From: Candidatus Rokuibacteriota bacterium
GTDB lineage: Bacteria > Methylomirabilota > Methylomirabilia > Rokubacteriales > CSP1-6
Direction of reading: 5' to 3'
Length of the DNA stretch: 45,855 nucleotides
Assembly: GCA_003220195.1 (NCBI GenBank)
Contig: QHRT01000006.1
Location: 1-45,855 of the forward strand
Positions within the stretch are counted from its first letter, which is position 1. Every line of letters begins with the position of its first letter. The position numbers and the translations under genes were made by a program. The notes below the pieces were generated by a model. That model saw only the letters and a program-made list of their open reading frames with translations. It searched no databases and was not told where the DNA came from. Of the stretch, positions 1 to 45,855 are shown one piece after another.

Positions 1-151
1 GCGTCCGGCGCCCGCGACGCGTGACGCCGCCCGGCCGGAGCCAGCGAAGAGCGATCCCGGGCGCGGCGATCGATCGTCCGCAGTCAGCCTGCCGTCCTCC
101 CGACCGGAGGAGTCATCGGCGATCAGTCCTTCCCGCGGCGAAACGTTCACG

Positions 152-838
152 GTGCAGGTGGCGGCGTACCGGACGCGGTCCGACGCCGAAAAACTGCGCG
201 ACCGGCTCGGCGCGCGCGGCCTCGACGCCGACGTCAGTCAGGCCGACACGGCCGCCGGAGTCTTCTATCGCGTGCGCATCGGACGCTACCGGACGCGCGT
301 GCGACCCGCTGAAGCGGGGCCGCCCTCCCGCGTCCTCATCTCGGAGGACGAGCTTCGCGCCCGCGTCGCGGCGCTCGGTCAGGCGATCGCGCGCGACTAC
401 GCCGACGCGAATCCGGTGCTGGTCGGGGTGCTGAAGGGCGCGCTCGTCTTCATGGCGGATCTGATCCGCGAGATGCCGATCGAGATCACCATGGACTTCA
501 TGGCGCTCTCGAGTTACGGATCGGGGACGCGCTCGTCGGGCGTAGTCAAGCTGGCCGCCGACCTCTCGATGCCGATCGACGACCGCGACGTCATCCTGGT
601 CGAGGACATCATCGACACCGGCCGCACCGTGTCCTACCTGAAAAGGAACCTCGAGACCCGCCATCCGCGGAGCGTTCGCCTCTGCGCGCTCCTCGACAAG
701 ATCGAGCGCCGCGAGGTCGAGGTCGACATTCACTATCTCGGCTTCACGATCCCCAACGTCTTCGTGGTGGGGTACGGCCTGGACCACGCGGGACGCTATC
801 GAAATCTCCCGTACCTGGCGGTGCTGGACCACGTATAG
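152..838 (+). CDS. hpt: Hypoxanthine phosphoribosyltransferase, in frame with an upstream SPOR-like domain (frame is open back to nt 2; possible internal GTG start at 299)
   Basis: The last ~180 aa are typical Hpt: VLISEDELRARV, PRPP loop DVILVEDIIDTGRT, GYGLDHAGRYRNLPY. Residues encoded by ~140-300 read FTVQVAAYRTRSDAEKLRDRLGARG...FYRVRIGRY, the first half of a SPOR fold. I translated this frame by hand and found no stop from nt 2 to 838. Confidence 0.85.
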   Translation: MQVAAYRTRSDAEKLRDRLGARGLDADVSQADTAAGVFYRVRIGRYRTRVRPAEAGPPSRVLISEDELRARVAALGQAIARDYADANPVLVGVLKGALVFMADLIREMPIEITMDFMALSSYGSGTRSSGVVKLAADLSMPIDDRDVILVEDIIDTGRTVSYLKRNLETRHPRSVRLCALLDKIERREVEVDIHYLGFTIPNVFVVGYGLDHAGRYRNLPYLAVLDHV

Positions 839-889
839 CGCACCGCGTCATCCTGGCCTGCCCTTTCGCCCGATGTATAATCGAGACAC

Positions 890-2707
<1,818 letters not shown>

Positions 2708-2745
2708 AGTCCGGATCGAGGGCGGGCCGGCGGCGGCCTCGCCCG

Positions 2746-3630
2746 ATGACGTCGACGAATATGCCTGACCTGCGCCGTGCGTCTCTTGGCACCGTCGCCG
2801 TCGGCGACGGGATTCCCGTCGCCGTGATGGGCGCGCTGAACGTGAGCCCGGAGTCGTTCTACGCGGGCTCGATCCACACCACGCACGACGCGCTGCTGCG
2901 AGCCGCCGATCTGATGGTCGAGGCCGGCGCGGCGCTGATCGACGTCGGCGCGATGTCCACGGCCCCGTACCTCGCCGCGGTGATCACGGAGGACGAAGAG
3001 CGGCGGCGCCTGGCGGATGCCGTGGAGATTCTCGCGCGAAAGCTGCCGGTGCCGATCTCGGCGGATACTGCGCGGCTCGGGCCGGCGCTGGCGGCGATCG
3101 AGGCGGGCGCGGCGATCCTGAACGACGTGACCGGTCTTGCCGACGAGCGAGTCGCGCGGATCGCCGCCGAGCACGACGTCTCGCTCATCCTGATGGCCTC
3201 GCCCCGCGCCTTCCGGGCCCCGAAGGAGCAAGAGGTCCACGACCCGATCGGTTTCGTCTCCGGGGTACTCGCGCACGCGCTCGATCGTGTCGCGCGAGCC
3301 GGGATCCCGGCGGAGCGCGTGGTGCTCGATCCCGGGATCGGGTTCTTTCTCGAGCGTCCCGCCGAACGCGCGGACTGGGACGCGCGCGTCGTGGCCGGGC
3401 TTCGATCCCTCGCGCCGCTCGGGCGGCCGCTCTGTGTCGCCGTCTCCCGAAAGTCGTTCGTCGGCGCCGTCACGCGCCGCACCTCTCCCGCCGACCGTCT
3501 GGCCGGTTCGCTCGCGGCAACCGCGGTGGCCGTGCTCGGCGGCGCCGCCGTCGTGCGCGCCCACGACGTTCGCGAAACGGTCGACGCGGTGAGAGTCGCG
3601 GAGACCCTTCGCGCGGTCACGCCGCCATGA
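2746..3630 (+). CDS. folP: Dihydropteroate synthase
   Basis: The ORF frame opens at 2407, but that part is Arg-rich and overlaps ftsH. ATG 2746 lies just after the ftsH stop. DHPS-like motifs: ALIDVGAMST, ILNDVTGL, VLDPGIGFF, VRAHDV. Confidence 0.85.
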   Translation: MTSTNMPDLRRASLGTVAVGDGIPVAVMGALNVSPESFYAGSIHTTHDALLRAADLMVEAGAALIDVGAMSTAPYLAAVITEDEERRRLADAVEILARKLPVPISADTARLGPALAAIEAGAAILNDVTGLADERVARIAAEHDVSLILMASPRAFRAPKEQEVHDPIGFVSGVLAHALDRVARAGIPAERVVLDPGIGFFLERPAERADWDARVVAGLRSLAPLGRPLCVAVSRKSFVGAVTRRTSPADRLAGSLAATAVAVLGGAAVVRAHDVRETVDAVRVAETLRAVTPP

Positions 3631-4475
3631 AGGGCCTGCTCGCGACGATCCGCTGGCACGACGCGATCGACGTCGCGCTCTGCGCCGCGATCGTCTACCG
3701 GGTGCTCGCCGCCTTCCGCGGCACCCGCGCCGTGCAGATGGTGCTGGGACTCGGTGTGCTGGTCGCCGGGACGGTGCTGGCGCGGCGGCTCGAGCTCCAC
3801 ACGCTGCGCTGGCTGCTCGACAATTTCTGGTCGTTCTGGGTGGTCGCGCTGGTCGTGCTGTTCCAGCCGGAGTTGCGACGCGCGCTCACGCGCATGGGTG
3901 AGGGGCGGCTCGTGCGCTCGCTCGTCGGCGTCAGCTCGCACGAGCGCGTCCGGGTCGTGGAGGAGGTGGCGAGCGCCGTCGAGGCCCTCGCGTCACGCCG
4001 CACCGGAGCGCTCGTCGTGCTCGAGCGCGCGGTCGGTCTCCGGCAGTACGCGGAGCTGGGCGTGCCGCTCGAGGCGCTGGTCTCGGCGGATCTGCTCGTG
4101 AGCCTGTTCCAGCCGTCCTCGCCGCTCCACGACGGCGCGGTCCTCATCCAGGGGTCGCGGGCCATCGCCGCGGGGTGCTTTCTGCCCCTGTCGCGCAACG
4201 TCCCCATCGGACGCGCGCTCGGGACTCGCCATCGGGCGGCGCTCGGGATCAGCGAAGAGACCGACGCGGTGGCGCTCACCGTGTCCGAAGAGACGGGCCG
4301 CATCTCGATCGCGATCGAAGGCCAGCTCGAGCCGGCGAACGACGGCGAGGTTGTGCGCTCGCGTCTGCACGATCTCCTGGTCGGAGAGCTGGTCGGCGCC
4401 TCGGAGACCTCTCTCGTGCGCGGTGTGCGCCGGTGGCTGCCCGGCACGCACGACTCGGCCCAGAATTCTGGCTGA
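3627..4475 (+). CDS. cdaA: Diadenylate cyclase CdaA (membrane-anchored DAC domain)
   Basis: ATGA overlap with the folP stop. Three predicted N-terminal TM helices, then DAC motifs LHDGAVLI and GTRHRAALGISEETDAVALTVSEETGRISIA. Confidence 0.92.
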   Translation: MKGLLATIRWHDAIDVALCAAIVYRVLAAFRGTRAVQMVLGLGVLVAGTVLARRLELHTLRWLLDNFWSFWVVALVVLFQPELRRALTRMGEGRLVRSLVGVSSHERVRVVEEVASAVEALASRRTGALVVLERAVGLRQYAELGVPLEALVSADLLVSLFQPSSPLHDGAVLIQGSRAIAAGCFLPLSRNVPIGRALGTRHRAALGISEETDAVALTVSEETGRISIAIEGQLEPANDGEVVRSRLHDLLVGELVGASETSLVRGVRRWLPGTHDSAQNSG

Positions 4476-4885
4476 TGCTCCGCGGTCTCGGCGCCAACCT
4501 GGATTTGAAAGTGATCTCGGTGCTCATCGCCGCGGCGCTGTGGTGGTTCGTCGCGACGACGGACACGACGCCCGTCGCAATCGCGGCGGCGGTCGAGTAC
4601 ACCGGGCTCGCCGACGACCGGGCGGTCGTCGGTCCCGAGGGTCAAAGGGTGGAGGTCCAGCTTCAGGCGGTACGGTCGGTGGTCGCACGCCTCTCCGCGG
4701 ACCGCGTCCGTGTGCTGGTGAATCTGGCGGGGTTCGGCGAGGGGCGCAGCGTCGTCGATCTGAAGCCGGAGGACGTGATGGTCCCTCCCGGCGTCGTCGT
4801 CACGCGGGTCACGCCCTCGCGCCTTCATCTCACGATTGCGCCGGTCGACGGGACGCGACCGGAGCGAAAGGCGCCGCATCGATGA
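4475..4885 (+). CDS. Short CdaR/YbbR-like regulator of CdaA (one TM helix plus one YbbR-like repeat)
   Basis: ATG 4475 overlaps the cdaA stop (TGATG). N-terminal TM helix VISVLIAAALWWFVA followed by a beta-rich ~100 aa. It sits between cdaA and glmM, where cdaR is found in Firmicutes. The upstream part of the tracked ORF (4175-) overlaps cdaA and is Arg-rich. Confidence 0.6.
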   Translation: MLRGLGANLDLKVISVLIAAALWWFVATTDTTPVAIAAAVEYTGLADDRAVVGPEGQRVEVQLQAVRSVVARLSADRVRVLVNLAGFGEGRSVVDLKPEDVMVPPGVVVTRVTPSRLHLTIAPVDGTRPERKAPHR

Positions 4886-6234
4886 GCCGGCTCTTCGGCA
4901 CCGACGGGATTCGCGGGGTCGCGAACGAAGAGCCACTCACGCCGGACCTCGCCTACCGGCTGGGCCGCGAGCTCGCCGCCACGCTCCACCCGGAGCGCAA
5001 GCAGGAACGCGTGCGGCTGGTGATCGGCCGCGACACCCGGCGCTCGGGGCCGCTGCTCGAGTCGGCGCTCGTCGCCGGGCTCCTGTCGGCGGGCGCGGAC
5101 TGCTTCGCGGTTGGCGTGATGCCGACTCCGGCCATCGCCGTGCTCACGCGCGCGCTCGACGCCGACGGCGGCATCGTGCTGTCCGCCTCGCACAATCCCT
5201 TCGAGGACAACGGCATCAAGCTCTTCTCGGCGAGCGGGACCAAGTTTCCCGACGCCTGGGAAGCCGAGGTGGAGTCGCGGCTCCGCGGTCCGGACGCCGC
5301 CCCCCGCGCGCGACGCGCCGACATCGGTCGGCTGGTGCCGTACGGGCAGGGGGAGGCGTATTACGTCGCGTACCTGACGCGATGCTTTCCGCTCGATCTC
5401 CGGGGCGTCACGATTGCACTCGACTGCGCGCACGGCGCGACGTACCGGGTCGCGCCGCGCGTCTTCAAGAAGCTCGGCGCGCGGGTCCTCACGCTCGGCG
5501 CCCGGCCGGACGGGACGAACATCAACGCCGGGTTCGGCGCCCTGCACCCGGAGACACTGCGAGCCCGTGTCCGCGCGTCGGGCGCCGCGGTCGGGTTCGC
5601 GTTCGACGGGGACGGCGACCGGCTCATCTCCGTCGACGGCGAGGGTGAGATCCGCGACGGCGACTACGCGCTGGCGATCATCGGCCGCCACCTCGCCGAG
5701 CGCGGGCGACTCAAGGGCAACGTGCTCGTGACCACGGTGATGGCGAATCTCGGCCTCGATCAGGCTCTGGCCGACGTGGGGATCACCGTCGTCAAGACCC
5801 AGGTCGGCGACCGCTACGTCCACGAGGAGATGCAGCGCATCGGCGCCAACGTCGGCGGCGAGCAATCGGGGCATCTGCTGTTTCTCGATCATTCGCCGAC
5901 AGGCGACGGCATTCTCTCGGCCCTGGCGCTCCTGTCCGTCGTTCGCGACACCGGTCAGCCACTCGCGTCGCTCGCGACGTGCATGCGGAAATTTCCCCAG
6001 GTGCTCGTCAACGTCCCGGTGCGGCGCAAGCCGCCGTTCGACACCGTGGCCGGGGTGATGGAACGGGTCGCCGAGCACGAGCGCGAGATGAACGGCGCCG
6101 GACGGATTCTCTTGAGATACTCCGGCACCGAGTCGCTCGCGCGCGTGATGGTCGAGGGCGCGGACCTGGCACGCATCCAGGCGATGGCCCACGACCTCGG
6201 TGATCTCATCCGGACGCGGCTCGGCGACGACTGA
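4882..6234 (+). CDS. glmM: Phosphoglucosamine mutase
   Basis: ATG 4882 overlaps the preceding stop. MSRLFGTDGIRG, phosphoserine loop SASHNPFEDNGIK, metal site FDGDGDR, GEQSGH. The tracked ORF start at 4351 is a spurious upstream extension. Confidence 0.95.
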   Translation: MSRLFGTDGIRGVANEEPLTPDLAYRLGRELAATLHPERKQERVRLVIGRDTRRSGPLLESALVAGLLSAGADCFAVGVMPTPAIAVLTRALDADGGIVLSASHNPFEDNGIKLFSASGTKFPDAWEAEVESRLRGPDAAPRARRADIGRLVPYGQGEAYYVAYLTRCFPLDLRGVTIALDCAHGATYRVAPRVFKKLGARVLTLGARPDGTNINAGFGALHPETLRARVRASGAAVGFAFDGDGDRLISVDGEGEIRDGDYALAIIGRHLAERGRLKGNVLVTTVMANLGLDQALADVGITVVKTQVGDRYVHEEMQRIGANVGGEQSGHLLFLDHSPTGDGILSALALLSVVRDTGQPLASLATCMRKFPQVLVNVPVRRKPPFDTVAGVMERVAEHEREMNGAGRILLRYSGTESLARVMVEGADLARIQAMAHDLGDLIRTRLGDD

Positions 6235-6246
6235 GCCCCTGATGTG
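6235..6246. repeat. 12-nt direct repeat copy 1 (GCCCCTGATGTG), immediately after the glmM stop
   Basis: An exact 12-mer is repeated at 6354-6365. See the finding. Confidence 0.6.
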
Positions 6247-6353
6247 CTGACCATGGCTGCACCGATCTCGAGGCGGGCGCCGGGTTCCCTGGCGACTGCC
6301 GAGCGTTGGGGGGTATCGGGGGCCATGACGGGCGCGTCCGCGCGCCCCTCGGG

Positions 6354-6365
6354 GCCCCTGATGTG
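6354..6365. repeat. 12-nt direct repeat copy 2 (GCCCCTGATGTG), immediately before the acpS ATG
   Basis: Exact copy of 6235-6246. The two copies bracket 107 nt of non-coding sequence. Confidence 0.6.
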
Positions 6366-6749
6366 ATGGTCTGCGGCATCGGCGTCGATCTGGTGAAGAT
6401 CTCGCGGATGCGGGACGTGATCTCTCGCTGGGACGATCGCTTTCTCCGGCGCGTCTTCACCGAGGCGGAAATCGCGTACTGTCGGGCGCGGCGCGACCCG
6501 GTGCCCCACTTCGCGGCGCGCTTCGCGGCGAAGGAAGCCGGGTTGAAGGCGCTCGGCACCGGTCTTCGCCTCGGCGTCAGCTGGCGCGAGCTCGAGGTGC
6601 GTCGCGAGCGCGGCGGTCCGCCGTCGCTCGTGCTCTCCGGACGGTGCCAGGAGATCGGCGTCTCGCTGGGCGGCAGTCGGATGCTGCTCGCGCTGACCCA
6701 CGACGGTGACTATGCGATGGCGCAGGCGATGCTCGTGGCGGAGCGTTAG
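6366..6749 (+). CDS. acpS: Holo-[acyl-carrier-protein] synthase (4'-phosphopantetheinyl transferase)
   Basis: ~127 aa. GIGVDLVKISR, FTEAEIAYC, FAAKEAGLKALG, LTHDGDYAMAQA, typical of AcpS. Confidence 0.9.
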   Translation: MVCGIGVDLVKISRMRDVISRWDDRFLRRVFTEAEIAYCRARRDPVPHFAARFAAKEAGLKALGTGLRLGVSWRELEVRRERGGPPSLVLSGRCQEIGVSLGGSRMLLALTHDGDYAMAQAMLVAER

Positions 6750-6824
6750 CGTGGCGCGCGCCCGCGTGGCCGGCCGCACTCCTCGGCGACCGTTCGTTCC
6801 GACGGGCTGAGCGAGCGGTCGCCG

Positions 6825-8384
6825 GTGCTTCCCGTCTTCACCGCCGAAGAAATGCGGCGCCTCGACCGGCGCGCGATCGAGGAGCTCGGAATCCCCGGCG
6901 CGACGCTGATGGAAAACGCCGGCCGCGGCGCCGCGGACGCGATCGTGAAGGCCTTTCCCGGGCTCTCGCGCTCGCGCCGGCCGGTGACGATCGTCTGCGG
7001 TAAGGGCGGCAACGGCGGTGACGGATTCGTGGTCGCGCGCCATCTCGCGCGCCGGCGGATCCGGGTCGTTGTCCTGCTGACGACGCCCCCGCACGACATC
7101 GTCGGCGATGCCGCCACGAAGCTCCAGAGGCTCCGTCGGAGTCGCCTCCAGCCGATGCTCGTCGAGGATCCGGCGAAGATCGCCGGCGCGCTCGCGAACT
7201 CCGCGGTAATCGTCGACGCACTGCTCGGCACGGGATTTCACGGAGCGGCCGAAGGTCTGGTTGCCGAGATGATCCAGGCGATCAACGCCAGCGGCCGACC
7301 CGTGGTCGCGCTCGACATTCCGTCAGGTCTCCCGGCCGACGGCGACGCGCCGACGGGTCCGGTGATCCGGGCGGCGCTGACCGTGACGTTCGCCGGGCTC
7401 AAGCGCGCGCTCGTGATGGGCCCCGCCGCCGATCTGGCGGGCACGGTCGTCACGGCGCCGATCGGCGTGCCCGCCGACGAGCTCCGCCGCGGCATCACGA
7501 CGTTCGTGCTGGAGCGCGAGGACGTGGCGCGTCACTTCCTTCCGCGGCCGCGCGACGCGCACAAGGGGACGTACGGTCGGCTGCTGATCGTGGCGGGCAG
7601 CGTCGGCAAGACCGGCGCGGCGGCGCTCGCCGCGCGCGCCGCCATGCGGAGCGGCGCCGGCCTCGTGACGGTCGCCACGCCCGACAGTCAGCAGCCGATC
7701 GTAGCGGGCCTCGTGCTCGAGCCGATGACGGAACCGCTGCCCGAGACCGCCCGTCGCACCATCGCCCGGGCGGCGCTCGAGCCGATCATGAACCTCGCGC
7801 GCGAGCGCGACGCGCTCGCGCTCGGCCCCGGGCTCGGACTCGAGCCGGAGACGGTGGAGGTGGCGCGGACGCTCGCGCGCGACGTGCCGCGTCCGATGGC
7901 GATCGACGCCGACGCGCTCACGGCGCTGGCGGGCCACGTCGAAATCCTTCGCGCCGCGGCCGCCGCGCGGTGTCTCACGCCGCACCCGGGTGAGATGGCC
8001 CGACTCGTCGGTGCGACGACGAAGGACGTCCAGGACGATCGCATCGCGGTGACGCGCGACCTGGCGATGCGCGCGCAGGTCCACGTGGTGCTGAAGGGCG
8101 CCACGAGCGTGATCGCGGCGCCCGATGGTCTCGTCATGCTGAATCCGACCGGCAACCCCGGCATGGCGAGCGGCGGCACCGGTGACGTCCTCACCGGGAT
8201 CCTGGGTGCCTTCCTGGCGCGTGGGCTGCCACCCGACGTGGCTCTTCCGTGCGCCGTGTATCTCCATGGCGCCGCGGGCGACGCTGCCGCAGCGCGTCTC
8301 GGCCAGGAAGCGCTGGTCGCCGGCGACGTGATCGACGCGCTGCCGGAGGCGTTCGCGTCCCTGCACGCGACGCCAGAACGGTGA
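6825..8384 (+). CDS. nnr: Bifunctional NAD(P)H-hydrate repair enzyme Nnr (epimerase + ADP-dependent dehydratase, YjeF family)
   Basis: 519 aa. N-terminal YjeF_N (FTAEEMRRLD, GKGGNGGDGFVVARHL) and C-terminal carbohydrate-kinase-like domain (KGTYGRLLIVAGS, GGTGDVLTGILGAFLA). Confidence 0.93.
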   Translation: MLPVFTAEEMRRLDRRAIEELGIPGATLMENAGRGAADAIVKAFPGLSRSRRPVTIVCGKGGNGGDGFVVARHLARRRIRVVVLLTTPPHDIVGDAATKLQRLRRSRLQPMLVEDPAKIAGALANSAVIVDALLGTGFHGAAEGLVAEMIQAINASGRPVVALDIPSGLPADGDAPTGPVIRAALTVTFAGLKRALVMGPAADLAGTVVTAPIGVPADELRRGITTFVLEREDVARHFLPRPRDAHKGTYGRLLIVAGSVGKTGAAALAARAAMRSGAGLVTVATPDSQQPIVAGLVLEPMTEPLPETARRTIARAALEPIMNLARERDALALGPGLGLEPETVEVARTLARDVPRPMAIDADALTALAGHVEILRAAAAARCLTPHPGEMARLVGATTKDVQDDRIAVTRDLAMRAQVHVVLKGATSVIAAPDGLVMLNPTGNPGMASGGTGDVLTGILGAFLARGLPPDVALPCAVYLHGAAGDAAAARLGQEALVAGDVIDALPEAFASLHATPER

Positions 8385-8401
8385 TCGGCAGCGCGCGCCG
8401 G

Positions 8402-8818
8402 ATGTCGACGGAGACCGTCACGTCGTCTCCGGAGGAGACCGAAGCTCTCGGGGAAAGGCTCGCGCGCACGCTCGATCCCGGAGCCGTCGTGGCGTTGATC
8501 GGCGAGCTCGGCGCCGGCAAGACGTGCTTCATCCGCGGGCTCGTGCGCGGGCTCGGCGTCACGACCGGGGCGACCAGCCCCACCTTCGTGCTCATCAACG
8601 AGTATCGCGGCCGCGTGCTCGTCCACCATGCCGATCTCTACCGCGTCGAGAGCCTGGCGGAGATCGTCGATCTCGGCCTTCCCGAGCTGTTCGCCGCCGC
8701 GGACGCCGTCACGGTCGTGGAATGGGCCGACAAGCTCGGAGCTCTTCTCCCGGCCGACGCGATTCGCGTCCACATCGACGGCGCGGGCGACGAGCCGCGT
8801 CGGATCCGGATCGATTGA
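8402..8818 (+). CDS. tsaE: tRNA threonylcarbamoyladenosine biosynthesis ATPase TsaE
   Basis: P-loop GELGAGKTCFIRGL, SPTFVLINEY, HADLYR. An alternative GTG start at 8381 overlaps the nnr stop (GTGA). Confidence 0.88.
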   Translation: MSTETVTSSPEETEALGERLARTLDPGAVVALIGELGAGKTCFIRGLVRGLGVTTGATSPTFVLINEYRGRVLVHHADLYRVESLAEIVDLGLPELFAAADAVTVVEWADKLGALLPADAIRVHIDGAGDEPRRIRID

Positions 8819-8877
8819 TGGTCTCGGGGGGATGTATCGGATCCGTGGCGTTGACCGGGGCGTAGCGCCCGTCTTAG

Positions 8878-9561
8878 ATGAGAATCGTGAGCATCGGCGA
8901 GTGGCCTTCGGGCGAGCGACCGCGGGAGAGGCTCTACTGGAACGGTCCCCAGGCGCTCGCGGATGCGGAGCTGCTGGCACTCTCGCTCGGCTCGGGCGCG
9001 CGCGGCCGCAGCGCGATCGCGGTCGCGCACGAGATGCTCGCCGCGTACGGCTCGCTCTCGGACGTGATGTCACGCGAGGCGGTGGAGCTCGCTCGCATGC
9101 CCGGCGTCGGACCCGCGAAGGCGGCGCGGCTCGCCGCGACGTTCGAGCTGTCCCGCCGTCTGCGCGCCCGCGTCCCCGGCGTGCGCACGGTGCTGTCCGG
9201 TCCGGCGGAGGTCTATGCGGCGTACGCACCCTTGATGGAAGATCTGAGACATGAGGTGTTCCGGATCGCGCTGCTCGACGCGCAGAACGGTCTCCTGCGC
9301 GATCGCGTCGTCTCGGAGGGGACCCTGTCGGCGAGCCTCGTCCACCCGCGCGAGGTCTTCAAGCCGGCCATCCTGGAATCGGCCGCGTCGGTGATCCTGC
9401 TCCACAACCATCCGAGCGGTGACCCGACGCCGAGTCGCGAGGACATTCGCCTGACGCGCCAGCTCGTCGAGTGCGCGAACATGCTGGAGCTCAGGATCCA
9501 CGACCACCTGATCGTCGGGCGTGGCCGCTTCGTCAGCCTGGCGGAGCGCGGGATCGTCTAA
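8878..9561 (+). CDS. radC: RadC-family JAB-domain protein (UPF0758)
   Basis: ERPRERL N-terminus, HhH segment MPGVGPAKAARL, JAMM-like motif HNHPSGDPTPSREDIRLTRQL. Confidence 0.9.
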   Translation: MRIVSIGEWPSGERPRERLYWNGPQALADAELLALSLGSGARGRSAIAVAHEMLAAYGSLSDVMSREAVELARMPGVGPAKAARLAATFELSRRLRARVPGVRTVLSGPAEVYAAYAPLMEDLRHEVFRIALLDAQNGLLRDRVVSEGTLSASLVHPREVFKPAILESAASVILLHNHPSGDPTPSREDIRLTRQLVECANMLELRIHDHLIVGRGRFVSLAERGIV

Positions 9562-9567
9562 CTCCCG

Positions 9568-9810
9568 CTACCCCTTCGCGAGCTTCTCGACCTCCTTGCG
9601 GGACAGCGTCTGGCAGTGGGCCACCAGCTTCTTGACCTTCCGCTCCGACGTGTGGTCGGCGAGAATCATCTTGCGCGACTGGGTTCCGCTCGCGATGTAG
9701 GCGACCCAGTCGTCGAGGTCCGGGGTGCCGCGGTAGACGACCGTCAGGCCGCTCAACCGCATCCGCCGACGACTTTCCACCTTCGCGAGAGGCTTGCGAC
9801 TGCCGTCCAT
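9568..9810 (-). CDS. Small basic hypothetical protein (~80 aa)
   Basis: The ORF is open to a GTG at 9855. The internal ATG at 9810 is preceded by GAGGG with a 5-nt spacer. I recognise no family. It is convergent with radC, and a candidate promoter lies upstream at 9896-9925. Confidence 0.4.
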   Translation of the reverse strand: MDGSRKPLAKVESRRRMRLSGLTVVYRGTPDLDDWVAYIASGTQSRKMILADHTSERKVKKLVAHCQTLSRKEVEKLAKG

Positions 9811-9895
9811 GAGATCCCTCGTTCTCTCCCGCCGATCACGGACCGCAATGAGCACTGCACGTCTCGTCTTCGCTCTTCGCCGTACGAGCCCGCCA

Positions 9896-9925
9896 ACCTT
9901 ACGAAGCGGATGAAATTTGTGTCAA
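9896..9925 (-). promoter_or_regulatory. Candidate sigma70-type promoter for the small minus-strand gene
   Basis: On the minus strand: perfect -35 TTGACA (9925-9920), 18-nt spacer, -10-like TAAGGT (9901-9896). Confidence 0.4.
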
Positions 9926-10105
9926 GGTCTCGTTTGCCCGCATTCGATGAGGAAATACGTCGCTCACGTTGCGCGCGAGCGCATGAGACGCCGCGATTCC
10001 ACACTTCCCTCCCGCCGTGGACGAACGGACCGTCGTCTTTCGACGCCCTGGCTGCAAACGCGCGTCAGACCGTGCAGTTCGGGCCGGCGTGGATTGATGT
10101 GAATA

Positions 10106-10126
10106 TGTGGACAACCGTGTGGGTAA
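10106..10126 (-). promoter_or_regulatory. Two tandem DnaA-box-like 9-mers
   Basis: Minus-strand reading gives TTGTCCACA (10114-10106) and TTACCCACA (10126-10118), same orientation, 3 nt apart. They lie inside the least GC-rich intergenic region of the window. Confidence 0.25.
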
Positions 10127-10171
10127 CTCCCCGGCGATCGCCGGGCTTGCCCCGGATTTCCGCGAGAATCC

Positions 10172-11167
10172 TCATTTCTGCGCGCGGGCGGCGACCAGGA
10201 CGTCCAGGATCTGCCGCGCGAGAATCGGGCCGCGCGTGATGAATCCGGTGAAGTAGGACACCGCCGTCGCGCCTTCACGCAAGAGCGTCTCGACCTTGTC
10301 CGGCGTGTCGACGCCGCCGGTCGCGATCAGCTGGAGCGATGGACCGAACCTCTTGCGCGTGTTCCGGAGATTCTCGAGCGTCGCCGGAAAAATCTCCGGA
10401 CCCGACAGTCCGCCCGTGCGCTGCGACAGCCGCGGCTCGTCGATGCGCCGCGTGTTGCCGTAGTTGACGATGCGAACGCCGGCCTCGAGCGCGGCCGGGA
10501 TGATCTCGCGCTCGTTGACCTCGGCGAAATCCGGCGAGAGCTTCACGATGAGCGGGCGCGGGGAGGCGTGGCCGAGGCGTTCGAGCACATCGCGCAGCTC
10601 GCGCGGCTTCGAGCTCCACTCGTATACCAGGCGGGTGTTGGGGGAGGAGACGTTGACCTCGACCAGGTCGCCGAGCGGAGCGAGCGAGGTCACGAGCGTC
10701 AGGTAGTCCTCGACCGTCTCTCCGGCGACGCTCACGATCAGCGGCACGCGGTGACGCAGCGCCGCGAGGCGAGGACGGATCTGCTCGAGCCCGGGATTCT
10801 GGAACCCGTTGCAGTTCACCAGCCCCGGGCCGGCGGCGGTGCGCACCCGCACCAGGTTCGGCTCGGGATGTCCGGGGCGCGGATTCGTCGTGATGCTCTT
10901 GGTGGTCACGGCGCCGAATCCGAGACCCATCGCGCGCTCGAGGATCGCGGTGTCGTAGTACTGGGCCGCCAGGATGATCGGGTTCGGCAGCCGCACGCCG
11001 CCCAGCACGGTCTCGAGACGCGGGTCGTCCCTGCGAAAGATCGGCACTCGATCGAACGGGAGAGCCCGGAGGACCGCCTGTCCGAACGCGATCGCTCGGG
11101 GCTCGGGCAACCGACCGAGGACACCGTCGTAGAGCACGCGGTACAGCGCGGCGATCACGCGAGTCAT
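10172..11167 (-). CDS. Dihydroorotate dehydrogenase-like flavoprotein (class 2 architecture, divergent)
   Basis: 331 aa. LPNPIILAAQ, NCNGFQNPG, VNVSSPNT (Ser-type active-site loop), VKLSPDF, GGLSGPEIF, IATGGV. Confidence 0.7.
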   Translation of the reverse strand: MTRVIAALYRVLYDGVLGRLPEPRAIAFGQAVLRALPFDRVPIFRRDDPRLETVLGGVRLPNPIILAAQYYDTAILERAMGLGFGAVTTKSITTNPRPGHPEPNLVRVRTAAGPGLVNCNGFQNPGLEQIRPRLAALRHRVPLIVSVAGETVEDYLTLVTSLAPLGDLVEVNVSSPNTRLVYEWSSKPRELRDVLERLGHASPRPLIVKLSPDFAEVNEREIIPAALEAGVRIVNYGNTRRIDEPRLSQRTGGLSGPEIFPATLENLRNTRKRFGPSLQLIATGGVDTPDKVETLLREGATAVSYFTGFITRGPILARQILDVLVAARAQK

Positions 11168-11276
11168 GGCTGCGATATATCACGTCCCTTGGCTTGACGA
11201 TGTCTCGCGGGCGTGATTACGCTTATGAATAGCGTGAGAGCGCTGCCCATCGTACCCACTGTTCTCGACCGCGGGA

Positions 11277-12452
11277 GTGACCCTGCGCGGTAACTCCGTC
11301 ACCGTCCTGGCGGCCGGCGTCCTCGTGTCGGTCGGCTCGGACATCGAGAGCTTCTGGTCGGCGCTGCTCGCTGGCGTCGATGGCATCACGCCGATCGAAC
11401 GCTTCCCGGTGCACGATTTGCGCGTCGGCCGCGGCGGCGAGATCAAGAAGCTTCCGCTCGCGGCGGAGCGTCTTCCAGATTGTCGCGCCTCGCAGCTCCT
11501 CGTGTGCGCGGCGGAAGACCTTCGGCGTCGTGCGGCGCTCGATTGCGATCGGACGCGCCTCGCCGTCGTCGTCGGAACCGCGCTCGGCGGCGTTGAACAG
11601 CTCGAGGCAGCGCTCGAGGACGGCGGCACGCTTCGACACGCCGCCGGCGCGTTCTACGACAGCCCGGCCCATCGCCTCGCCGGGTGGCTCGGAGCCACCG
11701 GGCCGGTCATCACCGTCTCGACGGCGTGCGCGTCCGGCGCGAGCGCGATAGCGATCGGCGCCGATCTCCTCCACGCGGACGCCGCCGATCTCGTGATCGC
11801 CGGCGGCTACGACGCTCTGTGTCGGTTCGTGATGCGCGGATTCGACGCCTTGCGTGCGCTGACGCGTGACCGCGTCCGGCCCTTCGACCGTCGACGGGAT
11901 GGGTTACTCCTGGGCGAAGGCGCGGGGCTGGTGTTGATGGCGCGCGAGGCCGACGCGCGCGGGCGTGCGCGTCTGGGAAGACTCCTGGGCCACGGCAGCG
12001 GCAGCGACGGCTCGCACGTGGCGGCGCCCGATCCCGACGGGCGGGGTCTCGAGCTCGCCGTGCGCACCGCGATGGCGGACGCCGGCGTCGGACCGGCGGA
12101 CATCGAGATGGTGAGCGCGCACGGGACCGCGACGCCGCTCAACGACCGGATCGAAACCGCCGTGCTCAAACGCACGCTGGGCGCGCGCGCGAGCCAGGTG
12201 CCGGTGAATTCCATCAAGGGCGCCCTCGGCCACACGATGGGCGCCGCCGCGGCGATCGAAGCGATCATGTGCCTGCTCGCCGGGCAGCACGGGGTCGTGC
12301 CGGCCACCGTCGGCCTCGAGGATCCGGATCCCGAGTGCGACCTCGACTGCGTGCGCGGCGATGCGCGGGTCACGCGCGCGCGCGTCAGTCTCAGCACGTC
12401 GCTCGGCTTCGGCGGCTCGAATGCAGCGCTGATCCTGGAGGCGGGCGCGTGA
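11277..12452 (+). CDS. Beta-ketoacyl synthase (FabF/KS-alpha-like, catalytically complete)
   Basis: Cys151 in VSTACASGASAI (TGC at 11727-11729), His motifs AHGTATPLND and GHTMGAAAAIEA, C-terminal SLGFGGSNAALILE. GTG start. Confidence 0.9.
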   Translation: MTLRGNSVTVLAAGVLVSVGSDIESFWSALLAGVDGITPIERFPVHDLRVGRGGEIKKLPLAAERLPDCRASQLLVCAAEDLRRRAALDCDRTRLAVVVGTALGGVEQLEAALEDGGTLRHAAGAFYDSPAHRLAGWLGATGPVITVSTACASGASAIAIGADLLHADAADLVIAGGYDALCRFVMRGFDALRALTRDRVRPFDRRRDGLLLGEGAGLVLMAREADARGRARLGRLLGHGSGSDGSHVAAPDPDGRGLELAVRTAMADAGVGPADIEMVSAHGTATPLNDRIETAVLKRTLGARASQVPVNSIKGALGHTMGAAAAIEAIMCLLAGQHGVVPATVGLEDPDPECDLDCVRGDARVTRARVSLSTSLGFGGSNAALILEAGA

Positions 12453-13252
12453 GCGGAGCGCGCGTCGCCGCCGTCGGCGTCCTGACCGGCTGGGGCGAGG
12501 GGATCGGAGCGCTGCCCGACGATGCCGAGCGCGCCGCCGCCGGCCGTCCGATCCTGCCGCTGCGGATCCCGCCGCGACCGGGCGAACGGTTCCGCCGCGC
12601 CACCCGTGAATGTCTGCTCGGTCTCGCGTCGGTCGAGGCCATGCTCGAGGACGGCGGCCTCGGTCGGGACGCGATCGCCGGCGACCGCTCGGCCCTGGTG
12701 TTCGTGACGGCGGCAGCATACGGTTCGGCCAATCGCGCGTTCATCGAGTCGACGACCACGGGCGCGGCGCTCCATTTCCCGTACACGGCGCCGAGCGCCG
12801 TGCCGGCGGAAGTGGCGATCGAGTTTCGCCTGACCGGCCCGTATGTCATTCTGATCGGAGGCGCCGCGGCCACCGTCGACGCGCTCTGGCAGGCGTCGAC
12901 GCTCGTCGAGCGTGGCGTCGCCGACCGCGCCGTCGTGCTGGCGGTGGAGACGTTCGAGGAATGCGGGAGCCTGTATGCCCGCGGACGGTGGCTCTCCAGG
13001 CGACCGCTCGTCGAGGCGGCCGCCTCGGCGCTGCTCGTCGCCGCGCGGGAGAAGCCGGTGTACCGACGGTCGCGCGCCGCTCGAGCGGGCATGGAATCGA
13101 CAAGACGCCGTGCGGGTGAGACGCTCGCGTGCGAGCCACTCATCTCGCTGGCGCTCGCGCGTCAACGGGGACACCCGACCGACGTGTCCGGCCAGTGGCG
13201 CGGTCAGGTCGCCACGTTGTCGTGGCCGGCCGTCGCAAGTCAAAGAGACTAG
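12449..13252 (+). CDS. Truncated ketosynthase-like protein without catalytic triad (chain-length-factor-like partner)
   Basis: GTG 12449 overlaps the KS stop (GTGA). ~267 aa with a KS N-terminal-like fold. The active-site Cys position reads ILIGGAAATVDAL. No HGT or GH motifs. Confidence 0.7.
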   Translation: MSGARVAAVGVLTGWGEGIGALPDDAERAAAGRPILPLRIPPRPGERFRRATRECLLGLASVEAMLEDGGLGRDAIAGDRSALVFVTAAAYGSANRAFIESTTTGAALHFPYTAPSAVPAEVAIEFRLTGPYVILIGGAAATVDALWQASTLVERGVADRAVVLAVETFEECGSLYARGRWLSRRPLVEAAASALLVAAREKPVYRRSRAARAGMESTRRRAGETLACEPLISLALARQRGHPTDVSGQWRGQVATLSWPAVASQRD

Positions 13253-13265
13253 GAGCACCGGAACC

Positions 13266-13541
13266 ATGGAGCCCAAGGAGACCGTCGACGAGCTGAAGTC
13301 GATCCTGGTCACGCGTCTCAAGTTCGAGCCGCGGCGCGCCGCCGAGATCACGCTCGACACCCCTTTGCCGAAGGGCGTCGAGGGCTCGATCGGCCTCGAT
13401 TCGCTGGACTTCATCGAGCTGTCGCTCGCGATCGAGGAGCGCTTCGGCGTCGTGCTCGACGAGTCGCAGGATCTCGTCAAGCACTTCGCGACGATCGATT
13501 CGCTGAGCCGGTTCATCGCCGCGCAGGCCGGAGGCTCATGA
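13266..13541 (+). CDS. Acyl carrier protein
   Basis: 91 aa. AGGAG lies 10 nt upstream of ATG 13266. Phosphopantetheine attachment motif GLDSLDFIEL. Confidence 0.88.
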   Translation: MEPKETVDELKSILVTRLKFEPRRAAEITLDTPLPKGVEGSIGLDSLDFIELSLAIEERFGVVLDESQDLVKHFATIDSLSRFIAAQAGGS

Positions 13542-14719
13542 TTCGAACGGTCGTCACCGGCCTCGGCGTGACGAGCCCCTTCGGCGCCGGGACGAAAGCG
13601 TTCTGGACCGGGGTTGCCGGTGGAACCTGCGCGATCCGGCCGATCACGCTGCTGGACACTGATGGCTTCCGCTGCCGGATTGCCGCCGAGGTGCCGGCCG
13701 ATGCGCTCGCCGGCTCGCCCCGCCGCTCGCGCGCCGACCGCCTGGCGCTCGCCGCCGCGCGCGAAGCGATCGCGGATTCCGGGCTCGCTCGCGCCGACTG
13801 TCGCGACGCCGGCCTCGTCATCGGCGCGGTGGGCGGCGGGATGTTCGAGGCCGAGAAGTGGTACTGGGCGCGGACGCGCGGCGGCGCTCCCGTCGATGCC
13901 GCGTCGTCGTTGCGCGCGGTCTTGCCCTTTTCCCACGCCGAGACGCTCGGCAAGGCGCTCTCGCTCGGCGGGCCGCGCGAGACGGTGGTCGCCGCGTGCA
14001 GCTCCGGAGCGGTGTCCCTCGCCCTCGCGCGGGATCTCATCGAGGACGGCCTGGCGACGGTCGTCGTCGCCGGCGGCGCCGACTCGGTGACGCGGATCTG
14101 CTACATGGGGTTCAACGCGCTCCGACTTCTCGATCCCGAGCCGTGCCGGCCGTTCGACCGCGAGCGTCGCGGGATGTCGATCGGTGAGGGCGCGGCGTTT
14201 CTCGTGCTGGAAGACGCCGAGCACGCGCGCGCGCGCGGCGCTTACGTCTACGCGGAACTCTCCGGCTACGGCATCACGACCGACGCCTTTCATCCGACGT
14301 CGCCTCATCCGGAGGGTGACGGCATGGTGCGCGCCATGCGAGGCGCGCTCTCGGACGCCGGCATCGGGCCGGCGGAGGTCGGCTACGTCAACGCCCACGG
14401 AACCGGCACGCCGCAGAACGATCGCGTGGAGGCGCGGGCGATCGCGCGCGTGTTCGAAACGGGCGAACCGCTCGTGAGCGCCACGAAGTCGATGATCGGC
14501 CACACGATGGCCGCCGCGGGCAGTCTGGAGACGGTCGCGACGATCCTGGCGATCGTCGAAGGCGTCGTTCCTCCGACCGCAAATCTTTGTGCAGCCGATC
14601 CCGACGTCACGTTCGACTGCGTCCCTGGCACGGCGCGCACGGCCGCGATCGATTGCGCGATCTCGAACTCGTTCGGTTTCGGTGGTCAGAACGTCACGCT
14701 CGTGTTCCGTCGGTCATGA
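13538..14719 (+). CDS. Beta-ketoacyl synthase (second catalytically complete KS)
   Basis: ATGA overlap with the ACP gene. VVAACSSGAVSL (Cys), AHGTGTPQND, GHTMAAAGSLE, SFGFGGQNVTLVF. Confidence 0.92.
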   Translation: MIRTVVTGLGVTSPFGAGTKAFWTGVAGGTCAIRPITLLDTDGFRCRIAAEVPADALAGSPRRSRADRLALAAAREAIADSGLARADCRDAGLVIGAVGGGMFEAEKWYWARTRGGAPVDAASSLRAVLPFSHAETLGKALSLGGPRETVVAACSSGAVSLALARDLIEDGLATVVVAGGADSVTRICYMGFNALRLLDPEPCRPFDRERRGMSIGEGAAFLVLEDAEHARARGAYVYAELSGYGITTDAFHPTSPHPEGDGMVRAMRGALSDAGIGPAEVGYVNAHGTGTPQNDRVEARAIARVFETGEPLVSATKSMIGHTMAAAGSLETVATILAIVEGVVPPTANLCAADPDVTFDCVPGTARTAAIDCAISNSFGFGGQNVTLVFRRS

Positions 14720-15801
14720 GCGGGGCCGCCACCCGGAGAGTCGCGATCACGGGGTGCGGCACGGTCAACGCCGCGTTCGTCGGCGGCGTTCCTGAGCTCT
14801 CGACCTACCTCGAGCATCCGGAGAGTCGCGTTCGCGCGGAGCCATCGACGGAGCCGGGCCTCGTCGCGTCGGTCGACGACCGCGCCCTCGACGGACTGAC
14901 CGACGCCGGCGACCAGCGCCGCGTGTCCCGCATCAGCCGCTTCGCGATCGCGGCCGCCAGGCTGGCGCTCGCGGACGCAGACGCTCCACCCGAGGATCTG
15001 TCGCTCGTCGTCGGCACGGAGCTCGGAGATCTCAGGTCGACGAAGGAATTCGCGAACGGGTTCCTCGAGCGCGGCCCGACCGGATTGTCCGCGCTGCTCT
15101 TCCCGAACACGGTGATGAACACGATGGCCGCGGCAACCGCGATCGCCGTGCAGGCGCGCGCGGCGACGCTGACGCTGAACGCGCCGGTCGTCGCCGGTGA
15201 GCTGGCCATCGCGCGCGCCGCCGCCGGCATCGCCGCCGGCCGCTTCGAGCTGGCGCTCGCCGGAGGCGTCGACCAGATCGAGCCGATCACGGAGCTCGCG
15301 GCCGGCGGCGACGCGCGCGGAGAGGGCGCGACGTTTCTCGTGCTCGAGCCGCTCGAAAAGGCGCGACAGCGCGGCGCGCGCGTGTTCGGCGAGATCACCG
15401 GCTGGGGGTGGCGCGCGCTGAACGCGCCGCCGTGCGGTGTGGGCCGCGCCGAGCCGCCGCGCGCCGTCCTCCTGGCGCTCGAGCGAGCCGGCCTCGCCGG
15501 CGATGCGGTCCGGTGGGTGTACGACTCGGCGACGCTCGATCGAGAGCGCGACGACTGGGAGCGCGCGCTGCTCGACGTGGCATTTCCCCATCATCCGAGG
15601 CGCGTGTCGCTCGGCCGATGGCTCGGCCGCCACGGGGGGCTTGGCGCGCTGTCCGTCGCGGGCGCCGCGTGGAGCGCGTGTGCCGGGCGACTTCCGGCGC
15701 TCGGCGGCGCGATGTCCGCCGATCGCGGCGTGGGGCTGGTCCATGGCGTGGCGCGTGGGGGAACGCACGTCGCGCTCGTCGTCGGCGCGCCCCTTCCATG
15801 A
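14716..15801 (+). CDS. Full-length ketosynthase homologue lacking Cys-His-His (second chain-length-factor-like partner)
   Basis: ATGA overlap with the preceding KS. The KS fold is recognisable (GEGATFLVLEPLEKARQRGARVFGEITGWG), but the active-site position reads LNAPVVAGE and no HGT or GH motifs are present. Confidence 0.75.
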   Translation: MSGAATRRVAITGCGTVNAAFVGGVPELSTYLEHPESRVRAEPSTEPGLVASVDDRALDGLTDAGDQRRVSRISRFAIAAARLALADADAPPEDLSLVVGTELGDLRSTKEFANGFLERGPTGLSALLFPNTVMNTMAAATAIAVQARAATLTLNAPVVAGELAIARAAAGIAAGRFELALAGGVDQIEPITELAAGGDARGEGATFLVLEPLEKARQRGARVFGEITGWGWRALNAPPCGVGRAEPPRAVLLALERAGLAGDAVRWVYDSATLDRERDDWERALLDVAFPHHPRRVSLGRWLGRHGGLGALSVAGAAWSACAGRLPALGGAMSADRGVGLVHGVARGGTHVALVVGAPLP

Positions 15802-16895
15802 ACGGCATCCTGATCGTCATTCCGGTGTTCGACGAAGAGCCCTCCATCGGGGCGGTCGTCGCCGGTGCCGGACAGCACGGCCCGGTGCTCGTGGTCGACG
15901 ACGGCTCGACCGACGGAAGCGGCGCCGTCGCCCGGAGCGCGGGGGCCGAGGTGGTGCGACATCCGCGTCGCCTGGGAAAGGGCCAGGCCATCCGAACCGG
16001 GCTCGCCTGCGCGCGGGCGCGAGAAGCATCGGTGATGGTGACCCTCGACGGTGACGGGCAGCACGATCCGCGCGACATCGCTCGGCTGCTCGGCGCCGCG
16101 GAACGGTCGCCCGGCGCCATCGTGATCGGCAATCGCCTGGCCACGCTGGCGGATGGGGGCGGTGATCGCGAATCCGCCTTCGACGGCGGCCGCGCGGGAA
16201 AGCTGTCGTGCGGTCGCCTGAATGCGAACCGGGTCGCAGGATTCTTCGCGCACTGGATCAGCGGGCTCGGGATCAGCGACACACAGTCCGGGTTTCGCGT
16301 CTATCCGATGAAGCTCTTCGACGCCGTTCGCCCGCGGGCGGGCGGCTTCGTCTTCGAGACCGAAGTCCTGCTCGATGCGGCTCTGCAGGGATGGCCCATC
16401 GTCGAAGTCCCGGTGGCGGCGCTGCCGCGCTTCACGCGTCGTAGCCGGTTTCGCCCTTTACTCGACGGCACGGCGGTCGCTCGCTGTCTCGGGCGCCGTT
16501 CGATCAGGCGCTGGCGTACGGAGGTCCGGGACGCGCTGCGCGAGATCCGCAACGTCGTTGGCGCCGACCGTCGACGCGCACGGCACGCCGCCGTCCTCGA
16601 GCGCGCGCATCCCTACGCGGGCTCGTTTCCCGCGTGGAGCCTCGCGGTCGGCGCCGGCGCCGCGGACTTCGCGATCGATGGTCTCGCCGGCTGGTGGCAG
16701 CATCCACGGGTGCGCCGCGCGCTGGTCGTCGGCCGCGGCACCGCGGCGTTGCCACTCCTGGCCGGGGTCGCGGCACTGCAGGCCATCGCGGGCCGGATGA
16801 TGCCGGACCTCGTGAGCCCGCTGGTGGCCCGCTTCTGCTCCTGGGAACGGTTCGAGATCGGACACTCGATCGATGAGGGAGCACGACCGCGATGA
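15798..16895 (+). CDS. Family 2 glycosyltransferase (polyprenyl-phosphate sugar transferase-like, ArnC/GtrB/DPM1 type) with C-terminal membrane segment
   Basis: ATGA overlap. IVIPVFDEEPSI, VVDDGSTDGS, LDGDGQHDP, QSGFRVYP. Hydrophobic C-terminal helices. The tracked ORF start at 15408 is an Arg-rich extension overlapping the previous gene. Confidence 0.85.
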   Translation: MNGILIVIPVFDEEPSIGAVVAGAGQHGPVLVVDDGSTDGSGAVARSAGAEVVRHPRRLGKGQAIRTGLACARAREASVMVTLDGDGQHDPRDIARLLGAAERSPGAIVIGNRLATLADGGGDRESAFDGGRAGKLSCGRLNANRVAGFFAHWISGLGISDTQSGFRVYPMKLFDAVRPRAGGFVFETEVLLDAALQGWPIVEVPVAALPRFTRRSRFRPLLDGTAVARCLGRRSIRRWRTEVRDALREIRNVVGADRRRARHAAVLERAHPYAGSFPAWSLAVGAGAADFAIDGLAGWWQHPRVRRALVVGRGTAALPLLAGVAALQAIAGRMMPDLVSPLVARFCSWERFEIGHSIDEGARPR

Positions 16896-18178
16896 ACGCG
16901 ATCGCCACCCGCCGTCTCGGATACGACGTGGCGGTGGTCGGCGGCGGTCCCGGCGGCGCAACCACCGCGGCATTCCTGGCCCGGAGCGGATTCAGTGTCG
17001 TCCTGTACGAGCGTGAGCTCTTTCCCCGGTTTCACATCGGGGAGTCGCTGCTGCCCGCCATGCTGCCGCTGCTCGATCGTCTCGGAGTTCATGAGACCGT
17101 CGCGGAGCGCGGCTTCCAGGTGAAGTACGGCGCCATGTTCAGCGACCAGGAAATGAATCTCGAGCAGACCTATTACTTCCTGCGCGACCGGGCCTGGCCG
17201 AACTACTCCTATCAAGTGCCGCGCGCGGACTTCGATCAGATCTTGCTCGAGCACGCGCGCAAGAGCGGCGTCGACGTGCGACAGCCGGCGACGGTGGACC
17301 AGGTGTCGTTCGATGCGGACGGCGTCGTGGTCTCCGGCACCGAGGACGAGCGAGCGTTCACGACGCGCGCGGCCTTCCTGGTCGACGCGAGCGGTCGCGA
17401 CGGCTTCGTGACCGCGAGAAGAGGCCGACGAGATCGCGTCCCGAATCTTGGCAAGGTGGCGCTCTTCGCGCATTTCCGCGGCGCGCACCGCCTGTCCGGC
17501 ATCGACGAAGGCAACATCCGCATTCACGTCTTCGAGGACGGGTGGTTCTGGTGGATCCCGCTCTCGGGAGACCTGACGAGCATCGGCTGCGTCCTTCACG
17601 CCAGGACGGTGCGCCAGCACGCGGAAGCCATCGAAGATCTGCTCCAGACGATGATCGGCCGGTGCCGGCGCGTCGCCGCCGGTCTCCAGTCTGCCGAGCG
17701 GGTCACGCCGGTACGCACGGCCGCGAATTTCGCGTACGTGAACCGCCCGGTCATCGGGGATCGCTTCCTCGCCGTCGGAGACGCCGTCGCGTTCGTCGAT
17801 CCGATCTTTTCGGGTGGCGTCTTCATCGCCATGAAGTCGGGAGAGCTGGCGGCCGAGGCGATCGGCGCGGCGCTGCGCGACGGGCGCTTCGAGAAACGCC
17901 GCTTTCGCCGCTACGAACGGCACGTCTGGCGAGGCGTGACGCCGTTCTTCCGCTTCATCCACAAGTATTACGAGCCGGCGTTCCTCGAGCTCTTCTTAAA
18001 ACCGTCGAACCGGCTCGGCATGTTCGAGAGCGTGCTGATGGTGCTTTCGGGCGGCGCGTTCGACGGACTCACGTGGCCGCGGCGCCTGGCCCTCGAGGTG
18101 CTGTTCACGTCGGCGCGCATCAACGTCTGGCGGCGTCGGCGCGCCGGGCAAGCCGTCGAATCACGTCTCGAATGGTAA
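16892..18178 (+). CDS. Flavin-dependent halogenase (FAD-dependent oxidoreductase family)
   Basis: ATGA overlap. GxGxxG (VVGGGPGGA), FPRFHIGESLLP, Lys78 in GFQVKYGAMF, WxWxIP motif GWFWWIP at nt 17543-17560. Confidence 0.75.
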   Translation: MNAIATRRLGYDVAVVGGGPGGATTAAFLARSGFSVVLYERELFPRFHIGESLLPAMLPLLDRLGVHETVAERGFQVKYGAMFSDQEMNLEQTYYFLRDRAWPNYSYQVPRADFDQILLEHARKSGVDVRQPATVDQVSFDADGVVVSGTEDERAFTTRAAFLVDASGRDGFVTARRGRRDRVPNLGKVALFAHFRGAHRLSGIDEGNIRIHVFEDGWFWWIPLSGDLTSIGCVLHARTVRQHAEAIEDLLQTMIGRCRRVAAGLQSAERVTPVRTAANFAYVNRPVIGDRFLAVGDAVAFVDPIFSGGVFIAMKSGELAAEAIGAALRDGRFEKRRFRRYERHVWRGVTPFFRFIHKYYEPAFLELFLKPSNRLGMFESVLMVLSGGAFDGLTWPRRLALEVLFTSARINVWRRRRAGQAVESRLEW

Positions 18179-18271
18179 TGACTCGGAGCGGGGCGATGCC
18201 CCGATTGCGCGGGCAAAGCCCGCGCTCGGAATGGCCAGTACGGGTTCACCGTCGTCGGCATCGCGATCGGC

Positions 18272-19399
18272 GTGGCCGGACTCGTCGCGCTCGGCGCGAT
18301 GGCCGGGCGGATCGTTCGATTCATCGAAGGCGGCGACCGGTTCGTGCTCGGCCAAATCTCGGTGGCCGGGCGTGGGCTCGGCATGGGGACCGGGTTCACC
18401 GCCGGAGGCCTCTTGCCCGCGTCCACCATCGAGCGCATCGCGCGTGTCCCCGGCACCGCCGGCGTTCAGGCGCAGGTGATGCTGCCGCTCGATCCGAGCA
18501 CGTCCCAGTTCATGACGTTGACGCAGGAGCTGGTGCTCGGGGTCGATCTCTCCGTCCCGACGCCGAACCGGTATTACCGCGCCCTCGCCGTGCGGACCGG
18601 CCGGTTTCTGCGCCCGGGCGATCGCGGCGTCGCGGTGGTCGGCGCGTCGTTCGCCGTGTCTCACGGGCTCTTCGTCGGGTCCCGCCTGACGCTCGAGAAG
18701 ACCGCCTACGAGATCGTCGGCGTGCTCGAACGCACGCTCACCGCGCCGGATCGGTTCGTGATCCTCTCGATCGAAGACGCTCGCCAGCAATGGGTCGCGA
18801 AGGACCCGATGCTGCGCACGCTGCTCGCGTCGGGCGCCGCGCCGATGACGGCGAGCGATCTCAACACGGGCGCGGCGGTCGGCTGGCGCGACGGTGAAGA
18901 TCCCGATGCCGTCGCCCGGCGGATCATCGCCGAAGTGCCGAACGTGAACGTGCAGATCCCGAGCGAGCTGTCGCGGCTCCTGCGTTCGTCGACGGCGTTC
19001 TTCTCCGCGCTGGTGGTGGGCATCGGCGCGCTCGGCTTCGTGATCGGAGGACTGAGCCTGGCGAACACGGTCGCCGCGTCGGTGTTCGAGCGCATCCGCG
19101 ACTTCGGCGTGAAGCGCGCGCTGGGCGCGACCGGCTTCGATTTGGGGCGCGAGGTGCTGGCCGAGGCGCTGACGATCACGCTCTCCGGAGGGCTCGGCGG
19201 CATCCTGCTGGCGCTCGTCATCGGTGGCGCGGTGGATCGGTACGCCGCGCGGACCGGACAGGAACTGTTCCTCTTCTCGGCGCGACTGGTCGGTGGCGCG
19301 ATCGTGTTCGCCGTCCTGCTCGGCGCCGTGGCGGCGGGCTACGCGACGCTGCGCGTGACGCGGCTCAGTCCGGCCGAGGCGATCCGGCGTGGAACCTGA
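18272..19399 (+). CDS. ABC transporter permease, FtsX/MacB family (N-terminus unresolved)
   Basis: C-terminal FtsX domain (FGVKRALGATGFDLGREVLAEALTI plus 3 TM helices). The first in-frame start (GTG 18272) falls inside the predicted first TM helix. See the finding. Confidence 0.8.
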   Translation: MAGLVALGAMAGRIVRFIEGGDRFVLGQISVAGRGLGMGTGFTAGGLLPASTIERIARVPGTAGVQAQVMLPLDPSTSQFMTLTQELVLGVDLSVPTPNRYYRALAVRTGRFLRPGDRGVAVVGASFAVSHGLFVGSRLTLEKTAYEIVGVLERTLTAPDRFVILSIEDARQQWVAKDPMLRTLLASGAAPMTASDLNTGAAVGWRDGEDPDAVARRIIAEVPNVNVQIPSELSRLLRSSTAFFSALVVGIGALGFVIGGLSLANTVAASVFERIRDFGVKRALGATGFDLGREVLAEALTITLSGGLGGILLALVIGGAVDRYAARTGQELFLFSARLVGGAIVFAVLLGAVAAGYATLRVTRLSPAEAIRRGT

Positions 19400-20082
19400 T
19401 GCTGCGAACGACGGGCGTCGTGAAGTCCTACCGGTCGCCGGCGGGCGCCCGCCTCGGTGTGCTCTCCGGCATCGACGTCCAGGTGGATCGCGGTGAAGTC
19501 GCGGCGATCGTCGGCGCGTCGGGCTCGGGCAAGAGCACGCTGCTGAACGTCCTCGGGTTGCTGGAAAGGCCCGACGCCGGCGACGTCTGGTACGACGGAG
19601 AGCGTGTCACCGCGCTCGGCGCGTCCGCCCAGAGTCGCGCGCGCGGCCGGTTCGTCGGCTTCGTCTTCCAGTCGTTCTTGTTGTTGTCGGGGCTGACCGC
19701 GGTCGAGAACGTCCTGCTCGCGGCACGCTACCGCGGTGGCATCACGCGCCGGACGCGCGACCGCGCGCGGCAGCTGCTCGCCGAGGTCGGCATGCTGGAG
19801 CGCGCGGCGCACTATCCAACAGAGCTCTCCGGGGGCGAGCAGCAACGCGTGGCGTTCTGCCGCGCGGTCCTCAACGATCCGCCGCTGGTGCTGGCGGACG
19901 AGCCGACCGGCAACCTCGACGACGCGAACGCCTCGATCATCCTGGATCGTCTCGTCGCGCGCGCGCGCGCCGGCACGGCCGTCGTGCTCGTCACCCATCG
20001 ACACGACGTCGCCGATCTGGCCTCGGTCGTGTTCCGGCTGGAGGGCGGACGGCTCGAGCGCCGTGACCGTCTCGCTCGCTGA
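19399..20082 (+). CDS. ABC transporter ATP-binding protein (MacB/LolD-like)
   Basis: Walker A GASGSGKST, Q-loop, signature LSGGEQQRVAF, Walker B LVLADEPTGNLD. The start overlaps the permease stop (TGATG). Confidence 0.93.
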   Translation: MLRTTGVVKSYRSPAGARLGVLSGIDVQVDRGEVAAIVGASGSGKSTLLNVLGLLERPDAGDVWYDGERVTALGASAQSRARGRFVGFVFQSFLLLSGLTAVENVLLAARYRGGITRRTRDRARQLLAEVGMLERAAHYPTELSGGEQQRVAFCRAVLNDPPLVLADEPTGNLDDANASIILDRLVARARAGTAVVLVTHRHDVADLASVVFRLEGGRLERRDRLAR

Positions 20083-20098
20083 GTCAGGAGACCCGCCA

Positions 20099-20470
20099 AT
20101 GATGAAGACCCTGGTGCTGGTGGCGATCGCGTCCGTCGTCGGAGGGAGCGGTCACGTGTTGCTCGCGAAGGGCATGAGATCGATCGGCGACCTGACGGAG
20201 GCTCCATCCTCGCGTCTCGGCGGCATGGCGCTCGGAGTCGTGTCCAACCCGTGGGTGCTGCTGGGCGTCCTCCTCCAGGCGTCGTTCTTCGCGATGTATC
20301 TGGCGCTCCTGTCGCGGACCGACGTGAGCAAGGTCCTGCCCATGACGGCGATGGACTACATCGTGGTGGTGCTGCTGGCCCAGGTGGTTCTCGCCGAACC
20401 CGTCACCCCGGTCCGGTGGCTCGGCGTGGCCATGGTCTGCGCGGGCGTCCTGACAGTGTGGCGGAACTGA
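20099..20470 (+). CDS. Small 4-TM EamA/DMT-type membrane protein (ArnE/ArnF-like size and topology)
   Basis: 123 aa. AGGAG lies 8-9 nt upstream of ATG 20099. Four hydrophobic helices. The tracked ORF start at 19736 overlaps the ATPase gene and was rejected. Confidence 0.65.
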   Translation: MMKTLVLVAIASVVGGSGHVLLAKGMRSIGDLTEAPSSRLGGMALGVVSNPWVLLGVLLQASFFAMYLALLSRTDVSKVLPMTAMDYIVVVLLAQVVLAEPVTPVRWLGVAMVCAGVLTVWRN

Positions 20471-20472
20471 GG

Positions 20473-21159
20473 TCAGTCGCCCAGGAGTCCGGCGACCGTG
20501 GTGAGAGCGTAGCCCTCGTCCTCGAGCCCGGCGATCATCTCGGGAAGCGCCCTCGCCAGTCGCTCGGGCGCGCCTCGCGTGCCTTCGCCGTCGTGGAGGT
20601 CCACGATGGCGCCCGGGTGAATCCGCCGGACGACGAACCGGGCTTGCGCGTCCGCGCCGACGGCACGAAGCCCCTCCGGCTGCACGGACCACAGCACGCA
20701 CCGCAAACGGTGACGGTCGAGCGCGCCGGGCATTGCGGCATTCATCATGCCCCAAGGCGGACGGAAGTGCCGCGGCGTCACGCCCGTCAACGAACCGAGC
20801 AGCTCGTGCGTACGCTCGATCTCCACCGCGGTCCGCCGCGGCCCGCAGAGCCAGAGCGAGGGATGCGACCAGGAGTGGTTCGCGACCTCGTGGCCGTCAG
20901 CGGCGATCGCGCGGACGACGTCGGGAGCGCGTTCGGCTCGTTCGCCGATCAGGAAGAAGGACGCGCGCACCCGGTGCTTGTCGAGGATCTTCAAGATCGT
21001 GGGCGTCCAGTGCGGATCCGGTCCGTCGTCGAACGTGAGCGCGACGCGCCGGGCCGTCGACGGAGCCCGTCGCACCGTGCGGGGGCCCGAGACGTGAGGC
21101 CACCACGCGTAGCGGATCCACGCGACTCCAAGAGCGGCGGCCGCGTAGCCCACCTTCAT
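20473..21159 (-). CDS. Polysaccharide deacetylase (NodB homology domain, CE4)
   Basis: VALTFDDGPDPHWTP, HEVANHSWSHP, N-terminal TM/signal anchor. ATGA overlap with the upstream GT28 gene. Confidence 0.88.
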   Translation of the reverse strand: MKVGYAAAALGVAWIRYAWWPHVSGPRTVRRAPSTARRVALTFDDGPDPHWTPTILKILDKHRVRASFFLIGERAERAPDVVRAIAADGHEVANHSWSHPSLWLCGPRRTAVEIERTHELLGSLTGVTPRHFRPPWGMMNAAMPGALDRHRLRCVLWSVQPEGLRAVGADAQARFVVRRIHPGAIVDLHDGEGTRGAPERLARALPEMIAGLEDEGYALTTVAGLLGD

Positions 21160-22274
21160 TCGCGGCCCAGGACGATGCGTGCGATGCGCCGCGCGGCGTA
21201 CGGCTGTCGCGCGGAACGAATCCGCTCGCGAAAGTGCTCGAGCAACGCGGGATCACCGAGCGCCTGGTCGAGCGCGCGCGCGAGCTCCTCCGGAGAGCGC
21301 GCGACGAGCCCGAACCCCGTACGCGCCACGAATCTCTCGTTCCGTCGCTCCTGACCCGGCAACGATCCGAAGAGCAGCATGGGCAGCCCCGCGGCGATCG
21401 CTTCCGCGACCGTCATGCCCCCGGCCTTCGTCACCAGCAAGTCCGCGGCGGCCATGAGCGTGCGCACCTCGCTGACGTGTCCGAGGACACGCGTGCTGCT
21501 GCCCGTCGTCAGCCGACGAAGACGTTCGGAGAGCTCACGATTGCGGCCGGCGAGCAGCAGCCCTTCGACTGGATGGTCGGGCCGCGTGAGCGCCTGCGCG
21601 ACCTCCGGAAGCCTTCCCAGCGACGCCTCGGAGCCGGCCATGGCAAGCACGACTGGCTTTCCAGCGGGAAGACCGAATCGGGCGCGCGCCTCTCCGACGT
21701 CGAGCGGCTCGTCGAACTCCTCGTGGACCGGGACGCCGGTGACGACGATGCGCTCGGGCGGGATCCCGCGGGCGATCAGCTCGTGCCTCACCTCTTGCGC
21801 GGCGACACAGTACCGATCGATCCCCGGCGCCAGCCACTGGCGATGCGCGATGAAGTCGGTGACGACCGTCGTGTGCGCGGGAACGCGATGGCCCTGGGCG
21901 ACGAGCGAGTCGAGGGCGATTGCCGGTGTCGCGTGTGTCGTCACGATCGCGTCCGGCGCGAGGCGATTGATCAGCCGCGTGAGGCGCGCCGTGCCAAGCC
22001 GCGTGACTCCAAAGGTGAGGGGGGAGTCGCTCTCCATGCGATCGCCGAGCTCGTACGCGAAAGCCCAGATCCACGGCGCGCGCCGCAGGAGCGCGTAATA
22101 GAGTGCGCGGGTGCAGCGCTCGAAGCGCGGGTCGACGAGCTCGCGAAAGTGATCCACGAGGACGGTGGTGGCGCCCTCGCGCTCGAAGGCTCTGGCGAGG
22201 CTCCGGGCCGCTTCGTTGTGACCGGAGCCATAGCTGGCCGTGATGATCAGGATCCTCATGTCGTCCCGCCTCAT
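21156..22274 (-). CDS. GT28 glycosyltransferase of the MGDG-synthase / diacylglycerol glycosyltransferase (UgtP-like) family
   Basis: MRILIITASYGSGHNEAARSL N-terminus, C-terminal GT-B motif LVTKAGGMTVAEAIAAGLPMLL. An alternative start at 22259 is possible. Confidence 0.85.
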   Translation of the reverse strand: MRRDDMRILIITASYGSGHNEAARSLARAFEREGATTVLVDHFRELVDPRFERCTRALYYALLRRAPWIWAFAYELGDRMESDSPLTFGVTRLGTARLTRLINRLAPDAIVTTHATPAIALDSLVAQGHRVPAHTTVVTDFIAHRQWLAPGIDRYCVAAQEVRHELIARGIPPERIVVTGVPVHEEFDEPLDVGEARARFGLPAGKPVVLAMAGSEASLGRLPEVAQALTRPDHPVEGLLLAGRNRELSERLRRLTTGSSTRVLGHVSEVRTLMAAADLLVTKAGGMTVAEAIAAGLPMLLFGSLPGQERRNERFVARTGFGLVARSPEELARALDQALGDPALLEHFRERIRSARQPYAARRIARIVLGRE

Positions 22275-22297
22275 GCTAGCAAAGAGGCTCCCCCGGC

Positions 22298-22326
22298 TTG
22301 ACCGCTCCGACCGGACTCGGTACAGT
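22298..22326 (+). promoter_or_regulatory. Candidate sigma70-type promoter for tRNA-Val
   Basis: TTGACC (22298-22303), 17-nt spacer, TACAGT (22321-22326). The mature tRNA 5' end is 10 nt downstream. Confidence 0.45.
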
Positions 22327-22336
22327 GCCAGGGCAC

Positions 22337-22412
22337 GGACGATTAGCTCAGTTGGCAGAGCGCTGGCCTCACATGCCAGAGGTCACTGGTTCAAGTCCAG
22401 TATCGTCCACCA
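22337..22412 (+). tRNA. tRNA-Val (anticodon CAC), CCA encoded
   Basis: Hand-folded cloverleaf. Acceptor GGACGAT/ATCGTCC, D stem GCTC/GAGC, anticodon stem CTGGC/GCCAG with loop CTCACAT, T stem ACTGG/CCAGT with loop TTCAAGT, discriminator A, then CCA. Confidence 0.95.
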
Positions 22413-22471
22413 TCCCGTTCTTCTGTTCGGGTCCTGACGCGGCTGTCACGTCCGAATGTGCGACCGACGGT

Positions 22472-22499
22472 CGGACCCACGCTGGCCGGTGTGGGTCCG
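22472..22499 (+). terminator. Stable hairpin downstream of tRNA-Val (possible terminator)
   Basis: CGGACCCAC (22472-22480) pairs with GTGGGTCCG (22491-22499) around a 10-nt loop. No T-tract follows. Confidence 0.3.
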
Positions 22500-22640
22500 G
22501 GCACGAGGGGCGATGAAGAATCGAATCGGTCCGGACCCCTTTCCCGCAACCGTGGAGATCCTCGAGGCATGATCCGGCATGGCGACTCTCTTGCAACGGG
22601 CACCCGCCGCGAATAGTCTCTCTCCGGAAGGAGCAAGCCC

Positions 22641-23573
22641 ATGAAACGTTGGCTGGTCGCGTCGGTCGTCGTGCTCGTCATGACAGGAGTCGGTGCCGCG
22701 CGCGCGGCGGACGTCGGGATCATCACCGGCAGCGAGAAGGGCACCTACTATCAGTTCGGTCTCAATCTGCAGGCCCTCGGCAAGCAGTTTGGCCACAACG
22801 TGACCGTCTACCCCTCGAAGGGCTCGATCGAAAACATCCTGGCCGTCTATCAGAAGGCGGGAACGCAACTCGGGATCGTCCAGTCCGACGTGCTGGCGTT
22901 CGTGTCGCGCGTGCAGACCGATCCGACGCTCCGCCGCATCGCGAAGAAGACGAAGATGGTGTTCCCGCTCTACAACGAAGAGATCCACATCCTCGCCCGT
23001 CGCGGGATCACGGATTTCGACGATCTCGCGGACCGGCGAGTCGCCGTCGGTCGCGAGGGGAGCGGGACGTACCTGACGGCGCGGCTGCTCTTCAAAGCGT
23101 CGGAGGTCGCCCCGCGCGAGATGGTGCCGATCGATACCGACGAGGCGTTGCGAGAGCTCAAGGCCAAGCGCGTCGACGCGATGTTCTACGTCGCGGGCTA
23201 TCCGGTGAAGCTCCTGCGTGAGGAGGTCAGCGCGGACGACGATCTGGTGCTGCTCCCCATCACGAACAAGAGCATCACGGAGTTCTACCCGAGCACGGAG
23301 ATTCCCGCGAAGGAGTATCCGTGGCAAGAGACCGCCGTGCCGACGGTCGCGGTGAAATCGGTCCTGATGGTGGCCGACAACCTGCCCACCCTGGTCAAGA
23401 ACGGCCATCCGAAGTGGAAGTCCGTCGACCTTGATTATCCGCTGAAGGGCTGGGAGCAATACGACTGCGTCCGCAAATATCTCGGGAAGCCGACCGACCG
23501 CGCCGCGGCGCCCGCCGCGCGGCCCGAGCTCAATCCCGTCATGGAAGCGATCAAGCAAGTGCTCGGCGACTGA
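22641..23573 (+). CDS. TAXI-family TRAP-type solute-binding protein (orphan; no membrane component nearby)
   Basis: Signal peptide MKRWLVASVVVLVMTGVGAARA. IITGSEKGTYYQFGLNLQAL is characteristic of TAXI receptors. Confidence 0.8.
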   Translation: MKRWLVASVVVLVMTGVGAARAADVGIITGSEKGTYYQFGLNLQALGKQFGHNVTVYPSKGSIENILAVYQKAGTQLGIVQSDVLAFVSRVQTDPTLRRIAKKTKMVFPLYNEEIHILARRGITDFDDLADRRVAVGREGSGTYLTARLLFKASEVAPREMVPIDTDEALRELKAKRVDAMFYVAGYPVKLLREEVSADDDLVLLPITNKSITEFYPSTEIPAKEYPWQETAVPTVAVKSVLMVADNLPTLVKNGHPKWKSVDLDYPLKGWEQYDCVRKYLGKPTDRAAAPAARPELNPVMEAIKQVLGD

Positions 23574-23574
23574 G

Positions 23575-24881
23575 ATGGCGACGCAGCACCCGGCAGAGTT
23601 CGAGCGGATCTGGCTCGGTGGAGAACAGCGGCGCATCCTGGACGCCCTCGAGGACGCCGTGCTCCGTGTCGGCGGTCTCCTCCTCCTGACCGGAGACGTC
23701 GGGGTCGGCAAGACCACGCTCGCCAACGCGCTCGCCGCGGAGCTCGCCGACCGCGCGATCGTCGTCCGGCTGCCGCATCCCTGCGTCGACGCTCCGGCGC
23801 TGGTGGAGATGGTCGGACGGGGGCTCGGGTTCGACGGCGCCAGCGGGTCGAGAGCCACGTGGGTTCCCGCGATGCGCCAGGCGCTCGACGACGCGTCGAC
23901 GAGGCGCAGAACATGGCTCCGGACGCGTTCGCGGAGCTCGAGCACCTGCTGTCGCTCGAGTCGGCCGCGATCCAGCCGCGCCTGAGCGTCCTGCTCGTCG
24001 GACAGGACGAGCTGCTCCCGCTGATCGAGACTTCGGCGGGGAGCCTCGGGCGCTTCGTCACGTTGCGGGAGCGCCTTCCTGCGCTCGGGCCGCACGAGGT
24101 GGAGGAGTTCGTCCGGCATCGGTTGACGGCGGGCTCCGTCGATGGCGTTCTGCTGACCGACGACGCGATGCGAACGATCCAGAAGCTGTCCGGAGGAATC
24201 CCTCGGCTCGTCGAAAGGCTGTGCGACGTCGCGCTCATCGGCGGGCCGCCGTACTCCCCGGTCGACGCCGCGGAGATTCGCGAGCGCGCCGAGCGTTTCG
24301 GCGTCCTGCCCGGCCTGTCGGCGAGGCAAGAATTGATCGACGCGGCGGACGCAGAAGAGGCCGCGGTCGAAGAGCGCGCTCCATCCGTGCGGCTCCAGCG
24401 TCTCACTCGTCGGGGGTTGATGACGGTCGGCGTGGCCATGGCCACGATGGTGGCCATCTACGCGTTCACGTCACACGGCCCGCGGCGACCCAGCGCGGCG
24501 CCGGAGAAGGTGTCACCCGGTCGCCCGCAGAATGCCGCACTCCCGACTGCTGCCGTCGTGCCGACGACGGCGCGTGAGGCGTCGTCCCCCGTGTCTCTCG
24601 CCGCCGACCCCCGACCCTCGTCCACGCCGGAGCCACAAACGCCACGAGTAAAACCGATCGAGCCCGGCTTGCCCGCCGCTCCCCCCGTCGCACAGGCGCC
24701 GAAGCCGTCGAACGGCAGCGCGTTGCCGCGCGCCGGCAGCCCGCCGTCCGTTCCAGCACGCAGACCGGCTGTCGCGCCCCCGGCCGCCCCATCATCGACG
24801 CCCTCGTCGTCCGAGCCGTCCGGCCCGTCCGATCCGGGCGCGATCATCGACTGGCTCCTCCGGTCCCCCGACGCGCGCTGA
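23575..24881 (+). pseudogene. ExeA-like AAA ATPase with TM helix and Pro-rich C-terminus, split by a frameshift near nt 23860-23900
   Basis: Walker A (GDVGVGKTTL) is in the frame of ORF 23575-23985. Walker B (VDEAQNM) and the rest are in the frame of ORF 23859-24881. The two parts of one P-loop domain overlap in different frames. Confidence 0.6.
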
Positions 24882-24887
24882 CGCGGG

Positions 24888-24914
24888 CCACGCCCGGCGT
24901 TGCGCCCGGCGTGG
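24888..24914 (+). terminator. Hairpin directly after the ExeA-like gene
   Basis: CCACGCCCGGCG / CGCCCGGCGTGG, 11 of 12 bp paired, 3-nt loop. No T-tract. Confidence 0.4.
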
Positions 24915-24920
24915 TATACT
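24912..24920 (+). promoter_or_regulatory. Extended -10-like element TGgTATACT upstream of the NYN gene
   Basis: TG at 24912-24913 and TATACT at 24915-24920. An 83-nt, less GC-rich leader follows, with two small hairpins (24934-24948 and 24970-24983). Confidence 0.35.
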
Positions 24921-25003
24921 CACGTCAAACCGGACGAATTGGGTTCGTAAGAACTCAAAGTGGTCCATTGGCACTGTAGTGCCCGCAAAGTCGGGGGCCC
25001 CCC

Positions 25004-25912
25004 ATGAAAGTGTCCATTTTCTTTGACGGTCAGAACTTCTACCGATCCCTCTTGCGGTACGACGAATCCCTGCGGGTCGATTACGATCGGCTTGCGACGT
25101 GGATCACGAATGCCGTCGGAGGTCCAAACGCCGTGTTCACCGGCGCGTACTACTACGTCGGTGTCTCGCCCGGCGCGCCGCCGCTGGTCGAGGGATTCCT
25201 GAAGGGCCTGGAGCTACGACCCGGCTACTTCGTCAAGCGCGAGGGGCGCGTGCGCCGTACCGGGCGATGCCCATCGTGCGGCGCCGAATACGAGTACACG
25301 ACGGAAAAGCGCGTCGACACGCGGCTCGTCGCCGAGATGATCCACTACGCGGCGATCAACGCATTCGACGCCGCCGTGCTGATCTCCGGCGACGATGACT
25401 TCGTCCCGGCCGTCGAGGCGGTGAACGCGCTCGGTCGGCAGGTGTGGGTCGCGACGTGGTCGGCCGAGGAACTCTCCACTGACCTTCGCGTGCGGTGCTT
25501 CGGCCACATCCACCTGAGCGAGGGCGTGGGCGCGTTTCGCGCCGACCGCCAGCCGCGCGCGCTGGAGCGCGCACGCGGTATCGGCGGCATCCCGCGAGAC
25601 ATCGCCGGCGTGGCGCCGCGCGGCAACGTCTTGCGCGGACCGCAGCCACCGCCGTCGCCGTTTGCGCTCGAACGCGGCGTCGTCGAGCTCCAGCGGGCGG
25701 AAGCTCGACTGCCGCACGTTAGCCGCGGGTACTTCGTCACGCGCTGGAAATCGCATCAGCTGCCGCCCGCCGGCCAGGAGCGCGAGTTGCTCGTGCAGCA
25801 GATGGTCGACGCGGGTCTGGCCGAGGAGTTGCGAGGACGAGATCGCCATGCCCGGATAGACGGGGAAGAGGCCCGCTCTTGCGAGCGGGAGGGTGATACG
25901 ATGGCTTCATGA
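25004..25912 (+). CDS. NYN-domain (LabA/DUF88-like) predicted ribonuclease with a C-terminal extension
   Basis: PIN-like acidic residues are conserved: IFFDGQNFY, KRVDTRLVAEM, LISGDDDFVPAV. A CxxC knuckle (GRCPSCG) is inserted before the second acidic motif. Confidence 0.8.
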   Translation: MKVSIFFDGQNFYRSLLRYDESLRVDYDRLATWITNAVGGPNAVFTGAYYYVGVSPGAPPLVEGFLKGLELRPGYFVKREGRVRRTGRCPSCGAEYEYTTEKRVDTRLVAEMIHYAAINAFDAAVLISGDDDFVPAVEAVNALGRQVWVATWSAEELSTDLRVRCFGHIHLSEGVGAFRADRQPRALERARGIGGIPRDIAGVAPRGNVLRGPQPPPSPFALERGVVELQRAEARLPHVSRGYFVTRWKSHQLPPAGQERELLVQQMVDAGLAEELRGRDRHARIDGEEARSCEREGDTMAS

Positions 25913-26322
25913 GAGCGCTCCTCGTCGCCGTGCTGGTGCTGATCGTCGCTGCGCCTGCTGCCGGTCAGCAAGTCGAGATCCAGAGAAAGCCGACGGAGCG
26001 CGAGCTACGTCCGGAGGTCATCCCCCCCGGACTCCATTACGAGCAGACCCGCCCGAGCGACGCGAATTATTACCCCTACGATCAGCGAGTGATGCACGAC
26101 CCTGCGTTCATCGAGCCCTTCAGCATGGAATATCAGATCGACAAGAGCACGGGACGCCTGGGACTCTCCGGTTGGACGTCGCCGAACACGCCCCTCGGGT
26201 CGCCGGTCGCGAGCGGCCACCGGGACGTGACCGGCTGGCTCTCGTTCGGCTTCTCGATCATCTGGGGCGGTCCGCCACCGACGATCACACCGGCCAGCGC
26301 TCCCGTCCCGCGCGGACGCTGA
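25909..26322 (+). CDS. Secreted hypothetical protein
   Basis: ATGA overlap with the NYN gene. Clear signal peptide MRALLVAVLVLIVAAPAAGQQ. Composition is not Arg-biased, unlike the competing frame. No family recognised. Confidence 0.5.
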   Translation: MRALLVAVLVLIVAAPAAGQQVEIQRKPTERELRPEVIPPGLHYEQTRPSDANYYPYDQRVMHDPAFIEPFSMEYQIDKSTGRLGLSGWTSPNTPLGSPVASGHRDVTGWLSFGFSIIWGGPPPTITPASAPVPRGR

Positions 26323-26336
26323 GCCCGGAGCGCACG

Positions 26337-26894
26337 ATGCCCCGATTGCGCGGCAACCTGCACGCCCACACCACGTTTTCGGACGGCGTCCGGAGCCCGG
26401 GCGACCTCATCGCCGAGTACGAGCGACTCGGGTACGACTTCCTGGCGATCACCGATCACGAGGGCTGGATTCCATCGACGTACTGGCGGGCGCTCGAAAG
26501 GCAGCCGTCCAACTTGCTCCTGTTCCACGGCATCGAGCTCAACTACGACCCGCTCGATCAACACGTCGGGAAGGTGCTCGGCGATCGCGAGATCCTCCAC
26601 GTGCTGAACCATCCGGCACGGTATCGGTTGAGCGTCCGCGAGACGATCGAGCGCATCGGCGTGATTCGCGCCGACGGGCTGCCGCTCGACGCCGTCGAAG
26701 TCACGGACACCGGGCATCGCCGACCGCTCTACGATTGCCCGGAGATTCCGCTCGTGAAGATCGCCACCGACGACGCGCATCGTCCGCCGCATTTCGGCCG
26801 CGCCTGGGTCGAGGTGGAGGCGCACCGCGATCGGGACTCGATCATCCGGGCGATCAAGGCCGGAGACTTCGCGCTCGGCTTCAGCGCGACGTAA
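26337..26894 (+). CDS. PHP-domain metal-dependent phosphoesterase
   Basis: RGNLHAHTTFSDG, DFLAITDHE, later His/Asp motifs (VLNHP, TDDAH). The true start is ATG 26337; the tracked ORF start at 25893 is an extension. Confidence 0.75.
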   Translation: MPRLRGNLHAHTTFSDGVRSPGDLIAEYERLGYDFLAITDHEGWIPSTYWRALERQPSNLLLFHGIELNYDPLDQHVGKVLGDREILHVLNHPARYRLSVRETIERIGVIRADGLPLDAVEVTDTGHRRPLYDCPEIPLVKIATDDAHRPPHFGRAWVEVEAHRDRDSIIRAIKAGDFALGFSAT

Positions 26895-27739
26895 CGGCTC
26901 GCACGATCGTCGTCCTTCGCTTCGGTCACCGGCCCGATCCCGACGACGCGTTCATGTTCGCGGCCGTCACGCTCGGCGACGTGTCGATCGCGGACGCCAC
27001 GATCGAGCACGTCGTCGAGGACGTCGAATCGCTGAATCGCCGGGCGCGGAGCGGCGAATTCGAGGTCAGCTGCGTCTCCGCCGCCACGTACGCGCTCGTC
27101 GCGGATCGATACCGTCTCTGCGATGTCGGCGCGTCGATGGTCCGGGCTCACGGGCCGGTCCTGGTCGCGCGCGCGGCGATCGACCTCCGTGACGTTCCCG
27201 ACAAGGTCGTCGCGATCCCGGGCAGCCACACGACGGCGTCCCTGCTGCTCCGGCTCTACACGGCGGACGAGCCCGCGCTGATCGAGGTCCCATCCGACAA
27301 GATTCTCGAAGCGGTACTCGACGGCCAGGCGGACCTCGGCGTGCTCATCCACGAAGGCGATCTCGCGTACCGCGCGCGTGGGCTGGTGGGCGTTCTCGAT
27401 TTCGCCGACGCGTGGCGCCGGGACACCGACCTGCCGCTCCCGCTCGGGGTCACGATCGTGCGCCGCGACCTGGACGAGGAGGTTCAGCGCCGCATCTCGC
27501 GAGCGTTTCGCGACTCGATCCGGTGGGCGCGGGCCAATCTCGACGACGCGCTCGCGCACGCGAGGCGTTTCGCGCGCGGCATGGACGAGGCGACGTGCCG
27601 GGAATTCGTGCTGACGCGCGTCGACGATCACGCGCTGACGCTGGAGGTCGCCGGGCACGCCGCGCTCGAAAGACTCTACGCGGAGGCGCATCGCCGCAGA
27701 CTCGTGGCCGCTACCCCACCGCTGGACGCCGTGTCGTAA
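26894..27739 (+). CDS. MqnA/MqnD/SBP-family protein (futalosine-pathway menaquinone biosynthesis-like); start codon unresolved
   Basis: LRFGHRPDPDDAFMFAAV matches the family N-terminal motif. Homology begins at about 26894. The only canonical in-frame starts are ATG 26735 (160-nt overlap with the PHP gene) and ATG 26954 (which removes the motif). Confidence 0.7.
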   Translation, partial: TARTIVVLRFGHRPDPDDAFMFAAVTLGDVSIADATIEHVVEDVESLNRRARSGEFEVSCVSAATYALVADRYRLCDVGASMVRAHGPVLVARAAIDLRDVPDKVVAIPGSHTTASLLLRLYTADEPALIEVPSDKILEAVLDGQADLGVLIHEGDLAYRARGLVGVLDFADAWRRDTDLPLPLGVTIVRRDLDEEVQRRISRAFRDSIRWARANLDDALAHARRFARGMDEATCREFVLTRVDDHALTLEVAGHAALERLYAEAHRRRLVAATPPLDAVS

Positions 27740-27754
27740 GCGTGGCGCTCACGT

Positions 27755-27775
27755 CCGAGAACGCCGCGTTTTCGG
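27755..27775 (+). terminator. Candidate intrinsic terminator after the MqnD-like gene
   Basis: CCGAGAACG-CCG-CGTTTTCGG hairpin (one G-U pair), followed by the T-containing tail CTTCCTGGTATTCTG. Confidence 0.4.
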
Positions 27776-27899
27776 CTTCCTGGTATTCTGAAACACCACG
27801 GCGGCGAGGGGGACGGACGTTCGCTCGGGGACGTCGCCCGCTGACCGGAACGCACCCCCGAAGCAGAGCATCGGTGTCCCGACCAACGGAGGGCCAGGA

Positions 27900-29312
27900 A
27901 TGGAGACTCGTCGAAGGTTCATCGTGACTGGCGGTCGTCTGGTTCTCGCGGGCGCGGCGGCGGTCGCCGCCGGACCGACCGTCTTTACCCGGTCGGTCGC
28001 GGCCGCGAAGGAACTGAAAGTGCTTCAATGGAGTCACTTCGTGCCCGCCTATGACAAGTGGTTCGACCCCTGGGCGAAAGAGTGGGGCGCCAAGCGAGGC
28101 GTCGAGGTGACGGTCGATCACGTCTCGTTCGCCGACGTCGTGCCGCGCGCGACCGCGGAGGTCGCGGCCCAGTCCGGTCACGACATTCACATGTTCCTGG
28201 GGCTCGCCAGCGCGTTCGAGGAGCACGTCGTGGACCTGTCGGACGTCGTCGCGACGCTCGAGAAGAAGCACGGCAAGCCGGTCGAGCTCGCTCGGCGGAG
28301 CACGTACAACCCGTTCACGCGGAAGCAGTTCGCCCTGTCCGACATGTGGGTCCCGGATCCGGGGAACTATCACAAGAAGGTGTGGACCGACATCGGCATG
28401 CCGAACGGCCCGGTGACGTACGAGGACCTCTCCAAGGCGGCCCCGGAGGTCAAGAAGGTCGCGCCCCAGATGCAGATCCCGATCGGCATCGGGCTCAGTC
28501 AGGACATCGACTCCAACATGGCGGTTTGCAACATCCTTTGGTGTCACGGCGGATCCATCCAGGACAAGGACGGGAACGTCGTCCTGAACTCGCCCGAGAC
28601 GTTGAAGGCGCTCGAATACACCAAGCGCCTCTACTCGGTCGGGATGACGCCGGCCGTCCTGTCCTGGAACGCCGCCTCGAATAACCAGGCGTTCAACGCT
28701 CAGGAGACGTCGTACATCCTGAATTCGATCTCGGCGTATCGCACGGCGCAGGACAACAAGCTGCCGGTGGTCGAGCACTACTTTTTCACGCCGGCGTTGA
28801 AGGGGCCCACCGGGATCATGCTCGCCTCCGAGCACGTGATGAGCGGCTACGTCGTCTGGAAGTTCTCGAAGAACCAGGACACCGCGAAAGAGTTCCTGGT
28901 GGCGCTCGTGGATGCGTCCCGCGAGTCCACGCTCGGATCGAAGCTCTACAACTTTCCGTCGTTCTTCGGCGCCGCCGCGGATCCCGGGACACCGGTCGCG
29001 AAGAGGCCGCAGAGCGGCACCGCCTGGGTCGAGAAGCAGTGCAAGCAGGACCCGTTCGGGTCGAACCCTCCGGACAAGCTGATGGTGCTGGCCGACTCGC
29101 TCAAGTGGTCGACCAACCTCGGCTACCCCGGGTCCGCCAACCCGGCCGAGGGCGAGATCTTCGACACGTACGTGCTGACCGACATGTTCGCGAAGGCCGC
29201 CACCGGCGCGCTGTCGCCGAAGGACGCGATGACGGAGGCGTCCAACCGCGCCAAGGAAATCTTCACCAAGTGGCGCGCGAAGAAGATGGTGGGCGGCGGC
29301 AAGGATCGCTAG
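27900..29312 (+). CDS. ABC transporter extracellular solute-binding protein (family 1, carbohydrate-type) with Tat signal
   Basis: METRRRFIV...AAAVAAG twin-arginine signal. 470 aa. Immediately precedes MalF/MalG-type permease genes. Confidence 0.85.
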   Translation: METRRRFIVTGGRLVLAGAAAVAAGPTVFTRSVAAAKELKVLQWSHFVPAYDKWFDPWAKEWGAKRGVEVTVDHVSFADVVPRATAEVAAQSGHDIHMFLGLASAFEEHVVDLSDVVATLEKKHGKPVELARRSTYNPFTRKQFALSDMWVPDPGNYHKKVWTDIGMPNGPVTYEDLSKAAPEVKKVAPQMQIPIGIGLSQDIDSNMAVCNILWCHGGSIQDKDGNVVLNSPETLKALEYTKRLYSVGMTPAVLSWNAASNNQAFNAQETSYILNSISAYRTAQDNKLPVVEHYFFTPALKGPTGIMLASEHVMSGYVVWKFSKNQDTAKEFLVALVDASRESTLGSKLYNFPSFFGAAADPGTPVAKRPQSGTAWVEKQCKQDPFGSNPPDKLMVLADSLKWSTNLGYPGSANPAEGEIFDTYVLTDMFAKAATGALSPKDAMTEASNRAKEIFTKWRAKKMVGGGKDR

Positions 29313-29321
29313 GCGAAAAGG

Positions 29322-30203
29322 TTGCGCCGGACCGAGCGAGCGCTGGGGGCCATCATGCTGGCCCCCGCGCTCGCGTACATCCTCCTGCTCGTCGCGCTCC
29401 CGTTCGTCGCGGCCGTCCTCCTGAGCCTCACGAACTCCTCGGCCGGTAGCCTCGACGTCTCGTTCGTCGGGTTCAGGAACTTTCGCGCGGTCGTCGGCAA
29501 CCCGGTCTTCAAGCGCGCGCTCTGGAACACCTTCGTCTTCACATTCGTCTCCCAGGTCCTGGTGATCGCATTCGGCAACATCCTGGCCCGCGCGCTCATG
29601 CGGCGTTTCCGCGGCAAGACGATCGCGCGGTTCCTGATCCTGATGCCCTGGGCGGCGCCGATCTCGCTCGCGACGCTCGGCTGGCTGTGGATCTTCGACT
29701 CGACGTTCAGCGTGATCAACTGGGTGCTCAAGGTCGTCGGATATTTCGGCCCGGGCCAGTGGTACTACTGGCTCGGCGACCCGACGCTCGGGATGGTGGC
29801 GATCGTCACCGTCCACGTCTGGCGGATGTTGCCGTTCTCGACGGTGATCCTGATCGCCGGCCTGTCGTCCATTCCCGCCGAAGTCCACGAGGCTGCGGAC
29901 ATCGACGGCGCCGGGACCCTGTCCAAGGCCTTCTACGTCACCGTGCCGATGATGCTGCCGATCCTCTCCGTCGCGCTCCTGTTCGGCGTGGTCTTCACGT
30001 TCACCGACATGAGCGTCGTGTATCTGCTCACGCGAGGCGGCCCGTTCAATTCCACCCACGTGCTCGCCAGCCTCGCATTCCAGGATGGCGTTCTCGGCGG
30101 CGACGTCGGCCGCGGCGCGGCGATCGCGATCTTCCTGCTCCCCGTGCTGGTCGTCATGGCGATCCTGACGCTGCGCGTCTCCCGCCGCGCCGAGGTCGCG
30201 TAG
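29322..30203 (+). CDS. Carbohydrate ABC transporter permease (MalF-like)
   Basis: Six TM helices. EAA loop EAADIDGAGTLSKAFYVTVPMM. TTG start. Confidence 0.9.
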   Translation: MRRTERALGAIMLAPALAYILLLVALPFVAAVLLSLTNSSAGSLDVSFVGFRNFRAVVGNPVFKRALWNTFVFTFVSQVLVIAFGNILARALMRRFRGKTIARFLILMPWAAPISLATLGWLWIFDSTFSVINWVLKVVGYFGPGQWYYWLGDPTLGMVAIVTVHVWRMLPFSTVILIAGLSSIPAEVHEAADIDGAGTLSKAFYVTVPMMLPILSVALLFGVVFTFTDMSVVYLLTRGGPFNSTHVLASLAFQDGVLGGDVGRGAAIAIFLLPVLVVMAILTLRVSRRAEVA

Positions 30204-30204
30204 C

Positions 30205-31065
30205 GTGCGCGGTGCCCCGACGCGCCGCCTGGGCGGCCTGATCCTCCACCGGGCCGTCATCCTCCTGTTCACCGCGTTCGCGGTCTTTCCCTTCTACTGG
30301 ATGGCGATCACGGCCTTCAAGCAGAACGCGGATCTGTACGTCGGCGCCACCAACACGCAGCACAACCCGTTCATCTTCAACCAGCCGCCGACGCTGGACC
30401 ATCTCCGGATCCTGTTCGGGCAGACGCTCTATCCGACGTGGCTCGTCAACACGCTCGTCATCGGCGCCGTCGTCGTCGCGATCACGCTCGTGCTGACCGT
30501 GCCGGCCGGGTATGCGCTGGCCCGGTTGACCGGTCGCTGGGGCGAACGGCTCAGCATCGGGATCTTCCTGACGTACCTGGTGCCCCCCACGCTGCTGTTC
30601 ATTCCGTTCTCCCGGCTCATGTCGGTGCTCGGCCTGCAGAACTCGCGCTGGGCGCTGATCGTGATCTATCCGACGTTCACCGTACCGTTCTGCACCTGGT
30701 TGCTCATGGGATTCTTCAAGTCCCTTCCGCGGGAGATCGAGGAGTCGGCGATGGTGGACGGCTGCAGCCGCGTGGGCGCGATCTGGCGGATGGCCCTGCC
30801 GCTGGCCGCGCCGGGGATCCTGACCGTGGTCATCTTCGCGATGACGCTCGTCATCCAGGAGTTCGTCTACAGCCTGACCTTCATCTCCTCGGTCCGGCTG
30901 ATGACGATCAGCGGCGGGGTGCCGGTGGCCCTCGTGCGCGGCGACGTGTACTACTGGGGGTCGCTCATGGCCGCCTGCCTGATCACGAGCGTGCCGATCG
31001 CCGTGCTCTACAACGTGTTCCTGGACCGCTTCATCGCCGGGTTCACCGTCGGAGCGGTGAAATGA
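30205..31065 (+). CDS. Carbohydrate ABC transporter permease (MalG-like)
   Basis: EAA loop ESAMVDGCSRVGAIWRMALPLAAPG. Six TM helices. GTG start one nt after the preceding stop. Confidence 0.9.
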   Translation: MRGAPTRRLGGLILHRAVILLFTAFAVFPFYWMAITAFKQNADLYVGATNTQHNPFIFNQPPTLDHLRILFGQTLYPTWLVNTLVIGAVVVAITLVLTVPAGYALARLTGRWGERLSIGIFLTYLVPPTLLFIPFSRLMSVLGLQNSRWALIVIYPTFTVPFCTWLLMGFFKSLPREIEESAMVDGCSRVGAIWRMALPLAAPGILTVVIFAMTLVIQEFVYSLTFISSVRLMTISGGVPVALVRGDVYYWGSLMAACLITSVPIAVLYNVFLDRFIAGFTVGAVK

Positions 31066-31133
31066 GGTCCCGCGGCGCGACGACTGTGATTTAATTCGCT
31101 CACCCCAGCCAGCACACGTCAGGGAGGGAAGCC

Positions 31134-31541
31134 ATGACACGATGGATCGCGCTGTGCGTCGCGGTGCTGTTCGCGACGGTTCTCGGCGGCGTCACGCCGG
31201 CCCTGGCGCAGACGACGAAGACCGCGCCCGCGCCGAAGGCCGAGGGAAAGAGCTCGACGAAGTCCGAGGCGAAGACCGACAAGGCCGCCACGGAGAAGTC
31301 AGGCGCGAAGCTCGACATCAACACCGCGTCGGAGGACGAGCTGAAGGCGCTGCCCGGGATCGGTGACGCGTACTCGAAGAAGATCATCGAGGGCCGTCCC
31401 TACGCCAAGAAGGATCAGCTCGTGTCGAAGAACATCATCCCGAAGGCGACCTACGACAAGATCAAGGACCAGATCATCGCGAAGCACTCCGGCGCCCCGG
31501 CCAAGACGAGCGAGGCAAAGCCCGCCGACAAGAAGAAGTAG
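31134..31541 (+). CDS. ComEA-like helix-hairpin-helix protein with signal peptide and Lys-rich linkers
   Basis: Signal peptide. [31 protein letters not shown] is the ComEA/HhH_3 signature. Confidence 0.75.
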
Positions 31542-31556
31542 GACCGAGCGCGTCGG

Positions 31557-32036
31557 ATGGCGCCGGCCCGGCGGTACTGGGACGAGATCGAGGTCGGCGA
31601 GGAGTACGAGTCGCCCGGGCGTACCGTCACCGAGGCCGACATCGTGCTCTTCGCCGGTCTCTCCGGCGACTACAACCAGCTCCACACCGACGCCGAGTTC
31701 ATGAAGGGATCGATCTTCGGCGAGCGGATCGCGCACGGGCTCCTCGGTCTGGCGATCCAGTCAGGCCTCCTGACCCGCGCCATGGCGCCGTACGCCACCA
31801 TCGCCTTCGGAGCGCTCCGGTGGAAATTCAAGGCGCCGATCAAGATCGGCGACACGATTCACGTGCGGGCGCGCGTCCTCACCAAGAAAGAGACGAAGGT
31901 CGATCGCGGCCTGGTCACGCTCGAACGGACGGTCCTGAACCAGCGCGGTGAGATCGTCCAGCAGGGCGAGACTGACCTGATCGTCGAGCGGCGTCCCGGA
32001 GGGGCTGACGGCGGGTCGCGTCGGCCGTCGGCGTGA
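31557..32036 (+). CDS. MaoC-like (R)-specific hydratase/dehydratase, catalytic hot-dog subunit
   Basis: Hydratase-2 motif FAGLSGDYNQLHTDAEF...IAHG (Asp/His present). Confidence 0.85.
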   Translation: MAPARRYWDEIEVGEEYESPGRTVTEADIVLFAGLSGDYNQLHTDAEFMKGSIFGERIAHGLLGLAIQSGLLTRAMAPYATIAFGALRWKFKAPIKIGDTIHVRARVLTKKETKVDRGLVTLERTVLNQRGEIVQQGETDLIVERRPGGADGGSRRPSA

Positions 32037-32533
32037 CCGCGTCGGTCGTCGAGCGGTTCTATTTCGAGGACGTCGTGCTTCACGGTGTTCTCGAGACGCC
32101 GGGGATCACGTTGACCCAGGCGCACGTCATGCTGTACGCGGGGCTCGGCGGAGAGCCGCCGGGCGATCCCGAATCGATCCCGGACCTGCTGCCGCTCTTC
32201 CTCTCCACCGGACTCGGGTGGCGCGTCCCGCAACCGCCGCTGGCCGTGCTCGCGTTTCTCGGGCTCGAGTGGAACGTCATTCGTCCCGCGCGCGTGGGTG
32301 ACACGATTCACAGCCGCTCGCGCACGGTGGTGAAGCGCGCGATGCGCGAGGGCGGCGTCGTGATCGAGGAGCGTGAGATGATCGATCAGCGAGGCGAAAC
32401 GCTCCAGCGCGGCCGGTTCACGTTCCTGGTCGCGCGGCGCGAAGCGACGCCCAGTATCCCCGGCCGCGGTTCTCGTCTCGCCGAAGGCGCCGCGGACCGT
32501 GTGCTAGACTTTCGGCTCCGGAGGATCCCATGA
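32033..32533 (+). CDS. MaoC-like hot-dog protein lacking the catalytic Asp/His motif (probable non-catalytic partner)
   Basis: GTGA overlap. Hot-dog-length protein. The equivalent motif reads YAGLGGEPPGDPESIPDL. C-terminal VGDTIHSRSRTV resembles the partner's IGDTIHVRARVL. Confidence 0.7.
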   Translation: MTASVVERFYFEDVVLHGVLETPGITLTQAHVMLYAGLGGEPPGDPESIPDLLPLFLSTGLGWRVPQPPLAVLAFLGLEWNVIRPARVGDTIHSRSRTVVKRAMREGGVVIEEREMIDQRGETLQRGRFTFLVARREATPSIPGRGSRLAEGAADRVLDFRLRRIP

Positions 32534-33654
32534 ACTTTCCGCTCGAGCTCTCCACTCCGTCCGCCGCCGGCCTCGCGGCCGATTCGCTCGACCGCCTCCA
32601 GCAGATCATCACGCGACACATCGCGGACGGCCGGTACCCCGGGGCGCAGATCGCGGTGGCGCGACACGGCAAGCTGGCGCTCTTCCGCTCGTTCGGCGAC
32701 GCCCGCAGGGAGCCGACGAGGATACCGGCGGGCGACGACACGCTGTGGCTGCTCTTTTCGAACACCAAGGTCATCACGGCCTCGGCCGTGTGGAAGCTCG
32801 TCGAGCACGGCGCGCTCCGGTTCACGGACACCGTCGCGGACCACGTGCCGGGCTTCGAGGCGAATGGCAAGGGCGCGATCACGATCATCCAGCTGCTGAC
32901 GCACCAGGGCGGCTTCCCCAGCGCGGAAGTGCCGAAGGAAGTCTGGGAGGACCACGACCTCCTGCGGCGCCTCGTGTGCGGCTTCACGCTCGAGTGGACG
33001 CCGGGAAGCCGGGTTCACTACCACGGTGCCTCCGCGCACTGGACCGCGGCGGTGCTGATCGAACAGCTGACGAAGAAGGACTACCGGACCTTCATCCGCG
33101 AGAGCGTCGTCGAGCCGCTCGGTCTCGCGGGCGAGCTCTTCGTCGGTCTGCCGGAGGTCGAGGGGAAGCGCGCCGTCGACATGCACGAGCCGGACGCGGA
33201 CGGCCGCCAGGTCGGTCGCGCCGAGAACAACGATCCCGCATTCCGCCAGGCGGGAGTTCCCGGCGGCGGTGGGTACGCGACGGCGCGGGCGATGGCCGCC
33301 TTCTATCAGATGATGGTGAACGGTGGAACGCTGAACGGCCGGCGCTTTCTCTCGCCGCGGATGGTGCAGTACGTGACACGGAACTTCACGGGCGACCGTG
33401 TCGACACGAACATGGGGATGCCGATGCACCGAGGGCTCGGTCCGCATCTCCGCGGCGCCACGGAGACGATCCGCGGACTCGGGTCGCTGGCGTCGCCGCG
33501 CACGTTCGGACACGGCGGCGTCGGGTCGTCGTACTGCTGGGGAGACCCGGAGTCCGGGGTGTCGTTCGCCTACCTCACGAACAGCCGCGTGGCCGACCCG
33601 TGGCACAGCCAGCGGCTCGACATCATCTCCAACGGTGTCCACATGGCGATCTGA
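32530..33654 (+). CDS. Serine hydrolase, beta-lactamase/transpeptidase-like fold (class C / EstB-type esterase)
   Basis: ATGA overlap. SxxK motif LFSNTKVITASAV. Later HGGVGSSYCWGDP. Confidence 0.85.
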   Translation: MNFPLELSTPSAAGLAADSLDRLQQIITRHIADGRYPGAQIAVARHGKLALFRSFGDARREPTRIPAGDDTLWLLFSNTKVITASAVWKLVEHGALRFTDTVADHVPGFEANGKGAITIIQLLTHQGGFPSAEVPKEVWEDHDLLRRLVCGFTLEWTPGSRVHYHGASAHWTAAVLIEQLTKKDYRTFIRESVVEPLGLAGELFVGLPEVEGKRAVDMHEPDADGRQVGRAENNDPAFRQAGVPGGGGYATARAMAAFYQMMVNGGTLNGRRFLSPRMVQYVTRNFTGDRVDTNMGMPMHRGLGPHLRGATETIRGLGSLASPRTFGHGGVGSSYCWGDPESGVSFAYLTNSRVADPWHSQRLDIISNGVHMAI

Positions 33655-33770
33655 TGACGACGCGAAAGGCTGGGATCGCCTCGATCATGGGGTTCAGGAC
33701 GCTGACCATCTCAGAGCTCAGAGCCGCGCGGACGCGCCCGTAGTGGTCTCCATCAGGAGGTAAGCCCGCC

Positions 33771-35401
33771 ATGGCGTTCGATACTCGCCACAAGAGCCGT
33801 GTTCTCGTCGACGGTCCTGACCGCGCCGCTGCGCGCACGTACTTCAAGGCGATCGGGTTCACGGATGCGGATCTGGCGAAGCCGCTCGTCGGAGTGGCGC
33901 ACTGCTGGATCGAGATCACGCCGTGCAACTGGAACCACAAGAAGCTCGCCGAGAAGGTGAAGGAAGGCATTCGCGCGGCCGGCGGCACGCCGATCGAGTT
34001 CAACACGATCTCGGTCACCGACGGGATCGCGATGGGCACCGAGGGCATGAAGGCCTCGCTGGTGAGCCGCGAAGTCATCGCGGACTCTGTGGAGGCGGTC
34101 GTCCGCGGTCACCTGCTGGATGCGTTCGTCGCGATCTCCGGCTGCGACAAGACGATCCCCGCCATGGTCATGGCGATGGGGCGGCTCAACGTCCCGAGCG
34201 TGATGCTCTACGGCGGTTCGATCCGCTACGGCGAGCACCGGGGCAAGCGCCTCACCGTGCAAGACGTGTTCGAGGCGATCGGCGCCTACCGCGTCGGTAA
34301 GATCGACGCCGCCGAGCTGAACGCGATCGAGAGCCGCGCGTGCCCGGGCGCGGGCGCCTGCGGAGGACAGTTCACCGCGAACACGATGGCGACGGCGTTC
34401 GAGATGCTCGGCGTGTCGCCGATGGGATTCAACGGGGTTCCGGCCGAGGACGCGCACAAGGAAGACATCGCATTCCAGACCGACACATCATCACGAAGAA
34501 GTCGCTCGCGAATGCGATCGCCGGCGTGATGGCCACCGGCGGCTCGACGAACGCAGTGCTCCACCTCCTGGCGGTCGCGAAGGAGTCCGGCGTCAAGCTC
34601 ACCATCGACGAGTTCGACCGCATCTCGCGCAAGACGCCGCTGCTCGCAGACCTGAAGCCCTGGGGCAACTACACCGCGCCGGAGATGTACGAGGCGGGGG
34701 GAATGCCGGTCGTCGCGCGGCGACTGGCCGACGCCGGCCTCCTGCACGCCGACGAGACGACCGTCACTGGCCGCACGATCGGCGAAGAAGCCTCGGCGGC
34801 GCGCGAGGCCCCCGGACAGAAAGTCATTCGACCACTGTCGTCGCCGCTCGCGAAGTACGGAGGACTCGCCATCCTGCGCGGCAACCTGGCGCCCGACGGC
34901 TGTGTCGCGAAGGTCGCCGGACACGAGCAGACCGTGTTTCGCGGCAGGGCGCGCGTCTTCGATTGCGAAGAAGACGCGTTCACCGCAGTGAAGACCGGCA
35001 AGATCACGTCCGGGGACTTCATCGTGATCCGCTGGGAGGGACCGAAGGGCGGTCCCGGAATGCGGGAGATGCTGCAGGTCACCGGCGCGCTCCAGGGCGC
35101 GGGGCTCGGCGCAACCGTCGCGCTCATGACCGACGGGCGCTTCTCGGGCGCCTCGCACGGGTTCATGGTCGGGCACGTCACTCCCGAGGCCGCCGACGGC
35201 GGACCGATCGCGGCGATCAGGAACGGGGACACGGTCGTGCTGGACGTCGACAAACGCCGGCTGGACGTGCAGGTTAGCCCTCCGGAGTTGAAGCGACGTC
35301 TCAAGGCGGTGAAGAAGCCCAGGCCGCGTTACGCGACCGGGGTCATGGCGAAGTACGCGCGACTGGTGTCGTCGGCGTCCGAAGGGGCGACGACGGGATA
35401 G
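33771..35401 (+). pseudogene. ilvD: Dihydroxy-acid dehydratase, interrupted by a frameshifting internal deletion at about nt 34478
   Basis: The N-terminal 236 aa ([31 protein letters not shown]) are in the frame of ORF 33771-34529. The C-terminal ~307 aa ([37 protein letters not shown]) are in the frame of ORF 34340-35401. About 14 residues expected between KEDIAFQ and DRHIIT are absent. AGGAGG RBS lies before ATG 33771. Confidence 0.85.
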
Positions 35402-35445
35402 CTCCTCAGAGCCGTCGCGCTGATCCGACGCCACCTGCCGGCGTC

Positions 35446-36096
35446 AGTGAAACGTTCTGGCGCCTGCTCGTCGACGAGCCGCTCTCTGGAAAATCGATCG
35501 TCGACGTCGGCACCGGGACCGGACGCATGGCCCTGGCTCTTGCGCCGCTCGCCGGGCGCGTCGTCGGCATCGACCGCGATCCCGATCTGATCGACGAAGC
35601 GCGGCGGCGTGCCGGCGCGGCCGGGCTTCTCAACGTTCAGTTCGTCGTCGGCGATGCCGACGCGCTGACCGACTTCGTCCATCCCGACGACGGCGTCGAG
35701 ATCCAGCCCGATCTCGTCGTCGCGCATCTCTTCGTCTCCGACCCGCTCGTGAGGACGGCCGCGAAGTCGCTGGACCCGGGCGGCGCGCTCGCCTTCGTCG
35801 GCTTTCACGTCGATCAGTGGAAGGAGACCGGGCGGCGTTCCCGGTTCGCGTACGATGAAGATGGAGCGCGTCGGCTGCTCACGGAGTCCGGATTCCTCGT
35901 GGAGCACCTCGAAGTCGAGCGCAGCGTGCAGCAGTTTCGATCGGTGGAGGAAGCTCTCGCCGCGGCGATCGGCCTCGAGGAACGATGGAGAGCCGACGGC
36001 CGGTGGTTTCGCTACATCCGATTTCTCGAAGAAGGGGGGCGTACGCTGACGCAGAGCCACCTGGTGGTCAAGGCGCGGCGCGCGGCGCTGGCGTGA
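35446..36096 (+). CDS. Class I SAM-dependent methyltransferase
   Basis: Motif I SIVDVGTGTGRMALALAP lies upstream of the tracked ATG 35527, so the start must be earlier. In-frame GTG at 35446. Motif II VVGIDRD, post-I acidic residue. Confidence 0.75.
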   Translation, partial: SETFWRLLVDEPLSGKSIVDVGTGTGRMALALAPLAGRVVGIDRDPDLIDEARRRAGAAGLLNVQFVVGDADALTDFVHPDDGVEIQPDLVVAHLFVSDPLVRTAAKSLDPGGALAFVGFHVDQWKETGRRSRFAYDEDGARRLLTESGFLVEHLEVERSVQQFRSVEEALAAAIGLEERWRADGRWFRYIRFLEEGGRTLTQSHLVVKARRAALA

Positions 36097-37169
36097 CGCT
36101 GCTCGATCTCGCGCTGACGCGCGCCGTGAAGGCTCGTGCCCTCGAGCTCGGCTTCGACGCCGTCGCGATCGGGCCCGCGACTCCCGAGCACGCCCCCGCG
36201 TTCGAGCGCTGGCTCGACGCGGGATTCGGCGCCTCGATGACGTATCTCGAACGGACGCGCGCAGATCGGGTGGATCCCGAGCTTCTCCTGCCGGGTGCCC
36301 GATCCACCATCACCGTCGCGCTGAGCTACAACCCTGGCGAAGCGACGAACGCGGACGACTGGACGCCGGTCGCGCGTTACGCCCGCGGCACCGACTATCA
36401 CGACGTCATCCGCCCTCGGCTCAAGACGCTCGTGTCGTTCCTGCGCGAAGCGGGCGGGCCGCGGATCGAGAGTCGGGCCACGATCGACACGAGCGCGGTG
36501 CTCGAGCGCGACCTGGCCGCCCGGGCGGGGCTCGGCTGGTTCGGCAAGAACACGAATCTGCTGAGCGAGAAGCTCGGATCCTATTTCTTCATCGGCGTCG
36601 TGCTCACCACCGCGACGCTGTCGTTCGACGACCCCGTTCCGGACCGGTGCGGCACCTGCACGGCCTGTCTCGATGCGTGTCCGACGAAAGCGTTCGTCGG
36701 TCCGTACGTTCTCGATGCGCGCCGCTGCATCTCTTACCTGACGATCGAGCTCCGCGGCGACGTGCCGCCGGAGCTCCGACCCGCGGTGACCGACTGGGTC
36801 TTCGGATGCGACGTGTGCCAGGAGGTGTGCCCGTGGAACCGCAAAGCCGCGCCCGGTCGTGAACCCGCGTTCACTCCGCGACAATCGCTCGGCGCTCTCC
36901 CGTCGTTGCTGACGCTCGACGACGCGGCGTTCCGGGCGCGCTTTCGCGGAACCGCCATCACGCGCGCCAGGCGAGCGGGACTGCTGAGGAACGTCGCGTT
37001 GACGCTCGGCAATCGCCCAGAGGCGCGACCGGCCGCTCGCGCGGCGCTCGGCGCCGCCCTCGACGATCCCGATCCGGTCGTGCGCCGCGCCGCCACGTGG
37101 TCTCTGGGGCGCATCGCGGAACGAGATCCCGAAGCGGAGAGCACGTCGATCGTCGACGACGAGGGCTGA
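36093..37169 (+). CDS. queG: Epoxyqueuosine reductase
   Basis: GTGA overlap. MTYLERT, WFGKNTNL, ferredoxin motifs CGTCTACLDACPT and CDVCQEVCPWN, CISYLTIE, C-terminal HEAT-like DPDPVVRRAATWSLGRI. Confidence 0.92.
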   Translation: MTLLDLALTRAVKARALELGFDAVAIGPATPEHAPAFERWLDAGFGASMTYLERTRADRVDPELLLPGARSTITVALSYNPGEATNADDWTPVARYARGTDYHDVIRPRLKTLVSFLREAGGPRIESRATIDTSAVLERDLAARAGLGWFGKNTNLLSEKLGSYFFIGVVLTTATLSFDDPVPDRCGTCTACLDACPTKAFVGPYVLDARRCISYLTIELRGDVPPELRPAVTDWVFGCDVCQEVCPWNRKAAPGREPAFTPRQSLGALPSLLTLDDAAFRARFRGTAITRARRAGLLRNVALTLGNRPEARPAARAALGAALDDPDPVVRRAATWSLGRIAERDPEAESTSIVDDEG

Positions 37170-37213
37170 TCGGGAAGGCAAGAAATACACGCCGTGCTAT
37201 CCTCAGAACCGTC

Positions 37214-37762
37214 ATGGCCATTCTCAAAGTCGCTCGTCTGGGACATCCGGTGCTGCGACAGCGCGCCGAGCCGGTGGCGCCGAACGCGATCAGGTCCACC
37301 GAGATCCAGCGATTGATCGACGACATGATCGACACGATGCAGGAATACGACGGCGCCGGTCTGGCCGGAAATCAGGTGCACACGCCGAAGCGCATCGCCG
37401 TCATCGAGGTGCTCGGCAACCCGCGCTATCCCGACGCTCCGCACGTTCCGCTCACCGTCCTGGTCAATCCCGTCGTCACGCCGCTCACCGACGAGATGGA
37501 AGAAGGCTGGGAGGGCTGTCTGTCGGTGCCCGACATGCGCGGCCAGGTGCCGCGCTTCACCGCGGTCCGCCTCGAATGCTACGACCGCCACGGTGAGCCG
37601 GTGGACGTGGTCGCGAAGGATTTCTTCGCGCGGGTCATCCAGCACGAGACCGACCACCTCGACGGGATCGTCTATCTGGACCGCATGCGCGATCTGTCGA
37701 CGCTCTCGTTCGTCGCCGAGTGGAACAAGCACTGGCTCGGTCTCCACGAGCAGGACGACTGA
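37214..37762 (+). CDS. def: Peptide deformylase
   Basis: Three PDF motifs: GAGLAGNQV, EGCLSVP, QHETDHLDG. Confidence 0.95.
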   Translation: MAILKVARLGHPVLRQRAEPVAPNAIRSTEIQRLIDDMIDTMQEYDGAGLAGNQVHTPKRIAVIEVLGNPRYPDAPHVPLTVLVNPVVTPLTDEMEEGWEGCLSVPDMRGQVPRFTAVRLECYDRHGEPVDVVAKDFFARVIQHETDHLDGIVYLDRMRDLSTLSFVAEWNKHWLGLHEQDD

Positions 37763-37870
37763 CTTGAGCATGTCAGGCCCGTTGCCTGTCTCGAGGCGCG
37801 CCACGGCGTCGCCGGTGCGTGTCCGAGCGTTGGGGGTCTGGGGGCCATTTCGGCACTCCCAGTAGAATCA

Positions 37871-38257
37871 GTGAGCCAGCCGAGTCCGGCCGGCGCCGCC
37901 CGTGTGGTCGCGGTAGTGAAGGACCTCTTCTTCGTGGCGCGGATCGGTGAGACCGCGCGGCTTGCCGGAATGCCGATCCAGTTCGTCAAGACGGCCGACG
38001 CGCTCGCAGCTGCGCTCGGGTCCCCGACGCGATTCGTGCTGCTGGATCTCACGGGCGATTTCGACTACGACCGGGTCTTCGCCACGCTCGAACCTCGCCG
38101 CTCGCCGGTGCTCGGATTCACGACCCATGTGCTCGCCCGGCGGACCCAGCCGTGGCACGCGCGGTGCGATCGTGTCGTGACGAAGGAGACGCTCACGCAA
38201 GAGCTCCCGTCGCTCCTGACCGGCGGCGTGACCGCGAAAGACCAGGTGGCGCCGTGA
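37871..38257 (+). CDS. Hypothetical protein with CheY/receiver-like alternating beta-alpha pattern
   Basis: 128 aa. VVAVVKD / FVLLDLTGD / VLGFTTH / RVVTKE resemble the receiver beta1, beta3, beta4 and beta5 signature positions (Asp, Thr, Lys). The beta1 acidic pair is incomplete. Weak call. Confidence 0.35.
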   Translation: MSQPSPAGAARVVAVVKDLFFVARIGETARLAGMPIQFVKTADALAAALGSPTRFVLLDLTGDFDYDRVFATLEPRRSPVLGFTTHVLARRTQPWHARCDRVVTKETLTQELPSLLTGGVTAKDQVAP

Positions 38258-38913
38258 CCGCCGAGGAATTCGTCCGCGCGCTCGACGCCGAGAATCAGCG
38301 TCAGCTCGCGCGGCTCTCGCCGGACGACACGCTGAAGCCGGAAGTCGAGGGTGACCTCACCGTCGTGAATCTCCTGAAGGTCGCGCTCAAGAACGAGATC
38401 GAGGCGACGGTGATCGCGGCGCGCTGGCTCGTGTCGACGGACGATCTCGACGTCCAGCTGGCGTTCGCGCGACAGGTCGGCGACGAGGAAAAGCACCATC
38501 GCCTGATCGGAGAGCGGCTCCGATCGCTCGGCTTCGACCCATCGTCGTTCAACCCGGTCGCGAAGGGCTACGGGCCGCTGTTCCAGTATCTGGACACGCT
38601 CACCACGACGGTCAGCCGCGTCGCCGCGGGCCAATTCACGCGCGAGGCGATCGCGGTGGTGAAGAATCGACAGTTCATCGAGTTCTGCGAGCGGGCCGGT
38701 GACAAGCAGACGGCGGCGCTCTATCGCGACGTGATCGAGCCGGACGAGAGGTATCACCACGAGCTCGGACGACGGCTCCTGCTGCGGCTCGCGACCACTC
38801 CGGAAGCGCAGGCGGCAGCCGGCGCGGCGGCGCGTCGCACGCTCGACCTGGCGGAAGAGCTCCAGCGCGTCGCGCTGACGACGGCCGGCATCCACCACGC
38901 GCCAGGCTGCTGA
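38254..38913 (+). CDS. Ferritin-like / rubrerythrin-like di-iron carboxylate protein
   Basis: GTGA overlap. Four-helix pattern with E...ExxH twice: KNEIEAT, GDEEKHH, TREAIA, EPDERYHH. Confidence 0.6.
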   Translation: MTAEEFVRALDAENQRQLARLSPDDTLKPEVEGDLTVVNLLKVALKNEIEATVIAARWLVSTDDLDVQLAFARQVGDEEKHHRLIGERLRSLGFDPSSFNPVAKGYGPLFQYLDTLTTTVSRVAAGQFTREAIAVVKNRQFIEFCERAGDKQTAALYRDVIEPDERYHHELGRRLLLRLATTPEAQAAAGAAARRTLDLAEELQRVALTTAGIHHAPGC

Positions 38914-39734
38914 TGACCCCCGATCTCCGCGAATTCCACGAGGCGGTGTCGACCGAGCGCGATCTCGACCTGGCGGTCGCCGCGCTGCTGGTCGCGCGGG
39001 TGGAGTACCCGACGCTCGATCCCGCTCCGTATCTGAAGAGGCTCGACGGCCTGGCTGCCGGCGTCGGGATCCCGGCGTCACGCGACGGCCGCCGCGCGCT
39101 CGATCGGTTGCGGCGGGTGCTGTTCGAGGAGGAAGGATTTCGCGGCAACGCCGACCGGTACTTCGATCCACGCAACAGCTGCCTGAACGACGTGCTCGAC
39201 GAGAAGTTCGGGATTCCGATCACGCTGTCGGTGCTGACGATCGAGGTGGGCCGCCGCGTCGGGCTCTCGCTCCACGGGCTCGGCTTGCCCGGGCACTTCA
39301 TGGTCGCCGCCGACGTCGACGGGGAGCGCCTGATCGTCGATCCGTTCAACCGCGGCGCCATCCTCTCGCGCGACGACGCGGAGTCCGTCGTCGCGCGAGC
39401 GCTCGGACAGCCGGTGCCGCTCACCGATTCGCATTTCGTCCCGACGTCGAAGGACGCCATCGTCACGCGGATGCTTGCGAATCTGAAGTCGATCTACGTC
39501 CAGCAGGAAAACTGGACGAAGGCCTTCGAGGTGATCGAGCGTTTGCTGCTCCTGGACGGCGCCGCGCCGACGCATCTCCGCGATCGCGGCACCGTGCTGA
39601 TGAAACTCGGTGACTTCCAGAGCGGCGCCGCCGACTGGGAGCGTTATCTGACGCGCTATCCGCAGGCGCGCGACGCGGTGAAGCTGCGCGGCCAGCTCAA
39701 GCGTATCCGTCAGGCCCTCGCCAGCCTCAATTGA
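38913..39734 (+). CDS. SirB1/YchA-family protein (transglutaminase-like N-domain + TPR)
   Basis: The start overlaps the preceding stop. YFDPRNSCLNDVLDEKFGIPITLSVL...GLPGHFMV is typical of the UPF0162/SirB1 N-terminal domain. TPR-like C-terminus. Confidence 0.65.
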   Translation: MTPDLREFHEAVSTERDLDLAVAALLVARVEYPTLDPAPYLKRLDGLAAGVGIPASRDGRRALDRLRRVLFEEEGFRGNADRYFDPRNSCLNDVLDEKFGIPITLSVLTIEVGRRVGLSLHGLGLPGHFMVAADVDGERLIVDPFNRGAILSRDDAESVVARALGQPVPLTDSHFVPTSKDAIVTRMLANLKSIYVQQENWTKAFEVIERLLLLDGAAPTHLRDRGTVLMKLGDFQSGAADWERYLTRYPQARDAVKLRGQLKRIRQALASLN

Positions 39735-41023
39735 CCGGCCCTCGCCGGCTTCGACACTCGTCGCTTCGCCGGCTGATCACGTGCACGATCGTGGTCCCGT
39801 TCTTGTCGACCGCGTGCGGCGGCTGCGGCCTCGCTCCACCCGGAGTCCGTGGCGAGTCGTCTCGCCCGGACGCCGCGGAGCGCGCGCTCCTGGTGAAGGC
39901 CGAGCAGGAAGAAGCGCGGATTCTCGAGCAGGTGAAGCGTTATCAGGACCCGCAAGTCGACGAGTACCTCGCCAGGGTCGTTGGCAAGCTCGCGCCGGAC
40001 GAACCCGCAGCGCGAGGATTCACGGTCGTCGTCCTGAGCGACCCGACATTGAACGCCTTCGCGATGCCGGACGGGCGCATCTACGTCCACACCGGCCTCT
40101 TGAGCCAGGTGGAGAACGAAGCGCAGCTCGCGACCATCCTCGCTCGTGAGATGGCGCACGTGACCAGTCGCCACGCGTTGGGGGTGCTGCGCGACGCCGC
40201 CGAAGCGCGCGTTCTCCTTCCCGCGCTCGCAGTGACGATCGGTGCGGCGGCCGCGCTTCACTCAGGAGGAGCTTCCGGCGATCCCGTGGGCACCGCGGCA
40301 ATCGGCTCGGTGGCGAGCGCCATCCTGAGCGTCGGCGCCGAGATCGCCTGGATCGCGTCGATGAGAGGCTACGGAGAAGTCTTCGAGCGTAGAGCGGACG
40401 AAGACGGCCTGGCTAGGCTGGCGAAGGCTGGCTATGACCCGCGAGAAGCTCTTCGGACCTTCGAACGTCTCACGGGCCGTTCCGACGGCGAACCGCTCGA
40501 GATGTTCGTCTTGGGCAACCGGCATAATCTTCATCAGCGAGTGGACACAACACGGCGAATGCTGGCGACGCGAGTCGACACGATCGCCGCTCTGCCGTCG
40601 ACGACGGACGTCGGTGACTTCCGCCTCCGTATGCAGACGGTCGTGCGCGAAAATGCGCTGCTCGACATCCGCACCGGACGATTCGATCTCGCCTTGCGAC
40701 AGCTGATACGGGTCGGCGTGTTCGATGACCGGGATGCAGTGAACAATTTCTATTACGGTGAGTTGTCGCGGCTTCGTGCTCAGCGGACGGACGCCGCGGC
40801 AGAGAAGCGGCGTCTGGAAGAGCGCGCGCTCCTGGCCTACGAGCACGCCCTCCTGCTCGACCCCGCGTACGCTGACCCGCTCCGGGGGCTCGGGTTGCTC
40901 TACTTCCAGCAAGGCGATTACGCTCGCGCCCGGGCGGCGTTCGCAAGGTACGTGGAGCTGAAGCCGGACGTGAGCGACGCCAGGAGAATTGAGGACTACA
41001 TGGCCGCGCTTTCACGGGAGTGA
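39731..41023 (+). CDS. M48-family (BepA-like) lipoprotein with C-terminal TPR, HExxH degenerated to RExxH
   Basis: Lipobox LSTAC. M48 core NAFAMPDGRIYVHTGLL...LAREMAHVTSRHA...ERRADEDGLARLAKAGYDP. TPR repeats at the C-terminus. TTG start overlapping the previous stop. Confidence 0.75.
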   Translation: MTGPRRLRHSSLRRLITCTIVVPFLSTACGGCGLAPPGVRGESSRPDAAERALLVKAEQEEARILEQVKRYQDPQVDEYLARVVGKLAPDEPAARGFTVVVLSDPTLNAFAMPDGRIYVHTGLLSQVENEAQLATILAREMAHVTSRHALGVLRDAAEARVLLPALAVTIGAAAALHSGGASGDPVGTAAIGSVASAILSVGAEIAWIASMRGYGEVFERRADEDGLARLAKAGYDPREALRTFERLTGRSDGEPLEMFVLGNRHNLHQRVDTTRRMLATRVDTIAALPSTTDVGDFRLRMQTVVRENALLDIRTGRFDLALRQLIRVGVFDDRDAVNNFYYGELSRLRAQRTDAAAEKRRLEERALLAYEHALLLDPAYADPLRGLGLLYFQQGDYARARAAFARYVELKPDVSDARRIEDYMAALSRE

Positions 41024-41028
41024 CTGAC

Positions 41029-41766
41029 ATGGAAACAGGTCGCGTCCGGGGCGGCTCGAACCAGTACGGGTTCACGATCGGCATCCTGATTCTCGACACG
41101 CGGTTCCCGCGCATCGTGGGCGACATGGGCAACGCGCGCACGTTTCCGTTTCCGGTGCGCTACCACCGTGTGGCCGGCGCCGCGCCCGACCTGGTGGTGC
41201 GTCGCGGCGCTGCCGGTCTCCTGCCGTCGTTCGTCGACGGCGCCCGCGCGCTCGAGCGCGAAGGCGTCGGCGCGATCACGACGAATTGCGGATTCCTGGT
41301 GAAGTACCAGAAGGAGCTGGCCGCCTCTGTGACAGTGCCCGTCTTCACGTCGAGTCTCTTGATGGTGCCGTTCGTCCAGCGCATGCTGCCGCCGGGACGG
41401 CGCGTGGGCATCATGACGGTGAACGCGCCGGCCCTCGGCGCCGAGCACATGGCGGGCGCCGGCATCGCCGATGACGTTCCGATCGCCGTCGCCGGGCTCG
41501 AGACGGAGAAGGAGTTCACGCGCGTGATGCTCGACAACGAGCTCGAGCTCGACGTCGACGTCGCGCGGGAGGAGCACGTGCGGGTGGCGCGGCGCCTCGT
41601 CGCCGACCATCCGGATGTCGGCGCCATCGTGCTCGAGTGCACGAACATGCCGCCATACGCCGCCGACATCCAGTGCGCGACCGGGCTGCCGGTCTTCGAC
41701 ATCGTCTCGCTCGTCACGCTGGTGCACGGGGGCCTGGTCGGCGCGCTCGGGCCCCGCCCGGCCTGA
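41029..41766 (+). CDS. Asp/Glu/hydantoin racemase-family protein
   Basis: Two Cys-containing half-site motifs, AITTNCGF and VLECTNMPPY. An alternative GTG start at 41020 overlaps the previous stop (GTGA). Confidence 0.6.
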   Translation: METGRVRGGSNQYGFTIGILILDTRFPRIVGDMGNARTFPFPVRYHRVAGAAPDLVVRRGAAGLLPSFVDGARALEREGVGAITTNCGFLVKYQKELAASVTVPVFTSSLLMVPFVQRMLPPGRRVGIMTVNAPALGAEHMAGAGIADDVPIAVAGLETEKEFTRVMLDNELELDVDVAREEHVRVARRLVADHPDVGAIVLECTNMPPYAADIQCATGLPVFDIVSLVTLVHGGLVGALGPRPA

Positions 41767-41781
41767 CGCTCGGGCCGGCCG

Positions 41782-42174
41782 TTAGCCGGTGGCGCGGAGC
41801 CGTTCGATCAGCTTCTGATCGGCGGGCGGAAACGCGTAATCGCCCAGCCGACCCGGCTCGACCCAGGCCATCTTCTGGCTTTCGAGCGGCGTGATCGTGC
41901 CCGATCCGAGCGTCGCGCGGAAGAAGTGGAGGATCACGGTCGTGTCGGGATACTCCCACCGGATCGTCTCGACCCGGTCCCCGACGATGAACCTTCCGGA
42001 GAGCTCTTCCGCGAGCTCGCGAACGAGACAGGCTTCCAGCGATTCGCCAGGCTTGACCTTGCCGCCCGGAAACTCCCACAGCCCGGCGAGATGCGAGCCC
42101 TCACGGCGCTGCGTGATCAGGTAGCGGCCATCCGCGTCCCGGATGAGCGCGGCCGCGACGTCGATCTCTCTCAT
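41782..42174 (-). CDS. NUDIX hydrolase, MutT-like (8-oxo-dGTP diphosphatase type)
   Basis: 130 aa. Intact Nudix box GGKVKPGESLEACLVRELAEELSG. The long tracked ORF 41782-43302 is a composite; only the last 130 aa are credible. Confidence 0.85.
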   Translation of the reverse strand: MREIDVAAALIRDADGRYLITQRREGSHLAGLWEFPGGKVKPGESLEACLVRELAEELSGRFIVGDRVETIRWEYPDTTVILHFFRATLGSGTITPLESQKMAWVEPGRLGDYAFPPADQKLIERLRATG

Positions 42175-42830
42175 GGGCCCGGGTACGTCGCGCAGAACGC
42201 CTTCATCGGACAGCGGGGACACAGCGGGTTGCGCGGCCGGCACCAGGTGGCGCCGAAGTCCATCAGCGCCTGGTTGAAATCGTAGCCGCGCCCGCGCGGG
42301 ACGAGCGTCGCCGCCAGATCCCAGTACACCCGATCGCCGCGGACGCGCGCGGTCCTCCGCCGTCCGAAGAAGACGCGGCTCAGCACGCGGCGCACGTTGG
42401 TGTCGAGCACCGGCACGTCGCGCTCGTGGGCGAACGCGAGGATCGCGCCGGCGGTGTAGCGGCCGATTCCCGGCATGGATCGAAGCGCGGCGTCCTCGTC
42501 GGGCAACCGGCCGCCGTACCGGGCGATCGATTCCCTCGCGATCGTGTGAAGCCGCACCGGGCGGATGTTGTAGCCGAGCGGATACCAGAGCCGTTTGACC
42601 TCGTCGACGGGCGCGGCGGCGAGCCGGCGCAGCGTGGGATAGCGGCGGAGGAACTGCCGATACTTCGGCACAACACGCTCGACCTGCGTCTGCTGCAGCA
42701 TGATCTCGGAGACGAGAATGCGATACGGGTGGCGCGTCTTTCGCCAGGGCAGGTCGCGGCCGTGCTCTCCGTACCAGCGGAGGAGACGCTGCTGGAAAAG
42801 CCTGACGACGTGACGATCGGGCGCGCGCAT
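42171..42830 (-). CDS. mutY: A/G-specific adenine DNA glycosylase catalytic domain (MutY-like, lacks the C-terminal domain)
   Basis: LLRWYGEHGRDLPWR, SEIMLQQTQV, HhH-GPD PGIGRYTAGAI, catalytic LDTNVRRV, FeS cluster C-x6-C-x2-C-x5-C (CRPRNPLCPRCPMKAFC). Confidence 0.85.
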   Translation of the reverse strand: MRAPDRHVVRLFQQRLLRWYGEHGRDLPWRKTRHPYRILVSEIMLQQTQVERVVPKYRQFLRRYPTLRRLAAAPVDEVKRLWYPLGYNIRPVRLHTIARESIARYGGRLPDEDAALRSMPGIGRYTAGAILAFAHERDVPVLDTNVRRVLSRVFFGRRRTARVRGDRVYWDLAATLVPRGRGYDFNQALMDFGATWCRPRNPLCPRCPMKAFCATYPGP

Positions 42831-42911
42831 CGCGCGACGACTCTACCACTGTGGTCTCGAGCGCCGCTGCCGTCGTCGGGCGCGACGCCTGGCGAGGTAG
42901 AATGGCGGCGT

Positions 42912-43916
42912 ATGGCGATCCCGCTCGACTATGGCAATGCCGCGGCGGAATACGACGCGGTCCGTCGCGCCGTGGGCGTCGTTGATCACAGCGGGAACGG
43001 CGTGCTCGAAGTGACCGGGCGCGACCGCGCCGCGTTCCTCCACGCGATGCTCTCGAACGACGTGAAGTCGCTCGCTGCGGGGCAGGGCTGTGCGGCCTCG
43101 CTCCTCGACGTGCACGGCAAGATCCAGACGTTCCTCTGGGTCCTCGCGCTCGAGGACCGGGTGCTCCTGTTGACGCCGCCGGGCCGCGCGCAGAGCACGA
43201 TCGACGCGCTCGATGCGTACCTCTTCTCCGAGAAGGCGTATTTTCTCGACGCGACCGGTGAATTCGCGATCCCCATGCTCGCCGGGCCCGAAGCTCCGGC
43301 ACTCGTCCATCGCCTCACCGGGGCGTCACTTCCGGACGCGCCGTGGGGCCATCTCTCCGCGTCTCTCGCCAGTGTTTCCATCCGCGTCGTGCGAGGTGGC
43401 GGTGAGACCGGTGAGCCCGAGGCCCTGCTGCTCGTGCCGGCGCCCGACGGCGAAACGGTCTGGCAGAAGGTGATCGAGGCCGGCGCCCGTCCGTTCGGGC
43501 TGGCTGCGCTCGAATCGCTCCGGATCGAAAGCGGGACGCCGGCCTTCGGTGACGACGCAGACTCGAGCGTGCTGCTGCCGGAGATCCCGTTCCTGGACAA
43601 GGTCTCGTACACCAAGGGCTGCTACGTCGGGCAGGAGGTCGTGGTCCGGATTCGCGATCGAGGTCACGTGAACCGGATGCTGCGAGGTCTCGTCCTCGAC
43701 GGCGAATCGGTGCCGACGCGGGGCGCGACGATCGTCGCCGACGGCAACGAAGCCGGGCGCGTGACGAGCGCCGCGTGGTCGTTCGGTCTCAAGCGACCGA
43801 TCGCGCTCGGCTTCGTCAAGCGCCAGCAGGCGGAGCCGGGCACGATGGTTGACGTCGTCCTGCCGGACGGCGAACGCGCGCACGCCTCCGTCTCGGCGCT
43901 GCCCTTCGCCCGCTGA
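42912..43916 (+). CDS. YgfZ/GcvT-like folate-binding protein
   Basis: Aminomethyltransferase-fold N-terminus ([26 protein letters not shown]) and the YgfZ signature [12 protein letters not shown]. The tracked ORF start at 42426 overlaps mutY and was rejected. Confidence 0.85.
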
Positions 43917-45855
43917 TGGACCACCGCGTGGCAAACCGACTCGCGCACGAAACGAGCCCGTACCTGCTCCAGCACGCCCACAACCCCGTGGACTGGTATG
44001 CGTGGGGTGAGGAAGCGTTCGCGAGCGCCCGCCGGGAGCAGAAGCCGATCTTGCTCTCCGTGGGATATTCGGCCTGCCACTGGTGCCACGTCATGGAGCG
44101 CGAGTCGTTCGAGGATCCCGAGACCGCGCGGCTCATGAACGAGCACTTCGTCAACGTGAAGGTCGACCGCGAGGAGCGGCCGGACGTCGACCAGATCTAC
44201 ATGGACGCGGTGCAGGCGATGACGGGGCACGGCGGATGGCCGATGACCGTGTTCCTCACGCCGGAGGCCGTGCCGTTCTACGGCGGCACGTACTTTCCGC
44301 CGACCGATCGTCACGGATTACCGTCATTCCGAAAATTACTGACCTCGATCGCGGATGCGTGGAGGAACCGCCGTGCCGACGTCACGAGATCGGGCGCGGA
44401 GATCACGGCGCATCTCGATCGCACCGCGCACCTGCGATCGGCGACGTCGTTCCTGACCGATCAGATCCTGTTCGAGGCGTTCCAGAGCATCTCGGCGCAG
44501 TTCGACGAGACGCACGGGGGGACGGCAGGGGCGCCGAAGTTTCCGCAGCCGATGAACTGGGAATTCGTCCTCCGCTTCTGGCGACGAACCCGGAACGAGC
44601 ATGCGCGCGACATGGCGATGACCACGCTCACGAAGATGGCGCGCGGCGGGATCTACGACCACCTCGGCGGAGGCTTCGCCCGCTATTCCGTCGACGCGCA
44701 ATGGCTCGTTCCCCACTTCGAGAAGATGCTCTACGACAACGCGCAGCTCGCGTCCCTCTATCTCCACGGCTGGCTCGCGTTCGGAGAGCCTGAATATCGG
44801 CGGATCGCCGAGGAGACGCTCGACTACATCGTCCGCGACATGACCGATCCCTCCGGCGGCTTCTACTCGTCGGAAGACGCGGACTCGGAGGGCGAGGAGG
44901 GGAAGTTCTACGTCTGGAGCGCGGACGAGATCCGTGCGGTGCTCGGGCCCGACGAGAGCCGGGCGGCGCTCGCGTACTGGGGCGTCGACCGCGGAGCGAA
45001 TTTCGAGGGCAAGAACATCCTGTACGCGGCCGGCGCGCCCGAGCCGGATCGCATCGCGGGGGCGCGCGCAAAGCTGCTCGAGGCGCGCTCGCGACGGATT
45101 CGACCGGGACGCGACGACAAGGTGCTGGCGTCGTGGAACGGGCTCGCGGCGCGCGCGTTCGCGGAGGCCGGGCGCGCGCTCGGCCGTCCGGACTACGTCG
45201 CCGTCGCCGCACGAAACGTCGCGTTCATCCTCCGCGAGATGCGGGCGGACGGCCGCTTGCTCCGGACGTGGAAGGGTGGGGTCGCGAAGCTTCGCGGGTA
45301 CCTGGAGGACCACGCGATGGTCGTGACGGCGCTCGTCGAACTGTACGAGGCGACGTTCGAGCGCCGGTGGCTCGATGAGGCGCGCGCCCTCGCCGACCAG
45401 ATGCTCGCGCTCTTCTGGGACGAGTCGACCGAAGGGTTCTACGACACGGGCAGCGATCACGAACGCCTGATCGTCAGGCCGCGCAACCTGTTCGACAACG
45501 CCGTGCCGTGCGGCGCCTCGGCGGCGACCGAGGCTCTCTTCCGTCTCTCCGTGCTGACGGGGGAGTCGCGCGACGAATCGATGGCGCTCAAAGCGCTGCG
45601 CCCGATGGCGGACTTGATGTCGCGGCATCCCACGGGCTTCGGTCGCTTTCTCTGCGCGCTCGACTTCCACCTGGGTCCGGTCGCGGAAGTGGCGCTGGTG
45701 TGGCCGCGCTCGACGGAGGGCGCGGCCGGTCTCGCAACCGAGGTCTTCGGACGCTTCATGCCGAATCGCGTGGTGGCGGGGATGGCCGAGGACGACGCCA
45801 CTGCTGCCGCCGGGATTCCATTGCTGGCCGAACGCCGGACGGTGGATGGGAAAGC
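43916..45855 (+). CDS. Thioredoxin-domain protein of the YyaL/DUF255 family (N-terminal thioredoxin-like + (alpha/alpha)6 domain), 3' end outside window
   Basis: ATG 43916 overlaps the previous stop. [82 protein letters not shown] hand-checked this frame as stop-free over ~44280-44900 and it reads as continuous YyaL-like sequence near the window end; the rest was not scanned codon by codon. It is absent from the ORF track because it has no stop. Confidence 0.9.

Follow-up and report, generated by a model that had tools for sequence, protein, structure and literature searches.

What does this locus make, and does it represent a new biosynthetic system? It consists of twelve genes at positions 11277-22274 of the window (the whole 45.8-kb stretch of DNA that was analysed, 45,855 nucleotides) from a Rokubacteria/Methylomirabilota soil bacterium. 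A sequence-only reading had described it as an orphan locus, and its gene content, order and coordinates are all borne out:

11277..12452, + strand: KS1, active ketosynthase, 391 aa (Pfam ketoacyl-synt N and C domains)
12449..13252, + strand: dKS1, short inactive KS-like protein, a CLF-like half KS, 267 aa (Pfam KS N-terminal domain)
13266..13541, + strand: dedicated ACP, 91 aa, GLDSLDF (PP-binding domain)
13538..14719, + strand: KS2, active ketosynthase, 393 aa (Pfam KS N and C domains)
14716..15801, + strand: dKS2, inactive KS-like partner, 361 aa (weak Pfam KS N-terminal match)
15798..16895, + strand: GT2 of the lipid-phosphate-sugar-synthase type, 365 aa (Glycos_transf_2)
16892..18178, + strand: flavin halogenase, assigned as carrier-protein-dependent (variant B), 428 aa (Trp_halogenase, 113 bits)
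18182..19399, + strand: MacB-type permease, 4 TM (Pfam MacB_PCD and FtsX), 5' end damaged
19399..20082, + strand: ABC ATPase, LolD/DevA/MacB-like (ABC_tran)
20099..20470, + strand: small 4-TM EamA protein, 123 aa (EamA, 33.5 bits)
20473..21159, - strand: NodB-family de-N-acetylase, convergent with the operon (Pfam Polysacc_deac_1, 120 bits)
21156..22274, - strand: MGDG_synth/GT28 glycolipid glycosyltransferase, UgtP-like (Pfam MGDG_synth, 96 bits)

The six stop/start overlaps described earlier are all present in the sequence: GTGA at 12449 (the KS1/dKS1 junction), ATGA at 13538, 14716, 15798 and 16892, and TGATG at 19397-19401 (the permease/ATPase junction). So is the convergent gap, with 2 nt separating the EamA and NodB stop codons. 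The NodB and MGDG_synth genes overlap by 4 nt (21156-21159), and this pair is translationally coupled. Housekeeping genes bound the locus on both sides, and an AcpS gene is located 5 kb upstream of the operon. Minor corrections to the earlier description are that dKS1 is short, at only 267 aa, and that the mechanically called ORF containing the ACP is longer, with the ACP forming its 3' part.

KS1 (TACASG, HGTATP and GHTMGAA; catalytic Cys149, His282, Lys and His318) and KS2 (AACSSG, HGTGTP and GHTMAAA; catalytic Cys154, His287 and His322) carry the expected motifs, as do the ACP (GLDSLDF) and the halogenase (WFWWIP). In alignments the Cys-His-Lys-His set is unvarying in 47 KS1 and 64 KS2 orthologues and is found in none of 49 dKS1 or 59 dKS2 orthologues, and the division into KS proteins with the triad and homologues without it holds throughout. 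In dKS1, for which Pfam finds only the KS N-terminal domain (30 bits), Ala replaces the Cys and the His/Lys region is missing. The top PDB folds for its AlphaFold model (pLDDT 86.6) are CLF subunits, namely Iga12 (6kxe_B), AntE (6smo) and act CLF (1tqy_B). It is related to dKS2 (hhalign 93-95%), which in turn matches KS2 (99.9%); orthology of dKS1 with ApeC is ruled out (hhalign 0.2%). In dKS2, Val takes the place of the Cys (Thr in most orthologues) and Ser that of the first His. More than 900 homologues of dKS2 were found, chiefly in Rokubacteria.

The NCBIfam scores of KS1 for fabF (288 bits) and for PRK09185, the ApeO family (287 bits), are nearly the same, each under the cutoff. KS2 scores 356 bits for fabF, and its top PDB matches are T. 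thermophilus FabF (282 bits) and 9s5h_B (277 bits). With a fabF cutoff of 494 bits, neither protein is a FabF equivalog. In a neighbor-joining tree, KS1 and KS2 form separate clades, each with bootstrap 100/100 and each spanning all cluster types; the KS1 clade adjoins ApeO. The ACP, with its Ser at position 46, has PRK09184 (the ApeE family) as its top NCBIfam match (43.9 bits, cutoff 70), followed by AmcB, and in BLASTP it scores 54 bits against ApeE and 27 bits against E. coli AcpP. None of KS1, KS2 and the ACP reaches the curated ApeO or ApeE family cutoff.

The locus is no orphan: about 55 Methylomirabilota species carry it, in each case at the same position on the chromosome. Among the 28 fully covered loci of this phylum, on which the gene census is based, the core genes are present in 27-28. 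The flanking genes are strongly co-conserved. A neighborhood search, as suggested earlier, shows that the core, KS1-dKS1-ACP-KS2-dKS2-halogenase, usually with an acyltransferase first, is also found in other phyla (33-59% identity). Tectimicrobiota, MAGs labeled 'Deltaproteobacteria' and 'Proteobacteria' and one 8-Mb genome have this gene order, with different flanks each time. The core is enclosed in full aryl-polyene (APE)-type clusters (L073, L075 and L077) as well as in type B clusters, which have no KR (L058, L072 and L074). KS1 shares 53-59% identity with KS1 of APE-type clusters L072-L077, and KS2 48-55% with KS2 of L058 and L072-L077. The complete clusters add ApeD/F/G/I/J/L/M/N/P, a KR and an AMP-ligase. 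The closest characterized relatives are xanthomonadin-type clusters, with a KS, a half-CLF of about 275 aa, a DPM-synthase-like GT2 and a halogenase (PMC3691225). No whole-locus match was found among characterized clusters. Nonetheless, the earlier view that the locus fits neither template and could be an undescribed family was overstated. The explanation that we favor, with moderate confidence, is a reduced, type II PKS-derived envelope-lipid cluster of the APE/xanthomonadin superfamily, maintained as a fixed core chromosomal operon in Methylomirabilota.

Several functions expected of such a cluster are missing. Pfam searches of the whole window found no KR, DH, ER, TE, ligase, cyclase or LolA/MMPL, and tblastn with Ape and Fab proteins did not find these functions either, in agreement with the earlier survey. 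Within 10 kb of about 55 Rokubacterial loci there is likewise no KR, DH, aryl-starter ligase, thioesterase, ApeD, ApeG or LolA/MMPL. A polyene could therefore not be made by the locus alone.

On its sequence, the halogenase is a carrier-protein-dependent (variant B) flavin halogenase. Its PDB matches are ChlB4 (219 bits), CndH (209), Mpy16 (208), PltA (200) and CmlS (178), and the protein aligns with them at the catalytic Lys (GFQVKYGA) as well as at WFWWIP and GGGPGG. The gene is present in all 28 fully covered loci. This class requires an electron-rich aromatic or enolic substrate, as would be supplied by a minimal aromatic type II PKS, in which an unreduced poly-beta-ketone cyclizes to a phenolic (resorcinol-/pyrone-type) lipid head that is then halogenated and glycosylated. 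The KS/CLF pairs and ACP, the missing KR and DH, and the type B clusters of other phyla, which also have no KR or DH within 10 kb, are consistent with this scheme. However, cyclase, aromatase and oxygenase are all missing, and the CLF glutamine at the active-site position is replaced by Ala/Pro/Gly in dKS1 and Thr/Val in dKS2. Against actinorhodin KS, KS1 and KS2 reach 171 and 220 bits, less than against FabF, and the orthologous cores of type A clusters are accompanied by a KR and ApeI/ApeP dehydratases. An aromatic PKS is therefore improbable.

The GT2 has a single TM helix at its C-terminal end. Its NCBIfam matches are led by PpgS (110 bits), followed by AglJ and ArnC, and its top PDB match is ArnC, a weak one. 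The GT2 domain of E. coli ApeJ likewise has PpgS as its top NCBIfam match, but shares only 28% identity with the window protein. With the GT2 proteins of type B clusters the identity is 39-42%; type A clusters have a different, ApeJ-type GT2. This PpgS/AglJ/ArnC/ApeJ-N-like character makes a lipid-phospho-HexNAc head likelier than glycosylation of a polyketide. The glycosylated acyl or polyketide lipid proposed earlier is thus plausible as a sugar-bearing lipid, but less likely as a polyketide glycosylated by the GT2. In relatives the core is usually preceded by a Lip_A/PatA-type acyltransferase (PF03279, Lip_A_acyltrans), which is missing from the window and from nine of the 28 fully covered loci. 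It scores 94 bits against PatA, a sugar O-acyltransferase, and 61 bits against LpxL, and it also matches the C-domain of ApeJ (for ApeJ chemistry and the APE-lipid structure, see bioRxiv 10.1101/2020.12.19.423268).

The same proteins could instead remodel lipid A. Together with housekeeping FabG/FabZ/FabI, the KS pairs and ACP would produce an unusual fatty acid, for example a very long one, to be installed by an LpxL-type acyltransferase as in the rhizobial AcpXL/FabF1XL/FabF2XL/LpxXL system. The GT2, NodB, EamA and PMT_2 proteins would form an undecaprenyl-phosphate-aminosugar pathway decorating lipid A, modeled on ArnC/D/E/F/T, Bordetella Lgm and Francisella Flm. The KS proteins match FabF as well as or better than ApeO or act KS, and the absence of KR, DH and ER is consistent with borrowing from FAS II. 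The acyltransferase family, the ArnC match and the EamA protein, resembling ArnE/ArnF flippase subunits (27 and 20 bits, under the cutoffs; 4 TM by hydropathy profile), point the same way. ArnD is a NodB-family enzyme, and PMT_2, a GT-C enzyme like ArnT, is found in 24 of the 28 loci. Yet this pathway has no role for a carrier-protein-type halogenase that is universal in the locus, every Arn-like score is far under its family cutoff, and the window has neither PMT_2 nor the acyltransferase. With an ACP closer to ApeE than to AcpP, an acyltransferase that is closer to PatA than to LpxL and also matches the ApeJ C-domain, and a core orthologous to those within complete APE-type clusters, we consider lipid A remodeling fairly unlikely.

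Hopanoid tailoring is suggested by two radical SAM genes. One, found in 22 of the 28 loci from Rokubacteria, is an HpnJ equivalog (755 bits, cutoff 578); the other, directly 3' of the halogenase in type B clusters, scores as an HpnR equivalog (846 bits, cutoff 650) and is 75-78% conserved among L058, L072 and L074. Known lipids include N-acylglucosaminyl-BHT and BHT cyclitol ethers. GT2, NodB and HpnJ would fill the roles of HpnI, HpnK and HpnJ, adding GlcNAc to bacteriohopanetetrol, deacetylating it and contracting the ring to a cyclitol ether, with the KS/ACP/acyltransferase part placing a halogenated acyl chain on the aminosugar or cyclitol. HpnJ is missing from the window and six of the 28 loci, however, no shc or hpnH/G/C/D/E lies within 10 kb of any locus examined, and the GT2 has no HpnI match (HpnB, only 22 bits). 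The 'HpnR' of Methylomirabilota/Myxococcota forms a separate clade, possibly of independent origin (bioRxiv 10.1101/2025.07.29.667474), and the substrate of these radical SAM enzymes may therefore be what the cluster itself makes. Hopanoid tailoring is accordingly judged unlikely.

The remaining genes bear on export and on the integrity of the locus. The ATPase scores 195 bits for LolD and 157 bits for DevA, each under the cutoff, and in relatives the MacB pump comes with proteins bearing a signal peptide or a lipobox. The permease frame is open from 18182, but its first in-frame start is GTG 18272, and the conserved TM1 is encoded upstream of it. At 18237-18238 the window has just 2 bp, against 83 bp in contig L070, which is 99% identical; the net 81 bp missing relative to L070 carry the ATG and 11 codons. 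The EamA and NodB genes are each present in 27 of the 28 loci. The NodB protein has NodB, PdaB and PgdA matches, all under cutoff, and the MGDG_synth/GT28 protein scores 241 bits for diglucosyl-DAG synthase (cutoff 500); the putative link of these two to the operon rests on synteny in a single phylum.

The window is the most reduced form of the locus, having lost five accessory genes (the acyltransferase, PMT_2, HpnJ and two periplasmic proteins) as well as the FtsX start codon; a gene in another part of the window, ilvD, carries a frameshift too. Such losses could mean that the genes are together by vertical inheritance alone, in an operon decaying in this strain, especially as the evidence of co-conservation is drawn mostly from a single phylum, in which radC and pyrD, the housekeeping flanks, are just as conserved. 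The six overlaps, a sign of translational coupling, the intact catalytic residues and the core order kept in other phyla amid different flanks make this very improbable.

For the APE/xanthomonadin-like cluster that we favor, a pathway can be proposed. Judging from the fold, the loss of active sites and the way the genes are paired, KS1-dKS1 and KS2-dKS2 would be two KS/CLF heterodimers, lengthening a chain on the ApeE-like ACP with malonyl units from housekeeping FabD, the holo-ACP being made by AcpS. Because no KR or DH is encoded, beta-keto processing would have to be borrowed from FAS II, or else the chain would be left partly unreduced. The halogenase, given its class, would chlorinate or brominate an electron-rich intermediate, aryl or enolic, that is tethered to the ACP. 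The GT2 would, like PpgS and the ApeJ N-domain, move HexNAc onto a lipid phosphate, giving a lipid-phospho-HexNAc head. In most relatives the Lip_A/PatA/ApeJ-C-like acyltransferase would then esterify the ACP-bound chain onto the HexNAc; this gene is missing from the window, and esterification would therefore occur in trans or have been lost. NodB may de-N-acetylate the sugar. The MacB-type pump would extract the lipid toward the outer membrane in place of ApeL/M/N, helped in relatives by the periplasmic protein and lipoprotein.

The product is probably a halogenated acyl-aminosugar membrane lipid, and the original picture of a KS/CLF and ACP system with GT2, flavin halogenase and exporter making a halogenated, sugar-bearing envelope lipid is plausible. 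As the window is the most stripped form and its permease has lost the start codon, partial decay of the pathway in this strain is possible. The operon is probably not an entirely new system but a pared-down and as yet uncharacterized relative of the aryl-polyene/xanthomonadin pigment-lipid clusters.

The 12 genes of the locus (11277-22274) were defined by mechanical ORF calling, third-position GC filtering, and scans with Pfam and NCBIfam. The GC content of the window is about 70%.

Genes of the locus (coordinates in the window, strand, product)
11277-12452, forward strand, active ketosynthase KS1
12449-13252, forward strand, dKS1 (267 aa), inactive KS-like partner
13266-13541, forward strand, acyl carrier protein (ACP)
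13538-14719, forward strand, active ketosynthase KS2
14716-15801, forward strand, dKS2, inactive KS-like partner
15798-16895, forward strand, GT2 glycosyltransferase
16892-18178, forward strand, flavin halogenase
18182-19399, forward strand, MacB_PCD/FtsX permease (Pfam MacB_PCD 52 bits, FtsX 48 bits)
19399-20082, forward strand, ABC ATPase (Pfam ABC_tran 112 bits)
20099-20470, forward strand, four-TM EamA protein
20473-21159, reverse strand, NodB deacetylase
21156-22274, reverse strand, MGDG_synth/GT28 glycosyltransferase

The gene junctions and motifs quoted in the sequence-only reading are all found in the sequence. The locus is flanked by housekeeping genes, with hpt-SPOR, ftsH, folP, cdaA, glmM, acpS, nnr, tsaE, radC and pyrD on the upstream side, and a TAXI-type binding protein, an AAA protein, NYN, PHP and mqnA on the downstream side. 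Beyond mqnA are a sugar ABC importer, a MaoC pair, ilvD, queG, def and others. Holo-ACP synthase is encoded 5 kb upstream of the locus (acpS, 6306-6749), with glmM close by. The protein encoded at 2-838 is an unusual fusion, hypoxanthine phosphoribosyltransferase-like with an N-terminal SPOR (septal peptidoglycan-binding) domain. A scan for promoters and terminators gave no signal exceeding that of shuffled sequence.

The absence of ketoreductase (KR), enoyl reductase, thioesterase, cyclase, LolA and MMPL genes, as noted before, extends across the whole 45.8 kb (Pfam and tblastn). Moreover, no dehydratase (DH) of the FabZ, ApeI or ApeP type and no AMP-ligase was found in this window with Pfam or with tblastn searches using the Ape proteins of aryl polyene (APE) clusters. 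An ApeQ-type KR and ApeI/ApeP dehydratases are missing from the other Rokubacterial loci as well. For activation of an aryl starter, by an ApeH-type AMP-ligase or by XanB2 and a ligase, the window contains no AMP-binding or chorismatase-like gene. The segment 31557-32533, 9 kb downstream of the locus, encodes two hotdog proteins whose genes are translationally coupled. The first is of the MaoC type (159 aa) and carries the D-x-N-x-x-H hydratase motif, while its partner (166 aa) has no such motif, and together they are a HadAB-like (3R)-hydroxyacyl dehydratase pair. No evidence tying this pair to the locus was found; it might serve the locus as a dehydratase acting in trans.

All of the 47 KS1 and the 64 KS2 orthologues keep the Cys-His-Lys-His residues. 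None of the dKS1 and dKS2 orthologues has the triad, and dKS1 lacks the entire C-terminal half in addition. At the position of the Cys residue, dKS1 has Ala, Pro or Gly, and dKS2 has Thr or Val.

On the curated cutoff, KS1 and KS2 do not qualify as housekeeping FabF enzymes, as they score 288.1 and 356.2 bits with the FabF equivalog TIGR03150, under its cutoff of 493.75 bits. They also miss the cutoff for the ApeO-type ketosynthases (PRK09185, 407 bits, with E. coli ApeO at 556), at 287 and 288 bits, respectively. The top scores for both in searches of the PDB are FabF-type enzymes and the heterocomplex 9s5h. Among the reference KS proteins, ApeO scores lowest with KS1 and KS2, and the actinorhodin KS scores under FabF. 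Entry 9s5h (chains B and C) is a recent heterocomplex of two '3-oxoacyl-ACP synthases'. Among solved structures, its chain B ranks first for KS1 (241 bits) and second for KS2 (277 bits). A full-text literature search found no paper for this entry.

The AlphaFold model of dKS1 (pLDDT 86.6) has its best matches among the chain-length factor (CLF) subunits, Iga12, AntE and the act CLF. Comparisons with hhalign relate dKS1 to dKS2, and dKS2 to KS2, and relate neither of them to ApeC. An orthologous relationship between dKS1 and ApeC (240 aa) was ruled out, with no BLASTP match and an hhalign value of 0.2%, so the inactive, 267-aa dKS1 is an analogue of ApeC rather than its orthologue. An aromatic, actinorhodin-type minimal type II PKS is a rival reading of these ketosynthases and their partners. 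However, no cyclase or aromatase was found, the active-site Gln of the CLF is missing from dKS1 and dKS2, and the low standing of the act KS relative to FabF also speaks against it.

The ACP has its best match with the ApeE family PRK09184, at 43.9 bits, under the cutoff of 70 (ApeE itself scores 89.5). By BLASTP against the E. coli proteins, ApeE gives 54 bits and 35% identity, compared to 27 bits for AcpP.

More than 900 homologues were found for dKS2 and more than 1300 for dKS1, and the named ones are from Candidatus Rokubacteria/Methylomirabilota, some of them labelled 'Binatia'. Their neighbourhoods, sampled on contigs of up to 476 kb and in 62 species-level genome loci, show one conserved gene order at one chromosomal site. 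The 5′ part of this order is pyrD (reverse strand), a DUF8321 lipoprotein, a Lip_A_acyltrans gene (variable), KS1, dKS1, ACP, KS2, dKS2, GT2 and halogenase. The 3′ part is FtsX, ABC, a small periplasmic protein (variable), EamA, PMT_2 and HpnJ (both variable), and then NodB and MGDG synthase on the reverse strand. The locus had been called an orphan, which does not hold for the Methylomirabilota genomes sampled. Among the 28 loci with end-to-end coverage, 27-28 keep the core genes. The accessories vary, with DUF8321 found in 25 of these loci, PMT_2 in 24, the small protein in 23, HpnJ (seen in relatives only) in 22 and the acyltransferase in 19. The window is the sole locus without any of these five accessories. 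The arrangement with pyrD leading straight into KS1 is also found in two independent contigs, 99% and 68% identical. A MAG labelled 'Actinomycetes' (L060) is full of frameshifts and has near-Rokubacterial identities, and was therefore not counted as independent evidence.

In essentially all genomes sampled, the locus is found at a single fixed site between housekeeping genes, and for this reason its product is probably a constitutive part of the envelope and not an optional pigment.

The copy in the window is the most degraded version of the locus seen. Comparison with a contig 99% identical to the window (L070) locates 2 bp at 18237-18238 where that contig has 83 bp (9086-9168). The ATG and the first 11 codons of FtsX (MLGRRSLRLARS) are in the stretch missing from the window. 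The permease frame is open from 18182, and its first start is the GTG at 18272, in the middle of TM1. This 5′ loss could be a true strain-level lesion or an assembly collapse. In addition, ilvD (33771-35401) consists of two overlapping ORFs in different frames, and its ILVD_EDD_N domain is divided between them at about 34475, which indicates a frameshift. With this second indel-type lesion, errors in the sequence, or decay of genes, have to be considered for the window.

Relatives beyond Methylomirabilota were located by using the dead KS of the distant locus L058, at full length, as the query and then inspecting the neighbourhoods. The same core is found in other phyla, partly inside APE-type clusters. 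The locus is therefore not categorically new, and the suggestion of an undescribed family was overstated. Three types of clusters can be distinguished, the Rokubacterial loci being one. In type A (L073, on an 8-Mb genome, L075, L076 and L077), the order is a Lip_A/PatA-type acyltransferase, KS1, dKS1, ACP, KS2, dKS2 and halogenase, together with an AMP-ligase with ACP, ApeD, ApeF, ApeG, ApeI, a methyltransferase, LolA, MMPL and DUF3261. The GT2 here is of the ApeJ type, 50-53% identical to E. coli ApeJ, and L077 additionally has an ApeP-like dehydratase and a KR. In type B (L058, L072 and the Tectimicrobiota locus L074), the core is followed by a GT2 of the window type (39-42% identity), the halogenase and an HpnR-like B12 radical SAM enzyme, with no KR or DH within 10 kb. 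Types A and B share with each other the order acyltransferase, KS1, dKS1, ACP, KS2, dKS2, GT2 (where it is part of the row) and halogenase. Compared to the core, type A adds the full APE accessory set, with ApeI/P-like proteins and a KR among it, and type B adds MMPL/LolA, a GT4 and the radical SAM enzyme. The Rokubacterial type has instead the MacB pump, EamA, PMT_2, HpnJ, NodB and MGDG synthase.

The identities of types A and B to the window are 53-59% for KS1, 39-51% for dKS1, 48-55% for KS2, 33-40% for dKS2 and 43-48% for the halogenase. A small NJ tree supports a KS1 clade and a KS2 clade with 100/100 bootstrap each. Both span all three cluster types, and KS1, which is equally close to ApeO and FabF, is placed beside ApeO. 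Shared ancestry with APE-type clusters is further supported by the orthologous core in the same order beside ApeD/F/G/I/J/L/M/N/P and KR (L073, L075, L077). Distant relatives (30-34%) are also found in Geobacter (L061-L067), in 'ladderane-type' TIGR04072 clusters with KR, thioesterases, LolA/LolB and MMPL, and serve here as context only. In one of these, from the non-anammox organism Geobacter sp. UBA6169 (L063, 679-15169), the 'ladderane-type' annotated lipid cluster contains a distant KS/dead-KS, a PatA-like acyltransferase, a pentapeptide protein, a FabD-like acyltransferase, a KR, three B12 radical SAM enzymes (one the TIGR04072 'lipid biosynthesis' equivalog), two 4HBT thioesterases, LolA, LolB and MMPL.

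In the xanthomonadin-type clusters of Xanthomonas (pig locus) and Lysobacter enzymogenes OH11 (yellow-pigment cluster), the type II KS is always followed by a protein of about 275 aa that resembles the N-terminal half of a CLF, a dolichyl-phosphate-mannose-synthase-like GT2 adjoins this pair, and the ACP is free (Wang et al. 2013, PMC3691225). The Xanthomonas cluster has a flavin halogenase, and xanthomonadin is a polyketide bound to lipid in the outer membrane (PMC3691225). The KS2-dKS2-GT2-halogenase segment, and KS1 with its 267-aa dKS1, fit this arrangement as it is described in the publication (PMC3691225). The KR, two FabA/Z-type DHs, acyltransferase, XanB2 (3-/4-HBA synthase), ligase and LolA/RND export that the xanthomonadin clusters encode (PMC3691225) are all missing from the locus. 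In comparison, the locus carries two pairs of KS and dead KS, together with a MacB-type ABC pump, an ArnE/F-like protein, NodB and a UgtP-like glycosyltransferase.

In APE lipids, ApeJ links GalNAc to the phosphate of a glycerolipid, and the polyketide carried on ApeE is afterwards attached to this sugar by the same enzyme through an ester bond (bioRxiv 10.1101/2020.12.19.423268). Compared with apeA-R of E. coli CFT073 and Xenorhabdus doucetiae, the ACP of the locus is ApeE-like, its GT2 resembles the N-domain of ApeJ, and the Lip_A acyltransferase of the relatives resembles the C-domain. The same logic is available, from a lipid-phosphate-HexNAc head, through esterification of an ACP-bound chain onto the sugar, to export to the outer membrane. 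However, tblastn finds no ApeB, D, G, H, I, K, L, M, N, P or Q in the window, and the halogenase of the locus is missing in E. coli.

The halogenase has the features of variant B, with GGGPGG at position 17, the catalytic Lys expected about 60 residues downstream of GxGxxG (in GFQVKYGA), WFWWIP at 218 for the WxWxIP motif, and kinship with ChlB4 (219 bits), CndH (209), Mpy16 (208) and PltA (200) in the PDB, CmlS also being close. By its sequence, it is assigned to the class of genuine variant-B flavin-dependent halogenases, enzymes that act on substrates tethered to carrier proteins. An oxidoreductase of the geranylgeranyl reductase (GGR)/QhpG/LodB type was considered and ruled out, as the PDB halogenases give 180-219 bits compared to 57 for GGR, and the enzyme has both the Lys and the WxWxIP motif.

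The GT2 belongs to the lipid-phosphate-sugar-synthase type, with PpgS as the best match (110 bits), followed by AglJ and ArnC. Its identity to the N-domain of ApeJ is 28% (66 bits), and the best NCBIfam match of the ApeJ GT2 domain itself is also PpgS. The acyltransferase of the relatives scores best with PatA, a sugar O-acyltransferase, and matches the ApeJ C-domain with 60 bits. The MacB_PCD periplasmic domain, the four-TM FtsX permease and the separate ATPase make up a MacB/LolCDE-type (type VII) exporter. This pump takes the place of the ApeL/M/N export set (LolA-like, MMPL and DUF3261), no member of which is found in the window. Among the proteins that the relatives have and the window lacks are a DUF8321/8322 protein with a lipobox (LSAC; for example L005, 4855-5625) and a signal-peptide protein of 132-139 aa beside the pump (L003, 15450-15869; L001, 16010-16408). 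In lipid export, the two could act as LolB- and LolA-like partners.

A lipid A-type pathway, in which an AcpXL/LpxXL-like chain is combined with an Arn-like aminosugar, would account for the set of GT2, NodB, EamA and PMT_2. ArnD is a NodB-family enzyme, and, as in the Arn/Lgm/Flm systems, the relatives have an ArnC-like GT2, a NodB-family deacetylase, a small ArnE/F-like EamA protein and an ArnT-like PMT_2 GT-C, the last having no counterpart in the window. However, the family-level scores are far under their cutoffs for ArnC (25 bits, cutoff 529), ArnE (27, cutoff 92) and ArnF (20, cutoff 99). We know of no Arn system joined to a PKS-like core and a halogenase, as this Arn-like module is, and the lipid A-type pathway leaves the halogenase and the APE-type orthologues unexplained. 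It is ranked below an APE-type origin of the locus.

Tailoring of composite hopanoids is ranked below an APE-type origin as well. It draws on the HpnJ equivalog in the relatives (755 bits, cutoff 578) and the HpnR equivalog in type B (L058, 846 bits, cutoff 650), but no shc or hpn genes are close to the locus. The HpnR-like genes are conserved cluster members. The HpnI/HpnK/HpnJ pathway does not describe the window, which lacks HpnJ and has a GT2 with no match to HpnI. In L005 (17463-18893) and 21 other Rokubacterial loci, the HpnJ equivalog follows the PMT_2 GT-C gene inside the locus; HpnJ, GT2 and NodB there mirror the HpnI/HpnK/HpnJ logic, in which GlcNAc is added and deacetylated and the ring is contracted to a cyclitol. 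HpnR is the hopanoid C-3 methylase. The type B radical SAM genes lie directly after the halogenase (L058, 13498-15006; L072, 13513-15027; L074, 13514-15013), with 75-78% mutual identity, and these enzymes may methylate the clusters' own lipid. They may belong to the separate clade of 'HpnR' sequences noted in a hopanoid survey (bioRxiv 10.1101/2025.07.29.667474).

Overall, we lean slightly toward the locus being an envelope-lipid pathway derived from APE/xanthomonadin systems, without the reductive loop, the starter ligase and the Lol/MMPL exporter. The analysis shows family membership, conservation and synteny, and the substrates, the product and the pairing of the ketosynthases are inferred. 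The chain would be built on the ApeE-like ACP by two KS/CLF heterodimers, and the tethered intermediate would be modified by the halogenase. The GT2 would make a lipid-phospho-HexNAc head, to which the ApeJ-C/PatA-like acyltransferase, whose gene is missing from the window, would join the chain, and NodB would possibly deacetylate the sugar. The lipid would be exported by the MacB-type pump, with help in the relatives from the signal-peptide and lipobox proteins.

Rokubacteria (Methylomirabilota) are abundant in soils and, to our knowledge, no member has been brought into culture. No description of the locus was found in the literature searched (Rokubacteria with ketosynthase, halogenase or aryl polyene). 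Aryl polyenes are the bacterial biosynthetic gene cluster family with the widest distribution, and the locus shows that this family has descendants without KR and DH and with a different export machine. The predicted product of the locus, a halogenated acyl-aminosugar lipid, would be a candidate environmental biomarker. Noteworthy are this architecture without KR and DH and the exporter exchange, the HpnJ/HpnR-like genes inside the clusters, and a fixation across the phylum, like that of housekeeping genes, in soil bacteria that are uncultured. The presence inside these clusters of radical SAM genes that score as HpnJ or HpnR matters for gene-based inference of hopanoid structures, and a type B enzyme methylating the lipid of its own cluster would confound hpnR-based surveys of 3-methylhopanoids.

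A bolder proposal, which we regard as rather unlikely, is that Methylomirabilota and the organisms with type B clusters (Tectimicrobiota and others) have a core envelope lipid class so far unseen. It would be a halogenated, ACP-built chain, made without dedicated reductive enzymes, esterified to a lipid-phospho-hexosamine (in most relatives an HpnJ-made aminocyclitol head) and exported by a Lol-like MacB machine. If true, a descendant of APE lipids, once an accessory pigment, would now be a structural lipid throughout the phylum, and the 'HpnJ' and 'HpnR' equivalogs in these loci would act on non-hopanoid lipids, confounding gene-based surveys of hopanoid biomarkers.
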